A DNA stretch of 64,000 nt from an uncultured bacterium (GTDB lineage Bacteria; Eisenbacteria; RBG-16-71-46; CAZHEV01). The DNA lies in contig CAZHEV010000013.1 of the NCBI GenBank assembly GCA_964531335.1, forward strand, positions 22,732 to 86,731, in the 5' to 3' direction. The translations under genes were made by a program, and so were the position numbers. Positions 1 to 64,000 of the stretch are shown here, in pieces. How positions within the stretch are numbered: the first letter of the stretch is position 1; every line of letters starts with the position of its first letter. The notes under the pieces are model-generated. The model saw nothing but the letters and a program-made list of their open reading frames with translations, did no database searches and was not told where the DNA came from.

Positions 1-110
1 TCCACGTCGCAGTCGGCGATTACGGCATTGCGCGACATGGAAGCGAAGGCCGCGACCAGAGATGTCTTTCCCGTGCCGCCCTTACCGCTTATGACAGTGA
101 GCTCTTTCAT
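1..110 (-). CDS. P-loop ATPase, MinD/ParA superfamily (start of gene only; continues beyond window start)
   Basis: Reverse-strand ATG at 110-108 preceded by a GGACGGGGA RBS-like stretch; translation MKELTVISGKGGTGKTSLVAAF carries a Walker A motif (GKGGTGKT). Same family as the adjacent 247-1146 gene. Confidence 0.6.
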   Translation of the reverse strand, partial: MKELTVISGKGGTGKTSLVAAFASMSRNAVIADCDV

Positions 111-246
111 TCCCCGTCCGATCTGCTTTGGGATCTCTCCTGCTTGTTTATAGCCGGGGCCCCGCCGCTTGGCATCGCCCTTTTGCCGGTTAAGGCAACC
201 AGTCCCCGATGGCAGCTTTCCGACCGCGACAAGGGCCCCGGCATTA

Positions 247-1146
247 TCAATGGCTTGGGGCCGGTTCTTTGGCTCGGCCCACGATCTCGCTCAAGAGCTT
301 GAGCATGTTCTCTCGCATCTCCGGAATCTCTTCCGCTATCATCTCTCCCCGGGAATAGGCCTCCGCGATCCGGCGGTCGTTCGGGATCCTCGCCAGGATC
401 GGTATCCCCTCGGAGTCGCAATATTTTTCGGTGTCCCCGTTTCCTATTCCGTCACGGTTGATCACCACGCCGAACGGGACCCCCAGCTTCCTGACCATCT
501 CCACGGCGAGCGTAAGGTCGTTCAGTCCGAAGGGGGTCGGCTCCGTGACCAGCAAGCAGAAGTCGGCTCCCTGCACCGCGGCGATCACCGGGCACGAGGT
601 CCCCGGTGAAGCGTCGATGAGCGTCAGCTCTTTGCCGGAGACTGCTCGCTTGACCGCTTTCACCACCGGCGGAATGATCGACTCGCCTACTTTCAGCCGC
701 CCTCCTACGTACTCGATCTCCCCGGCCCTTCCCTTTTCCACCACGCCCACCTCGCGCGGCTCCTCGACGATCGCATCAATGGGACAGGCTATCGAGCAGC
801 CCCCGCATCCGTGGCATAAGTCGTCGAAGACCACCACGCCGCGCGAATGGACGGCGATCGCGTTGAACCTGCATGCCTCGGCGCAGAGCCCGCACAGGTC
901 GCAGGTCTCTGAATCGACCCTAGGCACCGGTCTGGAGACTCGTGTCGTCCTGTGAATCAAAGGACGCAGGAATAGATGTCCGTTCGGTTCTTCCACGTCA
1001 CAGTCGGCATAGCATGTGGCCACGGGGGCTACATGTGCCAGATTGGTGGCCACCGTGGTCTTTCCTGTACCGCCCTTGCCGCTTGCTATTGCGATGATCA
1101 CCTTCGTGTCTCTTTCCTTCGCGCCGGCGTGCGAAACCTCGCCCAT
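247..1146 (-). CDS. MinD-superfamily P-loop ATPase with inserted 4Fe-4S ferredoxin domain (COG1149-like)
   Basis: 299-aa ORF. Walker A IAIASGKGGTGKTT; two ferredoxin-type cysteine clusters (CDLCGLCAEAC and CHGCGGCSIACP). Exact start uncertain. Confidence 0.8.
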   Translation of the reverse strand: MGEVSHAGAKERDTKVIIAIASGKGGTGKTTVATNLAHVAPVATCYADCDVEEPNGHLFLRPLIHRTTRVSRPVPRVDSETCDLCGLCAEACRFNAIAVHSRGVVVFDDLCHGCGGCSIACPIDAIVEEPREVGVVEKGRAGEIEYVGGRLKVGESIIPPVVKAVKRAVSGKELTLIDASPGTSCPVIAAVQGADFCLLVTEPTPFGLNDLTLAVEMVRKLGVPFGVVINRDGIGNGDTEKYCDSEGIPILARIPNDRRIAEAYSRGEMIAEEIPEMRENMLKLLSEIVGRAKEPAPSH

Positions 1147-1271
1147 GCGGGGATGTCACCGGGGAAGCAACCCCGCTCGCAGGGATGCCCGACTCCGATA
1201 TGTGTGATGCACCCAGTCGAAGAGAAAAGTGCCTGGGTGATAACCTGCGAGCGGGCTGCAACCCCGGCTTA

Positions 1272-1646
1272 TTATGTCTCTCTCGTCATCGGCGTCCCGC
1301 ACTTGGGGCACTCCACCTCGTAGCACGGGACCCCTCGCTCGTGAGTCTTTGTTTCTCCGCAGCTCGGGCAGACGCAGTTACCTCCCGGCCCGAAGCCACC
1401 GCCGCCTCCGCGGCCACCGCCGCCTCCGCCGCCTCTGCCCTGGCCTCCGCCGCCTCCGCCGCTACCGCGGCCACCGCCGCCTCTGCCCTGGCCTCCGCCG
1501 CCACCGCCGCCACCGCGACCGGCACCGCCGCCACCGCCGCCTTGTCCGCGGCCACCACCTGCGCCTCCGCCGCTACCGCGGCCACCGCCTGCGCCTCCGC
1601 CGCCTTGTCCGCGGCCACCACCTGCGCCTCCGCCGCTACCTCTCAT
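1272..1646 (-). CDS. Gly/Arg-rich low-complexity protein with C-terminal CxxC...CxxC zinc ribbon
   Basis: Frame chosen because its C-terminus encodes CVCPSCGETKTHERGVPCYEVECPKCG; its ATG (1646-1644) overlaps the stop of the upstream DUF5320 gene (ATGAGAGGTAG), implying translational coupling. The N-terminal two thirds are GGC/CGG-rich tandem codon repeats, so frame assignment is uncertain. Confidence 0.45.
   Translation of the reverse strand: MRGSGGGAGGGRGQGGGGAGGGRGSGGGAGGGRGQGGGGGGAGRGGGGGGGGQGRGGGGRGSGGGGGGQGRGGGGGGGRGGGGGFGPGGNCVCPSCGETKTHERGVPCYEVECPKCGTPMTRET
1390..1640. repeat. GC-rich tandem codon repeat (GGx/CGx) encoding the Gly/Arg low-complexity region
   Basis: Direct reading: repeated ccgcctccgccgc/ggccaccgcc units, open in several frames on both strands. 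Confidence 0.8.
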
Positions 1647-2109
1647 CTCTAGTCTCCAGTTCTTTTATGCGTCCCTGAAGGGCTTGCATCTCCGTCTCCA
1701 TGTCCTTCCTCACGTCACGGAGGTACTGGAGCTCGTCCTCGCGAGAGGGCGCCTCGTACGGGTCCGGATAACCCGAGGGCGCCTCATACGCCATGGGGTA
1801 ACCAGCGAATCTGGGAAAGCCCCTGAAGCCTCCACGGCCCGCGCCGAAGCCTCCACGGCCCGCGCCGAAGCCTCCACGGCCCGCGCCGAAGCCTCCACCG
1901 CGACCGCGGCCCCATCCGCCGGCGCCTCTTCCTCCACCCCAAACGCGTCCTCTTCCGCCTCCCCACGGCGCGAAGCCCCTGCCGGCTCCTCGCATGGGAT
2001 ATGGCGATGGGCCCGTGGCCTCCCTGGCACTGCGAGGACGGCAAAGCCCGAAGCCCCCTCCAGTCCTCGGGCCCATGCCCAGCGGTCCTGTCCTGTCAAA
2101 TCCCGGCAT
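1636..2109 (-). CDS. DUF5320-like protein (Gly/Arg-rich N-terminus, C-terminal coiled-coil)
   Basis: Internal ATG at 2109-2107 with a strong RBS (GGAGGAGG, 8 nt upstream) preferred over the longer track ORF. MPGFDRTGPLGMGPRTGGGFG... N-terminus and ...EDELQYLRDVRKDMETEMQALQGRIKELE C-terminus match my recollection of DUF5320. Confidence 0.65.
   Translation of the reverse strand: MPGFDRTGPLGMGPRTGGGFGLCRPRSAREATGPSPYPMRGAGRGFAPWGGGRGRVWGGGRGAGGWGRGRGGGFGAGRGGFGAGRGGFGAGRGGFRGFPRFAGYPMAYEAPSGYPDPYEAPSREDELQYLRDVRKDMETEMQALQGRIKELETRDER
1825..1887. repeat. 21-bp perfect tandem repeat x3 (gaagcctccacggcccgcgcc) inside the DUF5320-like gene
   Basis: Direct reading; encodes (GFGAGRG)n on the minus strand. 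Confidence 0.9.
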
Positions 2110-2152
2110 TTCGATTACCTCCTCCAGACGCCGACCTATGAAGCCGACTCTT

Positions 2153-2638
2153 TTAGCTGTTCTGTATTCTTCCGTTTCCTCTAGAGCCGCCTCGGCGGCC
2201 CGATCTTCCAAATCCGCGGCCCGCGCCGTTGCGAGCGCCTCGCCTTCCGGAGCCGTCGTCTTCGCAGCAACGTCCCATCCTTCGCCGCTCCCTCCTGGGT
2301 CCCACAGGCACGAGTCCGCCGCAGAACCCATCCTTCGTAAGCCGGCCGGCGAGGAACGCGTCCAGCACATCGTCGACTTCTCCTATAAGTCCGGGGTAGA
2401 CATCGATGCCGTGGCTCACTATGGAGAAATAATCGGACTGGCGAATTCCACCGCACAACAGAACGTCGACTCCGTCGCCCAGCAGAAGTCCGGCACGGCG
2501 CCATCCCTGAACGTCCTTCACGGATCTTTCCGAACGCTCTTCAACCGATTCGCCGTTCGCGCGAACGAGCAAGATGGCTGGAGCGCTGTCGAACCTCGGG
2601 GACACTCTGTTCCCGAAAATTGGAATGGCGATATTCAT
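2153..2638 (-). CDS. NifB/NifX-type dinitrogenase FeMo-cofactor-binding domain protein with Arg/Gly-rich C-terminal tail
   Basis: Start at internal ATG 2638-2636 (MNIAIPIFGNRVSPRFDSAPAILLV...GVDVLLCGGI...); resembles the NifX/NifB C-terminal-domain family. The tail GRRGARNGAGRGFGRSGRRGGSRG is low complexity. Confidence 0.7.
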   Translation of the reverse strand: MNIAIPIFGNRVSPRFDSAPAILLVRANGESVEERSERSVKDVQGWRRAGLLLGDGVDVLLCGGIRQSDYFSIVSHGIDVYPGLIGEVDDVLDAFLAGRLTKDGFCGGLVPVGPRRERRRMGRCCEDDGSGRRGARNGAGRGFGRSGRRGGSRGNGRIQNS

Positions 2639-2753
2639 ATTGCTACCCTCGTTCCCTAATAAGACGCACGATCCATGCCACTTCCCTTGCACTTATCTAG
2701 CTCTTTGTTTGTCAAGGGATTAAAGGTGCCCGTGGTTTCGGCGCCGCCGAGTA

Positions 2754-2808
2754 AAAGTAGCAATAATGCTACTTTCTCGCATGGTAAAGGTGGCAATCCT
2801 GCTACTTT
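2754..2808. promoter_or_regulatory. Candidate operator: perfect 9-4-9 inverted repeat AAAGTAGCA-ATAA-TGCTACTTT (2754-2775) plus a second half-site copy GCAATCCTGCTACTTT (2793-2808)
   Basis: Direct reading; lies in the divergent intergenic region between the NifX-like operon (minus) and the lyase gene (plus). Confidence 0.35.
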
Positions 2809-3097
2809 GTCGTGAGAGTATTCGATGGCCGGGGTCGGGCGTTGATCGGCGGGGAGCGCGAGAGCCCGCCCGTTCGGTGGCCGTGAAGACGAAAGGATAT
2901 GGGAGGGGACGCGCAGCTCGGCGCAACGGTCCCTTGCGGCCCGCATGTGCGCGGCCGGCCGTTTCAATAACACAAGCGCCGCCCGGGGTCCGAGACCGAA
3001 TGAAGAGCCGGGGTGACTGGGGGGCTACAAGCTGCTATTGTGCTTTGTGGTCGCCGCCCCGCGGGGGGGCAAGAGGTGATAGGAGGGCTTCTAGGAA

Positions 3098-4765
3098 ATG
3101 CATGACTCGGCCAAGTTCTTCATAGACAAGTTCCGGGAACTTATCGCTCTGGCGCCCGCCCTCGGTCGCTATTACGCGCCGAGGCCCTACAGAAACGCCG
3201 CCGTGCGCTTCAGGAACCCCGATTGCGCGATCGGGGACTTCGAGGCGAGATACGATATCGCCGAAAGCACCGGCTTCAACGTCTTCATGTTCCCCTCGAA
3301 CATGATACCGGGTTGCGACCTGCTCTCGGACTCGGGCACCTCCACTATGACTGTCAAGCAATGGGCGGAGATGATTCAGGGCGATGAGGCCTATGGCTCC
3401 AACGAGGGCTTCCAGGAGCTCAAGGATCAGATCGTCGACACCTTCGGGCCGCAGTGGGCACAGCTCAAGTCGGAGAACGAGGTTCTTTTCTTGTTCCATC
3501 AGGGACGCGCCGCCGAGCACGCGATGTTCACATTGCTGGGCGGGGAGCTGGGGCGGCGCGCCGGCGAGGTCGGACCGCTTGCCGGGTCATCTTTCATGAG
3601 CGAGATCCCGGAGGACTTGAGAAAGAGCATAACCGATGAGATCGAGGCCATAGAGAGGCGCATGCACAGAACGGGGGTGGCGGGCAAACAGGTCGAGTTT
3701 TTGATTCCGAGCAACGGCCATTTCGACACCACCCAGGAAAACATAGAGGACAGCTTCATCGTGCCGCTCAACCTGCCCTGCAAGGAGCACATGGCCAAGG
3801 ACGAGGCGTTTCCCTTTCGCGGGAACATGGACATCGACGCGCTCGAGCTGCTCCTGGAACATGCCGGCGATCGCGTTCCTCTCGTCATACTCACGATCAC
3901 CAACAACACGGGCGGAGGCCAGCCCGTGTCCATGGCGAACATAAAGGCCGTGAGCGAGGCGGCGCATGAGCACGGAGTTCCCTTTATCTTCGACGCGTGC
4001 CGGTTCGCCGAGAACGCCTGGTACATCATGGAGCGCGAGGAAGGGTTCCGCGAAAAAGGGATCAGGCACATAGTCCGCGAGATGTTCAGCTACGTGGACG
4101 GATTTCACATAAGCCTCAAGAAAGACGGTCTCGTCAACATGGGCGGCGGGCTGCTCATAAAGCCCGACGGATTGATGGATGAGAAATACCCCGCCCTGAA
4201 GGACAAGCTGACGGACTGGCAGATCATGGTCGAAGGGCATCCCACGTACGGAGGCCTTGCGGGCAGGGACATAAAGGGCGTCGCTGAAGGACTAAGGACG
4301 ATAGTCAGAAGAGAGTACCTCGATCACCGGATAGGCCAGGTCGAAGCCTTCGGCCGAAAGCTAAGCGAGTACGGAATCCCCATAGCGAAGCCCATAGGGG
4401 GACACGCGGTCTACATAGACATAGACGAATTCTTCGACGGCCAGAACGTCAAGGACGAAGACTATAAGGGGATCGCCTTCACCGCGCTGTTGCTCGTGGC
4501 CGGCCACCGCCTCTGCGAGCTCGGGGTGCTTGCCTTCGGCCGCTACGATCCAGAGGCCGGCGTGGAGGTCCCGCCCAGCCCGAGAGTCAACTACGTGCGC
4601 GCCGCCGTTCCGCGATTGGCATACGAGGATCAGGACCTTTTCTCCGTGGCCGAGGCGGTGAGAGTCCTGCACGAGCACCGCGACCGCATACCGGCAATGC
4701 GGATAGTGTACGGCAGGGACCTGACGGTGCGGCACTTCAAGAGCAGGTTCGAGTTCGCGGGCTAG
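3098..4765 (+). CDS. Beta-eliminating lyase, tryptophanase/tyrosine phenol-lyase family (PLP-dependent)
   Basis: 555 aa; RBS AGGAGGG before ATG. Family motifs: DSGTSTM, GNMDIDALELL...TNNTGGGQPVSMANIKAV, DACRFAENAWYIMERE, PLP-lysine context SLKKDGLVNMGGG. Longer than canonical TnaA (N-terminal extension and an internal insert). Substrate not assignable. Confidence 0.85.
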   Translation: MHDSAKFFIDKFRELIALAPALGRYYAPRPYRNAAVRFRNPDCAIGDFEARYDIAESTGFNVFMFPSNMIPGCDLLSDSGTSTMTVKQWAEMIQGDEAYGSNEGFQELKDQIVDTFGPQWAQLKSENEVLFLFHQGRAAEHAMFTLLGGELGRRAGEVGPLAGSSFMSEIPEDLRKSITDEIEAIERRMHRTGVAGKQVEFLIPSNGHFDTTQENIEDSFIVPLNLPCKEHMAKDEAFPFRGNMDIDALELLLEHAGDRVPLVILTITNNTGGGQPVSMANIKAVSEAAHEHGVPFIFDACRFAENAWYIMEREEGFREKGIRHIVREMFSYVDGFHISLKKDGLVNMGGGLLIKPDGLMDEKYPALKDKLTDWQIMVEGHPTYGGLAGRDIKGVAEGLRTIVRREYLDHRIGQVEAFGRKLSEYGIPIAKPIGGHAVYIDIDEFFDGQNVKDEDYKGIAFTALLLVAGHRLCELGVLAFGRYDPEAGVEVPPSPRVNYVRAAVPRLAYEDQDLFSVAEAVRVLHEHRDRIPAMRIVYGRDLTVRHFKSRFEFAG

Positions 4766-5056
4766 GGGCCGCGACGATCGGCCCGGTGCGCATCTGGTGG
4801 CCCCAAAGTCGTTCCTCTAAGGAGCTTATCGGTTGCCTCGACGGCAGGCCCCATCCGCGTATCGCCCTCTGAGAGCGTCGCGCTGGCCGCACCATTCATT
4901 CACGCCGCCCTTATCGCGGCGCCGCTAATTAGCGTGTCAAGCTCATGAAAATGGTGTACAATCCGGGCGTAGAGCCGTGGGAAACGCCTAGCGGTCCTTG
5001 GGGCGCGCCACGCGAGCCCCATCGGTTTTCCATTCACGGGTGACGAAGGGAGGCGG

Positions 5057-6106
5057 ATGACGATGGAAAAGGCCAACTTGAACTGGGGAGAGCTCCCCTT
5101 TGGGTACAGGCGTACCGACTGCCACATTGAGTACCGCTTCAGTGACGGCAAATGGGATGATGGGAAACTTGTCGATGACGACAGGCTGGACCTCAGCATC
5201 TCCGCCACCTGCCTGCATTACGGCCAGCAGTGCTTCGAAGGGGCAAAGGTTTTCGAGACCAAGGACGGAAGGGCGCTGGCCTTCAGGATCGAGAAGAACG
5301 CCGAGCGAATGGCGTACTCGGCGAACAAGATCCTGATGGAGCCCTTGCCGGTCGAAAAGTTCGTCGAGGCCGTCTTCAGAGTGGTCGACGCGAACCGCCG
5401 GTTCATCCCTCCGTTCGGCAGCGGAGCGAGCCTCTACGTCAGGCCTTTGTTGATAGGCACCTCGCCTCTGATAGGCGTGAAGCCTTCGACCGAGTACCTC
5501 TTCTTGATCTTCGTAAGCCCCGTCGGGCCGTACTTCAAGACCGGGCTGAAGCCCATCAAGCTGATAGTGGAGGAGTCCTTCGACAGGGCGGCTCCCAACG
5601 GGGTCGGCGACGCCAAGGTGGGCGGCAACTACGCCGCGGGGCTGAGGGCCTCCAGGAAGGCGCAGGAGGCGGGATACACCGAGGTCCTCTATCTCGACGC
5701 GGCGAGGAAGGAGTATCTGGACGAGTCCGGTCCCGCCAACTTCTTCGGAATCACTCCGGACAACAATTACGTAACGCCGGAATCGCCGTCCATCCTGAAG
5801 AGCATCACCAACATGAGCCTTAGGACCCTGGCCGAGGACCTGGGCATGGGGGTGGAGCGGCGGCCCGTGCACGTCAACGAGATATTCTACTTCAAGGAAG
5901 CCGGATGCTGCGGTACCGCGGCCGTCATTACCCCCGTCAAGAGCATCACCTTCAGGGACAGTACTGTAACTTACTGCGAGCGAGACGAGGTAGGCCCGTC
6001 GTCGAAGAAGCTCTATGAAACCTTGACCGGCATTCAAATGGGCGAGGTCGAGGACAAGTACGGATGGACCACCGAGATCCCCGTGGGCTCCAAGGTGGGC
6101 TCCTAG
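5057..6106 (+). CDS. ilvE: Branched-chain amino acid aminotransferase (class IV aminotransferase)
   Basis: 349 aa; RBS GAAGGGAGG; overall resemblance to IlvE (FGTSPLIGV, GDAKVGGNYAAGL, EAGCCGTAAVITPV). Confidence 0.9.
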   Translation: MTMEKANLNWGELPFGYRRTDCHIEYRFSDGKWDDGKLVDDDRLDLSISATCLHYGQQCFEGAKVFETKDGRALAFRIEKNAERMAYSANKILMEPLPVEKFVEAVFRVVDANRRFIPPFGSGASLYVRPLLIGTSPLIGVKPSTEYLFLIFVSPVGPYFKTGLKPIKLIVEESFDRAAPNGVGDAKVGGNYAAGLRASRKAQEAGYTEVLYLDAARKEYLDESGPANFFGITPDNNYVTPESPSILKSITNMSLRTLAEDLGMGVERRPVHVNEIFYFKEAGCCGTAAVITPVKSITFRDSTVTYCERDEVGPSSKKLYETLTGIQMGEVEDKYGWTTEIPVGSKVGS

Positions 6107-6130
6107 GGGGATCCCGCCCAGACACCGCTG

Positions 6131-6159
6131 TTGACATCACACTCGCCCCCGCGCATAAT
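6131..6159 (+). promoter_or_regulatory. Near-consensus sigma70-type promoter TTGACA-17-CATAAT
   Basis: Direct reading: TTGACA at 6131-6136, 17-nt spacer, CATAAT at 6154-6159; about 230 nt upstream of the 6388 gene. Confidence 0.4.
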
Positions 6160-6387
6160 GGCTCCTCGGTTGGGAGGGAATCGCGCGGGGGCGTCCCGCG
6201 TAGACCCTGTTTTCGGCTCGTTAAGCTCGTTTGAGACACATAGACTGGACCCCTCGGCCGCCCCGGATCACTCGTGCCCGGGCAGCCCCGGGCGTCATTC
6301 CCTAAGCTGACAGCAGGCTCCGCCTTACATAGCCATGTGAACAAGCAGTGCTTTGCCGTGTGTCCCTGCAAACTCGGGAGGTAAGCC

Positions 6388-8340
6388 ATGAGACACGTTT
6401 CGGTTGGAAGCCGCTTCGTTTACGCCGTCCTAGCCGGAGCCGTTCTCCTCGGTCTGTGGAGCCGCCCCTGTCAGTCTGATGACTGGAAGGGTCTGGCAAA
6501 GAAAAACTCCTTTTGGGCTGAGCTCAAGCGCGAGCACGGGGCCGCGGCGGGGGCGGTCATGTTGCTCGAGGAGGCCGAGACCCGAGTCAGGATCGAGCGC
6601 GGCTACAGTCAGACCAAGACTTACTACACTTACGTGGCCGCGATCTTGGATCCCGTCGAGGCCTACGAACTGGGCGAGTGGCGGGTTTGGAAGCTGCCAT
6701 CCAGCGCCATCGGTGATATCTCAGCTAATACATATCTAAAGTCAGGCAAGAAAGTCTCGGTTAGATCCGATGACGTTCGCGAGGCCAAGTCGGGCGACGC
6801 TACCGTGTACGAGTTCGCTCTGCCGCACTTCAAAGAGAACTGCATAGTCGAGGTCAAATACTGGATTGCCAATGAGGGCTGGTTCGTGGGTACCGAATGG
6901 CTCTTCGGCGGCAGCCACCCCACGCAGGTCTCGAGGCTGAGGCTCCTGTTTCCGGCGTGGATCGCCGAAATCAGCGCCTCCGATTGGCCCCAGGCATACG
7001 CTGCCAGAAGGGCGGTTCCAAAGCCGAAGTTCGACAGGGAGTTCACGACCGACGGGGACGTGGTGAGCTTCACATGGGAGCTCAAAGACCTGCCCGGAGT
7101 CCGGGAGGAGCCCTATATGCCGCCCGTGCGGGATCTGGTTCCGGCCGTCAAGATCGGGGCGACGCAGAAGGGGTTCCCCTGGGACCAGGCGTGCCGGTGG
7201 TATTTCGAGACCTACCTCATGGAAAGACTCGACCCCAAGCCCGAGATAAAGCAGTTGGCGATGAAGCTGTCCTCCGGAAAGGGCTCTCGAGAGGCCAGGC
7301 TTCGGTCCCTGTACGATTACGTGCGAAAGAACGTGCGGTACACGGACATTCCGCTTACCAAGAGCGGCATCTGTCCGAAGCACCCCGAGACGGTCTTGAG
7401 GAACGCGAACGGAGACTGCAAGGATCAGGCGACCCTGCTCGTAGCCCTGGCCGGGGCGATAGGACTGCCGGCCAAGTGCGCTCTTGTGCGGACCAGGGAC
7501 CTGGGTGAGGTCGAGGAGCGCATCACCGACCTGGGCGCGTTCAACCATATGATCGCGGTGGCCGACTTGGACGGGGCCGAATACTGGCTCGACCCGACCG
7601 CCACGCCCTGCCCGTTCGGCGAGCTGCCCCTCCAGGACCAGGGCGTGCGCGCTTTGGTCATAGATGAAGGCGGCGACTCCGGTTTTCGCACGACGCCGGT
7701 GAGCGGCCCCGGCGATAACAGCACGATGACCTGGACGACGGCGGTGCTGGGGGAGGATGGTTCGATCGAGGCTGAAATACGAATGTGTCCGAAGGGCCAA
7801 CACGCCTCAGGATGGCGACATGTTCTGAGCACGGCGAAGGACGAGGACATACAGAGATACCTCAATTACAGGTGCAAGGGCGCAGAGATCAAGGAGTGGT
7901 CTGCGGAAGGGGGCGAGATGTACGGCGCCGATCTCGAGTTGCGATGCAGCTTCGAGAAAGCCGACTTCGCCACCGTGGCCGAGGACATAATAGTCTTGAA
8001 GCCGGCTGTCTATTCCGAGCCGGACCTATGTAACAGATTCTCAGGCGATCGCAGAGAATACCCCATCAATATGCTGTCAATGGCATGTTGGGTGGATTCG
8101 GTGACGGTCGTGATTCCGGACGGATACGGGATCCAGGAGCCCCCCGAGCCGGTGCGCTTGGAAGGGCCCCTCGGGGAGTTCGAGATGAGCCTGGCCGTTC
8201 ACGGGGACGAGCTCAGATGCTACCGGCGCTTCGAGATCGACACGCTGGTGTGCGGCAAACATCAATACCCCGACCTCAGGGAGTTCCTGGGCCGGATTCG
8301 CAAGTGTTGCGGCAAGGGCATAGTGCTGAAGAAGGTGTGA
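6388..8340 (+). CDS. DUF3857 / transglutaminase-like domain protein with N-terminal signal peptide
   Basis: 650 aa; hydrophobic N-terminus; transglutaminase-core-like Cys region (NGDCKDQATLLVALAGAIGLPA) with downstream His/Asp. Confidence 0.75.
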   Translation: MRHVSVGSRFVYAVLAGAVLLGLWSRPCQSDDWKGLAKKNSFWAELKREHGAAAGAVMLLEEAETRVRIERGYSQTKTYYTYVAAILDPVEAYELGEWRVWKLPSSAIGDISANTYLKSGKKVSVRSDDVREAKSGDATVYEFALPHFKENCIVEVKYWIANEGWFVGTEWLFGGSHPTQVSRLRLLFPAWIAEISASDWPQAYAARRAVPKPKFDREFTTDGDVVSFTWELKDLPGVREEPYMPPVRDLVPAVKIGATQKGFPWDQACRWYFETYLMERLDPKPEIKQLAMKLSSGKGSREARLRSLYDYVRKNVRYTDIPLTKSGICPKHPETVLRNANGDCKDQATLLVALAGAIGLPAKCALVRTRDLGEVEERITDLGAFNHMIAVADLDGAEYWLDPTATPCPFGELPLQDQGVRALVIDEGGDSGFRTTPVSGPGDNSTMTWTTAVLGEDGSIEAEIRMCPKGQHASGWRHVLSTAKDEDIQRYLNYRCKGAEIKEWSAEGGEMYGADLELRCSFEKADFATVAEDIIVLKPAVYSEPDLCNRFSGDRREYPINMLSMACWVDSVTVVIPDGYGIQEPPEPVRLEGPLGEFEMSLAVHGDELRCYRRFEIDTLVCGKHQYPDLREFLGRIRKCCGKGIVLKKV

Positions 8341-8506
8341 CGGCGCGGGGCGCCCTATATCTGCCGGAGATACTGTATCTTCATGAAGTACTGGCGGCTT
8401 GTCTGGGTCCAGCCCCGGCGGCCGTCCTCGGCGATCTTGCGGTGAAATAGGTGTTGAAGAGATCGCCGCCCTCCTGGAAGAAGGGCCGCATGGGAAGGCG
8501 ATGAGA

Positions 8507-9421
8507 TTATCCCCGGTCCCTTGTCTTCTTCAGCTTGTCCTTGGCCTTGGAGAGCGAGCGGGCCCGCCTCTGGATCCCGGCCCAAGGGTCCTCTCTTTGC
8601 GAGAGGCGCCGAAACAGGCTCTTGATATCGTACTTGGCCGAGCTCAGGCCCTTTCCGCCCAGCTCGTCCCAGTCCAGGGGCGTCGCCACCGGCGCGCCCA
8701 CCTTGGCCCGGACCGAGTAAGGCGCGACGCCGCTTTGCGCGTAGGCGTTTCTGTTTACGTCTATGAAGACGCGACCGCCCCTTTTGTTCTTCCTCTGCTC
8801 GGTGGTGCGGTTGTCCGGGTCGAGCTCGACGGCCAGTTCGGCGATGTGGTCCGCGAGCTTGCGCGTCGTGTCGAAAGTCGGACCTCTCCTTATGGGCACG
8901 ACCACGTGCAGTCCGGTAGATCCTGTGGTCATGACGTGCGGCACCAGCCCCGCCTCTTCTACTATCTCCCTCAGGGCCCGCGCGGTCTCGCACGCCGCCT
9001 TGAACCTGTCCCCCGGCGGATCTATGTCGAATATCATCCTGTCGGGGCGGCGGGGCCTATCGTGCTTGCATAGCATCGCGTGAAACGTGATACAGGCCTG
9101 GTCGGCCAGATAGACCAGGTCGGCCGTCTTCTCGCAGACGACGTGCCTTACCGTTCCGCCTTCTTTCTTCAGCGTGACGCCCTTTAGCCACTTGGGGAAG
9201 TAGTCAGATCGCTTCCTCTGGTAGAACTCCTTGCCCCCGAGCCCATCCGGCAGTCTCTGCATCGTGACGGGACGGCCCTTTACGTGATCGAGCATGACGT
9301 CCGCTATCCGGCGGTAGTAGTCGATGAGATCGTCCTTTGTAACGCCTGAGTCCTTGAACAGGACCTTGTCCTCGTTCGATGTCTCGACTGTGATCTTCCC
9401 GAAGGTGTGTTTGCCGGCCAC
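8507..9421 (-). CDS. LigD polymerase (primase-polymerase) domain protein, stand-alone
   Basis: GTG start at 9421 with RBS GAAGGAGG 10 nt upstream; motifs IFDIDP (DxD) and TTGSTGLHVVVPI typical of NHEJ PolDom. Confidence 0.8.
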   Translation of the reverse strand: MAGKHTFGKITVETSNEDKVLFKDSGVTKDDLIDYYRRIADVMLDHVKGRPVTMQRLPDGLGGKEFYQRKRSDYFPKWLKGVTLKKEGGTVRHVVCEKTADLVYLADQACITFHAMLCKHDRPRRPDRMIFDIDPPGDRFKAACETARALREIVEEAGLVPHVMTTGSTGLHVVVPIRRGPTFDTTRKLADHIAELAVELDPDNRTTEQRKNKRGGRVFIDVNRNAYAQSGVAPYSVRAKVGAPVATPLDWDELGGKGLSSAKYDIKSLFRRLSQREDPWAGIQRRARSLSKAKDKLKKTRDRG

Positions 9422-9426
9422 AGTGT

Positions 9427-9840
9427 CTAAGCCTCCTTCACGACTTTCTTGGGGCTCTTGTCCGATCTCAAGCCGAGAAAGCTGGGATGGCGGAGCCTCT
9501 CATCGCCCGTCCACCCGGTGAAGCTGACCTCGGCCACGAGCTTGGGGCTGACCCAGTGCGCGTCGGTGTCCTTGTCGATGCCCTTGTCGAAGGGGCAGGT
9601 CTCGCGCTCGATGGAGCGGAGCCCCTTGACGCCGCTCCGCCTTGCCTCCTTCGTCTGCATCCTGGGCTGTAGCCTCTTGAAGCTCGTGCGCGATCCCTTG
9701 AAGGCCATCACCTCGCCGCCGGCATCTCGGTGGCGTTGTATCGCCGGCGTCTTCGCCGGTCGCGTCGAGGCCCTCGACCCATCGCCGGGCTTCGGGCCCA
9801 TCAGCGGGCAGCCAGGGCCTCGTCGCGGCCCATGAGCCAC
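9427..9840 (-). pseudogene. Remnant of an ATP-dependent DNA ligase (LigD ligase, C-terminal OB-fold only)
   Basis: Only the last part matches ligase (...RETCPFDKGIDKDTDAHWVSPKLVAEVSFTGWTGDERLRHPSFLGLRSDKSPKKV); no adenylation-domain motifs in any frame between 9427 and 9907, and 486 nt is too short for a ligase domain. Frame differs from the PE gene. Confidence 0.5.
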
Positions 9841-9907
9841 CGGCGACCCTCCAGCCCATCGCGGGGAGCCAGTGCCTCCTCGCGGCGGTAACCGGGCTCA
9901 GCGCCGG

Positions 9908-10552
9908 TCAGTTCTTTCCCTCAGCCTCCTCCGCTATCTCCTCTATCGTCTTTCCGCTCAGAACGGACTCAGGCTCCGTGCTCACCGGGTTCCTGCGCGC
10001 GTCCGCGTCGTCGTCCTTCATCTTGATCAGCAGCCAGTTGTTCTCGCCGCCGCCCATCTTCGTCTTGACCAGCGCGTATCCGCCGCGGAGCTTCTTTCCT
10101 TCGAGACGCATTTCTATGCGGCCGTCCTCGAAGCATTTGTCCATGGGGATCTCATCTCCGTCGTCGTCTTCCTTTATGTTCTTGTATCTGCCCGTGTCCC
10201 AGACGAGCACGGTCCCCGCGCCGTAGTTGTCCTCGGGTATCACCCCCTCGAAGTCCGAGTACTCGAGAGGATGATCCTCGGTCAGCACGGCAAGACGCTT
10301 CTCGCGGGGGTCCGTGGACGGCCCCTTGGGCACCGCCCAGGATTTCAAGACGCCCTCTATCTCCAAGCGGAAGTCGTAGTGGAGCCTGCTCGCGTCGTGC
10401 TTCTGGATCACGAAGATGGGCTTACGTCCGGAGCTGCCCTTGGCCGGCTTAGGCCCCCTCTTGCCCGTTGTCCGCCTCTTTTCCTTTCCCGAGGGCTCCG
10501 GGGTCGACTTGAAATCGCGCTTTTTTTGGTACTCCTTGAGTTCCTTGGGCAT
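9908..10552 (-). CDS. LigD 3-prime phosphoesterase (PE) domain protein, stand-alone
   Basis: Internal ATG 10552 (MPKELKEY...); motif FVIQKHDASRLHYDFRLEIEGVLKSWAVPKGPS is the hallmark PE signature. Confidence 0.8.
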   Translation of the reverse strand: MPKELKEYQKKRDFKSTPEPSGKEKRRTTGKRGPKPAKGSSGRKPIFVIQKHDASRLHYDFRLEIEGVLKSWAVPKGPSTDPREKRLAVLTEDHPLEYSDFEGVIPEDNYGAGTVLVWDTGRYKNIKEDDDGDEIPMDKCFEDGRIEMRLEGKKLRGGYALVKTKMGGGENNWLLIKMKDDDADARRNPVSTEPESVLSGKTIEEIAEEAEGKN

Positions 10553-10621
10553 CTTTCGGGCTCCCTTGGCGTGAACGGGTGCTTGCGGCCTACTGATCAA
10601 TGGCCTGCGGCCCGCCCGGGG

Positions 10622-11350
10622 TCAACCCAGATAGTCCAACAGCTTCCGGGCGTCATCGACGGCGTAGGCGTTTTGATCGTTGTCGAAGTAACAGTAGACG
10701 TCCAGCCCCTCTCCGTTCCAGTCCGATATCCTGCGGGCCCACGCGCGCAGCGTGTTGCCGTGATAGCTGCCCTCGTACGCCCCCTCCGGGCCGTGCAGGC
10801 GGACGTACACGAAGTCGGCCGTGACCTCGTGCGGAGTCTCGCGCCTGTTCAGCTCGTAGATGCAAAAGGCCGCGTGGTGATCGGATAGGATCTCGTAAAT
10901 CTGATCGTCCCACCAGCTCTCATCTCGAAACTCGAAGGTGTACCTCGTTCCAGAGGGCAGTGATTTCAAGAAGGCGACGAGCCTCTCGGGGTCCGCTTTC
11001 CAGCGGGGGGGAAGCTGGAAAAGGACGGGGCCCATCTTGCCCTTCAGCCCGGCGGCCTGCGAGAAGAAACGCTCGACCGGCTCCTTTGGGTCCTTGAGCT
11101 TTTTCATGTGGGTGATGTACCGGCCGGCCTTGACGGCGAAGAGGAAGTCCTTCGGCGTGCGCTTTCTCCAGTCCTCGAAGGTCTTCTTCCCCGGCAGATT
11201 GTAGAAGGAGTTGTTTATCTCGGCGGTCTTGAAGTGTCCCCGGTAGTGCTCCAGCCACTTCTTCTGAGGCAGGTCCTCCGGGTAGAAAGGGCCCTGCCAG
11301 TGCTTGTATATCCATCCGGAGGTTCCGATATGGTACTTGCCCTTTGCCAT
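10622..11350 (-). CDS. DUF72 (YecE-like) family protein
   Basis: 242 aa; MAKGKYHIGTSGWIYKHWQGPFYPEDLP...WLEHY...FKTAEINNSFY; RBS GGGAG. Confidence 0.85.
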   Translation of the reverse strand: MAKGKYHIGTSGWIYKHWQGPFYPEDLPQKKWLEHYRGHFKTAEINNSFYNLPGKKTFEDWRKRTPKDFLFAVKAGRYITHMKKLKDPKEPVERFFSQAAGLKGKMGPVLFQLPPRWKADPERLVAFLKSLPSGTRYTFEFRDESWWDDQIYEILSDHHAAFCIYELNRRETPHEVTADFVYVRLHGPEGAYEGSYHGNTLRAWARRISDWNGEGLDVYCYFDNDQNAYAVDDARKLLDYLG

Positions 11351-11474
11351 GATGATCTCCCGGATGTGCGACTCTTCCGGCTGGCTTCCATCCCGGGCAC
11401 AGGCGGCCGCGGGCGTGTAAACGCGGTCGCGGAGCTCGCGCCGGCCCCGTTTTCTGTGACCGGCGTCCGGGAGC

Positions 11475-13004
11475 CTATGAACCCCTCTTGCCGGCCCGGG
11501 TCGTCTTAGCCGCGGTGCCGGAGGATCGCTTTCTGGAAGCAGTGCGCCGCTTTATGTAGAAGTAATAGCTGAGGAATTTCTCCAGAAAGTCGTCGGCCGC
11601 GCCGCTCTTGTCGTTGTACGCCACCGTCTCCTTGCCGATCATGAGCGCCGCGTAGGCCAGCTTGTCCCTGGGCCCGCCTTGCATGTTGTCCCGATAGTCG
11701 CGGTTCAGGGTGTTAACCTGAACGACGCCGTCCGAGAACCTGCTGTGACGCCTGCCGCCTTCTTCAAAGGCCGCCTCCATATAGTTCATTCTCGGGCCTC
11801 TTGGAGTGGGACGATCTCCAGGCTCCTTTGGGGGACTCTCGGGCATCCTGAGCTGGCCCTTCTTTTCCAGCTTGCGTTGCTTAATTGTCTTCTCCGATTT
11901 CTTTCGCCTACGCTTGGCCAATCCGCCCGGCAGCTCCAGGTCGGTGAACTCATCAAGGTCGAGAATCTCCCTGGCGAGCTTGAGCGCGCGCTTCTGGACG
12001 GAGGAGAGCTCTTTCTCCTGCTCTTCCTTCAACCTCATCTCGACCTCGGCCTCGATCTGCGGAGCGTGCCTGTCGAGGAGGCTAAGGAAGGAGATCCAGT
12101 CGTCATTGTCCTCGAAACCGGTGCGAGCGGGCAGCGGTTGAAGGAAATCGGCGTCGATGAAGCCCTTCACGTAGCCTGAGGCGTAGATGCTCTCCTCGAG
12201 GCCGTACGCATCGGCCTGGGAGACGTCGTCAACGATCACCACGCCCGTGTGGCGTATGTTTACCTTCCCCTTTCCTGAGGGATCGAAATAGAGCTCGATG
12301 CCCAAGGACTTCTCCTGCTCGCCGGGTACCGGTATCCGCTCCAGCCCGCCTGCGATTCGAGGGAGGTCGATGACCGACGGCTCGACAACATAGCGATTGC
12401 CGCCCTTCAGAATCTCCACCTCCAGCCACCCCCTTCGGAGATGGCTGTCGAATCGCTCGGCGAAGACCCTGCGGAGCCTCGAAGGATCCAATGGACCCCT
12501 GGGCTTGGTGGGATCCAACTTGAGCTCGGAGATGACGATTCTCTGGCCCGGCGCGGACAGGGATTCCTTCTTCAGCGCGCTGCGGAACTCCGCCTCAGGA
12601 CTCCCCTCCCGCAGGATTACTTTTAGCGTTTCGTCCTCGCCGTCTTTTCTGGACAGAAACGTGCACTTTCGACCGATCTGCTGAAAGCTGAAGATTCCAA
12701 TGCCGAGCTGTCCGATCTGGGGCACCTTGGTGCGCCTCTTTGCGGAGTCGGCCACTCTGTGCAGGGCCGTCTCGAACTCCCCGCGAGCCATTCCATAGGG
12801 ATAATGGATCTGAACGGAGCGCTTGGTCAGGTGAAAGGAGACCCTACAGACGGGGAGGGCGTTGCCGCTCTCGGCGGCCTTGAGGTGCTCGTCGATGGCG
12901 TTGCTTATATGCTCCTTCACGGCGTCGGCGGGGTTGCGGTAGAGCGTCCCCAGCCACTGAAGGGCGTTTGCGACGTTGAGCCTTATCGGCACTCGCTTCG
13001 GCAT
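11475..13004 (-). CDS. GHKL (Hsp90/MutL/MORC-like) ATPase domain protein, function unknown
   Basis: 509 aa; Bergerat-fold boxes: N-box EHISNAIDEH, G2-box GQLGIGIFSF; charged, coiled-coil-like middle (KEEQEKELSSVQKRALKLAREI) and C-terminal region without recognisable motif. Confidence 0.65.
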   Translation of the reverse strand: MPKRVPIRLNVANALQWLGTLYRNPADAVKEHISNAIDEHLKAAESGNALPVCRVSFHLTKRSVQIHYPYGMARGEFETALHRVADSAKRRTKVPQIGQLGIGIFSFQQIGRKCTFLSRKDGEDETLKVILREGSPEAEFRSALKKESLSAPGQRIVISELKLDPTKPRGPLDPSRLRRVFAERFDSHLRRGWLEVEILKGGNRYVVEPSVIDLPRIAGGLERIPVPGEQEKSLGIELYFDPSGKGKVNIRHTGVVIVDDVSQADAYGLEESIYASGYVKGFIDADFLQPLPARTGFEDNDDWISFLSLLDRHAPQIEAEVEMRLKEEQEKELSSVQKRALKLAREILDLDEFTDLELPGGLAKRRRKKSEKTIKQRKLEKKGQLRMPESPPKEPGDRPTPRGPRMNYMEAAFEEGGRRHSRFSDGVVQVNTLNRDYRDNMQGGPRDKLAYAALMIGKETVAYNDKSGAADDFLEKFLSYYFYIKRRTASRKRSSGTAAKTTRAGKRGS

Positions 13005-13024
13005 TCAGGCGTTCCCGTTTCGTA

Positions 13025-13219
13025 CTACTCTGTGTACGCGCTTAGCCGGACCATGATTATCGCGTCCGACTCGCACCTCCAGCCGGCCACCTCGGGTCCG
13101 GCATATTCTCCGAACTCCTCGCTCCAGCTGAAGGCCGTGATATGCGAGCATGTGACCGTGCCTGTCACTTTGTTCTCCACGTAGAATTCATTGTATTTGC
13201 CATAGATAAGAATGCCCAC
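13025..13219 (-). CDS. Small hypothetical protein (64 aa) directly upstream of the GHKL ATPase
   Basis: ORF with coding-like third-position GC bias; stop 20 nt before the GHKL start; no recognisable motif. Confidence 0.3.
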   Translation of the reverse strand: MGILIYGKYNEFYVENKVTGTVTCSHITAFSWSEEFGEYAGPEVAGWRCESDAIIMVRLSAYTE

Positions 13220-13463
13220 AGCACTTAGACTCCATTGTTTCGCGTCCCAGGGTGTGGTTCTGACCGCGCTCGCATGGGGGCCTCCTCATGTTACCCGTCG
13301 GGGCGTGTGGTGTGCTGGATTGGTACCACAGAAAACCGGCGGAATCAAGGGGATGCGCGGTTTTTCGCCGGGCCTGCAACGACGTCTCAACCGGGAAACC
13401 GCAAGAAAAGAGCAGGGCTCCGAGTTAGCCTCGCGGACCCTGCTCCTAGATGTCTTGCTTGAC

Positions 13464-13482
13464 GGGCCGGTGGCTCCGGCCC
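13464..13482 (-). terminator. GC-rich hairpin GGGCCGG-tggct-CCGGCCC just after the TadG-like gene stop
   Basis: Direct reading; 7-bp perfect stem; no U-tract, so terminator function is uncertain. Confidence 0.25.
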
Positions 13483-13499
13483 GTTCTCAGTTGGCGTAT

Positions 13500-14732
13500 C
13501 TACTCCACGAGCCTGGTGAGGAAGACGAAGCCGCCCGAGAAGCCTCCGCCGGTGACGGCGTCCGGATCCACGATCTGTAACAGCCGGCCGTAGACCGTGG
13601 TGGTGTTTTTGCTCCTCATGTCGCTCACAAACCAATGTGAGATCTTGACTATGGTGACAACCTTGTCGGATGAGCCCTGCACGTCCCCCGGGTGGAAGAA
13701 GGCTATGGCGCCGATCCGCGGGCAATATATCGTCTCGTCGTGGCTGTGTCCCTCGATCTTGCCTGTGTCCTCGTTGTAGGAAGAGGTCGGGCATTCGTCG
13801 ATGATGGTTGATGTACCTTGCTTCGTAGGACCCTGCATGTTGCCGTACTCGAGCCGTACCCTGTCACCTATCTGGACCAGGTAGGGGGACTTGTTAATTA
13901 TGAAATTCCTGTAGGCCGCCGCGCCGCTCTGAGGCCTCTCGCCCGTGTAGTAGTCGAGCGGAGGCCACCTCGTCGGGTAGAAGAACCCCGCCGTGAGCGC
14001 ATCCTGCGGAGTTCCCTGCTTGAGCACAAGCTCGAGCCCAGCGTCGTTGAAAGGCGAGGGCGGCCCCGTGCCGTATCCCGTAAGGATCGGATCGTAGAAG
14101 TCGCCCACGTCGTATTTCTTGTTGTTGTTCAGGTCGGCGTAGGGCTCGCCGGGATCCCACTCGCCGTTCTTGTTGAGATCGTCGAAGGGCTCGGGCTCGT
14201 CCCACACGCCGTCGCCGTCGTTATCCTGGAAGCGGTCGGGGAGGATCCACGGGAAGAACCCTCTCGTGCCTCCCGCGCCCACAAGCTGCGCCGTGGCGTC
14301 GGCCGAGACGTCCGCGATGTTGTCCCCGAAAGGCTTGATCAGTCCTATGAAATAAGTGCGAAGCGGGTCCTGGGTCGCCTCGGTCCTGTGGGTTCTGACC
14401 GTGACTTCCACAGCGGACGGAAACGATACGTCGGCTTCCGTAATCTCGACCGCGCCGATAGTGTGCTCTTTGAACGCGTTGTTCAACGCGGCCACCTCGA
14501 TCGCCACGTTCGTCGCGTTATGTTCGCGCTGATTGGAAGTCGTCGCGCCACTGGGCAGTAGCTCGTGCACGGCGGCAAGACACGCCGCGTCGGCGGCGTT
14601 TTGTAGCTGGGTCTTGGTTGTCTGGATCGCAGACATGTCTATGGCAAGCACCGCGGCGCCCATTATGAGGGCCATGGAAACCGCAACCCAGATTACCGCG
14701 ATGCCCCGTTCATCCTTGGCGATCTTTTTCAT
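13500..14732 (-). CDS. TadG-like (Tad/Flp pilus-associated) protein with Asp-rich Ca-binding-like repeats
   Basis: Start ATG 14732 with RBS GGGGGA; N-terminal MKKIAKDERGIAVIWVAVSMALIMGAAVLAIDMS typical of TadE/G-like proteins; DNDGDGVWD / NKNGEWDPGE repeats. Confidence 0.7.
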   Translation of the reverse strand: MKKIAKDERGIAVIWVAVSMALIMGAAVLAIDMSAIQTTKTQLQNAADAACLAAVHELLPSGATTSNQREHNATNVAIEVAALNNAFKEHTIGAVEITEADVSFPSAVEVTVRTHRTEATQDPLRTYFIGLIKPFGDNIADVSADATAQLVGAGGTRGFFPWILPDRFQDNDGDGVWDEPEPFDDLNKNGEWDPGEPYADLNNNKKYDVGDFYDPILTGYGTGPPSPFNDAGLELVLKQGTPQDALTAGFFYPTRWPPLDYYTGERPQSGAAAYRNFIINKSPYLVQIGDRVRLEYGNMQGPTKQGTSTIIDECPTSSYNEDTGKIEGHSHDETIYCPRIGAIAFFHPGDVQGSSDKVVTIVKISHWFVSDMRSKNTTTVYGRLLQIVDPDAVTGGGFSGGFVFLTRLVE

Positions 14733-14847
14733 GACTTGTCCCCCGATCTTTCGATCTCGGGTGTTTCCGCCGTTTTCACGATCCAAGACCCGTCCTTGGA
14801 CAGTGAGCCTCGAAGGCGATCTATTCCTCAAACTCGCAGATCTATGC

Positions 14848-15279
14848 CTATGAAGGTGGACTTCCCGCCTCGTCCTTCATCACACATCTGGCCGACAAAG
14901 GTATGGTTCCGGGGATTATCCCCAGAATAGGCCCCGCAAAGAACTCGAAGTCGTAATTGACCACCACCTCCACCGTGGCCAGCGTGCTGGGAGTGGTCGA
15001 CCACGTCAACTCAATGTCGCCCGAATCGAGCACGATACCGGCCGTGGAAAGGACATCGTTTATCCTTTGATAGACGTCCGTGGTGCCGCTCTTGCCGGTC
15101 ACGGCCATAACCCGGGCGCCCTCCCGGGCCGCCGTGTGCAAAAGATTGCTGTGCCAGAAAATGCGTCCGAAGTCGACGATCCCGAAAAGGACGATGAGAA
15201 GGATTGGCAGCACGAACGCCAACTCGACGACGGTGCTTCCAGAGCGCGAGCGCCTCAATCCGGATACAAACCTCTTCAT
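14848..15279 (-). CDS. TadE-like pilus assembly protein
   Basis: Start ATG 15279 with RBS AGGAGGTG; N-terminus MKRFVSGLRRSRSGSTVVELAFVLPILLIVLFGIVDFGR is the TadE-like motif. Confidence 0.75.
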   Translation of the reverse strand: MKRFVSGLRRSRSGSTVVELAFVLPILLIVLFGIVDFGRIFWHSNLLHTAAREGARVMAVTGKSGTTDVYQRINDVLSTAGIVLDSGDIELTWSTTPSTLATVEVVVNYDFEFFAGPILGIIPGTIPLSARCVMKDEAGSPPS

Positions 15280-15870
15280 GTGAACGCACCTCCTGAAGGC
15301 ACTACCTAAGGTACTCTTCAACAGGTATTACCACGATGCTTAATTATACCACAGCACCCTGTAAACCGACAACTTCGGAGGTTGGGGGGGCCTGCGAGGC
15401 CCCCTGCCGCGCCGTCATCCGGCGGGCTGCATGACCCACTCCCCGACGATCCTATTAGATTGCCGCCTTTGGCGAAAGATGCCGTCCTTCCCACTTTTCC
15501 CCGAGGCGTACCGGGCCCCCGGGGCGCGACCCTGGTGGGGGGCTGTCCGTAAGGCCCTGTCTTCCATAACAATCGGCAGCCATGCCGCCCCTATTTGGGA
15601 AAAGAGTCTTCGGCTATCCGCCCGGGTGGAATCCAGGCTTACTGCGCCCGCCGGGCGGCCTCAAGCGGCAAAAATTAAGCCACCCTGCTCGTTCGCCTGC
15701 CGTGGCGGCCGGTGACGTTTCGGACCTTGGGCAACCCCGGGGCTCAGAAAGTTGCTGAGGCCCCCTCCCTTGCGGCCTCCGGGGACGGATGGTCCGAGCC
15801 CGCCCCGCTTGACACAGGCGCCGACAGAATGGACATCAACCGGCAGTTCTGGCCGGACAGCGGAGACAAG

Positions 15871-16428
15871 CTATCTGAACTTCGCTTTCAGTCTCCCCCA
15901 GGACGATCTCTCGACCGGCACCTCTCCCACGATGACTACGATTCCCCTGCGGGTCGTATGCGGTATCGCGTTGTTGGAGCCGTCCCTGAGCTCGCTTTCT
16001 TCTATCTCCACGTAGGTCTTGCCTTCCGTGATGGCCTTGAAGGTGACCGTGAACAAAACTCCCGGTGTCATCACCACACCTCCAAGTATGGCCCCGCTGA
16101 CCTCGACGGTGCCGGGGCCGAAGGAGGTGTCGGAGTAGAAGAATGTCTCCTCTTCGCACTCCGCTGGCAGCGACCCTTCCTCCACAGAGACAAGCTCCAG
16201 GGAGTCGACGTCGAATGAGAACAAGATATCGTATCCCATAAGCTCGGTGGTATCGTCCTCGACATAGAAATGCAGGCCGAACTCGGTCCCGATGTCGACG
16301 ACGACCGAATCGGCCCGGACCGAGAGCTCCTGAGCCCACGGTGCACTGTGCGGCATGATCAAGCCGGCGGCCAGAAACAGCAATACCAACAACGATCTTG
16401 ACCTATCGAGGAACACGGCGGTCTCCAT
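15871..16428 (-). CDS. Secreted protein, cohesin-like fold suspected
   Basis: 185 aa with signal-peptide-like N-terminus; beta-rich composition; domain call is from memory only. Confidence 0.45.
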   Translation of the reverse strand: METAVFLDRSRSLLVLLFLAAGLIMPHSAPWAQELSVRADSVVVDIGTEFGLHFYVEDDTTELMGYDILFSFDVDSLELVSVEEGSLPAECEEETFFYSDTSFGPGTVEVSGAILGGVVMTPGVLFTVTFKAITEGKTYVEIEESELRDGSNNAIPHTTRRGIVVIVGEVPVERSSWGRLKAKFR

Positions 16429-16434
16429 TCTTGC

Positions 16435-17286
16435 TTACCTTGTCAGTATCAGCTTTCCTTTGAATTCCATCTCCTGTGTCCTCAGGACGGCCACATAGAC
16501 TCCGGCTGACACATTAACGCCGGCGTCGTTCTTCCCGTTCCATGAGAACGTGTTCGTGCCGCTTCCGAGCGGCCCGCGGTAGAGTCTTCTGACCACCCCT
16601 CCGGCGACGGAGCATATGAGGAGCTGTATCGTGTCGCCGGACCTGAGGCCGGCGCCGGTCGGCGGGGTGAAGGTGAGAGTGGCGACGGAATTGAACGGGT
16701 TGGGACGGCACCTGAAAGAGCTGGACGCGGGAATGCCCTCTCCGATTCCCGCCGCGGAGTTGACCCAGATCACAGCCGGGGCCGCCAGATCGACGGAGAG
16801 CTCGTTTCGATCTATGTCGTATACTTCCGCCTCGGCTATGGCTACCGGGCTCGAGCCGTTCTGCACGCCTTCAAAGACGAGAATGTAAAGCTCGCCCGGA
16901 GCCAGGATGAAGCTCCTGTGCCCAAGGACACAGTCCTCCACCCTCAAGCTGTCCGGCGCGATCAGCTCCCAGTTGAAAAAGGTCGAATAGGGGGCGTTCG
17001 CGTAAAGCTCTCCTTCTTCGACGGTAGTGCAGCTCACCACGCTTGGATCGAAGTACAACGTGCAGAACACGCAGCTCAGCGAGTCGACCGCGTCGTCAAC
17101 CACAACGCTCAGGGTGCAGCTTTGGCCCGGAGCGATGCAGGAGCTGGAAGGTTCCAGGGACAGCGTGGGAGAGGCGTCCGAGGCGTGACACCTGCTGGCG
17201 CCTAACACCGCCGTGAAAAGCCAAAGCACAAGGATCACGATCGGTATCCGTGCGAAATCCCCTCTATTTTCCGTCGCGTTTGCCAT
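16435..17286 (-). CDS. Secreted protein with C-terminal FlgD-Ig-like / T9SS-type sorting domain
   Basis: 283 aa; signal peptide; C-terminus CRPNPFNSVATLTF...GVYVAVLRTQEMEFKGKLILTR resembles the Por-secretion tail / FlgD-Ig family. Confidence 0.6.
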   Translation of the reverse strand: MANATENRGDFARIPIVILVLWLFTAVLGASRCHASDASPTLSLEPSSSCIAPGQSCTLSVVVDDAVDSLSCVFCTLYFDPSVVSCTTVEEGELYANAPYSTFFNWELIAPDSLRVEDCVLGHRSFILAPGELYILVFEGVQNGSSPVAIAEAEVYDIDRNELSVDLAAPAVIWVNSAAGIGEGIPASSSFRCRPNPFNSVATLTFTPPTGAGLRSGDTIQLLICSVAGGVVRRLYRGPLGSGTNTFSWNGKNDAGVNVSAGVYVAVLRTQEMEFKGKLILTR

Positions 17287-17567
17287 TGGGCTAACTCCCG
17301 GTACGGTGGCCTATGTTGGGCCCGCCGCCGCTTCATTGACTCCCCGTTGAGCTGACCGCAGACGCGGCGGCTTGCATGGCGCCCGCTACCGCCGCGTCGG
17401 TCCCAACGCGGCGGCCCAGCTGGGCTGGGCGTCAACGCCGTGGAGCCTGCTGCGTCGGCTCCATGGTGGTGGTCCTCACTGTAGCGATCCCACCGCGCCC
17501 GCGCCTCTTCGGCACAGGGCGAGGCGGAGGGCGGCGTGGCCGCCCTCCGCGCTCTCGACGCCTCCCG

Positions 17568-20500
17568 CTAGCGAAGCAGGATCATCTTCCTGGTGGCCGT
17601 GAACTCACCGGCGTCGATGCGGTAGAAGTACACGCCCGCGGGCACTATGGACCCGCCGGCGTCACGGCAGTTCCACTCGACATCGTGCCTTCCGGGGCCT
17701 CTTGTCTCGTCCACGAGCGTCCTCACCAGGCGCCCGCTCACGTCGAAGATGGAGATCGTGACCCGGCCGGCCTTCACTATATCGAAGGCGATGGTGGTCG
17801 CGGGGTTGAACGGGTTGGGATAGTTTTGCATCAGGGCACAGGTCTTGGGCGTGAACCTAGGGCCGAAGTCCTCGGCGCCCTGTATCTGGAAGCTCCTGTT
17901 CCCGATATCCCTGACCTCGATCTCGCCAAGCCTCGGCGAGCCTTCCGCGTCTCCGGCCTTGACGGTTATCCTCGCCACCTCGCCTGAGCTCTTGATCGGC
18001 ACGTTCACTCCCAGGGCCGCCACGCAGATATCCACGACGGACCCTTCTTTGTCGATCGTGCCGAAGAACAGGCTCTCGCCGCCGCCGAATATGCCGCCTC
18101 TTTCGATGGCCTCGATGGCGTCAGTCCCCGCCTCGAAGCTGACCCTGAAGCCTTTCAGGCTCTTGGCCCTGTTGTCGAGCCTGACCGAGAGAACGACATA
18201 TCCCTCCGGAGCGGAGGCATCTTCGATCTCGACTAGCTCGAAGCCGACCAGATCGTCGAGCTGCTCCCCGAACTTGCCCAGCTCAGCCAGCGTGATGGTC
18301 AGGCCCTGCGGGGCCACCTTGCCGTAGATCATGGCGAAGATCATCAGGTCCTCGAAGTTCACCACGTCGTCGGGCAGGGGGATGCCGTAGCTCGAGTTGT
18401 CGTCGGTGGGACCGAAGTCGCACTCGTTGTTCCAGCCGCCTCCTCCCTCGGAGACCGCGAAGGTCGAGGAGAACACGACCAGGTCGCTTGAGTTGACCAT
18501 GCCGTCGTAGGGACTATTGACGTCGCCGAGCCAGTAGCTCGTCGCCCTGTCCGCCGCTCCGGTGTCGAAGGCCGAGTAGTTGCCGGCCAGGTCGTATGAG
18601 AAGGCGGAGAAGTAGTAGATGTCCCTTCCGACCGTTACCGAGTCGTCGTAGGCCTCGGCCGTCACCTGGGCCACGAAGTCGCCCCCCGTCTCGTCGACGG
18701 GGTAGGCTGGGGCGGCCGTCGCGTACTCGGGGTAGTCCGTCCAGCCTGTCCTTCTCAGCTCCACCCCCGCGAAGGTCGCGTCGCCCACGGGGTTGGTCCA
18801 GGTGAGGTGTACCTTGTTGTGACCCGGGGCCGCGGCGAAGTCCGCAGGCGGATCGGGTGCGACGGTGTCCTTGTTGAACTGCCAGCTGTAGGTGTCGGGG
18901 GTGCCCTCGCCGTTCCAGTTTCCGGCATCGTCGGCCACCCTGAAGTAGACGGTGTGGCTGCCCTCGGACAGTCCCGCGAAACCGGGTAGGACCCAGCCGT
19001 CGTCGTTCCACTCGGTCGTGTCGATACCGGTGAACAGCGCGACCCAGCCGTCGGAGTCTATCTGGTACTCGGCCGTGTCGAGGTTTATGTCGTCATCGAA
19101 GCCGAAGTTGCTGAAGACGGGCGCGGTGTTGTACCAGCCGCCCTCCGCCTCGGCTATGGGCTCCATGGTGGGCACGGTGCAGTCTATCCTGACCGACCCG
19201 TTCGTCGAAGAGGTGGTCAGGGGGTTGTTGTCGAGGTCGCGGAGCTTGAAGTCGGTTACGGCGATGTCGCTTATCCCCTCGGCCACCGGGGTCAGCTCGA
19301 CGCTGAACAACACTCCGTTTCCGGTCGCGCCCGCGTCGCCTCCCAGGATGGCGCAGCTCACCTTGTAGGAACCGTCACCGTTGTCTACCGGATAGAACTG
19401 GGTGGTCCCGACGGAGGAAAGATACGAGCCCTCGGTTATGTCCGCGTTCGCCGAAGCGACCGTGGCGACCGCGTTGTCCACCGCAAAGGTCAAGTCGTAC
19501 CCGCGCACCTCTTCGCTCAGCCCGGCCCGCGTTATGACGAAATCGACGGTGACGTGATCGGTGCAGTTCGTGGTGACGTAGTCGGGCACCACGCCGGCAT
19601 GGTTTGTCGATCCCAGCCAGGGGTCGAAGTCGATGTAGTTCGTCACCGAATCGCCCAGGGCGCCTGCGTTGAGCGTCTCGTGCGCCGGGCCCGAGGCGTC
19701 CCCCCACCAGTTGTACTCGCCGTCCACCGTCATGTAGTCGCCGTCGGAGTACATCCCGAAGTTGTTGCCGGAGAGGAGGTTGTAGTTGGCGTCGGCGTTC
19801 GTGAAGATCGCGGTGGTCGGATCGTACGACACGAACCCTATCCCGATCTCGAAGCCCGTCACCTCGTTGCGGTCAACGGAGATGTCCAGGTCGTCGGGCA
19901 GGACGCCGGCCCACGCGATTATCCCGTAGCAGGCGGTGTTGTCGGTGCCGCTGAAGGTCACCACGTTCTCCGTGATGGTCATCGAGTGGGTGGCGGCCGT
20001 GCCGAAAAGCATGCTGCTTGCGCCGCTCTCCGGCTCCTCCAGCGGATCGAACGGCGAGGGCGGCAACTCCACGGGATCGTATATCAGTATCCCGTAGCTT
20101 CCGTCGCCGATGTTCTCGATGGTGAAGTCGTTGTCGCTGACGTTCATGGAGCTCGCCGCGTAGTCGTATATGCCGACCTGCGCGCCGGTCACCGTGTTGC
20201 CGGTAATGTCGAGGCTCGCGTAGTAGCTCAGTATGCTCGACGCCACCCAGCTTGCGCCGTCCCAGCCTATACCCGAGATCGTGTTGTCGTGGACCGTCCC
20301 CGATCCCTGGGCGGCCCAGACCTGCACCCCGTTCTGGGCTGTGACCGTGGTCGTGCCCGCTCCGGTTATGGTGTTGCCGGTCACGTCGACGGTCAGCGGC
20401 GTGTCGGTATCCGCGTTCAGCGCCATGGCGTTTTTCTGGAAATCGACGAAGGTGCAATCCGACACGTTTATGTTCCTGGAGACCGTGTCGTCGTTCCAGC

Positions 20501-21542
20501 TGTACAGCCCCACTCCGTGCTGGGTGCCGCTGAACGGCGTGTCCATGATTCCCGTTATGACGCAGTCATCCACCGTCCCCCCGGCGTTATTGAACGCGAT
20601 GCCGTAGAATCGGTAGTTGTCGTTGCCCTTGCCGGCGCCGTCGACCGTCAGGTGCTCCAGCGTGACATTTGCCGTGTCATGTATGTACACGATGGGATAA
20701 TTGTCTTTGCTCGTTGTGAAGTACTTCGCAAGAACGTCCGGAGAGAGTATGACGCTCGCGCCGCCTCCTCCGCCTCCGGAGACGGTGAGGTCCTTGGTTA
20801 TCTCGACCTGCTCCTCGTAGGTTCCAGCGGCCACCATCACAGTGCCGCCGTCAGCCACAGCGTCCACGCCTTCCTGGACTTTGGCAAAGGCATCGTAATC
20901 CCAGACGTGGCCGTCGTTTGCGCAGCCCGCGCAGTAGTCATCGTCGACGTAGGCCGTGTTGGGCGGGCCCGTGTCTATGCGGATCCTGTCCACGTAGAAG
21001 ACACCCGTGCCGTAATCTTCCGGCTCCAGGACTACGGCGACCGAGGCGACGTTGCCGCTGTTCGCCCAACCCGAGATGTCCATTGAGTAGTAGACCCACT
21101 CATAGGTCTTTGTCGCGTTGGAGATCTTTGGGCCGTCGACGTAGCCGCCCCACTCGTCATAGACCCTGAGGAAAAACTTCTCGCCGGAGTTGCCCAGCGG
21201 ATCGTCGTCCGGATACATGCCCATGAACCTGCACGACACGTTGCTGAAGCCGCTCCAGTCCTGCACCGAGGCGAAGGTCATGGTCACCCCGGTCCAATAG
21301 GGGCTCGCATTGTTGTGATAAGAGATCTTCATCGACTGGGTGCTGACCTCGTAGCCGGGGGTCTTCACGAAGACAGTGTCCTTGGTGTCGGATACCACCC
21401 AGGATGATCTGAGGTCGGCGTCGTCGACGTACGCGTCGAACTCATCGACGTCCTGAATTGCGGCGTCGGCGCCGGCGGGAATAAGGACGCCGGCGAAGAA
21501 GATCACAATCAGCAAAGAACAGATAACTGCAGAGAATCTCAT
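17568..21542 (-). CDS. Large secreted beta-helix repeat protein (1324 aa) with C-terminal FlgD-Ig-like / T9SS-type sorting domain
   Basis: RBS GGGAGG; signal peptide MRFSAVICSLLIVIFFAGVLIPAGADA; parallel beta-helix-like repeats; C-terminus YPNPFNPATTIAFDIV...GVYFYRIDAGEFTATRKMILLR. Confidence 0.75.
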   Translation of the reverse strand: MRFSAVICSLLIVIFFAGVLIPAGADAAIQDVDEFDAYVDDADLRSSWVVSDTKDTVFVKTPGYEVSTQSMKISYHNNASPYWTGVTMTFASVQDWSGFSNVSCRFMGMYPDDDPLGNSGEKFFLRVYDEWGGYVDGPKISNATKTYEWVYYSMDISGWANSGNVASVAVVLEPEDYGTGVFYVDRIRIDTGPPNTAYVDDDYCAGCANDGHVWDYDAFAKVQEGVDAVADGGTVMVAAGTYEEQVEITKDLTVSGGGGGGASVILSPDVLAKYFTTSKDNYPIVYIHDTANVTLEHLTVDGAGKGNDNYRFYGIAFNNAGGTVDDCVITGIMDTPFSGTQHGVGLYSWNDDTVSRNINVSDCTFVDFQKNAMALNADTDTPLTVDVTGNTITGAGTTTVTAQNGVQVWAAQGSGTVHDNTISGIGWDGASWVASSILSYYASLDITGNTVTGAQVGIYDYAASSMNVSDNDFTIENIGDGSYGILIYDPVELPPSPFDPLEEPESGASSMLFGTAATHSMTITENVVTFSGTDNTACYGIIAWAGVLPDDLDISVDRNEVTGFEIGIGFVSYDPTTAIFTNADANYNLLSGNNFGMYSDGDYMTVDGEYNWWGDASGPAHETLNAGALGDSVTNYIDFDPWLGSTNHAGVVPDYVTTNCTDHVTVDFVITRAGLSEEVRGYDLTFAVDNAVATVASANADITEGSYLSSVGTTQFYPVDNGDGSYKVSCAILGGDAGATGNGVLFSVELTPVAEGISDIAVTDFKLRDLDNNPLTTSSTNGSVRIDCTVPTMEPIAEAEGGWYNTAPVFSNFGFDDDINLDTAEYQIDSDGWVALFTGIDTTEWNDDGWVLPGFAGLSEGSHTVYFRVADDAGNWNGEGTPDTYSWQFNKDTVAPDPPADFAAAPGHNKVHLTWTNPVGDATFAGVELRRTGWTDYPEYATAAPAYPVDETGGDFVAQVTAEAYDDSVTVGRDIYYFSAFSYDLAGNYSAFDTGAADRATSYWLGDVNSPYDGMVNSSDLVVFSSTFAVSEGGGGWNNECDFGPTDDNSSYGIPLPDDVVNFEDLMIFAMIYGKVAPQGLTITLAELGKFGEQLDDLVGFELVEIEDASAPEGYVVLSVRLDNRAKSLKGFRVSFEAGTDAIEAIERGGIFGGGESLFFGTIDKEGSVVDICVAALGVNVPIKSSGEVARITVKAGDAEGSPRLGEIEVRDIGNRSFQIQGAEDFGPRFTPKTCALMQNYPNPFNPATTIAFDIVKAGRVTISIFDVSGRLVRTLVDETRGPGRHDVEWNCRDAGGSIVPAGVYFYRIDAGEFTATRKMILLR

Positions 21543-22008
21543 CTGGCCACCTCCCGTTTCGACCCGCGGGCGCGGGTCCGGCCAATGAAAGCAACTCTAC
21601 GTTGCCACCCTCGTTGTGCACCTACGCTACGATCTGTGAAGTGGATTCAAGGTCCTAACGGCAAGACCTCCTTTCCTCCCGCGTGAGCCGACGCCGCACG
21701 GACGCGGCGGCCGGCATTCAGGCTGACAAGAGTCCCCCCTCCGGGGCCTGAACATGGGAAGGCGAGTCTTTCCCCGGAAAGGGCAAGCTTGCCTGGCACG
21801 AGGGGACAACCCATCCTCATATGATTCTGGGATGTGTTCAATGCAAGCGATTTCGAATAAAAACAATACCACATGCGGGCTCGTTTGTCAACGTATGAAT
21901 TGCGTTTTTCTTGATCAAGCTGCGGATCTTGCGATCAAGTTTGAATTCTTTACCGCGCACTGAGGAGGGGGCAGCCCGCGGAACCGTTCTGAGCCGTCAA
22001 GAAATCGG

Positions 22009-22037
22009 TTGACCCGAGCTTGGCTATTTGGCATAAT
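22009..22037 (+). promoter_or_regulatory. Near-consensus sigma70-type promoter TTGACC-17-CATAAT upstream of arsR
   Basis: Direct reading: TTGACC 22009-22014, CATAAT 22032-22037. Confidence 0.4.
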
Positions 22038-22070
22038 GTCCAAAGACGGGCGCATAGGAGGTCGGTGGCC

Positions 22071-22391
22071 ATGGACAAAAAGACACAGGCGCGTTTCGAG
22101 GCCAGAGCCCAGATCATCAAGGCAATGGCTCACCCCACACGGCTCTTCATCGTGGACGAGCTGTCCCGCCATGAGAGATGCGTGTGCGAGCTGACCGAGA
22201 TGGTCGGCGCCGATGTATCCACAGTATCAAAGCACCTCTCCCTGTTGAGGAACGTGGGCATTGCTGAAGATGAAAAGCGCGGCTCCCAAGTCTTCTACAA
22301 GTTGAAGATGCCTTGCGTCCTGAACTTCTTCTCCTGCGTGGAGTCGGTGTTGGATTCAAGGGCCAAGGAGTGGGCGAAGCTTGCCAGGTAG
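22071..22391 (+). CDS. arsR: ArsR/SmtB-family metalloregulator with CVC metal(loid)-binding motif
   Basis: Start ATG 22071 with RBS GGAGG; HTH region with HERCVCELTEMVGADVSTVSKHLSLLRNVGI (Cys-Val-Cys as in As(III)-sensing ArsR). Confidence 0.8.
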   Translation: MDKKTQARFEARAQIIKAMAHPTRLFIVDELSRHERCVCELTEMVGADVSTVSKHLSLLRNVGIAEDEKRGSQVFYKLKMPCVLNFFSCVESVLDSRAKEWAKLAR

Positions 22392-22509
22392 AGGCTCTTT
22401 TTTTCGGCGGACATCTGGCGATTCAGCCAAGAAACCAAAGGTTGAGCGCGAACATGAGACACGAGCCGAACTCATTTGCTCAAAGGGATATTCGGAGAAG
22501 ATCACAACT

Positions 22510-22818
22510 GTGAAGAATCGGAGGAAATTCGCCCGGCCGGCGGGGATCTTCCTGGTTGTGTACTTCCTTCCCTTGGGAAACGTGAAGGTTGAAAACGCCA
22601 TCCTCGAGGCTTTCCGGCTTCTGCAGTGGTATGCGATTCACCACACCCTCGCCTGCGTGGTCCCGGCCCTGTCGCTTCTCAGCCTGTTGGTTGTCTGCAA
22701 GGTCCTGGGCGGCCGGAAGACCCTTGTCTTCTCGGTGCTGACGGTAGTGAACTCTTGTTGGCTGTCTGTTTGGAATGTTCGCCTGGCAGAGAACCAGACG
22801 AAACCGCTGGGGTTATAG
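22510..22818 (+). CDS. Small hydrophobic protein (possible permease fragment)
   Basis: In-frame GTG 22510 with GGAG 12 nt upstream; the longer track ORF starts at a TTG overlapping arsR; hydrophobic segments; no confident family match. Confidence 0.3.
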   Translation: MKNRRKFARPAGIFLVVYFLPLGNVKVENAILEAFRLLQWYAIHHTLACVVPALSLLSLLVVCKVLGGRKTLVFSVLTVVNSCWLSVWNVRLAENQTKPLGL

Positions 22819-22840
22819 CTTTGGAAAGGACAAACCACCA

Positions 22841-23071
22841 ATGAAGACCATTCAAATCCTGGGCACCGGCTGTCCCAAGTGCAACCAACTGGAAGAAAAC
22901 GCCAGGAAGGCCGTAGAGCAATCAGGCGCAGGGTACGACATCAAGAAGATCACCGACTTGAAGGAGATCATGAAGTTCGGGGTCATGATAACTCCCACGC
23001 TCGCGATCGACGGTCAGGTCAAGGCGTCCGGGAAGGTGCTGTCGGTTGATGAGATTCTGGAGCTCTTGTAG
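22841..23071 (+). CDS. Small thioredoxin-fold protein (redox-active disulfide protein, TM0996/MTH895-like)
   Basis: 76 aa from ATG 22841: MKTIQILGTGCPKCNQLEENARKAV... CPxC active site. Confidence 0.75.
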   Translation: MKTIQILGTGCPKCNQLEENARKAVEQSGAGYDIKKITDLKEIMKFGVMITPTLAIDGQVKASGKVLSVDEILELL

Positions 23072-23179
23072 CGGCATCAGTACGAACGACCGATCGAAGC
23101 CGTCTTGTTCAAGGATAGTGGATTTCACGGTTGCGCCGGCCCGCCGGTGGAGCCCCTGTATAAGGAGAGACCACGTCAA

Positions 23180-23971
23180 ATGGTCAGGATACGCCTGCAT
23201 GTTATACGTAAGAAGCGAGCCCACGCGACCGAGCTTCTTCTGAGCGCCCTTCTTCTCGCCTTCGGCGTCGGGCTCTTTCTCGAGCTCACTTGGCCGGCCT
23301 TGGCCGAAGCGAGAACAGGCGGGCCGCGCCCCATGTCGATGAACATGCAGGAGCCGTTGGATCAGAATGCAGGGCCTGAGAGCTCCGGCCCGATCGCGAT
23401 CGGTTCGGACGCCCGCTCGGCGCCATCTGACACGTCGAGCCAATTCGCCGCGGACAGGGCCGCGCGTGCGGGCTCTCCCGACAGCCTGAACGAGGCGGCA
23501 ACCGATCCGGAGGTGAAGCCAGGGCCTCCCGACAGCCTGGTCGCCCTCTACTTTCACCGTACTCTGCGGTGTGAGGACTGTCTCCTGATGGAGATCTACA
23601 TCAGGGACGTTCTGGAGAGTGACTACCTGGACCCTTTGCTGGAGGGAACACTGCGCTGGCGCTCTCTCGACTACGAGCAGCCTGAGCACGCCGGCAGCGC
23701 CGAAAAGTACCAATTCGGAGGTCCCGCCCTTGTCCTTTCCCATTGGTCGGGGGGTAGGGAAGCCTTGTGGGCGAGAATGGACGAAATATGGCAGTGGGTC
23801 GACTACCCGGATGCCGTGGCGGACATGCTTCGTGCTCAATTGCGCGAATGCCTGGCCGGGACCTGCCGGCACGATGAATTCCACATGCCCGACGCCGGTG
23901 ACGCGCGGGCTCCGGGAGATACCACGCGGGGATCGCAAGAGAGGACGGGAACGGACAATGACCAAAGGTAG
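23180..23971 (+). CDS. Hypothetical membrane-anchored protein with CxxC motif
   Basis: ATG 23180 preceded by AAGGAGAG; N-terminal hydrophobic anchor; motif YFHRTLRCEDCLLMEIY; no family recognised. Confidence 0.45.
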   Translation: MVRIRLHVIRKKRAHATELLLSALLLAFGVGLFLELTWPALAEARTGGPRPMSMNMQEPLDQNAGPESSGPIAIGSDARSAPSDTSSQFAADRAARAGSPDSLNEAATDPEVKPGPPDSLVALYFHRTLRCEDCLLMEIYIRDVLESDYLDPLLEGTLRWRSLDYEQPEHAGSAEKYQFGGPALVLSHWSGGREALWARMDEIWQWVDYPDAVADMLRAQLRECLAGTCRHDEFHMPDAGDARAPGDTTRGSQERTGTDNDQR

Positions 23972-24401
23972 AAGGATAGCGGTAGTCGGGCTCGTCCTGG
24001 CCGCCGTCGTTGTGGCGTTTGTAATGAAGGAGGCCCGCCGGGACAGCGGGGGCTCCGAACCCGGCAGGACAGCCGGCAATGCGGCGGGCGCCGTCGCGAA
24101 GCCTGAGACCCTTCCCCGGCTTGTCGACCTCGGGCGAAACCAATGCATCCCGTGCAAGATGATGGCTCCGATTCTCGAGGAGCTGAAGAATGAGTATGCC
24201 GAACGGTTCGTGGTCGAGGTGATAGACGTCGGGGAGCATCGGGACGCCGCCGCGAAGTACGGCATAAGAGTGATACCGACCCAGATCTTCTTCGACGCCT
24301 CCGGCGACGAGCGGTTTCGACATGAAGGCTTCATGTCCAAGGAGGACATACTGGCCAAGTGGGAGGAGCTCGGGATCGACGTGAAACTTGAAGACTCATG
24401 A
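23958..24401 (+). CDS. Membrane-anchored thioredoxin-family protein (TlpA-like)
   Basis: ATG 23958 (overlaps upstream gene); N-terminal TM; thioredoxin-like CIPC active-site context. Confidence 0.7.
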   Translation: MTKGRRIAVVGLVLAAVVVAFVMKEARRDSGGSEPGRTAGNAAGAVAKPETLPRLVDLGRNQCIPCKMMAPILEELKNEYAERFVVEVIDVGEHRDAAAKYGIRVIPTQIFFDASGDERFRHEGFMSKEDILAKWEELGIDVKLEDS

Positions 24402-24419
24402 GACGGAGTGGAATTACCG

Positions 24420-25118
24420 ATGGAGAATCTCTTTAACAGTCTGACGGACGCCGTTCAAAGCTCCGCTCCCGTGGCCTTGGCGGCGTCGTTCGTTTGGGGA
24501 ATCTTGAGCATCCTGCTGAGCCCCTGCCACTTGTCCAGTATCCCGCTCATCGTGGCTTTCATGGGCGAGCACGGGGACAGGTCCGGCGGACGAGCTCTCA
24601 GGATATCCACGATGTTTGCGCTGGGGATTCTCGTGACGATAGGCATCATCGGCGTGATCACCGCGATGATGGGCCGGATGCTGGGCGACGTGGGCCCTTA
24701 CATTAATTACCTCCTGGCGCTCATCTTCTTTCTGCTGGGCCTTCACTTCCTCGGGGTCATACCCATGCCCTGGTCCGGCGGCGGTCCGAGGGCATCCGCG
24801 AAGCGGGGCGTCTGGGCGGCGTTCGTTCTGGGCCTGGTCTTCGGCGTGGGCGTGGGGCCGTGCACCTTCGCGTACATGGCCCCCATGTTGGGCGTGACGT
24901 TCAAGGTGGCGGCGGAGAGCTGGCTGTTCGGGGTGGCGCTTCTCTTGCTATACGGCGTGGGTCACTGTTCCGTGATTGTCTTGGCGGGCACTTCGGCGGA
25001 GATGGTGCAGCGCTACCTCAACTGGACCGAGGCCTCCCGGGGCGCAGTGATGCTGCGTCAGGCTTGCGGAATTCTCGTGATCCTAGGAGGAGTATACCTG
25101 ATATACACGGCGCCGTGA
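24420..25118 (+). CDS. ccdA: Cytochrome c biogenesis / thiol-disulfide transporter CcdA (DsbD transmembrane domain family)
   Basis: Polytopic membrane protein with the two conserved Cys (LLSPCHLSSIPL and GVGPCTFAYMAPM) characteristic of CcdA/DsbD. Confidence 0.8.
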   Translation: MENLFNSLTDAVQSSAPVALAASFVWGILSILLSPCHLSSIPLIVAFMGEHGDRSGGRALRISTMFALGILVTIGIIGVITAMMGRMLGDVGPYINYLLALIFFLLGLHFLGVIPMPWSGGGPRASAKRGVWAAFVLGLVFGVGVGPCTFAYMAPMLGVTFKVAAESWLFGVALLLLYGVGHCSVIVLAGTSAEMVQRYLNWTEASRGAVMLRQACGILVILGGVYLIYTAP

Positions 25119-25188
25119 GGTCGGGCCTCACGGAAACGGCATGTCGTTGCGCGACCGGGCACGGCGGCCTGCGATTCAGGAGAAGAAC

Positions 25189-25602
25189 ATGGAGGATACA
25201 AGCCGAGAGACCATCAGAGGGAAACAATACGATCTTGTGTTCGCCTGCTCCGGCGCATGCGACGTGGGACTAATCGCCGATGGGGCGGCCCGTTTGCTCA
25301 CGGAAGAGAGGATTGCGTCCATGTGCTGCATCGCTGCAATCGGCGCGGGAGTGCCGGACATCGTGGAAAAGGCACAGGCCGCACGGCGGATGGTCGCCAT
25401 CGACGGGTGCTCAAGCGAGTGCTCGAGGAAGATCCTGGAGAAGGCGGGATTCGAGGGGTTCGCTCACATTCAGCTTGAATCGTTCGGCATGGAGAAAGGC
25501 AAGACGCCGGCAGGCCGCGAAAAGATGCAAAGAGTGAAGGGTCTCGCCGCGTTGGAGCTTGCCCCCGGCGCGGGACGGCCACCGGGGTGCTGCTGCTCCT
25601 GA
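25189..25602 (+). CDS. DGC-domain putative zinc-binding protein
   Basis: ATG 25189 with RBS AGGAG; motifs FACSGACDVG, AIDGCSSECS, C-terminal PPGCCCS. Confidence 0.7.
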   Translation: MEDTSRETIRGKQYDLVFACSGACDVGLIADGAARLLTEERIASMCCIAAIGAGVPDIVEKAQAARRMVAIDGCSSECSRKILEKAGFEGFAHIQLESFGMEKGKTPAGREKMQRVKGLAALELAPGAGRPPGCCCS

Positions 25603-25682
25603 GCGTGAGTTGCGGCATGTGGCCCGACGGCAATCTCTAAGGTGTGGGAGAAGACGAACCGCCGGCGGAGGGACGGAAGGTA

Positions 25683-26945
25683 ATGAAGGACGGCAAGAAC
25701 TGGAAAGCGACTGCCCTGCTGTCAACGATCGTGTTGATTTCGATCACGCTGATCGCCTGGATAACGGGCTACTGGGTGCTGACCGCCCTGCCAATAGGCT
25801 TTCTATTCGGGTTCTTCCTGGAGAAGGCCGATCTCTGCGGCTCATCGGCTTTCAGCGAGGCCTTCATGATGAAGGACTGGAGAAAGCTCCAGGGCATATG
25901 GGTCGTGGCGGTGGCGAGCATGCTGGGCTTCGCGCTCTTGTCGGGGCTGGGCTTGGTGAAGCTCAATCCCAAGCCGCTGCTCTGGGCGAGTTACATCGTC
26001 GGCGGCCTAGTGTTCGGGATCGGCATGGTCCTGGCCGGCGGATGCGTAAGCGGCAGCCTCTACAAGACCGGGCAGGGGAATCTCAATTCCATGGCCGCTC
26101 TCGTTGGAATCCCGCTGGGCGTGGCGGCGGTCGAGTACGGGCCGCTCAACGGCATCCACAAGGCCCTCAGAAGCCTGGTTGTCAATAACAGCGACGGAAG
26201 CTCGGTCACCCTCAGCTCAGTGACGGGGCTGCCCTACTGGTCGCTGGCTCTTATCATCGCCGCAATCACCGTTGGGACGGCCCTCCACTTGAGGCGCACT
26301 TCCAGGAAGAGCAAAGCTATGCCGGATGCCAAACCCGGCGACATGCCTTTCTTGACGAGGGCCATTGCAAGACCTTGGAAGCCCTGGCAGGCGGGAATAC
26401 TGATCGGCATCCTTGCTTCTTTTGCCTACCTGTCCTCGGCGGCCAGCGGAAGAAATTATCCCTTTGGAGTCACGCACGGACCGATGCACGTCAACCTGTT
26501 GATTACCGAAACCTCTTTGACCCATATCTACGCTCCCAAGCCCAGCCCGCCGGTCGCCGCGGCCGCTGAACGGGAGCAGCCAAGCCGGACGCCCGCCGGC
26601 GCGCAAGCAGGAGCGGCAAAGGCCAAGCACGAGGGCTCCAAGAAAGTCTCATGGTGGCTGATCCTTGAAGTTTGCGCCCTGGTTCTGGGCTCCTTTGTGA
26701 GCGCGCGGCTCTCGGGAAGGGCCAGGCTGTCTCCCAAACCCCCGGAGCAGACCGTGGTCGCCTTCTTCGGCGGCCTGATGGTCGGCACCGGAGCCGCCAT
26801 AGCCGGAGGCTGCGTCGTGGGAAATATTATGAGCGGCCTCGCCCTTATGAGCGTGGGCAACGTGATCTTCGCGGTGGTTGTTCTGGTTGCCAATTGGGGC
26901 ACCACGTACTTTTACATGATGGGGCGGCAGCTCCCCGTGAGGTAG
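25683..26945 (+). CDS. YeeE/YedE-family sulfur-compound (thiosulfate-type) transporter
   Basis: Two repeats each carrying the hallmark GGC motif (VLAGGCVSGSLYK and AIAGGCVVGNIMS); polytopic membrane protein. Confidence 0.85.
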   Translation: MKDGKNWKATALLSTIVLISITLIAWITGYWVLTALPIGFLFGFFLEKADLCGSSAFSEAFMMKDWRKLQGIWVVAVASMLGFALLSGLGLVKLNPKPLLWASYIVGGLVFGIGMVLAGGCVSGSLYKTGQGNLNSMAALVGIPLGVAAVEYGPLNGIHKALRSLVVNNSDGSSVTLSSVTGLPYWSLALIIAAITVGTALHLRRTSRKSKAMPDAKPGDMPFLTRAIARPWKPWQAGILIGILASFAYLSSAASGRNYPFGVTHGPMHVNLLITETSLTHIYAPKPSPPVAAAAEREQPSRTPAGAQAGAAKAKHEGSKKVSWWLILEVCALVLGSFVSARLSGRARLSPKPPEQTVVAFFGGLMVGTGAAIAGGCVVGNIMSGLALMSVGNVIFAVVVLVANWGTTYFYMMGRQLPVR

Positions 26946-26951
26946 AGACGA

Positions 26952-28262
26952 GTGAATGGCGAGTGGGTTGTCGTGATCCTCATCGTCCTGAGTCTATTCG
27001 TCGTTCAGCCATCCACCGCGCAAGAGTCAGACGCGGATTCCTCCCATTCGCGCATCGAGCTGCGATCGCATTCCGGACAGGTGAAGGTCCGCTTGGGCGC
27101 GGAATTCAACTTCGACTACCTCGGTTTCGACCGCGGCGAACAAAGCATCCCCGGTGTCGGAGCGCAGGAAAACGACTTCATGGTGAAACGGGGCAGGATA
27201 TACCTGGCCGGGAGCCTGCACCGTCAAATCGACTTCAAGATCAAGGCGGGCCTGGAGCTTGAAGGCACGCCGCTCATCGACGCGTACGCCGCACTCCACT
27301 TGCCCTGGGGGATCGACGTGCGCGCGGGGCAGCTAAAGGTCCCCTTCAGCGAGGAGCGCCTGCGAAGCTTCTCTCGGCAGCCCTTCATGGAGCGCGGACT
27401 GGCCCACGGCCTCGCGCTGCGCAGAAGCCAGGGAGTCTATTTCTCAGGCCGGCCCGGGCGTGGAGGGGTTCGTGTCGACCTCGGCACGGTGACGGGAGAG
27501 AGCCTCCACGAGCACAGTACGGATGATGAGTTCGAGTACGTAGGTAGGGTTGCGCTTGTACTCGATCAGATCTTCGCCGGATTTCCCGGGGCCGGTGCAG
27601 TGCGTGCGGCTGCGGCCCGGGGCGGGCGCCGTCCTGAGAGGGGGCCGACGAATTCTTTCTTCGGAAAAACGATGAACGGGCTGGAGTTCTTCACCCCCGT
27701 GCCTGTAAGCGGCCTGCGCACCCGCTACGAGGCGGACGTCGAGTTTCAAAGGCGGTGGTTGTGGGTCGCCGCGGAGTGGATGGGCGTGGAGGAAGAGCGA
27801 AACGGTGTGGCGGTCCGGCTTGACACCGACGGCGATGGGATTGCGGATGATAGCGTGGTCCGCGATCTCAATCCGCTGCTCGAGCGCGGGTGGATGGCTT
27901 ACGCGGTATTCATGCTCACCGGAGAAGACGCCGACGATTGGGTGGTTCCGAAGCGCAGGAGTGGCGCCCTGAGCCTAGCTCTAAGATACAGCACCGTCGT
28001 TTTTGATTCACAGCAGGACCGGATTCGCGCGGGAACGCCCGGCCTTTCCGGAGTCGAGGTCAGCGACGCGTCAGAGGCACTGGGCCGTCCCAACATCGAC
28101 GAAAGCGTGAACGACCTTTACGTAGGCTTGAACTGGTACGTTGCATCTGGCGTGTTTGTGCAGACCGCGGCCGTGTGGCAGTGGTTCGAGTACTCATCGC
28201 CGTATGGCGGGGGCGACCGCTCAGACGTCAATTACCGGGCGAGGATGGGCGTGGTATTCTAG
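26952..28262 (+). CDS. Outer-membrane porin, OprO/OprP (phosphate-selective porin) like
   Basis: GTG start; signal peptide ...VVQPSTAQE; beta-barrel-like composition; C-terminal aromatic residue (F). Confidence 0.65.
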   Translation: MNGEWVVVILIVLSLFVVQPSTAQESDADSSHSRIELRSHSGQVKVRLGAEFNFDYLGFDRGEQSIPGVGAQENDFMVKRGRIYLAGSLHRQIDFKIKAGLELEGTPLIDAYAALHLPWGIDVRAGQLKVPFSEERLRSFSRQPFMERGLAHGLALRRSQGVYFSGRPGRGGVRVDLGTVTGESLHEHSTDDEFEYVGRVALVLDQIFAGFPGAGAVRAAAARGGRRPERGPTNSFFGKTMNGLEFFTPVPVSGLRTRYEADVEFQRRWLWVAAEWMGVEEERNGVAVRLDTDGDGIADDSVVRDLNPLLERGWMAYAVFMLTGEDADDWVVPKRRSGALSLALRYSTVVFDSQQDRIRAGTPGLSGVEVSDASEALGRPNIDESVNDLYVGLNWYVASGVFVQTAAVWQWFEYSSPYGGGDRSDVNYRARMGVVF

Positions 28263-28446
28263 AGTTCCATGACGGCATCATCACGATCCGCGTCCTCTGC
28301 CACAACGGCCCGCTCTTGCTCGAAGACAAGTGTATCCGCTGCGGACTGTGCGCGTCGGCGCAGGCGCTACGACTTCAACCACGGAACCGGGTCCTTGCGC
28401 AGCGGGCACCATCCATAACCGGGATTGTCGACAAATCACGGGCCCC

Positions 28447-29124
28447 TTACTTCCGGCGATTTTCCGGGCTGTTGGCACGGCATTCAGGCAGGACACCCAA
28501 ACACCCCGCCAGTGCCAGTAGGTATTTGTCTCGGGTGCTCTCATGGATGCTGCTCGTGAACGCGCCGAGCCAGGGGAACAGATAACTGTCTTCAAAGTGA
28601 CATTGACGAAGTATCAGGCGTTCCCCCTCCGCCGTGTCGCCGCCGTCCAGCGTCCCACAGGCCCTTTCCAGCAAATGACCGCTGAACTCCAACTCGACGG
28701 CAAGGTGGTCCGGAAGCTCGCACTGTTGCTCTGAGATGACCAGCCCTTCTTCCTCATACAGACGCTCGACCTGCCGGGTCGTGTCGCCGTAGATGTGCCG
28801 GCCCGGCTCCAGGTAGACTGAACCATAAGGAGGCGACGGGACGGACGCCGGGCCGATGAACTGCCGGGTGTAGGCTACCTGCAGGTCCTCCCGTGATCGG
28901 GATTTCAACTCGGATTGCAAGGCCTCAATTGCGACGGTGTCCGGGACTCCAAGCGATTGAACCGCCCGGCGGAGTCTGGGAACAAGCTCCGCGCTCAGGA
29001 AATCCTCAGGCTCAGGAAGGCAACACAACGCGGATAGAATCAGCCTGATTTCGGCATGCTCGCGCAAGTTCGCGCTCAGCGCCGCCATGTTTCGGGATCG
29101 TTCACAAAAAGGTTCATTGATCAT
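28447..29124 (-). CDS. TorD/DmsD-family redox-enzyme maturation chaperone (ArrD-like)
   Basis: YTRQFIGP...PPYGSVYLE...ELPDHLAVELEF motifs typical of TorD-like chaperones; start could be 29124 or 29088. Confidence 0.75.
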   Translation of the reverse strand: MINEPFCERSRNMAALSANLREHAEIRLILSALCCLPEPEDFLSAELVPRLRRAVQSLGVPDTVAIEALQSELKSRSREDLQVAYTRQFIGPASVPSPPYGSVYLEPGRHIYGDTTRQVERLYEEEGLVISEQQCELPDHLAVELEFSGHLLERACGTLDGGDTAEGERLILRQCHFEDSYLFPWLGAFTSSIHESTRDKYLLALAGCLGVLPECRANSPENRRK

Positions 29125-29151
29125 AGGGACTTACAATCCGGTTCACCACGA

Positions 29152-29916
29152 TCACGCGTTCTTTCGACCGGAGAACTCGCCTACGTAGTAAACATTCGGC
29201 TCCGTGCCCGCGTCTTCCCGCAGCCTGAATGCCTTCTGACGCTTCATAGCCTCCCGGACTTCCGCTTTTGGGTCATCGAGATCACCGAAGATCCTCGCGC
29301 CCGCCGGGCAAGCCTCGACACATCGCGGAGCCTCTCTCAGCTCGACACGATGGGCGCACAGGATACATTTTTCAACGACGTCCGCGCGCCGCACGTTGTC
29401 ATAGTCGGGATGACGGTACAGCGTTCTGTGCGGCGGTGTTTGCCGCGATAAGCCGGCTACCTCCGCACCCGACGAAGTACCGCCGGGGATGACTTCCCTC
29501 TTGCCGGAGTACAGGGCATGAGCCACGCCGTTTTCATTGAAGCTGATCACGCTGTACTGTCTACCCTCGTCATCGACATCAAGAGCGCTGTAGGGACACG
29601 CTTCCTGGCACGACTGGCAGCCGATACAGCGCTCGTCGTTGTGCATGGTTATCCCGTCCGGCGTCTTGAACATTGCCTTTGGCGTGACCGGACACGCCTC
29701 GACACAAGCCGCCCTGCTGCAGTGGTTGCAGAGAACCGGCATGGTCGTGTACTTGACATCGGGAAATGTGCCCTCTTGAGTGATCAGGAAATCAGCCCAA
29801 TTGAATGTCTGCCCGTTCGCACGATCGCCCGTGTTGTTCTCCGTCTTACAGGCGATGGCGCACGCCCCGCAGCCGACGCATTTGTGGAGATCTATAACCA
29901 TTCCGTACTGGGCCAT
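29152..29916 (-). CDS. Molybdoenzyme iron-sulfur subunit with four 4Fe-4S clusters (ArrB/PsrB/DmsB-like)
   Basis: ATG 29916 with RBS GGAGG 9 nt upstream; four Cys clusters (CVGCGACAIAC, CNHCSRAACVEACP, CIGCQSCQEACP, CILCAH...CVEACP). Confidence 0.85.
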   Translation of the reverse strand: MAQYGMVIDLHKCVGCGACAIACKTENNTGDRANGQTFNWADFLITQEGTFPDVKYTTMPVLCNHCSRAACVEACPVTPKAMFKTPDGITMHNDERCIGCQSCQEACPYSALDVDDEGRQYSVISFNENGVAHALYSGKREVIPGGTSSGAEVAGLSRQTPPHRTLYRHPDYDNVRRADVVEKCILCAHRVELREAPRCVEACPAGARIFGDLDDPKAEVREAMKRQKAFRLREDAGTEPNVYYVGEFSGRKNA

Positions 29917-29944
29917 GGCGTCCATCCTCCAATTGAAGCGCGTG

Positions 29945-32470
29945 TCAGATCTTCTCGATCTTTACGCCGGTAAAGCCTCCATTGCGAGCCGTGCTCCCGG
30001 AAAGGCGGTCATAATCGGCCGGCATTATTTCGTTGTTGTTCACTCCCCTGGGGATCTTGCCGAACTCAGCCGAGGCAAAGCGGCCGTAAGCCCAATGCCC
30101 CTGCCCGTAGCACTTGGTCGCCACTCCAGGGGGTATCCCTTCCCAGGGTTTCGCTTTTATCTCAAAACTGCCGGTCACCGAGGATACGAGAACCCTGTCT
30201 CCATGGTTGATTCCCAGCCGAGCCGCATCTTTGGGGTTCATCTTCAGCACGTCGTCCCAGCTCTCATCGCCGGGATCGACCTTCTTCATCTCGTGGTACC
30301 AGGTTGTGTTTTGGCTGCGCCCTTCTCTGTTGAGCCGTGATTTGTGATCCAGGAATACGAACGGGTACTCTTCGACATCGCCCCATCGGAAGGGTGGTTC
30401 GTAGTGCGGAACAAAGGCCTGCTCACCACGCGCCGTGTACTTACAGCTCTCAAGGATGTCATCCACGCTCGTCGCATGCTTGTCGGCGTGGGCCTGGAGA
30501 GCCTTCTTGAGCGTTTCGCTGTAGAACTCGAATCTGTGCGTCTCGGTCTTGAACTTTCCCCAACGCTTCTTGTAAGGATATGGGTCTGAATTCCACATCC
30601 CGCGCTTCCTGAGCTCGTCCCAGCCTGCGATGCCGTCGCCATCGTGACCCGCGGCGTCCATCCAAAGCGGGGACAAGTAATACTTGGTTGAATAGAGCGC
30701 GAACTCCCGCTCGTTTGACGGCGACTTGCCGGTGTCCACGTCTTTGAACTCCTGCTTGAAGTAGTCCAGGAGATTCGGGAATCCCCTCGCCGCCAGACGT
30801 TCGGCGATCAGATACGGTATCTCCGTCTCGTCGATCTTGACGTTCCAGAGGGGATCAACAACGGGCTGAAGCAATGAGGCGTATGCGAAACGGTTTTGTT
30901 TGCCTTTGACCCATCCCCATTTTTCGAAAGTAGTCATTGCACACGGCAAGACGATGTCCGCAAACATCGTCATTTCCGAGGCGTTGGTCGTTAGATGCAC
31001 AAAGAACGGGATCTTCCGCATCGCCCTCTCCCAACGCCGGGCACCGGTACACGAAAAGGGAAAATTGCACATATAACCGATCGCAAGCTTGATATCATAT
31101 GGATCTTCTTCAAGGATCCCGGTTGCGGCATTGTTGGTCACGACACCGCCGCCCGGCTTTCCTTCCTTGAGAGAAGGGAATTCCTTATAGCCGCGCTGGT
31201 CGATCTTCTTGTGCTTCAGCTTTGCGAGGTCGTCCAGGTAAGCGTCGATTTTGGGCATCTTGAGAACCGGGACATGGGCCTTGTCCATCGTACCGCCCTC
31301 GTTGTCAACGGAGCCCAGCAGACCATTCAGCGCGTGAATGGCCATTGCTGCATAGCTTCCGCGGACCTGCATGCAGGAACCCGGGCCGAGCCAGACGGCG
31401 ACATTCGGCGAAGCGTGCCCGAGACCACGCGCGACACGTCTGATCTGATCGGCGGACACTCCGGTGACTCCCTCGGCCCACTTCGCGGACCGGTCCTTCA
31501 ACTCGATGTTCCACCATGCCGCGAGCCCGTGGGTGTGATTCTCCGTAAATAGAACCTCATCTACGGTCTCTCCCGGCTTGAAACGGTTCTTTTCATCGTT
31601 GAAATCGCCGACGAACTCCCGGTTCCAAGCGCCGTTTACAAGAATCTCATGCGCCAGAGCCACTGCCAGCGCCCCATCCTCGCCGGGCTTTACCGGAAGC
31701 CATTCTTGAGCTTTGATGGCTGAGGTGTGAAGTCTCGGATCGACGACCGCCAGTGTTCCGCGGTCAACCACCCCGTGAAGTCTCTTTATGGCAGCAGGCA
31801 CCATTCTGTTCGAAGCGACGGGGTCGCACCCCCAGACAAGAAGGTACGCGCACTTGTCGAGATCGTAGTCGCGGTAGTCCCAGAGTCCCTCCGTAAAATA
31901 AGGGCCGAATTTCTCGGCTTCGGCGCAGATTGCACTGTGTGAGATGTTATTCGGCGATCCGATAATCTTGGTCATCGCTTCGTAGATCACGTCACGCATG
32001 TAAGTGTATCTTCCCCGCAGCAGCAGGTACTTATGCGCCTCACCCGACCGCCGTAGTGAGAGAATCCGCTCCGCTATGGTATCCAGCGCCTCGTCCCAAG
32101 TGATGGCAACGAACCGCGGGTCCTCACCGCGACCCTTATTCGGGTTCGTGCGCTTCAAGGGGGCCTTTACGCGATCAGGGTCATAGACTTGCTGCAGTCC
32201 AATGTGGCCACGAGGGCAGCAGACACCATCGTTCTGCTTCGAGTGCCGGTTTCCCTGTACCTTGACGGCCCGGCCATTCTGAACGAAGACCTCGAGCGGG
32301 CACCAAGTCGTGCACCCCTGGCACGTAGTGGGTATCCACTCACCAGCCGCTTCTTCCACACGAAAACTCTTTTTCACCGAAGCCAGCGCGTTCAGGCGGA
32401 AACCACCCGTCGTCAACAACGCGCCGGCGGCGGCGGCGGACTTGAGGAAGTCACGCCTCCGAATCCGCAT
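29945..32470 (-). CDS. Molybdopterin oxidoreductase catalytic subunit, DMSO-reductase family, Tat-exported (ArrA/ArxA/PsrA-like)
   Basis: ATG 32470 with RBS GGAGG; twin-arginine signal MRIRRRDFLKSAAAAGA; N-terminal Fe-S motif CQGCTTWC...C (C-x2-C-x3-C-x26-C). Substrate not assignable from sequence alone. Confidence 0.85.
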   Translation of the reverse strand: MRIRRRDFLKSAAAAGALLTTGGFRLNALASVKKSFRVEEAAGEWIPTTCQGCTTWCPLEVFVQNGRAVKVQGNRHSKQNDGVCCPRGHIGLQQVYDPDRVKAPLKRTNPNKGRGEDPRFVAITWDEALDTIAERILSLRRSGEAHKYLLLRGRYTYMRDVIYEAMTKIIGSPNNISHSAICAEAEKFGPYFTEGLWDYRDYDLDKCAYLLVWGCDPVASNRMVPAAIKRLHGVVDRGTLAVVDPRLHTSAIKAQEWLPVKPGEDGALAVALAHEILVNGAWNREFVGDFNDEKNRFKPGETVDEVLFTENHTHGLAAWWNIELKDRSAKWAEGVTGVSADQIRRVARGLGHASPNVAVWLGPGSCMQVRGSYAAMAIHALNGLLGSVDNEGGTMDKAHVPVLKMPKIDAYLDDLAKLKHKKIDQRGYKEFPSLKEGKPGGGVVTNNAATGILEEDPYDIKLAIGYMCNFPFSCTGARRWERAMRKIPFFVHLTTNASEMTMFADIVLPCAMTTFEKWGWVKGKQNRFAYASLLQPVVDPLWNVKIDETEIPYLIAERLAARGFPNLLDYFKQEFKDVDTGKSPSNEREFALYSTKYYLSPLWMDAAGHDGDGIAGWDELRKRGMWNSDPYPYKKRWGKFKTETHRFEFYSETLKKALQAHADKHATSVDDILESCKYTARGEQAFVPHYEPPFRWGDVEEYPFVFLDHKSRLNREGRSQNTTWYHEMKKVDPGDESWDDVLKMNPKDAARLGINHGDRVLVSSVTGSFEIKAKPWEGIPPGVATKCYGQGHWAYGRFASAEFGKIPRGVNNNEIMPADYDRLSGSTARNGGFTGVKIEKI

Positions 32471-32513
32471 AGCAACCTCCAAGGGGGCATGTCATTGTGC
32501 TTGGCATCGAAGC

Positions 32514-33023
32514 TCAACGCTCATCGCCGACCTGGCTGTCTCGATGCTCCGACCATCCGCAACATTCCCCGTCTGTCTCACGGCAGTCCGGGCTCCCTGG
32601 TTCAAGCGCCGGGGGCAACGATTCCGGATCTCCCAGGTCGGCAATGGTGATCTCGCGCGCGGCCGAATAGAAAGCGTCTCTGGCTCGGCCCCAGGCGCGA
32701 TCAAACTTGCACGGATTCTGCTCCGTACAGTCACCCAATCCGAGTCGGCATCCAGTCTCTCCATGCAAATGCTCAATGCCTTCTATCACTTCCAGTAGAG
32801 AGATCTTGTGCGGAGGCCGGGCCAGCCCGTAGCCTCCGGTGAAGCCCCGCTTTGAAGTGACAAATCCCAGGTCTCTGAGGGAATGAAGGATCTTGGCCAA
32901 ATACGGGCGTGGCACGTTAGCGCAAGCCGCGAGTTCCTCCCGTTTCCGCAAAGGCCCTATACAGAACGCCAGGCAACGTAGAGCCCTGATGGCATAGACC
33001 GAGGAGTTCGATAGTCCGAACAT
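32514..33023 (-). CDS. Rrf2-family (IscR/NsrR-like) Fe-S transcriptional regulator
   Basis: ATG 33023 with RBS AAAGGAG; MFGLSNSSVYAIRALRCLA N-terminus; three-Cys cluster CRLGLGDCTEQNPC. Confidence 0.8.
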   Translation of the reverse strand: MFGLSNSSVYAIRALRCLAFCIGPLRKREELAACANVPRPYLAKILHSLRDLGFVTSKRGFTGGYGLARPPHKISLLEVIEGIEHLHGETGCRLGLGDCTEQNPCKFDRAWGRARDAFYSAAREITIADLGDPESLPPALEPGSPDCRETDGECCGWSEHRDSQVGDER

Positions 33024-33061
33024 TTTTGACTCCTTTCCGTGTGAACCTAGCATTTATGACC

Positions 33062-33071
33062 TTGATATCAA
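33062..33071. promoter_or_regulatory. Perfect 10-bp palindrome TTGATATCAA in the Rrf2 upstream region
   Basis: Direct reading; AT-rich divergent promoter region. Confidence 0.3.
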
Positions 33072-33401
33072 CTATTTTCTTGATTTACATATCTAAAAAG
33101 CGATGAAAGGCGGCGCCGCCGGTTGCCTGACGAACCGGCCGGCACTTTCTTCCCGGCCTTCCGGCCCGACCGGGGCCGACCCGGCACCCCACTCGCATCG
33201 ACGGGATGCCCCCACCGTCCACCCTGGAACTCTGTGCGAGAAGACCGACGGGCGGGGAACCAGGAGCGCCTGATCTGAGTGCAGGGGGTGGTCCGCTGGG
33301 CCAAACCCAAAGGGCCATCAGTCTGAATCCCACAGTGCTGGTCACACTTCTGGGGTCATTCCGCGCGGGGCGCGGTGCCTCTGCGCGGTGCCTTTTTTCT
33401 C

Positions 33402-33450
33402 TTGACCGGGATGCAGGGCCTCTGCTATAATTCGATATGTGTGCACATAT
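33402..33450 (+). promoter_or_regulatory. Promoter TTGACC-18-TATAAT followed by a perfect inverted repeat ATATGTG-TG-CACATAT (candidate ArsR operator)
   Basis: Direct reading: TTGACC 33402-33407, TATAAT 33426-33431, palindrome 33435-33450, RBS GGAG 33451-33454, ATG 33463. Confidence 0.45.
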
Positions 33451-33462
33451 GGAGACTGACTT

Positions 33463-33909
33463 ATGCGCGATTTCATGACCATAGCGAAGGCACTCTCGGA
33501 TCAGAACCGGATCAGGATGCTCATGGCGCTCTCCGGGGGTGAGCTCTGCGTGTGCCAGATCACGGAGCTCGTGGGCCGGTCTCCTTCTACCGTATCCAAG
33601 CATATGTCCATTCTGAGGCAGGCGGGTCTTGTTGAAGGAAGAAAGGTCGGCCGTTGGGTCTATTACAAACACCCGGATCGCGACGTTCCCGACCTTGTGC
33701 GCGGCACTCTGAAGTGGGTGCGCAGCTCCCTGGCGGAAGATCCGCATATACTCGCGGATGTGAAACGCCTTGAGGAGGTCTTGAAGCTCGATCCCGAGGT
33801 TTTGTGCCGAGGGCAGAGCATGACGTGTCAATCCTCTCCCGGACGATCATCGGCGAAGGCCGGGACCCGAAAGCGCGGGGTAGATCGCGCGCTCAAGCGC
33901 GCGGGATGA
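33463..33909 (+). CDS. arsR: ArsR/SmtB-family metalloregulator with CVC motif
   Basis: LMALSGGELCVCQITELVGRSPSTVSKHMSILRQAGLV; Cys-Val-Cys as in As(III)-responsive ArsR. Confidence 0.8.
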   Translation: MRDFMTIAKALSDQNRIRMLMALSGGELCVCQITELVGRSPSTVSKHMSILRQAGLVEGRKVGRWVYYKHPDRDVPDLVRGTLKWVRSSLAEDPHILADVKRLEEVLKLDPEVLCRGQSMTCQSSPGRSSAKAGTRKRGVDRALKRAG

Positions 33910-34131
33910 TCTGGGCCACCGTGGTATCGGATCGGCCCGGCCACCCGCGGCGGCGGCCCAGCGATGCACACACTGAGCAACGCCACGCAATTGCCGGCAC
34001 CGCGCTGGTGGCCGCGGTTCAGCGGCGGATACCGAACGAAGTTGTGCGGTTGCCGGCGCCGGCATCATCAAGGAGGCATTGCAGGAAACGGCGGCCGACC
34101 TAAACGAACGGGAGCTTGGAGGAGAGGAGCC

Positions 34132-34995
34132 ATGGGAAAGAAACTGTTGTTGGCAGTATCGATTTGCGCTGTAGCCGCGTTCGTCGTGTACGCGGCGGTG
34201 AACATCCGGGGGATGGAACCGGGATCGGCCGGCGCAGCGGCTGATTTGCCACAATCTGCGGGCGTTTCCCGTGAAGGGCCCGCCGCCGCTGCCGGCGAGC
34301 GGCTGGAAGGATCCGGCGACGGCATGGCCGCGCTGAGAGACGCCGCCGAGGAGGATAAGTATGCTTTCGCCTTCTTCTATAAGGACGAGGATGAAGGCAC
34401 GCAGGAGATGAGGGAGTTGTTCGAGACGGCGATGGAGAAGGTCACAGATCGTGCCGAGCACGTGATCCTCAACGCCGCCGACCCTTCGGAGAAGGACATG
34501 ATCGAGAAGTACGGAATTGACCGATCACCCATGCCGTTGGTACTGGCGTTCGCTCCCAACGGTGCACTGACCCGGGGGCTTCCCAGATCCTTCACCGAGG
34601 AGCAGATAATGAGCTGCTTCGTGAGCCCGTGCATGGAAATGTGCCTCAAGGGCGTGCAGGACAGCAGGCTTGTCGCGGTGTGCGTGCAAAACGGCTCAAC
34701 GCGGTTCAACGAGGAGGCGATGGCTGGAGTGCGGGCATTCATGACGGATCCGCGGTTTGCCCGGATGACCGATCTTGTCATGTTGGACCCCAGCGATCCG
34801 GATGAAGCCACGACCTGTAAGAGGTTCAGCGTCGATCCCGACACCGACCAGGCGATAACCCTTCTGCTCGCGCCTCCGGGCAACATCATCGGAAGATTCA
34901 AGGGGGCGACCGACAAGGACGACATGGTCTCCATTCTGACGAGAGCCACGTCCGGCGGATGCGGTCCGGGCAGCGGCTCTGGATGTTGCCCCTAG
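34132..34995 (+). CDS. Hypothetical exported protein with Cys-rich C-terminal tail
   Basis: ATG 34132 with RBS GGAGGAGAGGAG; N-terminal signal/anchor MGKKLLLAVSICAVAAFVVYAAV; C-terminus GGCGPGSGSGCCP; internal CMEMC. Confidence 0.5.
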   Translation: MGKKLLLAVSICAVAAFVVYAAVNIRGMEPGSAGAAADLPQSAGVSREGPAAAAGERLEGSGDGMAALRDAAEEDKYAFAFFYKDEDEGTQEMRELFETAMEKVTDRAEHVILNAADPSEKDMIEKYGIDRSPMPLVLAFAPNGALTRGLPRSFTEEQIMSCFVSPCMEMCLKGVQDSRLVAVCVQNGSTRFNEEAMAGVRAFMTDPRFARMTDLVMLDPSDPDEATTCKRFSVDPDTDQAITLLLAPPGNIIGRFKGATDKDDMVSILTRATSGGCGPGSGSGCCP

Positions 34996-35013
34996 TAGCC
35001 CGGAGGTAACGAA

Positions 35014-36234
35014 GTGAAACTAAGAAAAATCGTCTGGCAGGAGATGTTTCAGCGGAAGTCCCAGCTTGCCACAAGCCTGATCGCCGTGCTTCTCGGCATC
35101 GCCGTGGTCGTCTCCATCAAGAACATCACCTTCTATTCCGAGAAGGCCGTGGCCAGGGAGCTCGACGCCCTGGGCACCAACATTCTCGTCCTGCCCAAGT
35201 CCGCGTCGATACAGGACTACTACAGCGCGGACATGCAGGATGACGAGTTCCCCGAGGAGTACATAACGCGCCTGGCGACCTCCGACCTCCAGGGACTGGA
35301 CAATCTGTCGCCGAAACTGTCCCTGCCGGTGGAGCTCAACGGCGCCGCTTTCACGCTGACGGGGATACTTCCCAAGAATGAGTTCAGCGCAAAGGCCATG
35401 TGGGCGGGCGCGGGCATCTTCTCGCGGCCGGAGGGCTGCGGTCAGATAGCCGGAATGCCGTCGGCCGCGGACCCGCCGGCCAAGGAGACCTTGGTCCGAA
35501 AGAGGGTCATCGACACCCTCGGTGACAATGAAGCCCTCGTGGGCGCCGACGTGGCGGCCCTGTTGGGGGTCGAGGAAGCCGACGAGCTGGCGATTCTGGG
35601 CAGGACATTCTCGGTAACCGCGGTCCTGCCGCAGACCGGCACCGTGGACGATTCCCGTATCTTCGCCCACCTGCACACTGTCCAGAAGCTATCCGGAAAG
35701 GGCCCCGTGGTCAACGCCATCGAGATCGTGGGCTGCTGCAACGAGATATCCGGGGGGCTGGTGCAGAAGATCAACAGGCTTCTTCCCGAAGCGAGAGTCG
35801 TCACGATCACCCAGGTCGTGGACACGCAGATCAAGACGAATCAGATGATGTCCCGGCTATCGATGGTCTTCCTGGCCATCATTGTTGTCGTCGGGGGAGC
35901 GAGCATAGCCAACTACATGTATGCTAACGTGTATGAAAGGCGCCGTGAGATAGGGACACTCATGGCACTGGGCGCGGGGTCCGGGATGATCTTGAAGCTT
36001 TTCCTTTTGAAGGCCCTGGCGATCGGGCTCGCCGGCGGAATCGGCGGTTATGCGCTGGGCACGCTGCTGGCGGTGACCTTGGGGCCGCAGTTCGCGCGCG
36101 TCCCCGTGCTGCCCATGCCGGTTCTTATCGCCTGGGCGCTCGGCATCTCCCTGATTTTGGCCCTCGCGGCGAGCTATCTCCCGGCCAGGCGCGCCGCGCG
36201 CCTTGACCCGTGCGAGACGCTCCAGGAGATGTGA
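35014..36234 (+). CDS. ABC transporter permease, FtsX/MacB-like
   Basis: 406 aa; N-terminal TM, large periplasmic loop, C-terminal TM bundle. Confidence 0.8.
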   Translation: MKLRKIVWQEMFQRKSQLATSLIAVLLGIAVVVSIKNITFYSEKAVARELDALGTNILVLPKSASIQDYYSADMQDDEFPEEYITRLATSDLQGLDNLSPKLSLPVELNGAAFTLTGILPKNEFSAKAMWAGAGIFSRPEGCGQIAGMPSAADPPAKETLVRKRVIDTLGDNEALVGADVAALLGVEEADELAILGRTFSVTAVLPQTGTVDDSRIFAHLHTVQKLSGKGPVVNAIEIVGCCNEISGGLVQKINRLLPEARVVTITQVVDTQIKTNQMMSRLSMVFLAIIVVVGGASIANYMYANVYERRREIGTLMALGAGSGMILKLFLLKALAIGLAGGIGGYALGTLLAVTLGPQFARVPVLPMPVLIAWALGISLILALAASYLPARRAARLDPCETLQEM

Positions 36235-36905
36235 TCTTGATAAAGTTGGAAGGCGTAAGCAAGAGGTACAACCACCGCGGAAGAGCCGTCACGGCGCTTG
36301 ACGAGGCGACTTTCGAGATCTCCAGAGGGGACTTCGTTTCGGTCGTCGGACCCAGCGGAAGCGGCAAGAGCACGTTTCTTCTGATACTGGGCGGCATGCT
36401 TTCCCCGTCGAAAGGGCGGGTTCTATTGGATGGGAGCTCGATTTATGACCTCGCCCAGGACGCACGCGCCAAGCTAAGGAAGACGAGAATCGGCTTCGTG
36501 TTTCAGACCTTCAATCTAGTGCCGTACCTGTCGGCGATGGAAAACGTCCAGATTCCCCTGTTCCTCGCGGGAATGGACGAGCCCGGCCAGAAGGACAGGG
36601 CCGCGGCATTGTTGGGACGAGTGGGCCTCTCGGAGAGGCTTGACCACAAGCCGTCCGAGATGAGCGTTGGCCAGCAGCAGCGCGTGGCTCTCGCAAGGGT
36701 TCTCGCCAACGACCCCGAGGTTGTGCTCGCGGACGAGCCGACGGGCAACCTCGATCCCGAGACCGGGGAGCACGTCCTCGATTTTCTCTGCGAGATCAAC
36801 GCGGAGGGGAAGACGGTCGTCATGGTGACTCATGACCCGCGCGCCGCCGGGAAAGCGAGAACCGGCCTGAGATTGAGCCAAGGCGCGCTGGTGTCCTTGA
36901 GTTAG
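36231..36905 (+). CDS. ABC transporter ATP-binding protein (MacB/LolD-like)
   Basis: GTG 36231 overlapping the upstream stop (GTGA); Walker A GPSGSGKST, signature-like MSVGQQQRVALAR, Walker B VVLADEPT. Confidence 0.85.
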   Translation: MILIKLEGVSKRYNHRGRAVTALDEATFEISRGDFVSVVGPSGSGKSTFLLILGGMLSPSKGRVLLDGSSIYDLAQDARAKLRKTRIGFVFQTFNLVPYLSAMENVQIPLFLAGMDEPGQKDRAAALLGRVGLSERLDHKPSEMSVGQQQRVALARVLANDPEVVLADEPTGNLDPETGEHVLDFLCEINAEGKTVVMVTHDPRAAGKARTGLRLSQGALVSLS

Positions 36906-36926
36906 CGGGTATGTCGCGGAGCGGAT

Positions 36927-38126
36927 ATGTCAGGGCGCAAGAAGAAGGCCGGGTCACAAGCGGGACGTGAGAGGACGAGCCCTCAGAGGGAGAAGGTGAA
37001 GCGCCGCCGAATGACGAAGTTGGCCTTTACACTCTCGACCGTCATCGTCGTAGCGGCGGCGGCATGGATCGCGTTGGGCTCCCGCGGCGAGAAGTCATGG
37101 AGCCCGTCCTCGGCCTCGGAGCTGTTGCAGTCGGCGGCCACGGCGCCGGATGATGCGGAAACAGGCGCTCGGGCCGGCGGAGCCCCGAAGATTGTCTTCT
37201 CGGAGACATCGTACGATTTCGGCACCTTAACCCAGGGGGCTGACGTATCGCACGCTTTCGTCGTGCGCAACGCCGGAGACGCGCCGTTGAAGCTGCTTGA
37301 CGTGGGGGGATCGTGAGGATGCACGGTTGCCGTCCTCACGGAGACGGACATTCCCCCGGGCGGGGAAGGAGCAATCGAGGTCACGTTCAAAACAGGCAAC
37401 AGGAAGGGAAAGCAGAAAAAGAACATCAAGATAGTGTGCAATGATCCTGCGAGCCCCAAGAACGTGCTGGTTGTCACGGCATTCATCCAGGTTGAGTTCG
37501 ATTTCGCGTCCGGCAGCCTCTATTTCGGCAGCGTGCCGAGAAACGAGACGGTGACCAAGAGCGCTTTCATACAGATCCTGGATCCTGACAGGACGGAAAT
37601 CACGGACATAACCACGTCATCCCCCTACGTTGAAGCGAAACGCCTGAAGGATCCCCCGGCGGGACACGAGGGCGAAGTTGAAATCCGGGTGACCATGTCA
37701 CCGGGACTGCCCCCGGGCAGAGTCAATGAGACGGTCACCGTTCGGTCGAACTTGAGCTCCAAGCCCGAGGCCAGGTTGCGTGTGAGCGGGGTAATACTCG
37801 GAGACGTCGAGGTTGCTCCGGACGCGCTTAGATTCTTTTACAGCGAGTCCGAGGGGGCGGAGAATCAACTACCCCCTCAGAAGCTCGAGGTTGTCAATAG
37901 GTCAACCGAGGCGCCACTGAGAATCTTGGAAGTCAAAGATCCTCAAGACAGGCTGGAACTGGAGCTTGAGGCGATCGAAGACGGTCGGAGATACGAGGTA
38001 ACGGCGACATTGAAGAAAGAGGCCCTCGGCGCTCAGGGTGTCGCTACGGGCTTTATTCTCATTACTACCGATAATCCCGAACAGCGGGAAATCACCGTTC
38101 GATATAGTATCATTAGACGGAAATAG
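36927..38126 (+). CDS. DUF1573-repeat protein interrupted by one in-frame TGA (37314-37316) at a conserved Cys position
   Basis: The 36927-37316 and 37434-38126 track ORFs are in the same frame; read-through gives ...KLLDVGGS*GCTVAVLTETDIPPGGEGAIEVTF..., matching the family SCGCT core as I recall it, with TGA where TGC/TGT (Cys) is expected. Confidence 0.6.
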
Positions 38127-38495
38127 TGGGCGCGTGTCGTCATGACTTGGCTTGGAAACTCGAGCACGGCATGGCGATGTCGCAACTTCGCGGCCTCCGG
38201 GGCGGAGGTTGCAACACATAGAGGGTAGTGTTCTGAGTTGGGAGTTTCTGCAATGTCCTTGTGCTGGTTGCCGCGCGGGTCCTGTCGCCGATTATCCCCC
38301 ACCGTCCTCGCGAAGCCTGCGGGCGGTGGGGGGCCCCCTATCGGCGCCACCCGCGCGAAAAATGTACAAGAACTTCCAACTCAGCATACTGGAAGCGACA
38401 AACACCCACAACTCGGCGGCTCCGGGTCGAAGGTTGTAGGGGGAGTACCGTTGGACGCCGAGTGAGCAATCAAGAGACGGAAGGATGTCACAAGG

Positions 38496-38936
38496 ATGCC
38501 ACTGAGAATACTGTTTCTGTGCACCGGGAATTCGTGCCGCAGCCAGATGGCCGAAGGTTGGACGCGACATCTCAAAGGCGACGTGGTGGAGCCGTACTCG
38601 GCCGGGATAGAACCTCGCGGAATCGATCCCCGCGCCGTGACGGTAATGGCGGAGGTCGGCGTGGATATTTCGAGGCAGAGCTCCAAGCACGTTGACGAAT
38701 TCAAAGGCACAGCCTTCGATTTCGTCGTGACCGTCTGCGACCATGCGAGCGAACACTGCCCGATCTTTCCTGGCGATACCCAAGTGGTGCACGTGGGTTT
38801 CGAGGATCCTCCCAAGCTGGCGGAAAACGCCGAGACCGAAGAGGAGGCGCTCGGCCACTACAGGCGCGTCAGAGACGAGATACGGGCATTTGTGCAGACG
38901 CTGCCGGCTGCCTTGGAAGGAGACGGGAGACAATGA
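38496..38936 (+). CDS. arsC: Arsenate reductase, thioredoxin-coupled LMW-PTPase type
   Basis: CX5R motif LFLCTGNSCRSQMAEG and downstream Cys pair VCDHASEHCP. Confidence 0.85.
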   Translation: MPLRILFLCTGNSCRSQMAEGWTRHLKGDVVEPYSAGIEPRGIDPRAVTVMAEVGVDISRQSSKHVDEFKGTAFDFVVTVCDHASEHCPIFPGDTQVVHVGFEDPPKLAENAETEEEALGHYRRVRDEIRAFVQTLPAALEGDGRQ

Positions 38937-39838
38937 AAGACACCGATATAGACCGCGGGAGTGACGGGAGCAGGGACGCCGATATAGACCGCGGGAGTGA
39001 CGGGAGTGAGCGGAAGGACGCGCGCGGCATCGTGCGCGAAGAATACGGCAAGATCGCCCGGCAGGGCGGCTCCTGCTGCGGGCCGTCACCTTGCTGTGGA
39101 GGCGCTTCCGCTGATTCGGTCGCCGCGAAAGTGGGCTACAGCCAAGAAGAGCTCGCCGGGCTGCCGCATGGAGCTAACATGGGGCTCTCCTGCGGGAACC
39201 CGGTCGCGATCGCGTCGCTGCGGCCGGGGGAAGTCGTGCTCGACCTGGGCGCGGGGGGCGGCTTCGACGTGTTCCTTGCAGCCCGCAAGGTGGGCCCTTC
39301 GGGACGCGCCATCGGCGTGGACATGACGCCGGACATGGTGGACAAGGCCCGCCGCAACGCGGAGTCCTTCAGAAGTGCGACGGGGCTCGACAACGTCGAG
39401 TTCCGTCTGGGCGAAATAGAGCACCTGCCCGTGGCGGACGCGTGCATAGACGTGGTAATCTCCAACTGCGTCATCAACCTCTCGCCGGACAAGCCTCAGG
39501 TGTGGGCGGAGATCGCGCGCGTCCTCAAGCCCGGTGGACGGGTATCCGTCTCCGACCTGGCGCTCCTGCGGCCGCTGCCGGACGCGGTGCGTGAGTCGGC
39601 GCAGGCCTTGGTCGGCTGCATGGCGGGGGCCGTGCCGGTGGATGAGACGCGCGAGATGACGCGGGAGGCCGGACTTACAGAGGCCGTCTTTGAAACCAAT
39701 TCCGACTACGTGGATCAGATGGCCGAGTGGTCCGACGCAACCTACCGCGAGATCGCCGCGGGGCTGCCGCCGGGGGCCCGGCCGAGCGACTTCGTGACCA
39801 GCATGAACGTCACGGCGTCCAAGCCCGTTACGGAATAG
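38933..39838 (+). CDS. arsM: Arsenite S-adenosylmethionine methyltransferase
   Basis: ATG overlaps arsC stop (ATGA); SAM-MTase motif [16 protein letters not shown], conserved Cys ([19 protein letters not shown]). Confidence 0.85.
38943..39006. repeat. 36-bp tandem direct repeat x2 at the 5-prime end of arsM (28/28 identical core ccgatatagaccgcgggagtgacgggag)
   Basis: Direct reading; encodes [11 protein letters not shown] twice. Confidence 0.9.
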
Positions 39839-39848
39839 GAGTGCGACG

Positions 39849-41039
39849 ATGGCGACTGAAGCGTGCATCAAGAAGGAGGCCAAGGGCCTCAGCGCGTTTG
39901 AGAGATACCTGACGGCCTGGGTGGCGCTCTGCATCGTGGCGGGGATCGCGCTCGGCAAGGTAGCGCCGGGCGTGGCTACTTTTCTGGACGGGTTGGCGAT
40001 CTACGTCGACGAGGCCCCGGTCGTCTCCATTCCCATCGCCGTCTGCCTGTTCTTCATGATGTACCCCATCATGGTGAAGATCGACTTCGCGGAGGTCCTA
40101 AAGGCCGGCAAGAACGCGAAGCCCGTGGGCCTTACGCTCTTCGTAAACTGGGCGATCAAGCCCTTCACCATGTACGCCATCTCGGTCTTGTTCCTCGGCG
40201 TGCTGTTCCGGGGGCTGATAGGTGCGGACGCCGTGGATCTGGTAAAAATGCCGCTCGGCCTCGACCTGCCCGTGGGGGCGGAGCACGGGGTGGGCAAGGT
40301 CGTGATCGCAGACGGGGTCAGGATGCTCGAGGTGCCGCTGTGGCGCAGCTACCTCGCCGGCTGCATCCTGCTCGGCATCGCGCCCTGCACGGCGATGGTG
40401 CTCGTCTGGGGGTTCCTGGCCAAGGGGAACGACGGCCATACCCTCGTCATGGTGGCGATCAACTCGCTGACAATGCTGTTTCTCTACGGCCCGCTTGGAG
40501 GTTTTCTGCTCGGCGTCGGAAGGCTGCCCGTGCCGTGGCAGGCGCTCCTTCTTTCCATCGGCGTCTATGTCGCGCTGCCGCTCGTGGCCGGATATGCGTC
40601 CAGGAGACTCATCGTTCGCGCCAGGGGAGAGGAGTGGTTCAAGGAGAGATTCCTGCACGTGATGACGCCGGTCACCATCACGGCGCTCCTTGTGACCCTG
40701 GTCTTGCTCTTCTCCTTCAAGGGCGAGACGATCATGTCCAACCCTTTGACGATCCTGTGGATCGCCATCCCGCTTTTCATCCAGACCAACCTGATATTCT
40801 GGATCACCTACGGACTGGCCAGGGGGCTGCGTCTTGAGTACCGTGACGCCGCGCCTTCGGCGATGATCGGAGCCTCGAATCACTTCGAGGTCGCCATCGC
40901 GACGGCGACCATGCTCTTCGGGCTTTCCTCGGGGGCGGCGCTTGCAACCGTGGTCGGGGTGCTCATCGAGGTGCCCGTGATGCTGATGCTGGTCCGGATC
41001 TGCCTTCGCACCAGCGGATGGTTCCGTGCGCCCTCGTGA
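39849..41039 (+). CDS. acr3: Arsenite efflux permease, ACR3 family
   Basis: RBS TAGGAG; polytopic membrane protein; N-terminal [23 protein letters not shown] typical of Acr3. Confidence 0.85.
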
Positions 41040-41555
41040 CCCGTACCCGGGCTAATCGCGGCAGCGCGCCCTGGTGGCCGGAAAGACCGCCGAAGAAGCC
41101 CGAGAGTGATCCGCCGAGAAAGAGATATCTGCGGTCGAATTTGAGATCCCGCACTCGGGGCAGCAGCTCGAACAGTGAGAACGCAAGCATGAGTGCTCCC
41201 ATGACCAGCTTGATAGGGGTGATGACGGCCGTTCGATCCCCCAGCTCATACCTTGCGATTTCTCCGCGATTTCTCCGAAATGGGCCACCCATCCCAGTGC
41301 GGCGGCGCCGGCGAAGGCCGCCGCGACGGCGGGGATGCCGAACCTGGTGACCAGGGACAGGTTCGCGTGCTTTCCCACCACGGCGACTTTGAAGGCGTTG
41401 TTCGCTCCGTGAACCACCGCCGTGGCCCCAACGGCGACTTCGACCGGGAAGAACAGAGCGAATACCGGCAGGAGAAGTGTCCCCAGACCGAACCCGGAGT
41501 ACAGAGTCAGTGCCGAGGCGAAAAACGCGACGGATGCGACCAGTGCCGGCTCCAT
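40963..41555 (-). pseudogene. TauE/SafE (TSUP) family sulfite-exporter-like permease, frameshifted and apparently 3-prime truncated
   Basis: N-terminal half lies in the frame of track ORF 41052-41732 (MEPALVASVAFFASALTLYSGFGLGTLLLP...), C-terminal continuation in the frame of ORF 40963-41292 (RYELGDRTAVITPIKLVMGALMLAF...). The frames are separated by an 11-bp tandem duplication; the 3-prime end overlaps acr3 convergently. Confidence 0.6.
41255..41276. repeat. Exact 11-bp tandem duplication (gcgatttctcc x2) causing the TauE frameshift
   Basis: Direct reading of 41255-41265 and 41266-41276; removing one copy restores ...WVAHFGEIARYELGDRTAVITP... in a single frame. Confidence 0.9.
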
Positions 41556-41572
41556 CTCATCCTCCCAACCGG

Positions 41573-42988
41573 TCAAGCTGCGGGCCAAATCCAGACTACG
41601 AGTACTGAAACGAACAAGATGGAGGAAACCAGGAGCCCGGAACGCGCCGCTGCGAGCGAGTCTGCGGGGATGTCGCGCATCCATCGCGATGCCCGCCACG
41701 CGAGCAGGATCGCCACTGCGAGCATCGCCCATCCGACGGTCGAGAGGCCGAGCAGTCCCGCAGGCATGGCGATTCCGTGGTCTCCGATTTGTCGGAAGGT
41801 TTCCATCCCATTCGGATCGCTAACCGCCAGAGGCAGGTAGCCGCCCCATGAAGCGACTTTGGCTGCGGCCTTTGAGACGTGCGCCGCGGCTACGACCGGA
41901 GCCGCTCCCGTCGCGGCGGCGAGCAGAAGCGTCCGAAGACCGCCGCGGTGGCCCATGAGGTAGCCCAGCAGGGAGACGGCGGCCCACACCAGAATGGGGA
42001 AAATGACAAGGAACCACAAAGCCTCGAACCATCCGAATTCAACCATCGGCAGGAGGGAGTTCAGCCGCTTCGGCACGGCGTGAAATCCGGCGTCGAGCCA
42101 CTTTACTTCTCCTATGACTTCATGCGCCACGAAGCCGAGAGCGACCAGCACGAAAGCGGCCTCGAACGGCAGGAGCAAAGACCTGCGCCGGATCGGCGAG
42201 TCGGATCGCGCAAGACCGAACCCCATGTTGTCGTAGGGACAGACCTTGGCGCATTGGAGGCAGAGCACGCAGCCGTCGGACGGTTTGCGCCGAAAGGGTG
42301 CCAATAGCGACGGGCAGCTTCGCTTGTCAAAGCGGTCGCGGTTCGCGGGACGAATACAATCCTTGGTGCCGCAGGAGTCGCAGAGGGATGGATCGCGGGC
42401 CTCAAGCTGGATCGGGGTGTAGCGGCCGTACACGGAGAGCAGCGCTCCGGCAGGGCAGAAAGCGCGGCAGAATGAGCGGTGATCGCTGAAGACCAGCCCC
42501 GCGACAAACGCCGTAGCTGCCAACAGGAGAAGAAAGATCGACGTGTAGTGCGGCATTCTATGGATGGAGAATCCCGCGACCAGAAGTTGGAGCAGGAGGT
42601 AGATGGTTACGATAATCCAGCCGGCCCGCAGGAACCTCCCCAGCCGTGGGCGCGGCCGTCCGGCTCTGCCGGCGATGGCGTTGCCGATCCGGTTGACCAT
42701 CTCCAATGGACAGACCGTGCACCAAGCCCGTCCAAAACCCAACGCAATCGCGATCATCAGCGGCCACCAAAGCCCCCAGACGACCAGAGTGGTGAGGTTC
42801 GTCTTTCGCAGGGTCAGCAGCTCATCGTCCTTCATGCCGGTACCGATGCCCAGTCCGTTTATTGCCAACAAGGCGACCGCGACCAGGGCAAGCGCTTGCA
42901 TCGTCACCGGAAACGCAGCGGACATGAGAAAGCGGCGCACAGGCTTCCATCTTAAGACGTCGAATCTCACTTGGGATTTTTCGGTCAT
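41573..42988 (-). CDS. Polytopic membrane 4Fe-4S binding protein (NapH/MauN-like polyferredoxin)
   Basis: ATG 42988; multiple TM segments plus Cys clusters (CTVCP, CRAFCPAG, CDSCGTKDC, CVLCLQCAKVCP). Confidence 0.65.
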   Translation of the reverse strand: MTEKSQVRFDVLRWKPVRRFLMSAAFPVTMQALALVAVALLAINGLGIGTGMKDDELLTLRKTNLTTLVVWGLWWPLMIAIALGFGRAWCTVCPLEMVNRIGNAIAGRAGRPRPRLGRFLRAGWIIVTIYLLLQLLVAGFSIHRMPHYTSIFLLLLAATAFVAGLVFSDHRSFCRAFCPAGALLSVYGRYTPIQLEARDPSLCDSCGTKDCIRPANRDRFDKRSCPSLLAPFRRKPSDGCVLCLQCAKVCPYDNMGFGLARSDSPIRRRSLLLPFEAAFVLVALGFVAHEVIGEVKWLDAGFHAVPKRLNSLLPMVEFGWFEALWFLVIFPILVWAAVSLLGYLMGHRGGLRTLLLAAATGAAPVVAAAHVSKAAAKVASWGGYLPLAVSDPNGMETFRQIGDHGIAMPAGLLGLSTVGWAMLAVAILLAWRASRWMRDIPADSLAAARSGLLVSSILFVSVLVVWIWPAA

Positions 42989-43241
42989 TGTCCGTACCGT
43001 CCGCCGTCTTCTCCGAGCACTATCTCGCGGTGGAGCTCCTCGATCTGTGCGCGCAGGTGGGCGAGCACTTTCCGGCCGTTCTCGGTCGGCGAATATTTCC
43101 TCCTGGCTCGCAGGCCGCTTCCGGGGTCGGTCTTGCACTTGATCCAGCCGCGATCTTCCTGACCACCAAGCTCGTCGAATCGTTCCCCGGCCTGGACTTC
43201 TCCCTTGCCGGGCCGGGCATGTCCCAGGGCTGCCGGCTTTC

Positions 43242-44387
43242 TCATGGGCGCCCTGGGCCGGCGAGGCTCTTCCACGCCTTGCTCAACAGTACCACCGCTT
43301 GGCGGACATCGTCGCTCGTCGTCGCCCGACCGAGTGAGAGGCGAACGGAGCCGAGCGCGTCCTCGGCGGTGAGGCCCATGGCAAGTAGCACCGCCGAGGG
43401 AGCCTCCCCGCCCTCGTGGCACGCCGAGCCCGTCGACGCGGCGAGCCCCGGGGCGCCGCCGAGCACGGCGCTGCCGCGCACGCCGGGAAACGTCACGTTC
43501 AGAGTGTTGGGCAGCCCCAGCGCCTCGTGGCCGTTGAGCGCGATACCCGGGATTTTTGCCCGCAATAGCAACAATAGCTCGTCCCGCAGAGCCCGGGCCC
43601 GCGCCGATTCCTTCGCCAGAGACCTGATCGCAATCTCGCATGCCGCGCCGAGCCCGACTATCGATGCCACGTTCTCGGTGCCCGGCCGCAGGCCTCGCTC
43701 GTGACCGGCGCCGCGCAGCACCGGCTCCACGGTCACCCCATCGCGGACGTACAGCGCCCCGACGCCCTTCGGGGCGTAGAGCTTGTGTCCTGCGATGGAC
43801 AGGAGGTCCACGCCGAGTTCATCCACTTGTACGTCGATCTTGCCCACTGACTGGGCCGCGTCGGTGTGCAGCAGGGATCCGGCGTCGTGAACCGCTCGCC
43901 TCACCTCGGCGATCGGCTGGAGCGTGCCGGTCTCGTTGTTGGCGTGCATCAGCGTAACGAGAACGGTCTCCTCGGTCAGTGCCCGGCGCACATCCTCCTC
44001 TCGGACACGTCCGGTCTCGTCGACCCCCAGCCAGGTGACTGCCAAGCCGCTTCGTTCGAGCAGCCTGCAGGGGTTAGCAGTCGCCGGATGCTCGACGACC
44101 GAAGTGACGATGTGCTTCCTGTCCGGGCGGGAGGCCGCCGCACCCCGGATCGCGAGGTTGTTCGCCTCGGTGCCGCCCGACGTGAACACGATCTCGGCGG
44201 GCGCGGCGCCGATGAGCGAGGCGACGCGCGCCCGCGCGGCCTCGACCGCTTCGTGCGCCCGTCGTCCGTACGCGTGACCGCTCGACGGGTTGCCGAAGTG
44301 CTCCCGCAGGTACGGCAGCATCTCGTCCACGACCTCGGGCAGGAGCGGAGTGGACGCGTTGTGATCGAGGTAGATGGGATCGCTCAT
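43242..44387 (-). CDS. Cysteine desulfurase (NifS/IscS family, PLP-dependent)
   Basis: ATG 44387 with RBS AGAGGGGGA; MSDPIYLDHNASTPLLPEVV...TSGGTEANN..., PLP-Lys context SIAGHKLYAPKG, active-site Cys region STGSACH. Confidence 0.85.
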   Translation of the reverse strand: MSDPIYLDHNASTPLLPEVVDEMLPYLREHFGNPSSGHAYGRRAHEAVEAARARVASLIGAAPAEIVFTSGGTEANNLAIRGAAASRPDRKHIVTSVVEHPATANPCRLLERSGLAVTWLGVDETGRVREEDVRRALTEETVLVTLMHANNETGTLQPIAEVRRAVHDAGSLLHTDAAQSVGKIDVQVDELGVDLLSIAGHKLYAPKGVGALYVRDGVTVEPVLRGAGHERGLRPGTENVASIVGLGAACEIAIRSLAKESARARALRDELLLLLRAKIPGIALNGHEALGLPNTLNVTFPGVRGSAVLGGAPGLAASTGSACHEGGEAPSAVLLAMGLTAEDALGSVRLSLGRATTSDDVRQAVVLLSKAWKSLAGPGRP

Positions 44388-44553
44388 GACTCCCCCTCTT
44401 GCGATGTTCTCTTGTATGCAGCGGCCGCGACGAACGCGGCGCCGGGCGTGATGGTGGCAGCCGGCATGTGATCGAGCGGCGCGGAACGGCGCCGCCCGTC
44501 GCGAGCCCGCGTGTCGCGCCGGCACGCGTACGTCCTCGGGAGCATCGCCTGCA

Positions 44554-45765
44554 TCACAGCCCGGTCGCGAGCTGCACGGTCACCACGAGGTGATCCTGCA
44601 GCGCCGCCGCGCTAGGGTCTCCTTCCCGCTGCCCTACGTAGGTGCCTTCCACACTGAGCTTGTTGGCGTGGCCCGAGAAGAAGTAGTTCAAGCCGAGGCC
44701 GCCGACATGAGTGTTGTGGTCGCTGTCATCGACGTGAATCAACTCGTAACGCGCGAAGGGCTGAAGCCGACCGGGTCCGACTTCGCCCGATATAAGGTAG
44801 CCGCCCCTGAAAGACACGACGTCGGCCTCGGTCCCGGGGGAGAGGGCCGTGAAGTTGACGGTGCCGGGAGCGCCGCGGATGTTAATGTAGGACCCAACCA
44901 GCGTCAATCCTCCTCCGCCGCCGATGGGCCGGTCGTAGTGGACGTCGGCGGTCCATGAGAAATAGTCGTCTTCGCCTGTATCGAAGGTGAGCTGCTGGGA
45001 GTCAAAGCCGCCGCCGATTGATAGGACCTGCCGTTTGCCGAGGTAGGTGCCCTGGTTGAACCAGCCGGTCTCGGGCTCCAAAAGAGACAGGCTCAAGCGC
45101 CCCGCGATGCGAGGGGCGCCGCCGGGATTGCGGGTCTCGTCGTCCACGCCGTCGGCGACCATGAGGCGATACTGCGCGAGCCCGCCCTCGATGTTTCCCC
45201 ACAGTGTGGCGCCGTCATCGCGGCCGACCGTGCTCGGGTAGAAGATCCCCCCGCGATATCCGCCCTGAATCCAGTCCAGATCGGTGGTGAGGAGCGCCTT
45301 GGTCGAGGTCGTTCCGTAGTTTCGAGTGAAGGGGATGTACATCCGCCCGACCTGGAGCTGCATCGCGCCCTCAAGGAGTTTGACGTAGACCCATCCGTCT
45401 CGAAGTGCGAGCCCGGTGCCAAGGCCCACGCCGGGTTTGTCCAGGCCCCTCTGTCCGAAACGGTCCCCGGCGATGTGGACGAAGAAACCGTACCAGGGGG
45501 TCGCCGTGCCGTTCACGGACAGGTACACTCGCCGCAGCAAGAAGTCGTGGAGATCCTGATCCGCGTCGCCGTCCGATGCGTCCTGTACGTACTGGTACCA
45601 TCCCTGCGCCCACAGACCGATGCTCAATGAGCGGTCTCCGTCGCGATATATCTCCTCTGCAAAAGCGGCGCCGGAGGCACCGAGCGCCAGTAGAACGGCC
45701 AGACCTGCCGCGACGGGCACGGTCCTCGACTTGCGGCTGCGAAATGTTTGTCTTGGTCTGCCCAT
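44554..45765 (-). CDS. Putative outer-membrane beta-barrel / porin-like protein
   Basis: ATG 45765 with RBS GGAGGA; signal peptide ...AAGLAVLLALGASGAAFA; Gly/Tyr/Thr-rich beta-like composition. Family not resolved. Confidence 0.45.
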   Translation of the reverse strand: MGRPRQTFRSRKSRTVPVAAGLAVLLALGASGAAFAEEIYRDGDRSLSIGLWAQGWYQYVQDASDGDADQDLHDFLLRRVYLSVNGTATPWYGFFVHIAGDRFGQRGLDKPGVGLGTGLALRDGWVYVKLLEGAMQLQVGRMYIPFTRNYGTTSTKALLTTDLDWIQGGYRGGIFYPSTVGRDDGATLWGNIEGGLAQYRLMVADGVDDETRNPGGAPRIAGRLSLSLLEPETGWFNQGTYLGKRQVLSIGGGFDSQQLTFDTGEDDYFSWTADVHYDRPIGGGGGLTLVGSYINIRGAPGTVNFTALSPGTEADVVSFRGGYLISGEVGPGRLQPFARYELIHVDDSDHNTHVGGLGLNYFFSGHANKLSVEGTYVGQREGDPSAAALQDHLVVTVQLATGL

Positions 45766-45778
45766 GCTCGATCCTCCG

Positions 45779-46132
45779 TCAAAACACCAGGATTCGGTCG
45801 GCCCACAGGGTCCACTCGGTAAGCTGGTCGAGGGATCCGCGTTTCGTTCCCTCGGCGAGATCGTCGAGCGCGAGGCCGCGGGCGTCCATACAATTGGCGC
45901 AGACACCGATCTCGCCCTTCTTGTTGCTGACCGCGCGCAGCATGCGCTCGAGGTTGTAATACCCGTTGGGGGTCTGCTGCCCGGCCCTGGCGCAACTTGC
46001 CGCGTCGCCCATGAGGAAGACGCGGACCTCTTCTCCCTCGCGCTTGACGAGGGAGCCCGCCAGGCGCAGGCCGTTGTAGCTCCGTTCAGTGCCGTAGGGC
46101 GCGTCGTTCAGAATAAAGAGGGTTTTGCTCAT
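45779..46132 (-). CDS. DsrE/DsrF-like sulfur-relay family protein
   Basis: 117 aa; MSKTLFILNDAPYGTERSYNGLRLAGSL...FLMGDAASCA pattern. Confidence 0.7.
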   Translation of the reverse strand: MSKTLFILNDAPYGTERSYNGLRLAGSLVKREGEEVRVFLMGDAASCARAGQQTPNGYYNLERMLRAVSNKKGEIGVCANCMDARGLALDDLAEGTKRGSLDQLTEWTLWADRILVF

Positions 46133-46812
46133 GATTGGTCCTCGATAGCATTGGTTTCGACGGCCAGACCGCGGGCGCGCCAGTCGGTCACTCCCTCCTC
46201 CATTCGGATGGCGTAAAAGCCTTTTTCGCGAAGCGCCTCGACGGCCTGCACGGATAGCACGCAGTAGGGCCCCCGGCAGTAGGCGACGATGTCTTTATCC
46301 TTGGGAAGCTCGGCCAATCTGGATTCAAGCTCCGTCAGGGGAATCGATATCGCTCCCGGGATGTGGCCTGCGCTGTACTCCTCGACGGGCCGCACGTCGA
46401 TTACCGTGACGCTCTTGCTTCGAACGCGCTCTATCAGTTGCGCGCGATCGACGGCCTCGAGTCCTTCCCGACCGTCGAGGAAGCGACGAGTGATCTGTTC
46501 GATGTCGGCGAGCCGCTTCTCTGCAAGGAGGCGCATGCTTCGGAAAAAGTCACATACCGCCAAGTCGGCGATCTTATAGGTGACGTAGAGTCCCTCCTTG
46601 CGGCCCTCGATGAGGCTTGCTCCACGCAGGACGTGCAGATGGCGGGAGGCGTTGGCGACCGTCAGGCCGGATTCTTTGGCCAGCGCCTCGACGGTCCTCG
46701 GGCCCTGGCAGATAAGATCCAGCAGCTCCAGCCGTTTGGGGCTGGAGACGGCCCTTCCGATCCGCGAAAACTGCTCGTAGATATCGTCTTTGAAGCGCCT
46801 GTTGGGGTTCAT
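46129..46812 (-). CDS. ArsR-family HTH regulator fused to a rhodanese domain (BigR-like persulfide-sensor candidate)
   Basis: N-terminal wHTH (LELLDLICQGPRTVEALAKESGLTVANASRHLHVL), C-terminal rhodanese with active-site loop AYCRGPYC. Confidence 0.8.
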   Translation of the reverse strand: MNPNRRFKDDIYEQFSRIGRAVSSPKRLELLDLICQGPRTVEALAKESGLTVANASRHLHVLRGASLIEGRKEGLYVTYKIADLAVCDFFRSMRLLAEKRLADIEQITRRFLDGREGLEAVDRAQLIERVRSKSVTVIDVRPVEEYSAGHIPGAISIPLTELESRLAELPKDKDIVAYCRGPYCVLSVQAVEALREKGFYAIRMEEGVTDWRARGLAVETNAIEDQS

Positions 46813-46852
46813 GGTAGCCCTTTCTTCTTGTGCTACTCAAGCGAATAAGCAA

Positions 46853-46881
46853 GTAATAGAATAATCTGGCGTCCGTGTCAA
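46853..46881 (-). promoter_or_regulatory. Minus-strand sigma70-type promoter TTGACA-17-TATTAC upstream of the ArsR-rhodanese operon
   Basis: Direct reading of the reverse complement: TTGACA (46881-46876), 17-nt spacer, TATTAC (46858-46853); about 40 nt upstream of ATG 46812. Confidence 0.35.
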
Positions 46882-46963
46882 GACGAAAGATGGTTGTTGC
46901 TGGGAACGCTTGTTCCTCATCTTTTTTCGCCGCACCCGCGCGAACACCTTCGGTCTCAGGGCG

Positions 46964-49900
46964 TTACCTGATAGCCCGGGAGCCGGCATCCCTTTCCTTA
47001 CCGAACATCCTGTAGATGGCGGGCATTAGAATCAGGGTGAGTGCGTTCGCTGAGAGCACTCCCCCGATCACGACTGTGGCGAGCGGGCGCTGCACCTCAG
47101 CCCCAACGCCGGTGTTCAACGCCATCGGAAGGAACCCCAGGCTGGCGACCAGCGTCGTCATGAGAACCGGTCTCAGGCGCAAAAGGGCGCTTTCCTCGAT
47201 CGCCCGCTCGATGGGAAGACCGTCGGCGATCATTCGCTGCATGGTGGAGACGAGTACCAAGCCGGCGAGCATGGCGACCCCGGAGACCGCGACGAATCCC
47301 ACGCCGGCCGACACTGTAAAGGGCATCCCGCGGATCCACAGCGACAGGAGCCCTCCAAGGGTTGCGAAGGGGGCGCCCGTGAAGATGAGCAGCGCGTCCC
47401 GCAGGGATCCCGTACTCGTGTAGAGGAGGAAGAGGATCAGGAGGAGCGCCAGCGGTACGACGATCATCAGGCGATGGCGCGCCCTCTCCATGTGTTCGAA
47501 CTGTCCGGCGAATGCCATGTAGTATCCCGCGGGGAGTTCGACCTCACGATCGAGCCGCTTCCGCGCCTCACCGACAAAGCCACCCACGTCGCGTCCCCTT
47601 ACGTTGCACTGCACGACGATCCGCCTCCTTTGCCACTCGCGCGTGATTGTCGACGGCCCTTCGACCTGCCGGATGCGCGCGAGCTGTTCGAGGGGAATGC
47701 GCCCGCCGGCCGCCGTTGGGATGAGGATCCGCCGCACCGCGTCAGGATCGCTTCGGTATCGCTCCGGCAGTCGCACCGCGAGATCGAAGCGTCGCTGACC
47801 TTCGCGTATCTCCCCGACGGTCACGCCGCCTATAGCCTCCACGACTTCGAGAACATGCTGTGCCGCGACGCCGTGGCGCCCTACGGCATCTTGATCGACT
47901 TGGATTTCGATTACGGGCTGGCCCGTGATCTGTTCCACGTACACGTCGGCCGCCCCGCGAATGCCGCCGATGACGGCGCCCACCTCCGCGGCTTTTTCTC
48001 GAAGGATGTCGAGATCGTCGCCGAAGATCTTTATCCCCACGTCCGTGCGAATCCCGGCGATCATTTCATTCACCCGCATCTCGATCGGTTGCGTGAAGAT
48101 GAGGCGCATCCCGGGCAAACCGGAGAGCTCCAGGCTCATGAGCTCGACCAGTGCCTCTTGGCTGCCGGCTCTCGTCCACTCGCCCCTCGGGGCCAGCGTG
48201 ATGAAGACATCGGAGAGCTCTATCCCCATGGGGTCCGTCGCCACCTCCGCCGTGCCCGTGCGGACCCACACGTCGCGAACCTCGTCGGGGTGCTTCTCGA
48301 GGATTATCTTCTCGATCCGGCCGCCGTAGCGAACGGACTCCTCCAGGGAGATCCCGGACAGCCGGACCGTGTTTATCACAATCCCACCCTCGGAGAGGCG
48401 CGGAAGGAATTCCGAGCCTATTCGCGTGGCGAGGACCGCCCCACAAGCGAGCAGCAGAAGCGCTCCGGCCAGGACGCGCCGACGGCGCCTGATCGCATAG
48501 CGAACCACCGGGCCATAGATGCTTTTTGTGGCGCGAGCGATTCTGTTCTCCTTGGCCTCCGTACGATTCCGCAGTACGAGGCTCGCCAAAACAGGCATGA
48601 GGGTGAGCGAGAGAACCAGCGAGCCGGCGAGCGCGAAAAGCAGAGTGAGGGCCATAGGTCTGAAGAGCCTTCCCTCCACGCCTTCGAGTGTCAGGACCGG
48701 CAGGAAGACGATGGCAATGATCAGCTCTCCGTACATCGTGGGTTTGCGGACTTCAGTGGCGGCCTCGCGGACGGTGTCGATCACCGAACGGCGGCCTTCA
48801 TGATGAGCCAGGCGCCGGACGCAGTTCTCGACCGAGATTACCGAGCTGTCCACGATGAGGCCGAAGTCTATGGCACCGAGACTCATAAGGCTCCCCGCGA
48901 TGCCGAACTTGACCATGCCGTTAACCGCAAAAAGCATGGACAGTGGAATCGCCGCCGCGACGATGAGCCCGGCGCGTAGGTTGCCCAGGAGAACAAAGAG
49001 CACGGCGATGACCAGGAGCGCTCCCACTAGCAAGTTCTCCTCTACGGTATGGAGGACTTTGTCGACGAGGTCCGTTCGCTCGTACAGGGGTTTCACCTCG
49101 ACTCCCTCCGGGAGCGTCTCCCGGATCTCCGCCATTCGCTCGCGGAGGCGTGAAGTCACCTCGTGACTGTTCTCCCCCATCAGCATGAAGGCGAGCCCCA
49201 GCACCACCTCCCCACGCCCGTTGGCTGTGACCGCGCCTCGGCGAATCTCATGCCCCTCGCGCACCTCGGCAACGTCTCGGACGCGGATCGGCACTCCGTC
49301 CTCGGCCGTGATGAAGATGTTCCCGATCTCCCGGAGATCCGTCGTCAGACCGATGCCCTGGACCAGGTTCATCTCGCCCGCCTGCGCGATGTATCCGCCT
49401 CCGACAACCAGGTTGTTCTTCTCAAGCGCTCGAAGCACGTCGTCCAGCGTCATGTCGTATTTCACGAGGCGCACGGGATCGGCAAGTACGTGGAACTGTT
49501 TTCGCTTTCCTCCCCACGTATTGACCTCGGCCACCCCCGGAACCGATTGCAGCCGCGGCTTGATGACCCACTCGTGCAGCGTCGTGAGCTCCATGAGGGT
49601 GTGGCTCTCGCTTGTTACCACGTAGTGATAGATCTCCCCAAGCCCCGTGGCTACGGGGCCCATCTCCGGGTTAGGGGTCCCGTCGGGAATCTCCACCGTC
49701 TGCAGGCGCTCCATGATGAGCTGCCGCGCGAAGTAGATGTCGACGTCCTCTTCAAAGGTGACCGTCACCTGGGACAGACCGAATTTCGAGATCGACCGCA
49801 CTCCCTCCAGTCCCGGTAGGCCGGCGATCGCCCGCTCGACGGGGAAGGTGATCTGTTGCTCGATTTCCATGGGCGATAGTGCCGGCGCCGTAGTGTTGAT

Positions 49901-50044
49901 CTGCACCTGCACCGGAGTGGTGTCCGGGAAAGCATCGATCGGCAATCGGAACAACGTCCTGACGCTTACCGCAGCCAAGACGACGGTCAAAACTATGACC
50001 AGAAATCGGTGGTTCAGAGACCACGAAATAATCGCGCTTATCAC
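46964..50044 (-). CDS. RND efflux permease, heavy-metal-efflux (CzcA/CusA) family
   Basis: 1026 aa; GTG start with RBS GAGGAG; 12-TM RND architecture; N-terminus MISAIISWSLNHRFLVIVLTVVLAAVSV...AFPD typical of HME-RND. Confidence 0.9.
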   Translation of the reverse strand: MISAIISWSLNHRFLVIVLTVVLAAVSVRTLFRLPIDAFPDTTPVQVQINTTAPALSPMEIEQQITFPVERAIAGLPGLEGVRSISKFGLSQVTVTFEEDVDIYFARQLIMERLQTVEIPDGTPNPEMGPVATGLGEIYHYVVTSESHTLMELTTLHEWVIKPRLQSVPGVAEVNTWGGKRKQFHVLADPVRLVKYDMTLDDVLRALEKNNLVVGGGYIAQAGEMNLVQGIGLTTDLREIGNIFITAEDGVPIRVRDVAEVREGHEIRRGAVTANGRGEVVLGLAFMLMGENSHEVTSRLRERMAEIRETLPEGVEVKPLYERTDLVDKVLHTVEENLLVGALLVIAVLFVLLGNLRAGLIVAAAIPLSMLFAVNGMVKFGIAGSLMSLGAIDFGLIVDSSVISVENCVRRLAHHEGRRSVIDTVREAATEVRKPTMYGELIIAIVFLPVLTLEGVEGRLFRPMALTLLFALAGSLVLSLTLMPVLASLVLRNRTEAKENRIARATKSIYGPVVRYAIRRRRRVLAGALLLLACGAVLATRIGSEFLPRLSEGGIVINTVRLSGISLEESVRYGGRIEKIILEKHPDEVRDVWVRTGTAEVATDPMGIELSDVFITLAPRGEWTRAGSQEALVELMSLELSGLPGMRLIFTQPIEMRVNEMIAGIRTDVGIKIFGDDLDILREKAAEVGAVIGGIRGAADVYVEQITGQPVIEIQVDQDAVGRHGVAAQHVLEVVEAIGGVTVGEIREGQRRFDLAVRLPERYRSDPDAVRRILIPTAAGGRIPLEQLARIRQVEGPSTITREWQRRRIVVQCNVRGRDVGGFVGEARKRLDREVELPAGYYMAFAGQFEHMERARHRLMIVVPLALLLILFLLYTSTGSLRDALLIFTGAPFATLGGLLSLWIRGMPFTVSAGVGFVAVSGVAMLAGLVLVSTMQRMIADGLPIERAIEESALLRLRPVLMTTLVASLGFLPMALNTGVGAEVQRPLATVVIGGVLSANALTLILMPAIYRMFGKERDAGSRAIR

Positions 50045-50056
50045 GGGATCTCCTCT

Positions 50057-51613
50057 CTACGCACCGGGATCCACTTCGCAGCAGCCCGCGCCGATACTCC
50101 CCTTGAGGATTTCCGTCTTTAGAAGAAAGCTTCCCTGTGTAACGACCTCTTCGCCGGTCTTGAGCCCGCTGAGAACCTCATAAAACCTCCCCGCCGCCGA
50201 GCCGAGGTGAACCTTGCGAGGTTCGTACAGCATCTCGGATTTCTTCACGAAAACCACGTTGCAGCAGCCCTCCCACTGCACCGCCGTTTCAGGCACCACA
50301 AGCGCCTCGTGCCGGTCGTGTACCGAGACAATCGCTTTCGCGAACATGTTCGCGCGAAGGGCTCCGTCGCTGTTGTCCAGCAGGACCCGGGCCCTAAGCG
50401 TTCGAGTGTGTGGGTCCATCTGAGTGCTCACCCATGTAATCTCCCCGGCGAATGCCTCTCCGGGGAGCTCGTCCACGCGCAGGACGACCGCTTGCCTCTC
50501 ACGGACCTCGCGAACCTCGGACTCGTACACGTCGAGGAGCGCCCACATTCCGGAGACGTCCGCAATCGAATAAAGCGTTTTCGACGGCTCCACAACCTCG
50601 CCCACGACGGCGTCTCGTCCCACCACGACGCCTGAGAACGACGCGGTGAGGGTGTAACGGGCGCTCGTGTCTCCGGTCCGCGCGACTTCGTCGACCTGTC
50701 TCTCCGACAGACCAAGACTGAGCAGCTCTTGCCGGGTCTTTGAAAGCGCAATGCGGCTCTCGGCGAGTCTCCCCTCTGCTTCAAGGACGTCCCTCTCGGT
50801 CGATACACCCCGACCGAGGAGATTGCTCTCCCTTGAGTGATTTTTCTCCCATTGATAAACGGCGCTTGCCGACTGAAGGTAGGCGGCCTTCGCCGCGCCG
50901 AGAACCGCGGAGGTCACCGTCACCAGCGCATCACCTCGTTCCACTCGGTCGCCCAGGTCCCTGTGAATATCCGCGATAACGCCCGGGACCTGAGACGAGA
51001 GCCGGGCGTAGCGGTTGCCGTCATAGGCCACCACCGCGTTACACTCAACTGTCTTTGTAATCGGCCGGCGTTCGACCCTGGCGAACTCCAGCCCCGCGTC
51101 CCGGGCGATGTCCGGAGTTTCGAAACGCACGACGAGGTCTTGCGTTGAGCAGGAGACCGAAGGTGGCTTTCGGCTCCGTGGGAGATCTTCGTACTCGGAC
51201 GTTGAATCGAACGGCGCGGCGGCCGGCGCTGACGCGTCCGAGGACTCTGTTGGACCGCTCTCTTCCTTCTTCTCAGGAGCAAGCTCCGGGTTGCAGATGT
51301 AACACTGAGATTCCGGGCGATCGTGCCCTCCGCACCAGTCGCCGGTCGCCTTGAACGCGGGAATGAGCGCCGGATTGCACTGATAGCAGAGGGCCTCGGG
51401 AACGCCATGCTCACTGCAGTGTCCCAGCTTCTCGATCAAGCTCGGGTCGCAGAAGGGACATTGGGCCTCGGCGATCTGGTGCTCATCACAGAACGCGCCG
51501 GCCTCACCTCTCGCCTTTCCGCCGCCGTCCTCATCGCCTCGGTCACAGCCGGTGCCGGACCATCCGATTACTATCACCAATAGCGCAGTCATGATACGTG
51601 CACGTGTCATCAT
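50057..51613 (-). CDS. RND efflux periplasmic adaptor (CzcB/CusB-like) with N-terminal Cys/His-rich metal-binding repeats
   Basis: Start overlaps upstream stop (ATGATGA) with RBS AAGGAGGG; three N-terminal modules (C..H...CPFCDP / HCSEH...CYQCNP / WCGGH...CYICNP); membrane-fusion-protein core downstream. Confidence 0.8.
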   Translation of the reverse strand: MMTRARIMTALLVIVIGWSGTGCDRGDEDGGGKARGEAGAFCDEHQIAEAQCPFCDPSLIEKLGHCSEHGVPEALCYQCNPALIPAFKATGDWCGGHDRPESQCYICNPELAPEKKEESGPTESSDASAPAAAPFDSTSEYEDLPRSRKPPSVSCSTQDLVVRFETPDIARDAGLEFARVERRPITKTVECNAVVAYDGNRYARLSSQVPGVIADIHRDLGDRVERGDALVTVTSAVLGAAKAAYLQSASAVYQWEKNHSRESNLLGRGVSTERDVLEAEGRLAESRIALSKTRQELLSLGLSERQVDEVARTGDTSARYTLTASFSGVVVGRDAVVGEVVEPSKTLYSIADVSGMWALLDVYESEVREVRERQAVVLRVDELPGEAFAGEITWVSTQMDPHTRTLRARVLLDNSDGALRANMFAKAIVSVHDRHEALVVPETAVQWEGCCNVVFVKKSEMLYEPRKVHLGSAAGRFYEVLSGLKTGEEVVTQGSFLLKTEILKGSIGAGCCEVDPGA

Positions 51614-52944
51614 AGCCCTCCTTGCTCATCGTAGGGACCGCGTCCCACGAGGCTCATGAGCTCGGCTTCGGCGGCGCCGAGATCCCTCTTAAGCTCCAGA
51701 CCTCTCAGGCGCATCTCGGCGAGCGTTCGTTGTGCGTCGATCAGGTCCAGGAACGGGAGGCGTCCGGCGCGGTATCCTTCCAGCGCCTGCTCCATGCCTA
51801 TCTCGGCGGCAGGCTCCATTCTGTCTCGGGAGATCTCGAGCTGCTCTCCCGTGGTAAGGAATTGCCGGAATGCGACCGCCAACTCGGCAACGAGGCCGCT
51901 CTTCACAGACCTCTCGTCTTGCTCCGCCAGCGAGACCAAGGACCGGCGCTCCGTGACTTCCCCCTGCTTGCGATTGAACACCGGAAGCGGTAGGGCGACC
52001 CCCGCTTCAACAAATCCTTCGTCGGATGCTCCAAACCGCCCGTATGAAAAGAAGAGGTTCAGGTCTGGAACACGGGCGGCCTTGGCGACGCGAAGGGTTG
52101 CCTGGGCGGCCAATACACGTTGTCTGCTTTCCAGAATCGCGGGATGTGTCTTGAGGAGCTCAGCGGTGGCCTCCTCGACGTCCCACTCCACGAGCGGGGG
52201 CTCGAGCCTGCCGCCAAGTCGATCAGGCGGTATCCGCAGGCCCCCAAGGAGCGCGGCGAGTTCTGCTGCCGCTCTTGCCCGGCCCGCCGCCAGTCGCCGC
52301 CGTTCCATTTCGAGCTCGTATACTTCCAGAAGCGCCTTGGTCACCTGGGATTCCGGGACGGCACGGAGATCAAAGCGTGCTTCGGCAATCGCGCGCGTGT
52401 CATTCGCCACGCTCAGAAGCTTCTTGAGCTCCAAGTCCGCCTCATTAAAGAAAAGTAGCTCGACCCAGAGTGTGTGAGCCTGCCTGAAAACCTCTCTTCG
52501 CGTCCGCGCGAGCGCGTGGTACGTTGCTTCCCGATCGGCCATGGCCGCGGCTCGGGCCGCGCCGCGGCGTCCGCTTATGATGAGAGGCTGGGCGAACTTA
52601 AGCTTGTCCTTCCGGTCCCCGCGGTCTTCGAGTGAAACCTCTTCGGCCGCAAGCTCAATGGAAGGGTTTGGATAAACACCGGCCTGCCTGACTCGTCCTT
52701 CGGTTGCCTGTACTCCGCTCCGAGCGGCGGCAATCGCCGGGCTGGTTAGATCGGCAAGCTGAAGCAGGTCGGCAAGCCCGACCGTCTCCTTTTCAAGGAT
52801 TAATCGGACCTCGTCTTGGATGCCGCGCGCCTTGCGGTCAACATCATCCTTGTCGGCCCCCACGTCACCTGTTTGGTCCCCTCTGGCGGCCGTGGCGACG
52901 AGGAGCAGGAAAAAGAACAGAAATACAGGTTGCTTCTTGGCCAT
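51610..52944 (-). CDS. Outer-membrane efflux protein (TolC/CzcC family)
   Basis: ATG 52944 with RBS GGAGGG; signal peptide MAKKQPVFLFFFLLLVATAARG; TolC-like repeats. Confidence 0.8.
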   Translation of the reverse strand: MAKKQPVFLFFFLLLVATAARGDQTGDVGADKDDVDRKARGIQDEVRLILEKETVGLADLLQLADLTSPAIAAARSGVQATEGRVRQAGVYPNPSIELAAEEVSLEDRGDRKDKLKFAQPLIISGRRGAARAAAMADREATYHALARTRREVFRQAHTLWVELLFFNEADLELKKLLSVANDTRAIAEARFDLRAVPESQVTKALLEVYELEMERRRLAAGRARAAAELAALLGGLRIPPDRLGGRLEPPLVEWDVEEATAELLKTHPAILESRQRVLAAQATLRVAKAARVPDLNLFFSYGRFGASDEGFVEAGVALPLPVFNRKQGEVTERRSLVSLAEQDERSVKSGLVAELAVAFRQFLTTGEQLEISRDRMEPAAEIGMEQALEGYRAGRLPFLDLIDAQRTLAEMRLRGLELKRDLGAAEAELMSLVGRGPYDEQGGL

Positions 52945-53031
52945 GCGGAATCCCTCCATAGCAAGACCCACGCGCCGGACGTCTATCCGGTCGCTTCAGG
53001 GCTCAACGCTGTCATAACGAGAAGGAGAGAT

Positions 53032-53409
53032 TCAGGAACGTGGAGGGTGGTAGATCCCGTCGGGGGTCACAGAAGAAAAGTCTTCGCGGCATTGGGGCAT
53101 GGAGCTTGAAAAGCGGTTTATGCAGCCCAGATCAACCAGTTGCGCTCCTTGTACGAAAACCATCCCAAGGCAGCATGGCAAGGGACAATCGTCGCAATTG
53201 TTCGGACAGCAGCCATCTTCGAGCGGCAGCCCGGTTCCATCCGCCGGCACGGCGGGGCACCGTTCGTCCGGGGCACAGCAAGGGATGTCACTACTATCCT
53301 GATCAAGGCCGGGACTCCGGCCGCTCAGGACGGCTGAAGGAAGCAAAGCCACTACCAGCGAAACGGCGATCACTGCGGCAAGTGGGCTACATTTTCGTGC
53401 TACCGGCAT
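53032..53409 (-). CDS. Small secreted Cys-rich protein (putative periplasmic metal-binding)
   Basis: ATG 53409 with RBS GAGGG; signal peptide; mature part has about 12 Cys including CC pairs (IPCCAPDERCP, DGCCPNNCDDCPLPCC). Confidence 0.45.
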   Translation of the reverse strand: MPVARKCSPLAAVIAVSLVVALLPSAVLSGRSPGLDQDSSDIPCCAPDERCPAVPADGTGLPLEDGCCPNNCDDCPLPCCLGMVFVQGAQLVDLGCINRFSSSMPQCREDFSSVTPDGIYHPPRS

Positions 53410-53927
53410 CGTGCCCTCGTGGACATGCGGATTCAAGTTCTCCTGAGTCAGTGGAACCATCAGGCCTCAACGTCTTACTATACCCCTCAGATGGGACTTT
53501 ATGCAAGCCTTAAACACGTGGGTACCATCGAGGTTCCAGAGCGGAGGATTGCAACGCCATGGGGCCACGAGTGCGCCTTTATTGTCTAGGCGTTGTTCGT
53601 TGCCTCAGAGTAGAAATTGTCGCTGCTAACACGTGCGTACTGTGGCTCTTCTTCGGCGTGAGATCCCGAGGAAGCCGGCGACACCGTCTTCGATCCCGCG
53701 GACAGGTTGCAGTCGGTGTAGATAGTCAGTTGCCCTGGGCCCGTCCCACGGCGCCCGCAGCTCCCCTCGATGAGCCTCTTCACAAAGCCATGTCGGTGAT
53801 TAGACAGGGCTTTGACGCCGATTCCGGCGACTGTCCCAGGTCTGAGGTAGGACGTTGTTCGCATTGAGACAATCCGGCTCCACGAGGAAGATCCGCTGAT
53901 CGAGTAAGCCTCCATCGCAGTCTTGCG

Positions 53928-53956
53928 TTGACATCAGACACATGGGGTACTAAAGT
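53928..53956 (+). promoter_or_regulatory. Sigma70-type promoter TTGACA-17-TAAAGT upstream of the third arsR-family gene
   Basis: Direct reading: TTGACA 53928-53933, TAAAGT 53951-53956; RBS AAGGAG precedes GTG 53989. Confidence 0.4.
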
Positions 53957-53988
53957 ATCCGCGTGGATGCTTAACTTAAGGAGCCTAC

Positions 53989-54327
53989 GTGCACGAACCG
54001 GAAAAACTGGCCCGCGTTTTTAAGGTGCTCTCCGTGGAAACGCGGGTTCGCATGATCGATCTGTTGAAGGATCGGTCCCTCTGCGTAAACGCGCTGGCCC
54101 GCGCCTTGGACATCACCCCCGCGGCCGTCTCGCAGCATCTGCGAGTGCTGCGGGACGCGGACGTCGTGACCGCGGACAAGCAGGGTTATTTCGTACACTA
54201 CCGACTGAACGAGACAACGCTGGCTGAGTGGAAAGAGGCAATGAGAAGGCTGCTTGAGATGAACGTCAAGGGGCGTCCCCGCCTCTCGGAGGGAAAAGTG
54301 CATCGGGTCAGGAGGTCACGTTCATAG
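53989..54327 (+). CDS. ArsR/SmtB-family transcriptional regulator (single Cys, no CVC motif)
   Basis: GTG start; wHTH VLSVETRVRMIDLLKDRSLCVNALARALDITPAAVSQHLRVLRDADVV. Confidence 0.8.
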   Translation: MHEPEKLARVFKVLSVETRVRMIDLLKDRSLCVNALARALDITPAAVSQHLRVLRDADVVTADKQGYFVHYRLNETTLAEWKEAMRRLLEMNVKGRPRLSEGKVHRVRRSRS

Positions 54328-54527
54328 CTGGGTCCGGGGCGTCTCACCGGGGAGATGGTCTGCGAGAGTCCCAATCATGAAGGAGTGGGACGCGGATCGA
54401 CTCATGGCGGTTTGACCCCTGGCGCGGCGGACGGGCAATGGAGAATGAGATTAACTCGGGCATTTGATTCATTTGAGTGAGCGGCGCCCGGACGTTCCGA
54501 TGCGCAAAACCAAAAGGCTCGAGTGTG

Positions 54528-55508
54528 ATGAGAGACGATCGTGTCATCGAGGTGTCCGGCCTGGCCAAGCGTTTCGGCGACGTCGTGGCCGTTGACGGCG
54601 TTACCTTCGACGTGCGCCGCGGGGAGCTGTTCGGCTTTCTCGGCCCCAACGGCGCCGGCAAGACGACAACGATCAACATGCTCACGGGGCTGGCGCGCCC
54701 CACCGCGGGTTCGGTCGAGATCGGGGGGATCGACTGCACGTCCGATCCCAGGGCGGCCCAGCGTCTCATCGGCGTGGTCCCGGACGAAAGCAACCTCTAC
54801 CCCGAGCTCACGGGTTTCCAGAACCTGTGTTTCTGCGCGGCGCTGTACGGGCTGGGCAAGACGGAGCGGCGGGCTCGCGCCCGTGAGCTTCTGGACGATT
54901 TCGGCTTGGCCGGGGCTTCGGACCGCAAGTTCGACGGCTACTCCAGGGGCATGAAGCGCAAGCTCACGATCGCCGCGGGGATCATTCACAAGCCGGAGAT
55001 ATTGTTTCTCGACGAACCCACCACGGGGATCGACGTGGCCGGCGCGCGCCAACTGAGGCGGATGATAGCCGAGCTTCACCGGAGGGGGACCACGATCTTC
55101 CTAACCACCCACTATATTGAGGAGGCGGAGCGTCTCTGCGACCGCGTCGCTTTCATCGTGTCCGGTCGCATTGTCCGAATAGACACCGTCGAGCGCCTGG
55201 TCCAGCCGATCCAGGCGAAGCACGTGGTGCAGATCGCCTGCGCGAGCGCGCCGCCGGACGTACAAGGCGACCTCGCCGAGTCATTCTCCGGCCTGGATTT
55301 CTCCCTCGCCGGGCCCGGCCTGATTCGAGTGGAGGCGCACGAGCCCATCCGCGTAGGGCCGCTGATCCGGTTTCTCGAGGACGGGGGGGTCGAGGTCTCA
55401 GAGGCCCGAAGGCTCCGGCCGTCTCTGGAGGACGTCTTCGTGGGGATCACCGGCATCGAGGCCGACGCCATGCGCAGGGAGAAGGAAAGAGCGGGAGGCG
55501 CCCGATGA
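54528..55508 (+). CDS. ABC transporter ATP-binding protein (ABC-2 type)
   Basis: Walker A GPNGAGKTT, signature YSRGMKRKLTIA, Walker B ILFLDEPTTG. Confidence 0.85.
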   Translation: MRDDRVIEVSGLAKRFGDVVAVDGVTFDVRRGELFGFLGPNGAGKTTTINMLTGLARPTAGSVEIGGIDCTSDPRAAQRLIGVVPDESNLYPELTGFQNLCFCAALYGLGKTERRARARELLDDFGLAGASDRKFDGYSRGMKRKLTIAAGIIHKPEILFLDEPTTGIDVAGARQLRRMIAELHRRGTTIFLTTHYIEEAERLCDRVAFIVSGRIVRIDTVERLVQPIQAKHVVQIACASAPPDVQGDLAESFSGLDFSLAGPGLIRVEAHEPIRVGPLIRFLEDGGVEVSEARRLRPSLEDVFVGITGIEADAMRREKERAGGAR

Positions 55509-56242
55509 AGCTCTGGATCGCCTTTTGGAGCATCCTGGGCAAGGACATGCGGACCTACTACCTGAAGCCGCCGAACGTCACGTGGGGGCTCATCTTTCCG
55601 CTGGCGTGGACGGGCATGTTCTTCATCAAGTCCGGAAGCGGTCTGGACAGCATACCGGAAGTGCTTCCGGGCGTGGTGGCGATCTCGGTCCTTTTCGGCA
55701 CGACGTCGGTGCTGGCGGTGACGGTCACTTTCGAGAAGAAGAGCCGCTCTTTCGAGCGGCTGTTGCTGGCGCCGATTCCGCTTGAGCTTCTGATGCTGGC
55801 CAAGACGAGCGGGGCGATTCTCTTCGGCGTTGTCAACGCCTTCGTGCCCGTCATCATGGCGGCCTTTCTCGCGGATCTGTCCCAGGTGTCATGGGCCGCG
55901 TTCGTCGCGGCGGTATTCATGATCGCGGTCGCATCGACCTTTCTGGGCCTTTTCATCGCTGTCGCGGTAAGCGAGGTGTTCGAGGCCCAGACCTTCTCCA
56001 ACTTCTTCCGCTTCCCCATGATCTTCCTGTGCGGGCTGTTCTTCCCGATAGAGAAGCTGCCGGTGTTCTTGAAGCCCCTGTCCTACGCGCTTCCCCTGAC
56101 CTACGGGGCCGACGTGCTGCATGGGGCCGTACACGGCCGGCACACCATGCCCTTTTCGCTCGACCTAGCCGTCCTCGGCGCGTTCTGCGTCGGTCTGTTC
56201 GCGGTGAGCCTGCGCAACATCAAAAGGAGCTGGATTGCCTGA
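55505..56242 (+). CDS. ABC-2 type transporter permease
   Basis: ATG overlaps ATPase stop (ATGA); six predicted TM segments. Confidence 0.8.
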   Translation: MKLWIAFWSILGKDMRTYYLKPPNVTWGLIFPLAWTGMFFIKSGSGLDSIPEVLPGVVAISVLFGTTSVLAVTVTFEKKSRSFERLLLAPIPLELLMLAKTSGAILFGVVNAFVPVIMAAFLADLSQVSWAAFVAAVFMIAVASTFLGLFIAVAVSEVFEAQTFSNFFRFPMIFLCGLFFPIEKLPVFLKPLSYALPLTYGADVLHGAVHGRHTMPFSLDLAVLGAFCVGLFAVSLRNIKRSWIA

Positions 56243-56267
56243 TCGCGCGGCCGGCGATGAATTCTTG

Positions 56268-56783
56268 ATGCAAGCCGCGGGCAGGGGCGATCTGGAGGCT
56301 TTCGAAGAGATCGTCCGGCGCCATCAGGCCTGGGCCTGGAGGGTGGCGTATCGATTTCTCGGGCATGAGGAGGACGCAGCCGACGTGGTCCAGGACTCCT
56401 TTCTGCGGCTTCTCGACGCCGGGAATCGTTATCGGCCCGCCGCTTCGTTCAAGACCTACCTGTATCAAGTCGTCTCCCGCCTCTGCCTGGACAGGGCGAA
56501 AAAGAAACGGCCTGTTTACGTGAAGGAAGTTCCGGAGATTGCAGATCCGAGCCCTCACGCCGATGAAACGATGGTTCAAGATGAAACCGCCGCGGCCGTG
56601 CGGGCCGCCCTCGACGCCCTGCCGCCCAGGCAACGCATGGCCGTTGTACTCAAGTATTACGAAGGGCTGAGCTACACGGATATCGCCGGGGCCATGCGGA
56701 TAACCGTCAAGGCCGCGGAGCGGCTTCTCGCCAACGCGAGACAGAGCCTCCAGTGGTCCTTGGCGCGCCTAAAGGGTGATTAG
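56268..56783 (+). CDS. ECF-subfamily RNA polymerase sigma factor
   Basis: Region 2 (DLEAFEEIVRRHQAWAWRVAYRFLGHEEDAADVVQDSFLRL) and region 4 (LDALPPRQRMAVVLKYYEGLSYTDIAGAM) motifs. Confidence 0.8.
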   Translation: MQAAGRGDLEAFEEIVRRHQAWAWRVAYRFLGHEEDAADVVQDSFLRLLDAGNRYRPAASFKTYLYQVVSRLCLDRAKKKRPVYVKEVPEIADPSPHADETMVQDETAAAVRAALDALPPRQRMAVVLKYYEGLSYTDIAGAMRITVKAAERLLANARQSLQWSLARLKGD

Positions 56784-56946
56784 CCGGAGGGGGGACTCCG
56801 TTTCCGTCGTTCTTCGGTCAGAGGACCTTTCGGTCACAGGATCTTATGGATTCGAGGGGGGAGGCGGATGGAAAACCGGCGATGGGGTGGATTTTTCGCG
56901 GGGGTTTTTCGGGAGTTATTCGTTTAAGGAGTGAGAGGTGATAGCA

Positions 56947-57447
56947 ATGTTCGCTTGTTCCAGACATCGAAAGCGCCTGGGAGCCTACCTGGACGGAGAG
57001 CTCTCGGGGCCCGAACGCGCATCGGTCGAGCGGCACCTGGAGACGTGCGAGTCGTGTCGATCGGTCCTGTCCGGCCTGAAGGAGCTGGGCCCGCTTCTGG
57101 GTGCCTTTGACGCGCCGCCCGTTCCTTCGGGGCTGACCGGGAGGGTGATGGCGGCCGCGGTGCGTCCCGAGCGCGAGGCGACGACGGTGGGCTGGAATCC
57201 GTTGAAATGGTGGCGTATGAGCTCCCGTCCGATGCGTTGGGCGGCCGTCGGCATGCCGGTTGCCGGCCTGATTGTCGGGTTCTTGCTGGGATGGACATCC
57301 GCGCCTCCGACTGAGCCTGCCACGGCCGGCGCACAGCCGGATCCACTGGAAATCTATCAGATTGACTACCTCGGCGACTCACCGGCGGGCTCGCTCGCGG
57401 ACAGTTACCTGGCCCTTGTGGCGGCCGGCGAAGAGGAGGGACGCTGA
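56947..57447 (+). CDS. Anti-sigma factor with zf-HC2 zinc finger and one TM segment
   Basis: N-terminal CSRH...LGAYLDGEL...HLETCESC motif; central hydrophobic segment. Confidence 0.7.
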   Translation: MFACSRHRKRLGAYLDGELSGPERASVERHLETCESCRSVLSGLKELGPLLGAFDAPPVPSGLTGRVMAAAVRPEREATTVGWNPLKWWRMSSRPMRWAAVGMPVAGLIVGFLLGWTSAPPTEPATAGAQPDPLEIYQIDYLGDSPAGSLADSYLALVAAGEEEGR

Positions 57448-57449
57448 CC

Positions 57450-57977
57450 ATGTGGAAGAAGATCGGCCCCTTGATGGTCATGCTCTCGATATCGCTCAAT
57501 GCCGTCTTCGTTGGAACCTGGGTGGTGCAAGCGGCCAGGGAAGGGGGGGGCGGACCGCGAGGGCACGGCCAGGCGTGCGAAGGTGTCTCGTGCCCGTTGC
57601 ATAGAAGCCTCGGCGTCACGGATGAGCAGTGGGGGCGATTGGAGCCTCGCTTGTCCAGGTTTCTGAGCGATTCGGAATCCCTTTGCCGGGATATTCGCCG
57701 CGCTCGCGGCGAGCTGATCGACCTGATGGCATCCGCTCTGCCCGATCGCGACGCGATCAGGGCGAAGCAGGAGGAGATACTCAGCGGCCAGCGCGGGATT
57801 CAGGATATGATAATCGCCCACCTGCTCGCGCAAAAGCGGACGCTCACCGAGGAGCAGCAAGCAAAGCTTTTTCAGATGATAAGAGAGAGATCGGGATGCG
57901 CCGCCGCAGGGGCCATGATGTTCCCCGTCTCTATCCCCGAAGTGGAATCCCGGGCGCCCGGGGAGCCGCGCGACTGA
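57450..57977 (+). CDS. Periplasmic LTxxQ-motif protein (Spy/CpxP/ZraP-like stress or metal sensor)
   Basis: RBS GAGGAGGG; signal peptide; LTEEQQAKLFQMI matches the LTxxQ motif. Confidence 0.6.
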   Translation: MWKKIGPLMVMLSISLNAVFVGTWVVQAAREGGGGPRGHGQACEGVSCPLHRSLGVTDEQWGRLEPRLSRFLSDSESLCRDIRRARGELIDLMASALPDRDAIRAKQEEILSGQRGIQDMIIAHLLAQKRTLTEEQQAKLFQMIRERSGCAAAGAMMFPVSIPEVESRAPGEPRD

Positions 57978-58139
57978 GCGGTGAATCTACCTTGGATAGG
58001 GCTCGGTCTACGCCGAAACCCGTTTTGCCGGGTTGACACCCCACTGTGTTTTCCCGGAGCTCCGTCGTGATCAAGACGTGAAGTTGTGTGAGAGAGCGTG
58101 CTACCGAGGCACGACACCAGACAGAAAGGAGGTGATGTA

Positions 58140-58502
58140 ATGAGAAAATTGTCTGTCTTTCTGATCGTCGCGGCTTTGACCGCGGGAGCCATCTTTGCGG
58201 TCCAGGCTTATTCCGGAAGCGGCGGCGACGCGGCGGTCGGTGCCGACGCGACGGCTTCGGTCCGGAGCGGGGGCGAAGTCACCGCACAGGCGGCGCACTG
58301 CCCGAAGCACGCCGACTGTCCTCGGGACTGTGAGGGTTGTCCGGGGAACTGTGAGGATTGCCCCGGGAACTGCACCAACTGCCCCGATTACGAGGACAAC
58401 GACAACGACGGCCGGTGCGACCATCAGAGGAAATGCCACTCCGCCGATTCGCGGAAGGGATGTTCGGGCCACGCAGGCGGTAGCTGCGGGCGGCACAGTT
58501 AA
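58140..58502 (+). CDS. Small secreted Cys/His-rich protein (putative periplasmic metal-binding)
   Basis: ATG 58140 with RBS AAAGGAGGTG; signal peptide; HCPKHADCPRDCEGCPGNCEDCPGNCTNCP...CDHQRKCH. Confidence 0.5.
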   Translation: MRKLSVFLIVAALTAGAIFAVQAYSGSGGDAAVGADATASVRSGGEVTAQAAHCPKHADCPRDCEGCPGNCEDCPGNCTNCPDYEDNDNDGRCDHQRKCHSADSRKGCSGHAGGSCGRHS

Positions 58503-58699
58503 AGGTCACGAGCGGCCGCGCCGACGGGCCGCCGTGATCGTACGAGGCTAAACGACGGGCACACCTCGGCGAGAAGCCGCGGTGTGCCCGTTCTTCGCCG
58601 CGCGGCGGGCTGTGGACTTGAGGACCGGAAGCTCAATCATGTCGAAGCCCACATGGGGGCCGGATCTTTGTTTGGTGCGCGTTGGGAGAATCAGCCTAG

Positions 58700-60091
58700 A
58701 TGAAAAGCATTGTGATTCTGATGTTGTGCGTCGCATGCGGTGGATGCGCCGTCATGCGTCCCACCGATCCTTACCTTCCCGTAAACTTGCCGGGCCATGC
58801 CACCTCCGCGCGCGCGCAGCCCGAATCGCCCCCCGATTTGCCGGAGGGAGCGATGACACTGCGGCAGGCTGTCGGGATCGCGCTTGCCAATAATCCGGAG
58901 GTCGCCGCGTCGGGCTGGGACGCCGCGGCGGCGGGGGCGCGTTTGGACCAGGCTTTCAGCGAACGGCTGCCCAGGCTGGGCGTGGCCGGCGGGTATTTCC
59001 ATCACCTCGATCCTCAGAGGGTTTTGCCCGTGGGCCAACCGGGCGATCCGGCCATATTGAGCGAAGACGTCGTCACGGGGGACATAGTCCTTTCCATGCC
59101 GCTTTTCACGGCAGGGAGGCTGACGAACCGGGTGAGGGCGGCCGAGCTTCTTCAATCGGCCGCGGACCACCGGCTCGCGCGGTTGCGCGAAGAGCTTGTC
59201 TTCAACGTTTCCAGCCTTTTTTTCGCCATTCTCGCCCAGCGGCACGTCATCGAGTCGCTCGAGTTTTCGAAGCGGGCGCTTGACGAGCACATAGAGCGCG
59301 TTGACGCACTCGTGAAGGCGCGGAAGGCGGCCAGGGTGGATCTGATGCGCGCGGAGGTGCGATTGGCCGACGTCGAGCAGCGTCTTGTCGGAGAGAAAAA
59401 CACGCTGACCGTTCAGCGCCGCGCCCTCATCAATCTCCTCAACCTGCGTGATGATACGGATGAGATCGTGCTGAAGGGAGAGCTGAAGTCTCAGGCGATC
59501 GCGCCTGTCCCGGATCTTGAGACCGCCCTTGCGGCCGCCGGGGGAAAACGGGACGACTATTCGGCCGCGCGGTCGGCTCTCGAGGCGCAAGCGCGGAACG
59601 TGGACGCGGCCAGAGCCGGACGCTGGCCGACGGTTTTCCTTCAAGGCGCCTATGGCCCGCGTTGGGCCGCCGGATCGACTACCGGCTCCGGAGACGAGCT
59701 CGGCGACGTGGGCCGTATCGGCCTGGCCGTGGAAGTGCCGCTTTTCGAAGGCGGAAGAATCGGCGCGGAGGTCCGCGAACGGCGTGCGGAGCTGGCTGCG
59801 GCGCAGAAGAGGCTTCGCAGGCTCGAGCTCCAAGTTCGGCTCGAGGTCGAAACCGCGTTGCTCAATGTGAGCTCTTCTCGGGAGCGCGTGGACGCCATCG
59901 GAAGGGCCATCACACAGGCGCGGGAGAGCCTTCGCATCGAACGCCGGAAGTACGACCTCGGCAGGGGGGCCATTGTGGACGTGCTGGACGCGCAGGCGGC
60001 CCTCTTGGAGACGGAGACCACTTACTACCGGGCGCTGGCCGAGCATCATACGGCGTTCGCCCAACTCAAGCTGGCAATGGGTGAAGAATGA
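58700..60091 (+). CDS. Outer-membrane efflux lipoprotein (TolC/CzcC family)
   Basis: Lipobox-like LMLCVACGGCA; TolC-like repeats. Confidence 0.8.
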   Translation: MKSIVILMLCVACGGCAVMRPTDPYLPVNLPGHATSARAQPESPPDLPEGAMTLRQAVGIALANNPEVAASGWDAAAAGARLDQAFSERLPRLGVAGGYFHHLDPQRVLPVGQPGDPAILSEDVVTGDIVLSMPLFTAGRLTNRVRAAELLQSAADHRLARLREELVFNVSSLFFAILAQRHVIESLEFSKRALDEHIERVDALVKARKAARVDLMRAEVRLADVEQRLVGEKNTLTVQRRALINLLNLRDDTDEIVLKGELKSQAIAPVPDLETALAAAGGKRDDYSAARSALEAQARNVDAARAGRWPTVFLQGAYGPRWAAGSTTGSGDELGDVGRIGLAVEVPLFEGGRIGAEVRERRAELAAAQKRLRRLELQVRLEVETALLNVSSSRERVDAIGRAITQARESLRIERRKYDLGRGAIVDVLDAQAALLETETTYYRALAEHHTAFAQLKLAMGEE

Positions 60092-61386
60092 AAAGACGTA
60101 GCGTACTGATATCTCTGGTCGTCGGCGTGATCGCCGCGTCGGTCTTTTTCCTTTTGCGCGCCGGGCCCTCCGGAGCTCCCGAATCGAGCCAGCCGGCAGG
60201 GCGCAGGAAGACCCCCCAGGTGCGCGTAACCACCGCGTCGAGTGCAACGATATCCCGCGCGTTGGAACTGACGGGCTCGGTGGAGCCTTACCGCGTCGCC
60301 CGACTCGCCTCGCCCGCAGAGGGTCCGGTTATCGATATCCGCGCGCGCGAGGGTGACCGGGTGACGGCCGGGGAGGTACTGCTCTCGATCGGTAGAAAGA
60401 GAGGAATCGACGCGCTGATAGCCTCGCTGCGGGAGGAACTCAAGAAAGATGAGGAGAACCTGCGTCGAACCGAGGCGCTCGTGCAAAGTGAAGCCCTCCC
60501 GGCCGAAGAGCTCGATCAAGCCAGGGCGTCATTCGAGAAGGTCAAGGCGCAATTGGTCAAGGCTGAAGAGGCGGCTCTTGATTACGCGATCGCGGCCCCC
60601 TGGGACGGGGTGGTTTCGCGAGTGATGGTCAAGGACGGCGAGTTCGTGGCGCCACGCGCGGAGTTGCTGGAAATGTACGATCCCGCCAGCCTGGTGATTC
60701 GCGCGGCGGTCCCGGAGAAACACGCCGTCGAGATCATGACCGGCATGCGCGTCAGTGTCATGTTCGACGCGTTTCCGGGGAAAGTGTCGGCGGGCAGCGT
60801 GGCCCGGGTCTATCCCTATCTCGACCCGCGCCTGCGCAGCCGGGCGGTGGAGATAGTGTTGGACCGAGCCATCGACCTTCTGCCCGGCATGTTCGCCAGG
60901 CTGAAGGTGCTTGTAGAGACCGTGGATGACGCCGTCGTCGTGCCGATCGAAGCGGTCGTCTCCACCCCCGGGGGCCCCGTCGTCTTCGTGATGGACGAGG
61001 GCAAGGCATCCCGGCGTTTGGTCAAAACCGGCATAGAGGAAGGCGCCCGCATTCAGATCGTCGAGGGAGTCCGTCCCGGCGAGAAAGTCATCGTCGCAGG
61101 GAACGAAAAGCTCAAGGACGGGGCCGCCGTCAGCATCGCCGGGGAAGCAGGCGAGGATGGGTCCGAAAAGGCGGTCGCGAAGCGCCCCGGGGACGGGATC
61201 AACCCCGGAGGCGGGATCGGTCCCGGTGACGAGATCGGTCCCGGTGACGAGATCGGTCCCGGAGGCGAGATCAGCCCCGGGGACGAGATCGGTCCCGGTG
61301 ACGAGATCAGCCCTGGTGACGAGATCAGCCCTGGTGACGAGATCAGCCCTGGTGACGAGATCGGTCCCGGAGGCGGCCGGCAATGA
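60088..61386 (+). CDS. RND efflux periplasmic adaptor with C-terminal (PGDEI[GS])n repeat tail
   Basis: ATG overlaps upstream stop (ATGA); N-terminal TM, coiled-coil and beta-barrel MFP core; C-terminal tail encoded by about ten 18-bp tandem repeats. Confidence 0.8.
   Translation: MKRRSVLISLVVGVIAASVFFLLRAGPSGAPESSQPAGRRKTPQVRVTTASSATISRALELTGSVEPYRVARLASPAEGPVIDIRAREGDRVTAGEVLLSIGRKRGIDALIASLREELKKDEENLRRTEALVQSEALPAEELDQARASFEKVKAQLVKAEEAALDYAIAAPWDGVVSRVMVKDGEFVAPRAELLEMYDPASLVIRAAVPEKHAVEIMTGMRVSVMFDAFPGKVSAGSVARVYPYLDPRLRSRAVEIVLDRAIDLLPGMFARLKVLVETVDDAVVVPIEAVVSTPGGPVVFVMDEGKASRRLVKTGIEEGARIQIVEGVRPGEKVIVAGNEKLKDGAAVSIAGEAGEDGSEKAVAKRPGDGINPGGGIGPGDEIGPGDEIGPGGEISPGDEIGPGDEISPGDEISPGDEISPGDEIGPGGGRQ
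61189..61368. repeat. 18-bp tandem repeat array (about 10 copies, consensus ggtgacgagatcggtccc) at the 3-prime end of the adaptor gene
   Basis: Direct reading; in-frame, no spacers. Confidence 0.9.
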
Positions 61387-64000
61387 AGATAACCCGTTTC
61401 GCCGTCCACCGCCGGCTGGCCACCGGCGCGATCGTCGTAGCCCTGGTGGTGCTTGGGCTCTACGGCCTGTGGCGGTTGCCGGTGGACTTTCTGCCCAGCG
61501 TCACCTACCCCATGATCAAGGTCCACGTTTGGTGGCGTGGGGCGACGCCGGAGGAGATAGACAAGAGCATCGCCGATCCCATCGAGCGGCAGATGGCCAC
61601 GGTGGACGACCTGGACTTCCTGGAGTCCTCCTCCATCGAGGGCATGTACACCCTTCTAGCCAACTTCAAGTACGGCGTGGACGTGAATGTGGCCTACCAG
61701 GACGCCCTGGCGGCCATGGCCCGTGTGGCGCGCGAGCTGCCGGAGGACATGGAACCGCCGGTGGTCATCAAGGCCGACCCGTCGCAACTCCCCGTCGTGC
61801 AGATGACCGTCAGCAGCGATCAATGGGATTTGGTCGAGCTGCGCAGGTGGGTGGATGAGTGGCTTCAGGATCAGCTCCTGGCCGTGCCTGGCGTGGCCGG
61901 CGCCGAGATCGTGGGTGGACTCAAACGGGAGATCCGCGTGCACCTCGACCCGCGGGCGCTGGAAAAGCACGGTCTGACCCTGCCCGGCGTGCTGAATAGG
62001 CTGAGGGAGGAGAACGTCGAGCAGTTCGCGGGTAGAGTCACCACCGGCCCGAAAGAGATCATCGCTCGGACGATCGGCGAATTCCGAAGCCTGGACGAAA
62101 TCCGCGATATCGTCCTGGCGGGCAGCGGCGCGGCCAAACTCCACCTGCGGGACGTGGCGGACGTCCTGGACGCCGCCGAGGAGGCGCGGGTCATCACGCG
62201 GCTGGACGGCGATCCGTGCGTCAAGCTCAGCGTGCTCAAGCAGGCGGACGCCAACACCGTCGAGGTCGCCGAGGCGGTCAGCCGGCGGATACGGGAGCTC
62301 GGCCCGGTCCTGCCCCAGGGCCTCCTGCTGGGCATGGTCGAGAACCAGGCCGACTACGTGAACGCCGCCCTGGCCGGCGTTCGCAACGCGGCCGTCGAAG
62401 CGGCCGTGCTCCTGATCTTCGTCGTGTACCTGTTTCTGGGCTCCTGGAGACAGGTCCTGGTCATGGCACTGGCGCTGCCCATCACGCTGATACTGAACTT
62501 CGGCCTGATGAACCTGGCCGGTTTCTCGCTCAACATCTTCTCTCTGGGCGGGTTGGTCGTCGCCATCGGCGTGCTGCTGGACAACTCGATCGTCGTAATC
62601 GAGAACATCACGCGCCGGCGGCGCATTAGGCCCGACGAGCCCGTCGACGAAGTGGCGGTGGACGCCACGGCCGAGGTCGGCCCCGCCATCGTGGCGGCCA
62701 CGCTGTCGTTTATGGCCTTGTTCGTGCCGTTCCTGCTGGTGCCGGGATTGACCAGCCTGCTCTTCCGCGAGCTGATCCTCGTCATCGCGGGCATAGTGGT
62801 CATCAGCCTGGTCGTGGCTATATCCGTCACGCCGATGGTCACAGCGACTATCTTGGACAGGCGCTCCTCTGTGACGCGCGCTCCGACGCGCTTCGAGCGG
62901 TTCTTCGACCGAGTGACGGACGGCTACGGCCGGGTGCTGGACCGGGTGCTGCGTGCCAGGCGCCTCGTCATTCCCGCCTTCGGCCTGATTCTTTTGGCAG
63001 CCGTGCTCTCGGTGGGCCGGCTGGGAAGCGAATTTCTGCCGCAGGTCGACGACGGCCGCGTCATGGTCAAGGTGAGGTTGCCCACCGGGGCGTCATTGAC
63101 CGAAACCGACCTGGTGCTGCGGCGGATCGAGCAGGCCATAGCCGGGGACGATCTGATCGAAAGCGCCTTCACTCTTGCCGGCGGCAGGGTGTGGGGCCTT
63201 TACACTTACGAGATAGGCAACGAGGGCGAGATGAACATCCAGCTCGTGCCCCGTTCCAAGCGTAGGCTTTCCACCGACGAGTACATAGCGCGCCTGCGGC
63301 CCATCGTGGGCAAGATTGACGTCCCCGGCGGAAAAACTATGGTGACTCAGATGAAGGTAAAGGGCATCCGTAAACTCGGGGACGCCGACATCGAAGTCAA
63401 GATCAAAGGTCCCGATATCGCTACGCTGTACGGGCTTGCCCGGCGCACGGTGGAGGCCATGAACGAGTTGGAGCATTTCACGAACGTCTATGTATCTATG
63501 GACATGACCAAGCCTGAGTATAAGGTGAGCATCGACCGGACGCGGGCCGCGGAGCTGGGAGTGTCGACTGCCGATGTCGCGGAGACCTTGCGATCGCTCA
63601 TAACCGGCGCGGTGGCCACTCGGTACCGCGAGGGAGACGAGTATTACAACATCCGGGTGATGGTCCCGGAGAGCAAGATCACGTCGCGCGGGGACGTCGA
63701 GAACCTGCCGCTGAGCTGCGCCCAGGGAGGTTACCTGCGGGTCGGGGACGTGGCCGAGGTGGCTCAGGCCGTCGGGCCGGTGGAGATCGTGCGTGAGGAC
63801 CAGGTCAAGCAGGTCATAGTACGCGGCGACGCAGCCGGTGTCAGCGTCGGCAAGGCCCTGGCGGAGCTTCAAGACGCCCTGGCGAAGGAGGGACGGCCGG
63901 TAGGCTACGAGCTCTCCTACGGCGGCCAGGCCCAGATGATGGCTGAGATGAAACGGACCGTTCTCGCCATTCTGGCCTTCGCGGTGTTCTTCTCGTTCAT
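61383..64000 (+). CDS. RND efflux permease (HME/AcrB superfamily), 3-prime truncated by window end
   Basis: Frame from ATG 61383 read open to the window end by manual translation (MKITRFAVHRRLATGAIVVALVVLGLYGLWRLPVDFLPSV...); RND-type TM and periplasmic domain pattern. Confidence 0.85.
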   Translation, partial: MKITRFAVHRRLATGAIVVALVVLGLYGLWRLPVDFLPSVTYPMIKVHVWWRGATPEEIDKSIADPIERQMATVDDLDFLESSSIEGMYTLLANFKYGVDVNVAYQDALAAMARVARELPEDMEPPVVIKADPSQLPVVQMTVSSDQWDLVELRRWVDEWLQDQLLAVPGVAGAEIVGGLKREIRVHLDPRALEKHGLTLPGVLNRLREENVEQFAGRVTTGPKEIIARTIGEFRSLDEIRDIVLAGSGAAKLHLRDVADVLDAAEEARVITRLDGDPCVKLSVLKQADANTVEVAEAVSRRIRELGPVLPQGLLLGMVENQADYVNAALAGVRNAAVEAAVLLIFVVYLFLGSWRQVLVMALALPITLILNFGLMNLAGFSLNIFSLGGLVVAIGVLLDNSIVVIENITRRRRIRPDEPVDEVAVDATAEVGPAIVAATLSFMALFVPFLLVPGLTSLLFRELILVIAGIVVISLVVAISVTPMVTATILDRRSSVTRAPTRFERFFDRVTDGYGRVLDRVLRARRLVIPAFGLILLAAVLSVGRLGSEFLPQVDDGRVMVKVRLPTGASLTETDLVLRRIEQAIAGDDLIESAFTLAGGRVWGLYTYEIGNEGEMNIQLVPRSKRRLSTDEYIARLRPIVGKIDVPGGKTMVTQMKVKGIRKLGDADIEVKIKGPDIATLYGLARRTVEAMNELEHFTNVYVSMDMTKPEYKVSIDRTRAAELGVSTADVAETLRSLITGAVATRYREGDEYYNIRVMVPESKITSRGDVENLPLSCAQGGYLRVGDVAEVAQAVGPVEIVREDQVKQVIVRGDAAGVSVGKALAELQDALAKEGRPVGYELSYGGQAQMMAEMKRTVLAILAFAVFFSF

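What the first reader, a model, noticed from the sequence alone, without database searches (positions are those of the whole stretch)
22071..28262. ArsR-gated nine-gene thiol-redox / sulfur-transporter / porin operon with no canonical arsenic detox gene
Nine co-directional, tightly spaced or overlapping genes follow a near-consensus promoter: a CVC-motif ArsR, a small hydrophobic protein, a CPxC mini-thioredoxin, a membrane-anchored CxxC protein, a TlpA-like thioredoxin, CcdA, a DGC zinc-binding protein, a YeeE/YedE transporter and an OprO/P-like porin. The set spans cytoplasm, inner membrane, periplasm and outer membrane, and looks like a dedicated route for importing or exporting a thiol-reactive species (thio-arsenic, selenium or a reactive sulfur compound) coupled to trans-membrane electron delivery. 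I do not recognise this combination as a described system.
Basis: partly seen in the sequence, partly recalled or inferred. Interest (0 to 1): 0.7.

Follow-up and report, generated by a model that had tools for sequence, protein, structure and literature searches.

The report
Arsenic-island accessory operon with sulfur-type transporter
This is the ArsR-controlled accessory operon of a roughly 19-kb arsenic island (next to a respiratory arsenate reductase and arsC-arsM-acr3): a local variant of a widespread but poorly understood anaerobe cassette, and its thiosulfate-transporter-like gene belongs to a clade found almost only in arsenic operons.

Summary
The nine co-directional ORFs and the near-consensus promoter are real, and HMMs confirm eight of the nine gene identities. 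Three corrections are needed.

1. The "small hydrophobic protein" is a relic. It is an ArsP-type permease gene with an in-frame internal deletion of about 1 kb.
2. The operon does carry arsenic-named genes: an ArsE-family mini-thioredoxin and an ArsF-family exported CxxC protein. Its CcdA is a distant homologue of ArsG.
3. The operon is not isolated. It converges on rrf2-arrA-arrB-arrD, and arsR2, arsC, arsM and acr3 lie 5-13 kb downstream.

Comparative evidence:
- Of 49 species-level genomes carrying a YeeE at least 43% identical to this one, 44 have ars genes within 6 kb. Of 31 genomes with more distant YeeEs, 1 does (p about 1e-15).
- The usual order is arsR-arsP-yeeE-arsE-arsF-arsG.
- The YeeE-porin pair recurs only in close relatives.
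- A related ArsR-ArsP-ArsE-DGC operon is arsenic-induced in a cultured sulfate reducer.

Best reading (inferred, not shown): two modules.
- A periplasm-directed thiol-reducing relay: mini-Trx, then CcdA, then anchored Trx, then the ArsF-like protein.
- An anion route (porin, then YeeE) for a sulfur-bearing oxyanion, either thiosulfate or thioarsenate.

Verdict: a new variant of a known kind, of moderate interest.

The parts
22009..22037 (+). Sigma-70-type promoter TTGACC-17-CATAAT (TG-extended -10), followed by AGGAGG before the arsR1 start codon
   Evidence: 10 of 12 matches. Conserved in relative L001. Sequence read.
22071..22391 (+). arsR1: ArsR/SmtB repressor with a CVC motif aligned to R773 Cys32/Cys34, plus a subfamily-specific C81/C88 pair
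   Evidence: NF033788 82.7 bits (cut-off 55) and PF01022. Orthologue alignment.
22510..22818 (+). Relic of an ArsP_1 (DUF318) organoarsenical-type permease gene with an in-frame internal deletion of about 1 kb
   Evidence: BLASTP against the intact 433-aa ArsP of L001: aa 1-54 match its N-terminus (6e-29) and aa 55-83 match its residues 395-423 (2e-9). DNA synteny break. Junction microhomology CCGGCC(C/A)TGT. All 252 library hits match only query residues 1 to about 60.
22841..23071 (+). Cytoplasmic mini-thioredoxin (GCPKC), MTH895/ArsE family
   Evidence: TIGR00412 103.8 bits (cut-off 62) and PF13192.
23180..23971 (+). ArsF-family exported or anchored protein: N-terminal TM helix, low-complexity linker, domain with the invariant R-C-x-x-C motif (RCEDC)
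   Evidence: NF040494 66.7 bits (cut-off 60). Family alignments. Signal peptides throughout the family. TM helix pLDDT 85-91.
23958..24401 (+). Membrane-anchored thioredoxin (CIPC); overlaps the arsF-like stop by 14 nt
   Evidence: PF00085 49.7 bits. Invariant C-x-x-C in 11 homologues.
24420..25118 (+). CcdA/DsbD-type transmembrane thiol-disulfide electron conduit, with both TM cysteines present (SPCH, GPCT). A distant homologue of ArsG.
   Evidence: PF02683 41.9 bits. 24% identity and E 4e-9 over the full length of a bona fide ArsG. No NF040495 hit.
25189..25602 (+). DGC-domain protein with four conserved cysteines and a C-terminal GCCCS tail
25683..26945 (+). YeeE/TsuA-like inner-membrane transporter of an ars-associated clade; three relay cysteines conserved
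   Evidence: PF04143 202 bits. PDB 6LEO at E 7e-36. Invariant C52/C121/C377. Context statistics.
26952..28262 (+). OprO/OprP-family outer-membrane anion porin; starts 6 nt after the yeeE stop
   Evidence: PF07396 52.1 bits. The YeeE-porin pair recurs in L085 and L086, with remnants in L005 and L001.
28447..33053 (-). Convergent rrf2-arrA-arrB-arrD: respiratory arsenate reductase cluster with a Tat signal and a TorD-type chaperone
   Evidence: ArrA NF041714 1121 bits over the full length (cut-off 1600; next family 235 bits). ArrB NF041715 236 bits. PF02613 chaperone. Rrf2 TIGR00738.
33463..33909 (+). arsR2: second ArsR-family regulator
   Evidence: NF033788 91 bits. 86% identical to its L001 counterpart.
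33964..38126 (+). Conserved island genes: 343-aa protein, FtsX/MacB-type permease, ABC ATPase, DUF1573 protein
   Evidence: Same order in L001.
38496..41039 (+). arsC (thioredoxin-type), arsM (arsenite methyltransferase) and acr3 (arsenite efflux)
   Evidence: TIGR02691 142 bits (below cut-off 174). NF008823 317 bits (cut-off 263). TIGR00832 381 bits (cut-off 283).

Best explanation
The region is the arsR1-controlled accessory operon of a roughly 19-kb arsenic island (22.0-41.0 kb) in an uncultured diderm anaerobe. It is a lineage-specific rearrangement of a cassette that is widespread in anaerobes: arsR-arsP-yeeE-arsE-arsF-arsG.

What differs here:
- arsP has been inactivated by an in-frame deletion.
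- ArsG is replaced by a membrane-anchored thioredoxin plus CcdA.
- A DGC protein and an OprO/P-type porin have been added.

Proposed working (inferred):
- ArsR1 represses the promoter at 22009-22037 until a trivalent arsenical binds its cysteines.
- Module 1 carries reducing power out of the cytoplasm. The path runs from the ArsE-type mini-thioredoxin (or the general thioredoxin) to CcdA, then to the periplasmic anchored thioredoxin (CIPC), then to the exported ArsF-like RCxxC protein. That last protein reduces a periplasmic target: thiols blocked or oxidised by arsenicals, or an arsenic(V) or thio-arsenic compound.
- Module 2 moves a sulfur-bearing oxyanion across both membranes. The anion-selective porin takes it across the outer membrane and the YeeE channel, using its three relay cysteines, takes it across the inner membrane. 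The substrate is thiosulfate or its arsenic analogue monothioarsenate.
- The Cys4 DGC protein is an ars-associated metal- or thiol-binding accessory protein of unknown role.

Shown: gene identities, the arsP deletion, the island context, and the co-occurrence statistics. Inferred: co-transcription, the inducer, the direction of transport, the substrate, and the electron path.
For: - Family assignments.
- Island context: arrABD, arsC, arsM and acr3.
- Close relative L001 has the same operon with an intact 433-aa ArsP and the same downstream arsR2...arsC-arsM-acr3.
- YeeE context: 44 of 49 genomes with a YeeE at least 43% identical have ars genes within 6 kb, against 1 of 31 for more distant YeeEs (Fisher p = 1e-15). 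Trx_3 is directly adjacent to YeeE in 19 genomes and ArsP in 17.
- L003 has ArsR-Acr3-ArsM-YeeE-ArsC.
- The ArsF+ArsG pair (16 loci) and the Trx+CcdA pair (13 loci) never co-occur as full pairs, so they look like alternative versions of one function.
- All ArsF-family members carry signal peptides and an invariant RCxxC.
- ArsG and this CcdA are full-length homologues that both keep the two TM cysteines.
- YeeE aligns to the thiosulfate transporter structure 6LEO with all three relay cysteines.
- YeeE-porin pairs with 4-nt overlaps occur in L085 and L086.
- The homologous ArsR-ArsP-ArsE-DGC operon is arsenic-induced in P. mercurii ND132.
Against: - There are no expression or biochemical data for this locus.
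- The permease that is the most constant partner of ArsR1 and Trx_3 elsewhere is dead here, so part of the cassette may be decaying.
- The published function of ArsEFG is nitroreduction and efflux of aromatic arsenicals, which differs from the relay proposed here.
- CcdA does not reach the ArsG model, and ArsF membership is borderline (66.7 against 60).
- A thioredoxin fold for ArsF is only hinted at: PDB profile hits at E 0.2-0.3 and an hhalign probability of 1.6%.
- DGC shows no diagnostic fold match and is not consistently next to YeeE.
- The porin accompanies YeeE only in a few close relatives (1 of 49 GTDB loci) and could serve the adjacent Arr instead.
- Importing a toxic thioarsenate from a resistance operon is not intuitive.
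- ArsR1's invariant C81/C88 pair resembles the C-terminal cysteine of persulfide sensors.
Confidence: 0.5

Rival explanations
1. Arsenic-inducible sulfur supply. The YeeE-porin pair simply imports thiosulfate, as TsuA does. The purpose is to replenish cysteine and thiol pools that arsenite depletes. No arsenic species is transported.
For: The closest characterised relative is the thiosulfate importer YeeE/TsuA (6LEO, E 7e-36) and the three relay cysteines are conserved. The best NCBIfam hits are TsuA models. The porin belongs to an anion-selective family.
Against: All TsuA models score far below their cut-offs (184 against 400; 127 against 645). No YeeD/TusA partner is among the nine ORFs. The clade occurs mainly in sulfide-rich anaerobes such as Desulfobacterales and Zixibacteria, where sulfur is not limiting. 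The neighbours are ars genes, not cys genes.
Confidence: 0.2
2. A published-type ArsEFG system. The Trx_3 and ArsF-like proteins reduce the nitro group of trivalent roxarsone or nitarsone, and the CcdA-like protein exports the amino product. YeeE, DGC and the porin are unrelated passengers.
For: ArsE-family and ArsF-family HMMs pass their cut-offs. PGAP names the homologous trio ArsF, ArsG and 'thioredoxin' in a Prevotella ars operon. The function is as reported by Chen, Zhang and Rosen 2019 (Environ Sci Technol 53:6182). That paper was not readable here, so its content is taken from memory and from the NCBIfam names.
Against: The ArsG model is not matched. ArsF proteins are exported CxxC proteins, and ArsG is a DsbD-superfamily protein with both redox cysteines. 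The cassette is common in MAGs from natural anoxic habitats across many phyla, where synthetic nitro-aromatic arsenicals are an unlikely selective agent. YeeE is too consistently linked to be a passenger.
Confidence: 0.1
3. A sulfur (persulfide or thiosulfate) import-and-sensing operon of the SoxT/SoxR or BigR type. It is regulated by a persulfide-sensing ArsR-family repressor and lies beside arsenic genes by chance.
For: YeeE-like SoxT transporters work with ArsR-type SoxR and a periplasmic thioredoxin in sulfur oxidisers (PMC11582611). ArsR1 orthologues have an invariant C-terminal cysteine pair. There is a weak BigR hit of 48.8 bits.
Against: The BigR model is far below its cut-off of 155. 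The CVC motif sits at the classical As(III) site. ArsR1 orthologues almost always precede arsP. 44 of 49 loci carry arsP, acr3, arsC or arsM. The related ND132 operon responds to arsenic. The SoxT paper reports no arsenic-linked group.
Confidence: 0.1
4. The porin belongs functionally to the convergent arr cluster. It would admit arsenate, a phosphate analogue, to the periplasmic ArrAB, and it is merely co-transcribed with yeeE.
For: OprO/P-family porins select phosphate-like oxyanions (family knowledge; PF07396 hit). The porin and the arr cluster are present or absent together relative to L001.
Against: L001 keeps the 5' remnant of the porin directly after yeeE. In L085 and L086 the porin overlaps yeeE by 4 nt, and no arr genes are seen on those admittedly short contigs.
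Confidence: 0.25

Closest known systems
ArsEFG organoarsenical resistance system (Shewanella putrefaciens 200; NCBIfam TIGR00412, NF040494, NF040495)
   Same: It has an ArsE-family mini-thioredoxin and an ArsF-family signal-anchored RCxxC protein. These are followed by a DsbD-superfamily membrane protein, all under an ArsR.
   Different: The membrane protein is a CcdA (PF02683), not an ArsG-family member. An extra anchored thioredoxin is inserted. Gene order differs. The function reported for ArsEFG (nitroreduction and efflux) is not what the sequences suggest.
ArsR-ArsP-ArsE-DGC operon of Pseudodesulfovibrio mercurii ND132 (DND132_2311-2314; bioRxiv 10.1101/2022.10.17.512643)
   Same: It has the same four families in one ArsR-led operon, and that operon is arsenic-induced in a cultured anaerobe.
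   Different: Here ArsP is deleted. The operon additionally carries ArsF-like, Trx, CcdA, YeeE and porin genes.
YeeE/TsuA-YeeD thiosulfate uptake (E. coli and Spirochaeta thermophila; PDB 6LEO and 8K1R)
   Same: It shares the Sulf_transp fold family and the three conserved relay cysteines. It is an inner-membrane anion pathway.
   Different: Identity is about 30%, the protein is about 80 aa longer, and it scores below every curated TsuA or YedE cut-off. There is no YeeD/TusA partner. The genomic context is ars genes rather than sulfur assimilation.
CcdA/DsbD-thioredoxin (ResA/CcmG-type) periplasmic reducing pathways
   Same: A two-cysteine DsbD_TM conduit is encoded next to a membrane-anchored CxxC thioredoxin.
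   Different: It is embedded in an ars operon, with an extra exported ArsF-like CxxC protein as the likely terminal acceptor. There are no cytochrome c maturation genes.
SoxT1/SoxR sulfur import and signalling (Hyphomicrobium denitrificans; PMC11582611)
   Same: It combines a YeeE-like transporter, a periplasmic thioredoxin-like protein and an ArsR-family regulator.
   Different: There are no sox or hdr genes. The regulator has the arsenite-type CVC site. The neighbours are arsenic genes.

Membership tests
ArsEFG system | ArsE: MTH895/ArsE-family mini-thioredoxin (TIGR00412) | tested here: met
   103.8 bits against a cut-off of 62; GCPKC motif.
ArsEFG system | ArsF: NF040494-family protein | tested here: met
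   66.7 bits against a cut-off of 60, which is borderline. Covers profile positions 2-104 of 106. The invariant RCxxC is shared with the PGAP-named Prevotella ArsF.
ArsEFG system | ArsG: NF040495-family transporter | tested here: not met
   No hit at E <= 0.01, whereas a true ArsG scores 292.9 bits. This protein is only 24% identical to that ArsG.
ArsEFG system | Confers nitroreduction of, and resistance to, roxarsone(III) or nitarsone(III) | not testable with these tools
   Requires expression and arsenic speciation assays.
Canonical ars resistance operon | ArsR/SmtB repressor with an As(III)-type cysteine site | tested here: met
   NF033788 82.7 bits. The CVC motif aligns with R773 C32/C34. 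The R773 sequence was supplied from memory.
Canonical ars resistance operon | Arsenite efflux pump (ArsB or Acr3) and ArsC in the same operon | tested here: not met
   None among the nine ORFs. acr3 (381 bits) and arsC lie at 38.5-41.0 kb in a separate + strand unit.
ArsP organoarsenical efflux permease (PF03773) | Full-length permease of about 330-430 aa | tested here: not met
   Only 102 aa remain: the N-terminal 54 aa plus a C-terminal piece of about 29 aa. No Pfam hit even at E <= 1.
YeeE/TsuA thiosulfate transporter | Sulf_transp domain with three conserved pathway cysteines | tested here: met
   PF04143 202 bits. C52, C121 and C377 are invariant in 30 homologues and lie in the same motifs as the cysteine-containing motifs of 6LEO in the printed alignment.
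YeeE/TsuA thiosulfate transporter | Reaches a curated TsuA equivalog cut-off | tested here: not met
   NF052577 183.9 against 400. NF041049 127.4 against 645. YedE models also fall below their cut-offs.
YeeE/TsuA thiosulfate transporter | Adjacent YeeD/TusA-like partner | tested here: not met
   No TusA/SirA-family hit among the nine ORFs.
CcdA/DsbD reducing pathway | DsbD_TM domain with a cysteine in TM1 and another in TM4 | tested here: met
   PF02683 41.9 bits. The SPCH and GPCT motifs are present.
CcdA/DsbD reducing pathway | Extracytoplasmic CxxC thioredoxin-fold acceptor encoded alongside | tested here: met
   An anchored PF00085 thioredoxin with CIPC lies immediately upstream. The Trx+CcdA pair recurs in 13 loci. 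Topology is inferred from the N-terminal anchor, not measured.
OprO/OprP phosphate-selective porin | Porin_O_P domain | tested here: met
   PF07396 52.1 bits against 20.9, but the match covers only the first 164 of 370 model positions.
OprO/OprP phosphate-selective porin | Phosphate or polyphosphate selectivity (arginine ladder, lysine cluster) | not tested
   No structural model or residue mapping was made.
Respiratory arsenate reductase ArrAB (neighbouring cluster) | ArrA and ArrB equivalog models at curated cut-off | tested here: not met
   ArrA scores 1121 bits over the full length against a cut-off of 1600, and ArrB 236 against 450. Both are by far the best families; the next for ArrA is PhsA at 235 bits. 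ArrA has a Tat motif and an RGRY motif. It is filed as Arr-like.
BigR/SqrR/SoxR persulfide-sensing ArsR regulators | BigR equivalog model | tested here: not met
   NF040642 48.8 bits against 155.

The most novel reading that the evidence does not exclude
Two linked claims. First, the ars-associated YeeE clade, here with its own outer-membrane anion porin, would be the first dedicated transporter for thio-arsenic species such as monothioarsenate, the arsenic analogue of thiosulfate. Second, the ArsE/ArsF/ArsG and Trx/CcdA modules would be DsbD-like relays that deliver thiol reducing power to the periplasm to process arsenic-sulfur compounds. On that view the current naming of ArsF as a nitroreductase subunit and ArsG as an efflux permease would describe a side activity rather than the native role.
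Probability: 0.2. Interest if true: 0.75.

Novelty: new variant of a known kind. Interest (0 to 1): 0.5.

Why it matters
Arsenic operons of anaerobes carry several recurrent genes with no tested function. This locus and its 49 relatives single out three things.

- One YeeE clade is as tightly tied to ars genes as acr3 or arsC. That makes it a concrete candidate for a new arsenic gene.
- Thioarsenates dominate arsenic speciation in sulfidic waters. To my knowledge no transporter or enzyme specific for them is known. A thiosulfate-type channel under ArsR control, sometimes paired with an anion porin, gives a directly testable candidate.
- Sequence-level evidence suggests that ArsF and ArsG form an exported CxxC protein plus a DsbD-type conduit. 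They appear interchangeable with Trx and CcdA. This suggests that the mechanism of a named resistance system deserves re-examination.

Tried and rejected
- **An ArsF-ArsG fusion in L040.** Rejected: a stop codon separates the two genes.
- **Fold of the ArsF-like protein.** The single-sequence AF2 model has pLDDT 49 and is unusable apart from the TM helix. A profile search of the PDB gives only weak thioredoxin and glutaredoxin hits at E 0.2-0.3. hhalign against the anchored-thioredoxin profile aligns the CxxC motifs, but the probability is 1.6%. A thioredoxin fold is therefore suggestive only.
- **Sequence search of DGC and ArsF-like against the PDB.** Nothing found.
- **NCBI names for the window's own proteins.** None are recorded.
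- **The primary ArsEFG paper.** It could not be opened by PMID or DOI, and a related paper cited for context could not be opened by PMC id.
- **Literature searches.** Searches for YeeE, DGC or CcdA in ars operons, and two ars-operon surveys, found no description of the YeeE link.
- **Other sequence scans.** Terminator-like sites are not above chance (8 found, 6.2 expected). No convincing operator palindrome was found. There are no Rfam families or tRNAs in the window.
- **The two Porin_O_P genes in the window.** They are not detectably similar to each other.

Full report
**Observation.** Nine + strand ORFs lie between 22071 and 28262. Exact-sequence look-ups confirm the public gene calls:
- ArsR, 106 aa
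- a 102-aa ORF
- Trx_3, 76 aa
- a 263-aa protein starting at 23180
- a 147-aa thioredoxin starting at 23958
- CcdA, 232 aa, starting at 24420
- DGC, 137 aa, starting at 25189
- YeeE, 420 aa, starting at 25683
- porin, 436 aa, starting at 26952

Spacing between successive genes is 118, 22, 108, -14, 18, 70, 80 and 6 nt. TTGACC-17-CATAAT with a TG extension lies at 22009-22037, and AGGAGG precedes the ATG. The promoter is conserved in a relative whose DNA is about 84% identical. One consensus hit in 7 kb is not itself above chance. Terminator-like sites inside the block are not above chance either.

**Gene identities.**
- ArsR/SmtB: NF033788, 82.7 bits.
- MTH895/ArsE-family mini-thioredoxin: TIGR00412, 103.8 against 62; motif GCPKC.
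- ArsF-family protein: NF040494, 66.7 against 60, which is borderline.
- Classical thioredoxin (PF00085) with an N-terminal anchor and a CIPC site.
- DsbD_TM/CcdA: PF02683.
- DGC domain: PF08859.
- Sulf_transp/YeeE: PF04143, 202 bits. All TsuA and YedE equivalog models fall below their cut-offs.
- Porin_O_P: PF07396, matching the N-terminal half only.

**The second ORF is a relic.** It has no family hit even at E <= 1. A full HMMER scan of 1.8 billion representatives found 252 relatives. All of them match only its first 60 or so residues, and they match to the N-termini of proteins that are up to 456 aa long. I then compared it with the intact 433-aa ArsP_1 permease of the closest relative, L001. 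Residues 1-54 equal the permease N-terminus, and residues 55-83 equal permease residues 395-423. The DNA alignment shows window 21980-22672 matching L001 5369-6063, and window 22663-23321 matching L001 7074-7738. The junction lies in a short direct repeat, CCGGCC(C/A)TGT. So arsP suffered an in-frame deletion of about 1010 bp. The same deletion is present in a second assembly.

**Context.**
- Convergent with the operon, on the minus strand, are an Rrf2 regulator and a Tat-signal molybdoenzyme. The molybdoenzyme matches ArrA over its full length. It scores 1121 bits, which is below the equivalog cut-off of 1600, but the next family scores only 235 bits.
- That cluster also contains ArrB (236 bits) and a TorD/DmsD-type chaperone.
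- Downstream on the + strand lie arsR2 (33463-33909), a conserved 343-aa/FtsX/ABC/DUF1573 block, and thioredoxin-type arsC (38496-38933).
- After those come arsM (317 bits against 263) and acr3 (381 against 283).
- The nine genes are therefore one arm of a roughly 19-kb arsenic island. 'No canonical arsenic gene' is true only inside the stated coordinates.

**Close relative.** L001/L002 (YeeE 89% identical) has ArsR-ArsP-Trx_3-ArsF-like-Trx-CcdA-DGC-YeeE. It then goes directly to arsR2...arsC-arsM-acr3. Window 27100-33393, which holds most of the porin, arrDBA and rrf2, is missing there. However, L001 keeps about 170 nt homologous to the 5' end of the porin gene immediately after yeeE. So the ancestor had yeeE-porin and the relative lost the block.

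**Wider comparison.** A scan of one genome per GTDB species with a YeeE profile gave 80 loci. I searched them with the window's proteins using tblastn.
- 49 loci carry a YeeE 46-68% identical to the window's. They come from Desulfobacterales, Ignavibacteria, Zixibacteria, Acidobacteriota, Myxococcota, Phycisphaerae, Hyphomicrobiales and others.
- 44 of those 49 have an ars-linked gene within 6 kb. The counts are ArsR 37, Trx_3 35, ArsP 32, Acr3 26, ArsC 21, ArsF-like 16, CcdA 15, anchored Trx 13, DGC 8, ArsM 6 and porin 1.
- Among the 31 loci with more distant YeeEs (43% identity or less), only 1 has such a gene. Fisher p = 1e-15.
- Trx_3 is directly adjacent to YeeE in 19 loci and ArsP in 17.
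- The commonest order is ArsR-ArsP-YeeE-Trx_3-ArsF-ArsG, often followed by ArsC-Acr3.
- L003 has ArsR-Acr3-ArsM-YeeE-ArsC.

This YeeE clade is therefore an ars-operon gene. Two ars-operon surveys and six full-text searches gave no description of it.

**The redox genes.** A Prevotella plasmid annotated by PGAP carries ArsR-ArsF-ArsG-thioredoxin(Trx_3)-permease-ArsC-ACR3. Its ArsG scores 293 bits on NF040495.
- ArsG is a 235-aa DsbD-superfamily protein. The window's CcdA aligns to it over the full length (24% identity, E 4e-9), and both keep the two transmembrane cysteines. The window's CcdA does not, however, reach the ArsG model.
- Every ArsF-family protein examined has an N-terminal signal peptide or anchor and an invariant R-C-x-x-C.
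- A canonical ArsG follows ArsF in 16 loci. The anchored-Trx+CcdA pair occurs in 13 other loci. No locus has both complete pairs.
- The simplest reading is that these are alternative versions of one function: an exported CxxC protein kept reduced by a DsbD-type conduit. The window, L001 and L038 carry a hybrid of ArsF-like plus Trx plus CcdA.
- This is an inference. The thioredoxin fold of ArsF is only weakly indicated, and its single-sequence model failed.

**The transport genes.**
- YeeE aligns to the Spirochaeta thermophila thiosulfate importer (6LEO, E 7e-36). The three cysteines that relay thiosulfate are invariant in 30 homologues. Identity is low, there is an insert of about 80 aa, and there is no YeeD partner.
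- Porin homologues at 56% identity or more sit immediately after YeeE with 4-nt overlaps in L085 and L086. L086 also carries DGC, Trx_3 and DsbD_TM. Homologues at 50% identity or less are in unrelated contexts.
- The DGC protein has four conserved cysteines. It gives a confident model with a generic flavodoxin/HybD-like fold and no diagnostic match. Across genomes it accompanies ArsP/Trx_3 as often as it accompanies YeeE.

**Regulator.** ArsR1's CVC motif aligns with Cys32/Cys34 of R773 ArsR (sequence supplied from memory). Its orthologues, at 60-75% identity, almost always precede arsP. They also share an invariant PCxLxFFxCxE pair that is absent from ArsR2. The homologous ArsR5-ArsP-ArsE-DGC operon of P. 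mercurii ND132 is up-regulated by As(III) and As(V) (bioRxiv 10.1101/2022.10.17.512643). An arsenical inducer is therefore likely, but it is not shown for this protein.

**Mechanism.** I commit to two modules under ArsR1, with about 50% confidence in the overall picture.
- Module 1 is a cytoplasm-to-periplasm thiol-reducing relay: mini-thioredoxin, then CcdA, then anchored thioredoxin, then the ArsF-like protein.
- Module 2 is a two-membrane anion route, porin then YeeE, for a sulfur-bearing oxyanion.
- Monothioarsenate is the attractive substrate. It is isostructural with thiosulfate, the context is arsenic, and the habitats are sulfidic. Plain thiosulfate import for thiol replenishment is nearly as likely.
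- The other rivals rank lower, for the reasons listed under each: the published ArsEFG nitroreductase/efflux function, a SoxT/BigR-like sulfur sensor operon, and a porin that really serves Arr.

**Novelty.** The ArsE, ArsF, ArsP and DGC parts are known at annotation level, and partly at experimental level. Three things are new.
- The operon's architecture: loss of ArsP, ArsG replaced by Trx+CcdA, and the YeeE-porin pair.
- The demonstration that one YeeE clade is ars-specific across many phyla.
- The sequence-based case that ArsF and ArsG form a DsbD-like relay.

I rate this a new variant of a known kind, with interest 0.5.

**Limits.**
- The organism is unidentified. The nearest GTDB genomes are unclassified MAGs.
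- All functional statements beyond family membership and co-occurrence are inferences.
- The primary ArsEFG paper could not be read here.

Noticed in passing
window 41052-52971 (minus strand): A 12-kb block that is absent from relative L001. It contains a TauE-like protein, a NapH-like ferredoxin, a NifS-type cysteine desulfurase, a second Porin_O_P/ExtI-like porin (114 bits, below the cut-off of 150), an ArsR-rhodanese fusion regulator and an RND efflux trio. It looks like a chalcogen or metal handling unit beside the arsenic island. The two porins in the window are not BLASTP-similar.
   Followed up: partly
window 33964-38126 (+): A 343-aa protein with a weak Thioredoxin_6 hit, an FtsX/MacB-type permease, an ABC ATPase and a DUF1573 protein sit between arsR2 and arsC. 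The order is the same in L001. This is a conserved, uncharacterised ABC exporter inside the arsenic island.
   Followed up: partly
window 32514-33053 (-): An Rrf2-family regulator lies directly upstream of arrA, on the same strand as arrA-arrB-arrD. No ArrC-type membrane anchor or arrRS two-component genes were seen nearby.
   Followed up: no
GTDB loci L004-L052: The ArsF+ArsG pair (16 loci) and the anchored-thioredoxin+CcdA pair (13 loci) never occur together as complete pairs. All ArsF proteins have signal peptides and an invariant RCxxC, and ArsG keeps both DsbD-type cysteines. This fits a periplasmic reducing relay better than the names 'nitroreductase subunit' and 'efflux permease'.
   Followed up: yes
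window 22071-22391 and ArsR1 orthologues in about 20 loci: The ArsR1 subfamily has an invariant C-terminal PCxLxFFxCxE cysteine pair in addition to the CVC motif. A few orthologues lack the second CVC cysteine but keep the C-terminal pair. The sensing site may therefore differ from classical ArsR.
   Followed up: partly
L005:3221-6965: Duplicated YeeE gene fragments lie upstream of the full-length YeeE in the nearest GTDB genome. They are followed by a porin fragment (34% coverage) and arsC.
   Followed up: no
L086:411-5541: In another YeeE-porin locus the neighbours include a DUF1805 protein, two FmdE-domain proteins and a TauE-family transporter, ahead of Trx_3 and DsbD_TM. These are further candidate accessory genes of the same system.
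   Followed up: no
window 17568-21542 (-): A 1324-aa secreted protein with a beta-helix region and a C-terminal FlgD-Ig/Por_Secre_tail (T9SS-type) sorting domain. It hints at the lineage of the host but is unrelated to the operon.
   Followed up: no

What the first reader, a model, noticed from the sequence alone, without database searches (positions are those of the whole stretch)
28447..33909. Rrf2-headed periplasmic molybdoenzyme operon (A-B-TorD, no membrane anchor) divergent from a CVC-motif ArsR: candidate respiratory arsenate reductase or relative
The Tat-exported catalytic subunit (C-x2-C-x3-C-x26-C), a four-cluster Fe-S subunit and a TorD-like chaperone, with no NrfD-type membrane subunit, match the ArrA-ArrB-ArrD layout better than PsrABC, PhsABC or TtrABC. 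The operon is led by an Fe-S Rrf2-type regulator rather than a known arsenate-respiration regulator, and a CVC-type arsR with a perfect palindromic operator is divergently placed. The substrate (arsenate, arsenite, selenate, polysulfide) cannot be decided from the sequence.
Basis: partly seen in the sequence, partly recalled or inferred. Interest (0 to 1): 0.6.

Follow-up and report, generated by a model that had tools for sequence, protein, structure and literature searches.

The report
Arsenate-respiration operon headed by Rrf2 regulator
This is a genuine respiratory arsenate reductase operon (arrA-arrB-arrD) inside an arsenic-resistance island of an uncultured bacterium; the enzyme is ordinary for its family, and the only unusual feature is that an iron-sulfur Rrf2-type regulator, not the usual two-component system, is the first gene of the operon.

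Summary
On the minus strand, 33023 to 28447, four genes run head to tail: an Rrf2 regulator, an 841-aa Tat-exported molybdoenzyme, a four-cluster Fe-S subunit and a TorD-type chaperone. A CVC-type arsR is transcribed divergently.

- It is about 50% identical over its full length to the crystallised Shewanella ANA-3 ArrA, against 31% to two ArxA and 25% to PhsA.
- It carries the ArrA-type RGRY and HSxxCAEAxK motifs, where ArxA has YGRGW and CSDGS.
- It sits deep inside an ArrA clade separated from ArxA in 100/100 bootstraps.

There is no NrfD anchor and no c-type cytochrome anywhere in the 64 kb. That is a known arr layout (arrAB without arrC).

The Rrf2 head is rare. It was seen in 1 of 80 species-representative arr loci, and in four lineages in all (the window included), all within one ArrA subclade. 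The usual upstream gene is a sigma-54 response regulator. Related Rrf2 proteins head Ttr-like molybdoenzyme and multihaem-cytochrome operons.

Verdict: a new member of a known enzyme family with an undescribed but modest regulatory variant. Moderate-low interest.

The parts
32514..33023 (-). Rrf2-family transcription regulator (169 aa), first gene of the operon, with an NsrR-like three-Cys Fe-S site
   Evidence: PF02082 95 bits and TIGR00738 90.9 bits, both above their cut-offs. The closest solved structures are RsrR (6Y45/6HSD) and NsrR (5N07), and the three Cys align to the NsrR cluster region. These three Cys are invariant in 17 relatives. The gene is 43 nt upstream of arrA on the same strand.
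29945..32470 (-). ArrA, the Tat-exported Mo-bisPGD catalytic subunit of respiratory arsenate reductase (841 aa)
   Evidence: NF041714 ArrA 1121 bits over the whole model, with the next family (PhsA) at 235 bits. PDB 6CZ7 ArrA scores 970 bits over residues 45-845. Identity is 49.6% to Shewanella ArrA, 31% to ArxA and 25% to PhsA, and the RGRY and HSAICAEAEK motifs are present. The ArrA clade is recovered in 100/100 bootstraps.
29152..29925 (-). ArrB, the four-[4Fe-4S] electron-transfer subunit (257 aa, no signal peptide)
   Evidence: The best NCBIfam hit is NF041715 ArrB at 236 bits, below its 450-bit cut-off. Four Cys groups are visible in the translation. An arrB gene follows arrA in essentially all 80 related loci at 42-72% identity.
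28447..29124 (-). ArrD, a TorD/DmsD/NarJ-family Tat-proofreading chaperone (225 aa)
   Evidence: PF02613 92 bits; DmsD and TorD NCBIfam hits fall below their cut-offs. The gene is conserved after arrB in about 75 of 80 loci.
33024..33100 (-). AT-rich promoter/operator candidate for the Rrf2-arr operon, with the TTGATATCAA palindrome at 33062-33071
   Evidence: Read directly from the sequence. Similar TGATA/TATCA palindromes lie upstream of the Rrf2 genes of L002 and L082. This is inferred, not shown: the consensus scan found no sigma-70 match on this strand.
33463..33909 (+). ArsR/SmtB repressor with an ELCVCQ As(III) site (148 aa), first gene of the divergent ars cluster
   Evidence: NF033788 91 bits (cut-off 55) and PF01022. 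The CVC motif is read from the translation.
33402..33450 (+). arsR promoter (TTGACC-18-TATAAT) and ArsR operator ATATGTGTGCACATAT (33435-33450)
   Evidence: The operator is unique in the window.
26952..28262 (+). Phosphate-selective-type outer-membrane porin, convergent with arrD; a possible arsenate entry route (inferred)
   Evidence: PF07396 Porin_O_P 52 bits. Porins also flank arr in L086, L176 (both Porin_O_P) and L082 (Porin_5).
38496..41039 (+). Context genes: arsC (thioredoxin type), arsM and acr3 of the same arsenic island
   Evidence: TIGR02691 scores 142 bits, below its cut-off. NF008823 ArsM scores 317 bits and TIGR00832 Acr3 scores 381 bits, both above their cut-offs.

Best explanation
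The locus encodes a periplasmic respiratory arsenate reductase of the anchor-less arrAB(D) type.

Proposed mechanism:
- ArrD holds the ArrA precursor in the cytoplasm until the Mo-bisPGD cofactor and the N-terminal [4Fe-4S] cluster are inserted.
- ArrA then carries the signal-less ArrB through the Tat pathway.
- In the periplasm, electrons pass along the four ArrB clusters to the ArrA molybdenum site, which reduces arsenate to arsenite.
- Arsenate probably enters through the neighbouring phosphate-type porin.
- The resulting arsenite is handled by the adjacent arsR-arsC-arsM-acr3 genes.
- Because there is no ArrC anchor, quinol oxidation must be done by a partner encoded outside the 64 kb. This would be a CymA/NrfH-type cytochrome or an NrfCD-type module.

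Proposed regulation: transcription starts at an AT-rich promoter upstream of the Rrf2 gene. The Rrf2 protein, with an NsrR-like three-Cys Fe-S site, most likely autoregulates the operon. It would tie expression to the redox, O2, NO or Fe-S status of the cell. The separately transcribed CVC-type ArsR derepresses the ars cluster when arsenite appears.

Shown here: the gene identities, the family placement, the active-site conservation, the operon continuity and the rarity of the Rrf2 head.

Inferred only: the direction of catalysis in vivo, the electron donor, the role of the porin, the signal sensed by Rrf2, and whether Rrf2 represses or activates.
For: ArrA identity:
- NCBIfam ArrA is by far the best model, matched end to end at 1121 bits against 235 for PhsA.
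- The crystallised Shewanella ANA-3 ArrA matches at 970 bits over residues 45-845, against 137 bits for the next structure, Thermus polysulfide/thiosulfate reductase.
- Identity is 49.6% to ArrA, 31% to two ArxA taken from canonical arxXSR-arxB'ABCD plasmid loci, and 25% to PhsA.
- The RGRY and H-S-x-x-C-A-E-A-x-K...Y motifs are as in Shewanella ArrA, while both ArxA have YGRGW and CSDGS.
- A neighbour-joining tree of 87 sequences separates ArrA from ArxA in 100/100 bootstraps. The window is nested above the Deferribacteres branch and the Shewanella/Firmicutes branch.

Operon:
- arrA-arrB-arrD is conserved in nearly all 80 species genomes.
- The Rrf2 stop lies 43 nt before arrA here, and overlaps arrA by 4 nt in L002 and L082.

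Anchor-less layout: no NrfD homologue and no CxxCH protein occur in the window. arrAB without arrC, served by CymA in Shewanella, is described in PMC2500031.

Rrf2:
- Family cut-offs are met.
- The Cys triad aligns with NsrR and is invariant in relatives.
- Rrf2-headed arr operons recur in four lineages of one ArrA subclade: window/L001, L002/L138, L082/83 and L176.
- Relatives at 38% identity or more sit beside Ttr-like molybdoenzyme or multihaem-cytochrome operons in 9 of 18 loci with enough flank, against 2 of 27 for more distant ones.

Arsenic context: arsC, arsM and acr3 lie on the arsR side.
Against: - The ArrA and ArrB scores are below NCBIfam's strict equivalog cut-offs (1121 < 1600 and 236 < 450). 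NCBI's own pipeline calls this protein and its relatives only 'molybdopterin-dependent oxidoreductase'.
- No member of the window's ArrA subclade comes from a cultured arsenate respirer.
- No quinol-oxidising partner is visible.
- The soluble poly-ferredoxin gene that follows arrD in more than 50 related loci is absent here.
- For the regulatory part there is no direct evidence at all.
- The two closest Rrf2 orthologues (L002, L082) have lost the Fe-S Cys triad, so cluster-based sensing cannot be a general property of arr-linked Rrf2 proteins.
- No common operator was found across the Rrf2 subfamily.
- The consensus scan found no sigma-70-like promoter on the Rrf2 side.
Confidence: 0.8

Rival explanations
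1. The enzyme is an Arx-type anaerobic arsenite oxidase, or an ArrAB running physiologically in reverse, feeding electrons from arsenite into the chain.
For: ArrA and ArxA are sister clades of one lineage (PMC7331816). From memory, Shewanella ArrAB is reversible in vitro. No electron-transfer partner is present that would fix the direction.
Against: Identity to two ArxA is only 31%. The ArxA motifs YGRGW and CSDGS are absent. ArxA is separated in 100/100 bootstraps. None of the arx hallmarks seen in L088 and L089 is present: arxB', the arxC NrfD anchor and the arxXSR regulators.
Confidence: 0.04
2. The enzyme reduces another chalcogen or oxyanion substrate (polysulfide, thiosulfate, tetrathionate, selenite), and the arsenic context is coincidental.
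For: Substrate prediction in this superfamily is often unreliable (a view quoted in PMC3534657). The neighbouring genes include a YeeE/TsuA-like sulfur transporter and thioredoxins. The NCBIfam ArrA cut-off is not met.
Against: PhsA scores 235 bits against a cut-off of 694, and TtrA scores 69 bits. Thermus Psr/Phs scores 137 bits against 970 for ArrA. The protein is nested inside ArrA. No PsrC/TtrC anchor is present. The residues around the Mo-ligand Cys match those of the crystallised ArrA.
Confidence: 0.04
3. The arsenic-responsive control of arr is exerted by the neighbouring ArsR, as ArsR2 does in Shewanella ANA-3. On this reading the Rrf2 protein is only a secondary anaerobiosis or Fe-S-status input, or a passenger.
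For: A CVC-type ArsR is the nearest arsenite sensor. From memory (Murphy and Saltikov 2009), arr in Shewanella is controlled by an ArsR. A GATATGT half-site like that of the ArsR operator lies in the Rrf2 upstream region, and CGATATG-like words occur upstream of the L082 Rrf2.
Against: The full ArsR operator occurs only once in the window, 412 bp from the Rrf2 start and overlapping arsR's own promoter. The half-site matches are too short to be significant. An arsR neighbour is not conserved next to arr in L082, L084, L086 or L176.
Confidence: 0.25
4. The Rrf2 protein itself senses arsenite through cysteine thiols. Candidates are the NsrR-like triad or the N-terminal C17/C21/C34 set shared by all arr-linked orthologues. 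This would make it the arsenic switch of the operon.
For: C17, C21 and C34 are invariant in the window, L002 and L082 Rrf2 proteins, even where the Fe-S triad is lost. Three-Cys sites are how ArsR proteins bind As(III) (established knowledge). The window protein also has a Cys-rich disordered tail, DCRETDGECCGW.
Against: C17 and C34 are conserved across the whole subfamily, including members beside Ttr-like and cytochrome operons with no arsenic link. L176 lacks C21. The tail is not conserved. The spatial proximity of the Cys residues could not be measured with the tools available.
Confidence: 0.1

Closest known systems
Shewanella sp. ANA-3 ArrAB (PDB 6CZ7-6CZA), the model respiratory arsenate reductase
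   Same: ArrA aligns over its full length at about 50% identity. Both have a Tat signal, the CX2CX3CX27C cluster motif, RGRY, HSxxCAEAxK and the following Tyr. ArrB carries four clusters. Neither has an ArrC anchor. An arsenic-resistance operon lies next door in both (PMC2500031).
   Different: Shewanella has arrAB only; here a TorD-type arrD follows. From memory, Shewanella arr is controlled by cAMP-CRP and ArsR2, whereas here an Rrf2 gene is the first cistron. The CymA-like donor is not visible here.
arrXSR/arrRS-controlled arrAB(C)D operons of Desulfobulbaceae, Nitrospirota, Deferribacteres and Firmicutes
   Same: They share the same arrA-arrB-arrD core at 59-68% ArrA identity.
   Different: The gene just upstream of arrA in those loci is a sigma-54 response regulator (28 loci), an NrfD/ArrC anchor (7 loci) or a multihaem cytochrome (6 loci). 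Most also carry a soluble poly-ferredoxin gene after arrD. The window has none of these.
Rrf2-arrABD operons of three uncultured relatives (L002/L138, L082/L083, L176)
   Same: The architecture is the same, with 73-76% ArrA identity. Rrf2 sits directly before arrA, or before a small CMD gene in L176. A porin often lies nearby.
   Different: The L002 and L082 Rrf2 proteins lack the Fe-S Cys triad. All three relatives keep the poly-ferredoxin gene after arrD. L082 is linked to molybdenum-cofactor biosynthesis genes rather than to an ars island.
NsrR / RsrR / IscR (characterised Fe-S Rrf2 regulators)
   Same: The protein has the winged-helix Rrf2 fold (model pLDDT 79). Its three Cys lie in the position of the NsrR cluster ligands. 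From memory (Giel et al. 2006), IscR and NsrR regulate anaerobic respiratory Fe-S enzymes such as hya, hyb, nap and nrf in E. coli, which is a precedent.
   Different: Sequence similarity is only about 25-35%, and all equivalog cut-offs are missed. The spacing is Cx6Cx5C, and Asp108 stands where most of its Rrf2 relatives have a His (the CPxH consensus; from memory IscR's His107 ligand is at the equivalent spot). There are extra N-terminal Cys and a 30-residue disordered Cys-rich tail. The gene is embedded in an arr operon.
Arx anaerobic arsenite oxidase (arxB'ABCD + arxXSR), e.g. Sulfuricella pSCD and Cereibacter pORIO3
   Same: It is the sister clade of the same molybdoenzyme lineage, with the same A-B-TorD modules.
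   Different: Identity is 31%. ArxA has the YGRGW/CSDGS motifs, an extra arxB', an arxC anchor and a three-component regulator, all absent here.

Membership tests
ArrA (respiratory arsenate reductase catalytic subunit) | Twin-arginine signal and an N-terminal CX2CX3CX27C [4Fe-4S] motif | tested here: met
   RRRDFLK and C50/C53/C57/C85 are present. PF04879 scores 47.8 bits. PF10518 scores 19.6 bits, just below its gathering score.
ArrA (respiratory arsenate reductase catalytic subunit) | Active-site signature around the Mo-ligand Cys: (R/K)GRY, H-S-x-x-C, Lys and Tyr as in Shewanella ArrA (residue roles recalled from Glasser et al. 2018, which is not held in the library) | tested here: met
   LRGRYT and HSAICAEAEK...Y are identical in register to 6CZ7. 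The two ArxA show YGRGW and HSSMCSDGS.
ArrA (respiratory arsenate reductase catalytic subunit) | Placement inside the ArrA clade, apart from ArxA and Psr/Phs | tested here: met
   A neighbour-joining tree of 87 sequences gives 100/100 bootstraps for ArrA against ArxA plus PhsA, with the window nested three nodes inside ArrA. This is a distance method with few characterised references.
ArrA (respiratory arsenate reductase catalytic subunit) | NCBIfam NF041714 equivalog trusted cut-off (1600 bits) | tested here: not met
   The score is 1121 bits over positions 2-848 of 848. It is the best family by a wide margin but below the cut-off.
ArrA (respiratory arsenate reductase catalytic subunit) | Adjacent arrB encoding a four-cluster ferredoxin | tested here: met
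   arrB starts 20 nt after arrA. ArrB is its best family at 236 bits, below the 450-bit cut-off. Four Cys groups are present.
ArrA (respiratory arsenate reductase catalytic subunit) | Arsenate reductase activity, or arsenate-dependent anaerobic growth of the host | not testable with these tools
   The organism is uncultured; the exact protein occurs only in one NCBI MAG contig and one Logan contig.
ArxA (anaerobic arsenite oxidase) | XGRGWG-type motif and the arxB'/arxC/arxXSR gene context | tested here: not met
   The motif is absent. There is no NrfD gene, no second Fe-S gene upstream and no PhnD-type binding protein, kinase or sigma-54 regulator next to the operon.
PsrABC / PhsABC / TtrABC | Catalytic subunit in the Psr/Phs or Ttr clade, plus an obligatory NrfD-type C subunit | tested here: not met
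   PhsA scores 235 bits against a cut-off of 694, and TtrA scores 69 bits against 1750. No NrfD homologue occurs in the window.
Rrf2 family, Fe-S-binding type | Rrf2 wHTH domain above family cut-offs and three Cys in the cluster-ligand region | tested here: met
   PF02082 scores 95 bits (cut-off 30) and TIGR00738 scores 90.9 bits (cut-off 73.3). C92/C99/C105 align with the NsrR ligand region and are invariant in 17 relatives. Cluster binding itself was not tested.
IscR / NsrR / RirA / CymR / SufR-type equivalogs | Score above the equivalog cut-off | tested here: not met
   All are far below their cut-offs, for example suf_reg 54.8 bits against 110.65, RirA 50 against 193, IscR 40 against 207 and NsrR 35.6 against 182.
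ArsR/SmtB arsenite-responsive repressor (R773 type) | ArsR HTH domain, a CVC motif at the start of the recognition region, and an inverted-repeat operator at its own promoter | tested here: met
   NF033788 scores 91 bits (cut-off 55). ELCVCQ is present. The ATATGTG-TG-CACATAT repeat lies immediately after the -10 element. As(III) binding was not tested, and the third Cys of R773 ArsR (Cys37, from memory) is absent.

The most novel reading that the evidence does not exclude
The Rrf2 protein could belong to an uncharacterised Cys-rich Rrf2 subfamily dedicated to switching on periplasmic respiratory modules (Arr, Ttr-like molybdoenzymes, multihaem cytochromes). The arr-linked members would then be the arsenic or redox sensors of arsenate respiration. 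Sensing would use the NsrR-like Fe-S triad, as in the window and L176, or the N-terminal Cys set kept by all arr-linked members (C17 and C34; C21 only in the window, L002 and L082). This would be a third, unrecognised way of regulating arr, alongside ArrXSR and ArsR/CRP. It could also be the first thiol- or arsenite-responsive Rrf2.
Probability: 0.12. Interest if true: 0.65.

Novelty: new variant of a known kind. Interest (0 to 1): 0.33.

Why it matters
Respiratory arsenate reduction mobilises arsenic into groundwater, and arrA is the standard marker gene for it. This locus adds a confidently assignable ArrA from an uncultured, probably FCB-group bacterium. NCBI's pipeline does not name it, and relatives in the search output that carry a name are called only 'molybdopterin-dependent oxidoreductase', 'dehydrogenase' or (by JGI) 'anaerobic selenocysteine-containing dehydrogenase'.

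The regulatory side is the only new element. If Rrf2 really gates arr, expression of arsenate respiration in this lineage would depend on a redox or Fe-S signal rather than on the periplasmic arsenic-sensing ArrXSR system. That would affect how arrA transcript data from sediments are read. Beyond that, the biology is as expected for the family.

Tried and rejected
- An exact look-up with the TTG-start 845-aa product found nothing. The ATG-start 841-aa product was found.
- The structural paper on ArrAB (Glasser et al. 2018) is not held, so the residue roles rest on memory plus the alignment to 6CZ7.
- Literature searches for Rrf2 with arrA, arsenate or arsenite gave nothing on arr regulation. 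A search for 'arrE' gave no name for the poly-ferredoxin gene.
- Rfam found nothing in the window. The 300-bp GC-rich spacer between the two promoters does not fold better than shuffles (z = -0.84).
- A search for a second ArsR operator near the arr promoter found none.
- A palindrome and k-mer search in 29 upstream regions found no operator common to the Rrf2 subfamily. It gave only lineage-specific repeats: GTGGAC/GTCCAC in some lineages and TGATA/TATCA in the arr-linked ones.
- The AlphaFold model of Rrf2 is adequate (pLDDT 79).
- A Psr/Phs/Ttr identity and an Arx identity were considered and rejected on scores, motifs, tree and gene context.
- The 248-aa ORF at 33085-33831 (-), which overlaps the spacer and arsR, was treated as spurious: it has low third-position GC (0.60) and no gene is called there in L001.


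Full report
**What is there**

The region holds four co-directional genes on the minus strand and a divergent arsR.
- Rrf2: 32514-33023, from an ATG preceded by GGAAAGGAG.
- ArrA-like molybdoenzyme: 29945-32470, from an ATG preceded by GGAGG.
- Fe-S subunit: 29152-29925.
- TorD-like chaperone: 28447-29124.

The gaps between these genes are 43, 19 and 27 nt. The 841-aa product and its neighbours are on record, identical, in one Logan contig and one NCBI MAG contig of 90 kb. Gene calls there match mine, except that arrB is called three codons shorter (254 aa). The protein is 841 aa, not 842. The fourth cluster ligand is C85, the invariant one of two adjacent Cys, giving the canonical x27 spacing rather than x26.

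**Identity of the enzyme**

NCBIfam's ArrA model matches end to end at 1121 bits, and the next family, PhsA, scores 235. Against the PDB, the Shewanella ANA-3 ArrA structure scores 970 bits over residues 45-845. The next structure, Thermus polysulfide/thiosulfate reductase, scores 137.

To separate Arr from Arx I needed ArxA sequences. A tblastn of plasmids returned two loci with the textbook arx layout: a PhnD-type binding protein, a kinase, a sigma-54 regulator, and then arxB'-A-B-C(NrfD)-D. They come from Cereibacter azotoformans pORIO3 and Sulfuricella denitrificans pSCD.

In one MAFFT alignment the window protein is 49.6% identical to Shewanella ArrA, 31% to both ArxA and 25% to a Proteus PhsA-like protein (unannotated in the record; called PhsA from its similarity). 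It shares LRGRY and HSxxCAEAxK...Y with Shewanella ArrA, whereas both ArxA read YGRGW and HSSMCSDGS. That these residues line the arsenate site, and that (R/K)GRY versus XGRGWG distinguishes Arr from Arx, I recall from Glasser et al. 2018. That paper is not in the library.

A neighbour-joining tree of 87 sequences (Kimura distances, 844 columns) recovers ArrA against ArxA plus PhsA in 100/100 bootstraps. On the path from the root, the window lies above the Deferribacter/Denitrovibrio branch and above the Shewanella plus Firmicutes branch. It is therefore nested within ArrA, not basal to it.

The strict NCBIfam equivalog cut-offs are not reached, either for ArrA (1600 bits) or for ArrB (450 bits). 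This explains why public annotation calls these proteins only 'molybdopterin-dependent oxidoreductase'. I read this as a narrow seed alignment for the model, not as evidence against membership, but I record it as a test not met.

**Missing anchor**

No NrfD, PsrC, ArrC, ArxC or TtrC homologue exists anywhere in the 64 kb, and no frame carries two CxxCH motifs. The genes flanking the operon are a porin on one side and arsR on the other.

Anchor-less arrAB operons are a known type. Duval et al. 2008 describe arrAB and arrCAB clusters and CymA as the quinol oxidase in Shewanella (PMC2500031). The electron donor must therefore be encoded elsewhere in this genome.

**Comparative context**

A scan of one genome per species returned 80 arr loci at 59-76% ArrA identity. 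arrB and arrD follow arrA in almost all of them.

The gene just upstream of arrA is most often one of three kinds:
- a sigma-54 response regulator, in 28 loci; this is the ArrXSR-type system whose sensor family is described in PMC5908839;
- an NrfD anchor, in 7 Firmicutes loci;
- a multihaem cytochrome, in 6 loci.

An Rrf2 gene upstream of arrA was found in only one of the 80 (L002). Targeted look-ups of the closest ArrA relatives added L082/L083 and L176. A metagenome scan with the Rrf2 proteins added only L138, which is the L002 type. Close relatives L084, L086 and L177 lack it.

Rrf2-headed arr operons are thus a recurrent but narrow feature of one ArrA subclade at 70-76% identity. In L002 and L082 the Rrf2 stop overlaps the arrA start by 4 nt, which argues for co-transcription.

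**The Rrf2 protein**

It passes the Pfam and TIGRFAM family cut-offs and fails every named equivalog: IscR, NsrR, RirA, CymR and SufR-type. The closest solved structures are RsrR and NsrR, and its three Cys (Cx6Cx5C) align with the NsrR ligand region. These Cys are invariant in 17 database relatives. The AlphaFold model has the Rrf2 fold (pLDDT 79) and a disordered Cys-containing tail.

The nearest relatives, at 38-43% identity, form a recognisable subfamily with additional N-terminal Cys: C17, C34 and usually a third. They lie beside respiratory modules:
- multihaem cytochrome clusters;
- Ttr-like B-C-A or A-B-TorD molybdoenzyme operons, where Rrf2 is again the first gene (L101, L112).

Nine of 18 such loci with enough flank show this context, against 2 of 27 more distant ones.

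Among the arr-linked members, the window and L176 keep the Fe-S triad, while L002 and L082 have lost it and keep only the N-terminal Cys.

My reading is that this subfamily regulates anaerobic respiratory operons and that the window's copy senses redox, O2, NO or Fe-S status through a cluster. The signal, the sign of regulation and the operator are all inferred. The only operator candidate is an AT-rich island containing TTGATATCAA (33062-33071), with TGATA/TATCA-type palindromes also upstream of the L002 and L082 genes.

**ArsR**

The divergent gene is a standard CVC-type ArsR. Its near-consensus promoter is followed directly by an inverted repeat, the classic autorepression layout. It heads a cluster that runs on to arsC, arsM and acr3. 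The operator is 412 bp from the Rrf2 start and has no second copy, so I found no evidence that ArsR controls arr. Short half-site resemblances exist but are not significant.

**Verdict**

The Rrf2 head is real and rare. I found no description of it in the searchable literature. It is nevertheless a regulatory variant with precedent in how IscR and NsrR govern other anaerobic Fe-S enzymes (from memory). Interest is moderate-low.

Noticed in passing
L082:12009-12917, L084:11995-12879, L086:12153-12992, L176:7548-8276 and more than 50 other arr loci; absent from the window: A soluble 240-300-aa poly-[4Fe-4S] ferredoxin gene follows arrD in most arr operons. It gives only generic Fer4 or NapF-like family hits, and I found no name for it in the literature. 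The window's operon lacks it. It could be a cytoplasmic maturation or electron-transfer factor for Arr.
   Followed up: partly
window 26952-28262 (+) and 44554-45906 (-); L086:4092-5543; L176:8326-9594; L082:12994-14043: Phosphate-selective-type porins (Porin_O_P; Porin_5 in L082) lie next to arr operons in four of the seven closest loci. These may be anion porins that let arsenate, a phosphate analogue, reach the periplasmic reductase.
   Followed up: partly
L101:6001-11975 and L112:947-6325 (metagenome contigs): Rrf2 genes about 40% identical to the window's are the first genes of Ttr-like molybdoenzyme operons. These are Rrf2-TtrB-NrfD-TtrA in L101 and Rrf2-?-TtrA-B-TorD in L112. The TtrA-like subunits score far below the TtrA cut-off, so their substrate is unknown.
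   Followed up: partly
window 32514-33023; L002:125-613; L082:7516-8004; loci L096-L129: This Rrf2 subfamily carries conserved N-terminal cysteines (C17 in helix 1, C34 at the end of helix 2, and usually a third at positions 21-24) in addition to the Fe-S triad. Two arr-linked orthologues have lost the triad but keep these Cys. Their role is unknown.
   Followed up: partly
window 33100-33400: A 300-bp GC-rich spacer with no convincing gene separates the two promoters. A terminator-like hairpin with a T-run lies at 33361-33398 (+), immediately before the arsR -35 element. There is no Rfam match and no unusual folding energy.
   Followed up: yes
window 22020-28262 (+): A second ArsR-headed cluster lies on the other side of arr. 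It comprises ArsR, an unknown gene, thioredoxins, DsbD_TM, a DGC-domain protein, a YeeE/TsuA-like transporter and the porin. It looks like a thiol/disulfide and sulfur-transport module linked to arsenic, perhaps for thioarsenate handling. It was not analysed further.
   Followed up: no
window 33964-38126 (+): Between arsR and arsC lie a 287-343-aa thioredoxin-like protein with no family above cut-off, a MacB/FtsX-type ABC exporter pair and two DUF1573 proteins. This is an unusual insert for an ars operon, and its function is unknown.
   Followed up: no
window 16435-21542 (-): Proteins here carry T9SS C-terminal sorting domains (Por_Secre_tail, FlgD_ig), which suggests that the host belongs to the FCB superphylum. 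L084, a close ArrA relative, carries the same kind of protein.
   Followed up: no
window 46129-46812 (-): An ArsR-HTH protein fused to a rhodanese domain sits next to an RND efflux system at 46964-52971. A further small ArsR-like gene lies at 53989-54327, so the window holds four ArsR-type regulators in all.
   Followed up: no

What the first reader, a model, noticed from the sequence alone, without database searches (positions are those of the whole stretch)
37314..37316. In-frame TGA exactly where a conserved Cys is expected in a DUF1573 gene: selenocysteine candidate, pseudogene or sequencing error
Two track ORFs (36927-37316 and 37434-38126) share one frame and are separated only by TGA. 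Read-through gives DVGGS-TGA-GCTVAV, which matches the DUF1573 core S-C-G-C-T as I recall it, with TGA in the place of the first Cys codon. A single C-to-A change would explain it, but Cys/Sec replacement at redox-type Cys positions is the classic selenoprotein signature. A short hairpin (CCGTC-ctcacgga-GACGG, 37330-37347) begins 14 nt downstream; it is weak as a SECIS candidate.
Basis: partly seen in the sequence, partly recalled or inferred. Interest (0 to 1): 0.55.

Follow-up and report, generated by a model that had tools for sequence, protein, structure and literature searches.

The report
Selenocysteine codon in arsenic-operon DUF1573 gene
The in-frame TGA is a genuine, conserved selenocysteine codon in a member of a known but functionally uncharacterised selenoprotein family (OS_HP2/DUF1573), and here the gene sits inside an arsenic-resistance operon, which hints at what the family does.

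Summary
TGA at 37314-37316 is the only stop in frame 36927-38126. Read-through gives a 399-aa protein whose DUF1573 domain (Pfam E=8e-34) spans the TGA. It is not an error or a pseudogene. The same column is TGA in 91 of 96 distinct related loci from independent assemblies (about 30-100% protein identity, locus GC 41-71%). It is TGC in the rest and Cys in all 10 distant full-length homologues. TGA is otherwise a normal stop here (16 of 32 domain-supported genes). NCBIfam NF041425 "OS_HP2 family (seleno)protein" scores above its cutoff, and the family (UGC motif) has been listed since 2007. The recoding is therefore known. What I add: two hairpins follow the UGA. A second (37351-37367, UUCCCC-CGGGY-GGGGAA) is fixed at synonymous sites only in Sec forms. 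The protein is probably membrane-anchored and periplasmic, with three Ig-like domains and U-G-C in a beta-turn. It lies in an arsR-to-acr3 operon with a MacB-type ABC transporter whose partners carry conserved Cys-Cys sites. I infer selenol/thiol handling of arsenite. This is untested. No Sec machinery lies in the window.

The parts
36927..38126 (+). Selenoprotein gene (OS_HP2 / DUF1573 family). It encodes 399 aa with U at residue 130. An alternative start is ATG 37011 (MTKLAF...).
   Evidence: There is a single in-frame TGA. Pfam DUF1573 matches at E=8e-34 across it. NCBIfam NF041425 scores 107.1 bits against a cutoff of 100.
37017..37079 (+). Signal-anchor or signal-peptide hydrophobic segment (about residues 31-51, LAFTLSTVIVVAAAAWIAL). 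It follows a basic N-terminus with 12 K+R in the first 30 residues.
   Evidence: This is the most hydrophobic 19-mer (mean Kyte-Doolittle 2.29) and the charge count is as stated. The N-in/C-out topology is inferred from the positive-inside rule.
37191..37466 (+). DUF1573 (ASH/HYDIN-type Ig-like) domain, residues 89-180, containing the U-G-C motif.
   Evidence: The AF2 model of Cys homologue P0014 puts S-C-G-C in a 4-residue turn between two beta strands.
37314..37316 (+). UGA selenocysteine codon (residue 130).
   Evidence: The column is TGA in 91 of 96 distinct homologous loci, TGC in the remainder that could be aligned, and Cys in 10 of 10 distant full-length homologues.
37320..37322 (+). 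TGC, the partner Cys of the U-G-C motif (residue 132).
   Evidence: G-C follows the TGA in all Sec loci listed. The first two bases of this codon (alignment columns 7-8) are invariant and the third varies C/T.
37330..37347 (+). Hairpin H1 (CCGUC / 8-nt loop / GACGG).
   Evidence: 90.6% of cells are paired in 72 distinct sequences. 3 of 5 pairs show changes on both sides (pair 21-30: CG 37, GC 18, UA 4, UG 3).
37351..37367 (+). Hairpin H2 (UUCCCC / CGGGC / GGGGAA), encoded by I-P-P-G-G-E. This is the candidate SelB-binding apical hairpin of the SECIS.
   Evidence: 100% of cells are paired. The stem is invariant apart from 4 U.G cells. Loop bases G45-G47 are invariant. RNAalifold and the single-sequence centroid both predict it. 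Synonymous positions are fixed in Sec forms but not in Cys forms. The probability of these codons under the window's own codon usage is about 0.0015.
33402..33431 (+). Promoter-like site (TTGACC-18-TATAAT, 11 of 12 matches, with extended TG) ahead of arsR.
   Evidence: No terminator-like site between genes was reported from there to acr3.
33465..33909 (+). arsR-family repressor gene (ELCVCQI motif).
   Evidence: Sequence. tblastn with the HTH_5 protein of L001 gives 86% identity.
34132..34995 (+). Conserved signal-anchored Cys-rich protein with no known family and a C-terminal GGCGPGSGSGCCP tail. It is the first gene of the ABC module.
   Evidence: A GCCP...SC(G/A)P-type tail is present in most of the 17 distinct homologues, and the rest have related Cys-rich tails.
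35014..36234 (+). FtsX/MacB-type ABC permease with an invariant Cys241-Cys242 pair between TM1 and the C-terminal FtsX domain. Placing this pair in the periplasmic domain is inferred.
   Evidence: Pfam FtsX and NCBIfam MacB/LolCE-like. The CC pair is present in 24 of 24 distinct homologues.
36210..36905 (+). ABC ATPase (LolD/MacB-like). It ends 21 nt before the selenoprotein gene.
38496..38936 (+). arsC (thioredoxin-type LMW-PTP arsenate reductase).
   Evidence: Pfam LMWPc. TIGR02691 scores 142 bits, which is the best hit but below its cutoff of 174.
38933..39838 (+). arsM arsenite methyltransferase.
   Evidence: NF008823 scores 317 bits against a cutoff of 263.
39849..41039 (+). acr3 arsenite efflux permease.
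   Evidence: TIGR00832 scores 381 bits against a cutoff of 283.

Best explanation
The TGA at 37314-37316 is a selenocysteine codon in one 399-aa gene (36927-38126) of the known OS_HP2/DUF1573 selenoprotein family. SHOWN: the TGA replaces the first Cys of a conserved C-G-C motif. It is conserved as TGA across about 90 diverged homologues. TGA is otherwise an ordinary stop codon in this window. Two adjacent hairpins follow the UGA: H1 (37330-37347), which covaries, and H2 (37351-37367), whose sequence is frozen at synonymous sites only in Sec-type genes. INFERRED: SelB bound to Sec-tRNA(Sec) recognises this bipartite SECIS, most likely the H2 minihelix with its invariant GGG loop, and inserts Sec at the UGA while the ribosome is just upstream. 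The product is exported or anchored by its N-terminal hydrophobic segment. It would display three Ig-like beta-sandwich domains in the periplasm, with Sec130-Gly-Cys132 in a tight turn at the edge of the first domain. INFERRED from conserved synteny: the gene is co-transcribed in an ArsR-controlled operon (arsR, Cys-rich anchored protein, MacB-type permease with a conserved Cys-Cys pair, ATPase, this gene, arsC, arsM, acr3). The selenol/thiol pair would then act as a high-affinity ligand for arsenite or a related thiophilic metalloid. It would capture the metalloid or hand it over within a periplasmic thiol/selenol relay served by the ABC transporter. My confidence is about 0.9 for the Sec recoding, about 0.6 for a role in arsenic or metalloid handling of some kind, and about 0.35 for direct As(III) ligation by U-G-C.
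For: Recoding. There is one in-frame stop and the DUF1573 domain spans it. NF041425 scores above its cutoff. All 13 closest database homologues (37-100% identity) are C-terminal fragments. P0004-P0007 and P0010-P0013 start 8 codons after the TGA column. Read-through translations of L001, L003, L004 and L005 show x-TGA-G-C-T. The column is TGA in 91 of 96 distinct loci. All 10 distant full-length homologues have Cys there. 16 of 32 domain-supported genes in the window end in TGA.
SECIS. Pair counts and controls are: 95.7% paired against 47-68% when slid, and 0 of 500 shuffles reach the covariation score. RNAalifold predicts H2. Synonymous positions are frozen in H2 across loci of 41-71% GC, against the window's own codon bias. 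Divergent Sec subclades keep a two-hairpin layout with different sequences, whereas 3 of 4 Cys forms do not.
Protein. The AF2 model of Cys homologue P0014 has pLDDT 83.8, three beta-sandwich domains, and C-G-C in the turn at residues 129-132. The fold matches are ASH/HYDIN-type Ig tandems and PDB 2qsv.
Arsenic link. 22 of 38 distinct main-clade loci with at least 3 kb on both sides have a core ars gene within 6 kb. 27 of 60 have the ABC ATPase directly upstream. L005/L006 lie next to arsD-arsA. A promoter-like site precedes arsR and no intergenic terminator follows it. Cys-rich tails are conserved in the partner protein and a Cys-Cys pair is invariant in the permease. The ABC module is itself ars-linked elsewhere (L117/L118).
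Against: No tRNA-Sec, selA, selB or selD was found in the 64 kb, so Sec competence of this organism is not shown. No Rfam family matches the element. The thermodynamic z-score of the region is unremarkable. The H2 loop starts 40 nt after the UGA, which is further than in classical bSECIS models as I recall them. H2 shows no compensatory changes, only invariance. The peptide P-P-G-G is inherently self-complementary at the DNA level, so some hairpin potential exists even in Cys forms (L088). The locus sets were retrieved with the peptide DIPPGGEG, which may enrich for Sec forms. On function: other Sec-type subclades have no ars neighbours (0 of 5). The ABC module occurs without the DUF1573 gene (L117-L119). 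No binding or phenotype data exist. The structural model is of a 32%-identical Cys homologue, not of this protein.
Confidence: 0.8

Rival explanations
1. The U-G-C motif is a redox-active selenenylsulfide centre (a CXC-type oxidoreductase or isomerase), not a metalloid ligand. It would keep periplasmic thiols of the ars/ABC module reduced, or reduce a substrate, with electrons supplied through a DsbD/CcdA-type membrane protein.
For: Most bacterial selenoproteins are redox proteins (PMC9312934). A DsbD_TM gene and two thioredoxin-like genes lie in the same island (24408-25118, 22775-23071, about 24000-24401), and L001 has the same set. C-G-C sits in a tight turn where an i/i+2 bond is sterically possible. 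From memory, CXC peptides have PDI-like redox potentials. Sec-type homologues also occur outside ars contexts.
Against: The domain is an Ig-like sandwich with no thioredoxin fold and no nucleotide or cofactor site. The co-conserved partners carry vicinal Cys-Cys sites. As I recall, such sites are typical of As(III) ligands such as ArsD rather than of redox relays. The operon is ArsR-controlled.
Confidence: 0.3
2. The TGA is a true stop. Either two separate products are made (a 129-aa N-terminal protein and a C-terminal protein restarted downstream) or the gene is functionally truncated.
For: Gene callers split it this way in every database entry. No Sec machinery is visible in the window.
Against: The stop falls inside a beta-sandwich domain. 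The 39 codons between the TGA and the first in-frame start (GTG 37434) are conserved at the protein level in more than 90 loci. Restart codons differ in position and identity between homologues. Frozen synonymous sites downstream indicate an RNA element, as expected for recoding.
Confidence: 0.04
3. The UGA is read through, but not as selenocysteine. Possibilities are a variant genetic code (UGA as Trp or Gly) or near-cognate or Cys insertion.
For: Sec insertion has not been demonstrated for any member of this family. The reviews class the family as a computational prediction (PMC13188914).
Against: TGA terminates 16 of 32 domain-supported genes in the window at normal lengths. The aligned residue in homologues is Cys, the usual Sec counterpart, not Trp or Gly. 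A conserved structured element follows the UGA.
Confidence: 0.04
4. Sequencing or assembly error (TGC or TGT misread as TGA), or a recent pseudogene.
For: A single C-to-A change would produce it. The window is a single sequence without read support.
Against: The same TGA is found in 91 of 96 distinct loci from unrelated samples and assemblers, down to about 30% protein identity. No other frame disruption is present.
Confidence: 0.01

Closest known systems
OS_HP2 / DUF1573 selenoprotein family (NCBIfam NF041425). It was predicted by Zhang & Gladyshev 2007 (PMC1976440), re-found in GOS 2008 (PMC2398784), and listed with a UGC motif in PMC9312934 and PMC13188914.
   Same: The domain (PF07610) is the same, as is the U-G-C motif at the first Cys of C-G-C. 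The HMM score is above the curated cutoff.
   Different: Nothing differs at the level of family membership. In the library I could search, the literature gives no function, no SECIS drawing for this family (it is not among the Figure 5 panels of PMC1976440) and no genomic context. This member sits in an ars operon with a MacB-type ABC module.
Cys-type DUF1573 proteins (for example P0014-P0022 here). PDB 2qsv, an uncharacterised Porphyromonas gingivalis protein, is the nearest solved relative.
   Same: The fold is Ig-like (ASH/HYDIN-type). The full-length Cys homologues share the S/T-C-G-C-T motif and a tandem-domain architecture.
   Different: They have Cys instead of Sec. The IPPGGEG peptide is encoded with free codon choice and lacks the frozen H2 sequence. 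In the 2qsv alignment the stretch aligned to the query's S-C-G-C shows no matched residues, so 2qsv does not appear to share the motif.
Bacterial SECIS elements (E. coli fdhF type; the bSECISearch model).
   Same: There is a stem-loop directly downstream of the UGA within the coding sequence. The apical loop of H2 contains conserved G. H1 starts 13 nt after the UGA, which is close to the roughly 11-nt spacing of the E. coli minimal element (spacing from memory).
   Different: There are two adjacent short hairpins rather than one long stem. The invariant hairpin (H2) lies 34 nt after the UGA and its loop 40 nt after it. No Rfam family matches. SelB binding is untested.
ArsD arsenic metallochaperone and other vicinal-thiol As(III) binders (properties from memory).
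   Same: It is encoded in ars operons. Its proposed working principle is soft-ligand (S/Se) chelation of As(III) and hand-over to a transporter. L005/L006 place the gene directly beside arsD-arsA.
   Different: The fold is unrelated. The location is extracytoplasmic rather than cytoplasmic. It has a selenol. The associated transporter is a MacB-type ABC system, not ArsAB. Binding is not shown.
Selenoproteins associated with metal or metalloid resistance and ABC transporters (SaoB, SaoC, SaoP and others; PMC13188914).
   Same: Sec is proposed there as a metal-binding ligand in transporter-linked, resistance-associated proteins.
   Different: The protein families and the ABC type differ: those are substrate-binding-protein systems, this is FtsX/MacB. 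No homology was detected.

Membership tests
OS_HP2 / DUF1573 selenoprotein family (NF041425) | Score at or above the curated NCBIfam cutoff | tested here: met
   107.1 bits against a cutoff of 100, residues 92-187
OS_HP2 / DUF1573 selenoprotein family (NF041425) | DUF1573 (PF07610) domain | tested here: met
   E=8e-34, 116 bits against a cutoff of 26.1, residues 89-180
OS_HP2 / DUF1573 selenoprotein family (NF041425) | U-G-C (UxC) motif, with U at the first Cys of the C-G-C motif of Cys homologues | tested here: met
   GGS-TGA-GGA-TGC. The alignment has Cys in 10 of 10 full-length homologues. The motif is listed in PMC9312934 and PMC2398784.
Bacterial selenoprotein gene (Sec-decoded UGA) | In-frame UGA conserved among diverged orthologues | tested here: met
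   91 of 96 distinct loci. The closest database homologues are all split at this point.
Bacterial selenoprotein gene (Sec-decoded UGA) | UGA is otherwise a stop codon in the same genome | tested here: met
   16 of 32 domain-supported genes end in TGA
Bacterial selenoprotein gene (Sec-decoded UGA) | SECIS-like stem-loop immediately downstream of the UGA | tested here: met
   H1 covaries. H2 is invariant at synonymous sites in Sec forms only.
Bacterial selenoprotein gene (Sec-decoded UGA) | selA, selB, selC (tRNA-Sec) and selD present in the genome | not testable with these tools
   None were found in the 64-kb window. The rest of the genome is not available.
Bacterial selenoprotein gene (Sec-decoded UGA) | Selenium demonstrated in the protein | not testable with these tools
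   This needs 75Se labelling or mass spectrometry. The reviews class the family as a prediction (PMC13188914).
Classical bacterial SECIS (fdhF type / bSECISearch model) | Apical loop with conserved G at a set distance from the UGA (about 16-37 nt, from memory) | tested here: inconclusive
   The H2 loop CGGGY has invariant G, but it starts 40 nt after the UGA. The H1 loop starts 18 nt after the UGA but has no conserved G in its first two positions.
Classical bacterial SECIS (fdhF type / bSECISearch model) | Match to a curated RNA family | tested here: not met
   No Rfam hit at gathering score, and only unrelated weak hits at E up to 10
ars operon component | Conserved co-location and co-orientation with arsR, arsC, arsM, acr3, arsP, arsD or arsA | tested here: met
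   22 of 38 main-clade loci with adequate flanks.
ars operon component | Arsenic-dependent expression, As(III) binding or a resistance phenotype | not testable with these tools
   Experimental work is required.
Accessory subunit of a MacB/FtsX-type ABC transporter | Obligate co-occurrence with the permease and ATPase | tested here: not met
   The ABC ATPase lies directly upstream in 27 of 60 loci only. The module exists without the DUF1573 gene in L117, L118 and L119.

The most novel reading that the evidence does not exclude
The Sec-DUF1573 protein is the selenol-bearing member of an undescribed, ArsR-controlled periplasmic arsenite (or antimonite) handling system. The system would comprise a MacB-type ABC transporter with an invariant Cys-Cys pair in its presumed periplasmic domain, a signal-anchored protein with a Cys-rich C-terminal tail, and the U-G-C selenoprotein. 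Together they would form a thiol/selenol relay that captures the metalloid outside the cytoplasm. This would be a new arsenic-resistance mechanism, the first functional assignment for the OS_HP2 family, and a case of biological As-Se chemistry used for detoxification.
Probability: 0.3. Interest if true: 0.65.

Novelty: new member of a known kind. Interest (0 to 1): 0.35.

Why it matters
The recoding itself is routine. An up-to-date annotation pipeline with NF041425 should name this gene, and its main practical use is as a reminder that ordinary gene callers split it into two ORFs, as every database entry found here does. The added value is in three points. First, this is a large, cross-phylum set of Sec-type DUF1573 genes showing which RNA features are actually constrained. 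Second, the protein motif IPPGGE and the SECIS hairpin are the same nucleotides. Third, there is a reproducible link between one subfamily and ars operons plus a Cys-Cys-bearing MacB-type ABC module. That link turns a family of unknown function into a testable hypothesis about periplasmic arsenic handling by selenium.

Tried and rejected
- Rfam, at gathering score on the whole window and at E up to 10 on 37200-37500: no SECIS or other relevant family.
- ARAGORN on the window: no tRNA at all, so no tRNA-Sec.
- Pfam/NCBIfam scans of about 40 window ORFs: no SelA, SelB or SelD. The class-V aminotransferase at 43242-44525 is NifS/IscS-like, not SelA.
- A scan of the window for other ORF pairs joined by a single in-frame TGA was too noisy at 62% GC to reveal further selenoprotein candidates. 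The thioredoxin-like genes near DsbD carry ordinary CxxC motifs.
I modelled the Cys homologue P0014 instead.
- Foldseek against the PDB returned only generic Ig/ASH tandems, so it gave no functional lead.
- Single-sequence folding energies are not better than shuffles. The support for the RNA element is comparative, not thermodynamic.
- I considered an alternative stem that buries the UGA (GUGAGGA 37312-37318 with UCCUCAC 37334-37340, the MFE). It is specific to the window and its closest relatives and is not kept in the alignment.
- Looking up the 100%-identical permease P0026, to identify the source genome, found no record.
- Literature searches found nothing linking DUF1573/OS_HP2 or FtsX-type ABC systems to arsenic.
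Full report
OBSERVATION. The sequence at 37300-37330 reads gac gtg ggg gga tcg TGA gga tgc acg gtt gcc gtc. Translating 36927-38126 in one frame gives 399 codons with a single internal stop at codon 130...APLKLLDVGGS*GCTVAVLTETDIPPGGEGAIEVTF.... With the stop read as Cys, Pfam DUF1573 (PF07610) matches residues 89-180 at E=8e-34, so the stop lies in the middle of one domain. The hairpin CCGTC/GACGG is at 37330-37334/37343-37347 as stated.

IS THE TGA REAL AND CONSERVED? A protein search with the read-through sequence returned 24 relatives. The 13 closest (37-100% identity) are all C-terminal fragments of 220-266 aa. Eight of them (P0004-P0007 and P0010-P0013) start at the equivalent of residue 138, "M/L-T-E-T-D-I-P-P-G-G-E-G", 8 codons after the TGA column. 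Only distant relatives (32% identity or less) are full length, and those carry S/T-C-G-C-T. I fetched DNA for four of the fragments. L001 (78% identity), L004 (74%), L003 (55%, unrelated neighbourhood) and L005 (37%) each have one in-frame TGA at exactly this column, followed by G-C-T.

Two collection scans with an alignment of these proteins gave 110 more loci. They come from metagenomes and from MAGs labelled Zixibacteria, Ignavibacteria, Gemmatimonadota, Glassbacteria, Myxococcota and Deltaproteobacteria. A script aligned the domain to each locus. The column is TGA in 91 of 96 distinct loci and TGC in four. The fifth non-TGA locus (L111) aligned poorly. In an alignment with 10 distant full-length homologues, every one has Cys at this column.

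TGA is not generally reassigned here, because 16 of 32 domain-supported genes in the window end in TGA. A sequencing error, a pseudogene and a variant genetic code are therefore excluded for practical purposes. One caveat applies. The scans used the peptide DIPPGGEG as a seed, which may favour Sec-type genes. The first protein search did not use that seed and gives the same picture.

ALREADY KNOWN. NCBIfam NF041425, "OS_HP2 family (seleno)protein", matches at 107.1 bits against a cutoff of 100. [quoted passage not shown] The family was first predicted as OS_HP2 in the Olavius symbiont metagenome (PMC1976440). It appears as "OS_HP2, pfam07610, UxC" in the GOS survey (PMC2398784). No function is given there, and its SECIS is not among the figure panels of the 2007 paper.

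THE RNA ELEMENT. I aligned 72 distinct Sec-type sequences from the TGA to +63, without gaps. Two adjacent hairpins stand out.

90.6% of cells are paired, and three of its five pairs change on both sides. Pair 21-30 is CG in 37 sequences, GC in 18, UA in 4 and UG in 3. Column 21 is the synonymous third base of a Val codon, and it tracks the third base of codon 10.
- H2 (columns 38-43 with 49-54; window 37351-37367) is UUCCCC-CGGGY-GGGGAA. It is paired in 100% of cells. The only variation is four U.G wobble cells, and loop bases G45-G47 are invariant.

For the two hairpins together, no shuffle out of 500 reaches the observed covariation score. Sliding the partners drops pairing from 95.7% to 47-68%. 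RNAalifold and the single-sequence centroid both recover H2.

H2 is encoded by I-P-P-G-G-E. Its third codon positions (ATT, CCC, CCG, GGG, GAA) are fixed, while the third positions just outside the stem (columns 36 and 57) and in the loop (column 48) vary freely. This holds across loci of 41-71% GC. It also runs against the window's own codon preferences: ATT is used for 14% of Ile and GAA for 26% of Glu, and the joint probability of these codons is about 0.0015. The five distinct Cys-type sequences encode the same peptide with other codons, such as ATC CCG CCT GGC GGC GAG.

Divergent Sec subclades with other sequences or spacing (L103, L104, L110, L113) still fold into two adjacent hairpins after the UGA. 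Three of four Cys forms do not. I conclude that the SECIS is bipartite and that H2 is the sequence-specific part, and so the likely SelB-binding part.

Several weaknesses remain. No Rfam family matches. Folding energies are not exceptional. The H2 loop begins 40 nt after the UGA, further than in the classical models as I remember them. CCN-CCN-GGN-GGN is inherently self-complementary, so the ancestral Cys gene was pre-adapted to form this hairpin.

THE PROTEIN. The N-terminus has 12 Lys/Arg in 30 residues. It is followed by the most hydrophobic 19-mer of the protein (residues 32-50). I infer an N-in signal anchor, or a cleavable signal peptide if translation starts at Met29, which would place the rest of the protein outside the cytoplasm.

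The tools would not model the read-through protein itself, so I modelled the Cys homologue P0014 with a 24-row alignment. The model has mean pLDDT 83.8, with values above 90 through the domains. It shows three beta-sandwich domains, and S129-C130-G131-C132 form the four-residue turn between two strands of the first domain. Structure matches are ASH/HYDIN-type Ig tandems and the uncharacterised Porphyromonas protein 2qsv. The fold is a scaffold, not an enzyme fold. The only conserved reactive feature is the U-G-C turn.

GENOMIC CONTEXT. The window is a metalloid island. On the minus strand are an ArrA-like molybdoenzyme (NF041714, 1121 bits, full length but below the strict cutoff of 1600), its Fe-S subunit and a TorD/NarJ-type chaperone. 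On the plus strand there is a terminator-like site and then a near-consensus promoter-like site at 33402-33431. The genes that follow are:

- arsR (33465-33909; ELCVCQI motif);
- a signal-anchored protein with no known family and a GGCGPGSGSGCCP C-terminus (about 34132-34995);
- a MacB/FtsX-type permease (35014-36234);
- its ATPase (36210-36905);
- the selenoprotein gene, starting 21 nt later;
- arsC, arsM and acr3.

No terminator-like site lies between these genes.

tblastn with these proteins against all fetched loci shows the same order in many MAGs: arsR, partner protein, permease, ATPase, Sec-DUF1573, then arsC, arsM, acr3 or arsP. Among 81 distinct main-clade Sec loci, 27 of the 60 with enough upstream sequence have the ATPase directly upstream. 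22 of the 38 with at least 3 kb on both sides have a core ars gene within 6 kb. L005/L006 place the gene beside arsD-arsA.

The partner protein keeps a Cys-rich C-terminal tail, of GCCP...SC(G/A)P type in most of its 17 distinct homologues. The permease keeps an invariant Cys241-Cys242 pair in 24 of 24 homologues. This pair lies between TM1 and the FtsX domain, which I take to be the periplasmic domain.

An independent search seeded with the permease found more than 3000 relatives. Two sampled contexts show the three-gene ABC module again in an ars cluster (L117/L118: arsA, arsM/arsD, acr3, arsR, module, arsC). A third shows it beside a CusCBA-type efflux system (L119). All three lack a DUF1573 gene. 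The ABC module is therefore metal- or metalloid-linked in its own right, and the selenoprotein is an accessory present in a subset.

Other Sec-type subclades (Myxococcota-like loci and L103-L116) show no ars genes, and some sit beside type II/IV secretion ATPases. The arsenic link thus applies to this subfamily, not to all of OS_HP2.

MECHANISM. The following are shown: a conserved UGA at a Cys position, a constrained RNA element, and conserved ars/ABC synteny. An extracytoplasmic location and the Ig-scaffold architecture are inferred from the sequence and from the model of a homologue. The rest is also inferred. SelB would read the H1+H2 element and insert Sec. The exported protein would present a selenol/thiol pair that binds arsenite, or a related soft metalloid, and would exchange it with the Cys-Cys sites of the permease and the partner protein.

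The main functional rival is that U-G-C is a redox-active selenenylsulfide centre fed by the nearby DsbD/thioredoxin genes. The evidence here cannot separate the two. I found no paper connecting DUF1573/OS_HP2 or FtsX-type ABC systems with arsenic in the searchable library.

VERDICT. This is a real selenocysteine codon in a new member of a known, computationally defined selenoprotein family. The recoding is ordinary. The SECIS anatomy and the arsenic-operon context are useful additions, and they give a testable functional hypothesis. Sec competence of this organism remains unverified, because the window holds no Sec machinery.

Noticed in passing
window 28447-32482 (- strand): There is a candidate arsenate respiratory reductase cluster. 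It has an 845-aa molybdopterin oxidoreductase whose best hit is NCBIfam ArrA (NF041714, 1121 bits over the full length, below the cutoff of 1600). It also has a 4Fe-4S subunit (29152-29925) and a TorD/NarJ-type chaperone (28447-29124). An Rrf2 regulator lies at 32514-33053.
   Followed up: partly
window 34132-34995 (ORF called from 33964): This is a signal-anchored protein with no Pfam or NCBIfam match. It has internal Cys motifs and a C-terminal GGCGPGSGSGCCP tail. Most of its 17 distinct homologues, upstream of the same ABC permease in other loci, keep a GCCP...SC(G/A)P-type tail. It looks like an uncharacterised thiol-rich periplasmic metal or metalloid binder.
   Followed up: partly
window 35014-36234: The MacB/FtsX-type permease has an invariant vicinal Cys241-Cys242 pair between TM1 and the FtsX domain (24 of 24 distinct homologues). 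A further Cys near residue 142-144 is present in 21 of 24.
   Followed up: partly
L117 5461-9755, L118 1781-6075, L119 6148-8908: The three-gene module (unknown anchored protein, FtsX permease, ABC ATPase) has more than 3000 database relatives. It occurs without any DUF1573 gene in an ars cluster (arsA, arsM/arsD, acr3, arsR, arsC) and next to a CusCBA-type RND system. Several of the relatives listed are labelled Planctomycetota. This may be an undescribed metal- or metalloid-linked ABC system in its own right.
   Followed up: partly
window 22020-26945: There is a redox and sulfur-transport cluster syntenic with L001. It contains an ArsR-like HTH (22020-22391), a small thioredoxin-like protein with GCPKC (22775-23071), a thioredoxin with CIPC (within 23619-24401), DsbD_TM (24408-25118), a DGC-domain protein (25141-25602), a YeeE/YedE/TsuA-like transporter (25644-26945) and a porin (26952-28262). 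22381-22818 may be a remnant of the arsP gene seen at this position in L001.
   Followed up: partly
window 46129-52971 (- strand): An ArsR-HTH/rhodanese fusion protein (46129-46812) lies next to an RND efflux system: ACR_tran of 1026 aa, a CusB-like HlyD_D23 adaptor and an outer-membrane factor. This is another metal-resistance module in the same island.
   Followed up: no
window 17568-21542 (- strand): A 1324-aa beta-helix protein has a C-terminal Por_Secre_tail (type IX secretion sorting) domain. This suggests an FCB-group-like organism, although the closest permease relatives are labelled Planctomycetota. The taxonomy of the window was not resolved.
   Followed up: no
window 37312-37340: In this sequence and its closest relatives, GUGAGGA (which includes the UGA) is perfectly complementary to UCCUCAC at 37334-37340. 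The single-sequence MFE therefore buries the UGA in a stem that competes with H1. This pairing is not conserved in the 72-sequence alignment.
   Followed up: partly
L030 4195-5994, L033 8032-9855, L043 7357-8439: In Myxococcota/Deltaproteobacteria-type loci and one other, the Sec-type DUF1573 gene lies next to a type II/IV secretion ATPase (T2SSE, two of them with an MshEN domain) rather than ars genes. This suggests a different role for those subclades.
   Followed up: no
window 33907-33909: arsR ends in a TGA that is in the same frame as the downstream Cys-rich protein ORF, so the mechanical ORF caller starts that ORF far upstream (33964). This looks like an ordinary stop. Homologues start at the equivalent of Met57.
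   Followed up: no
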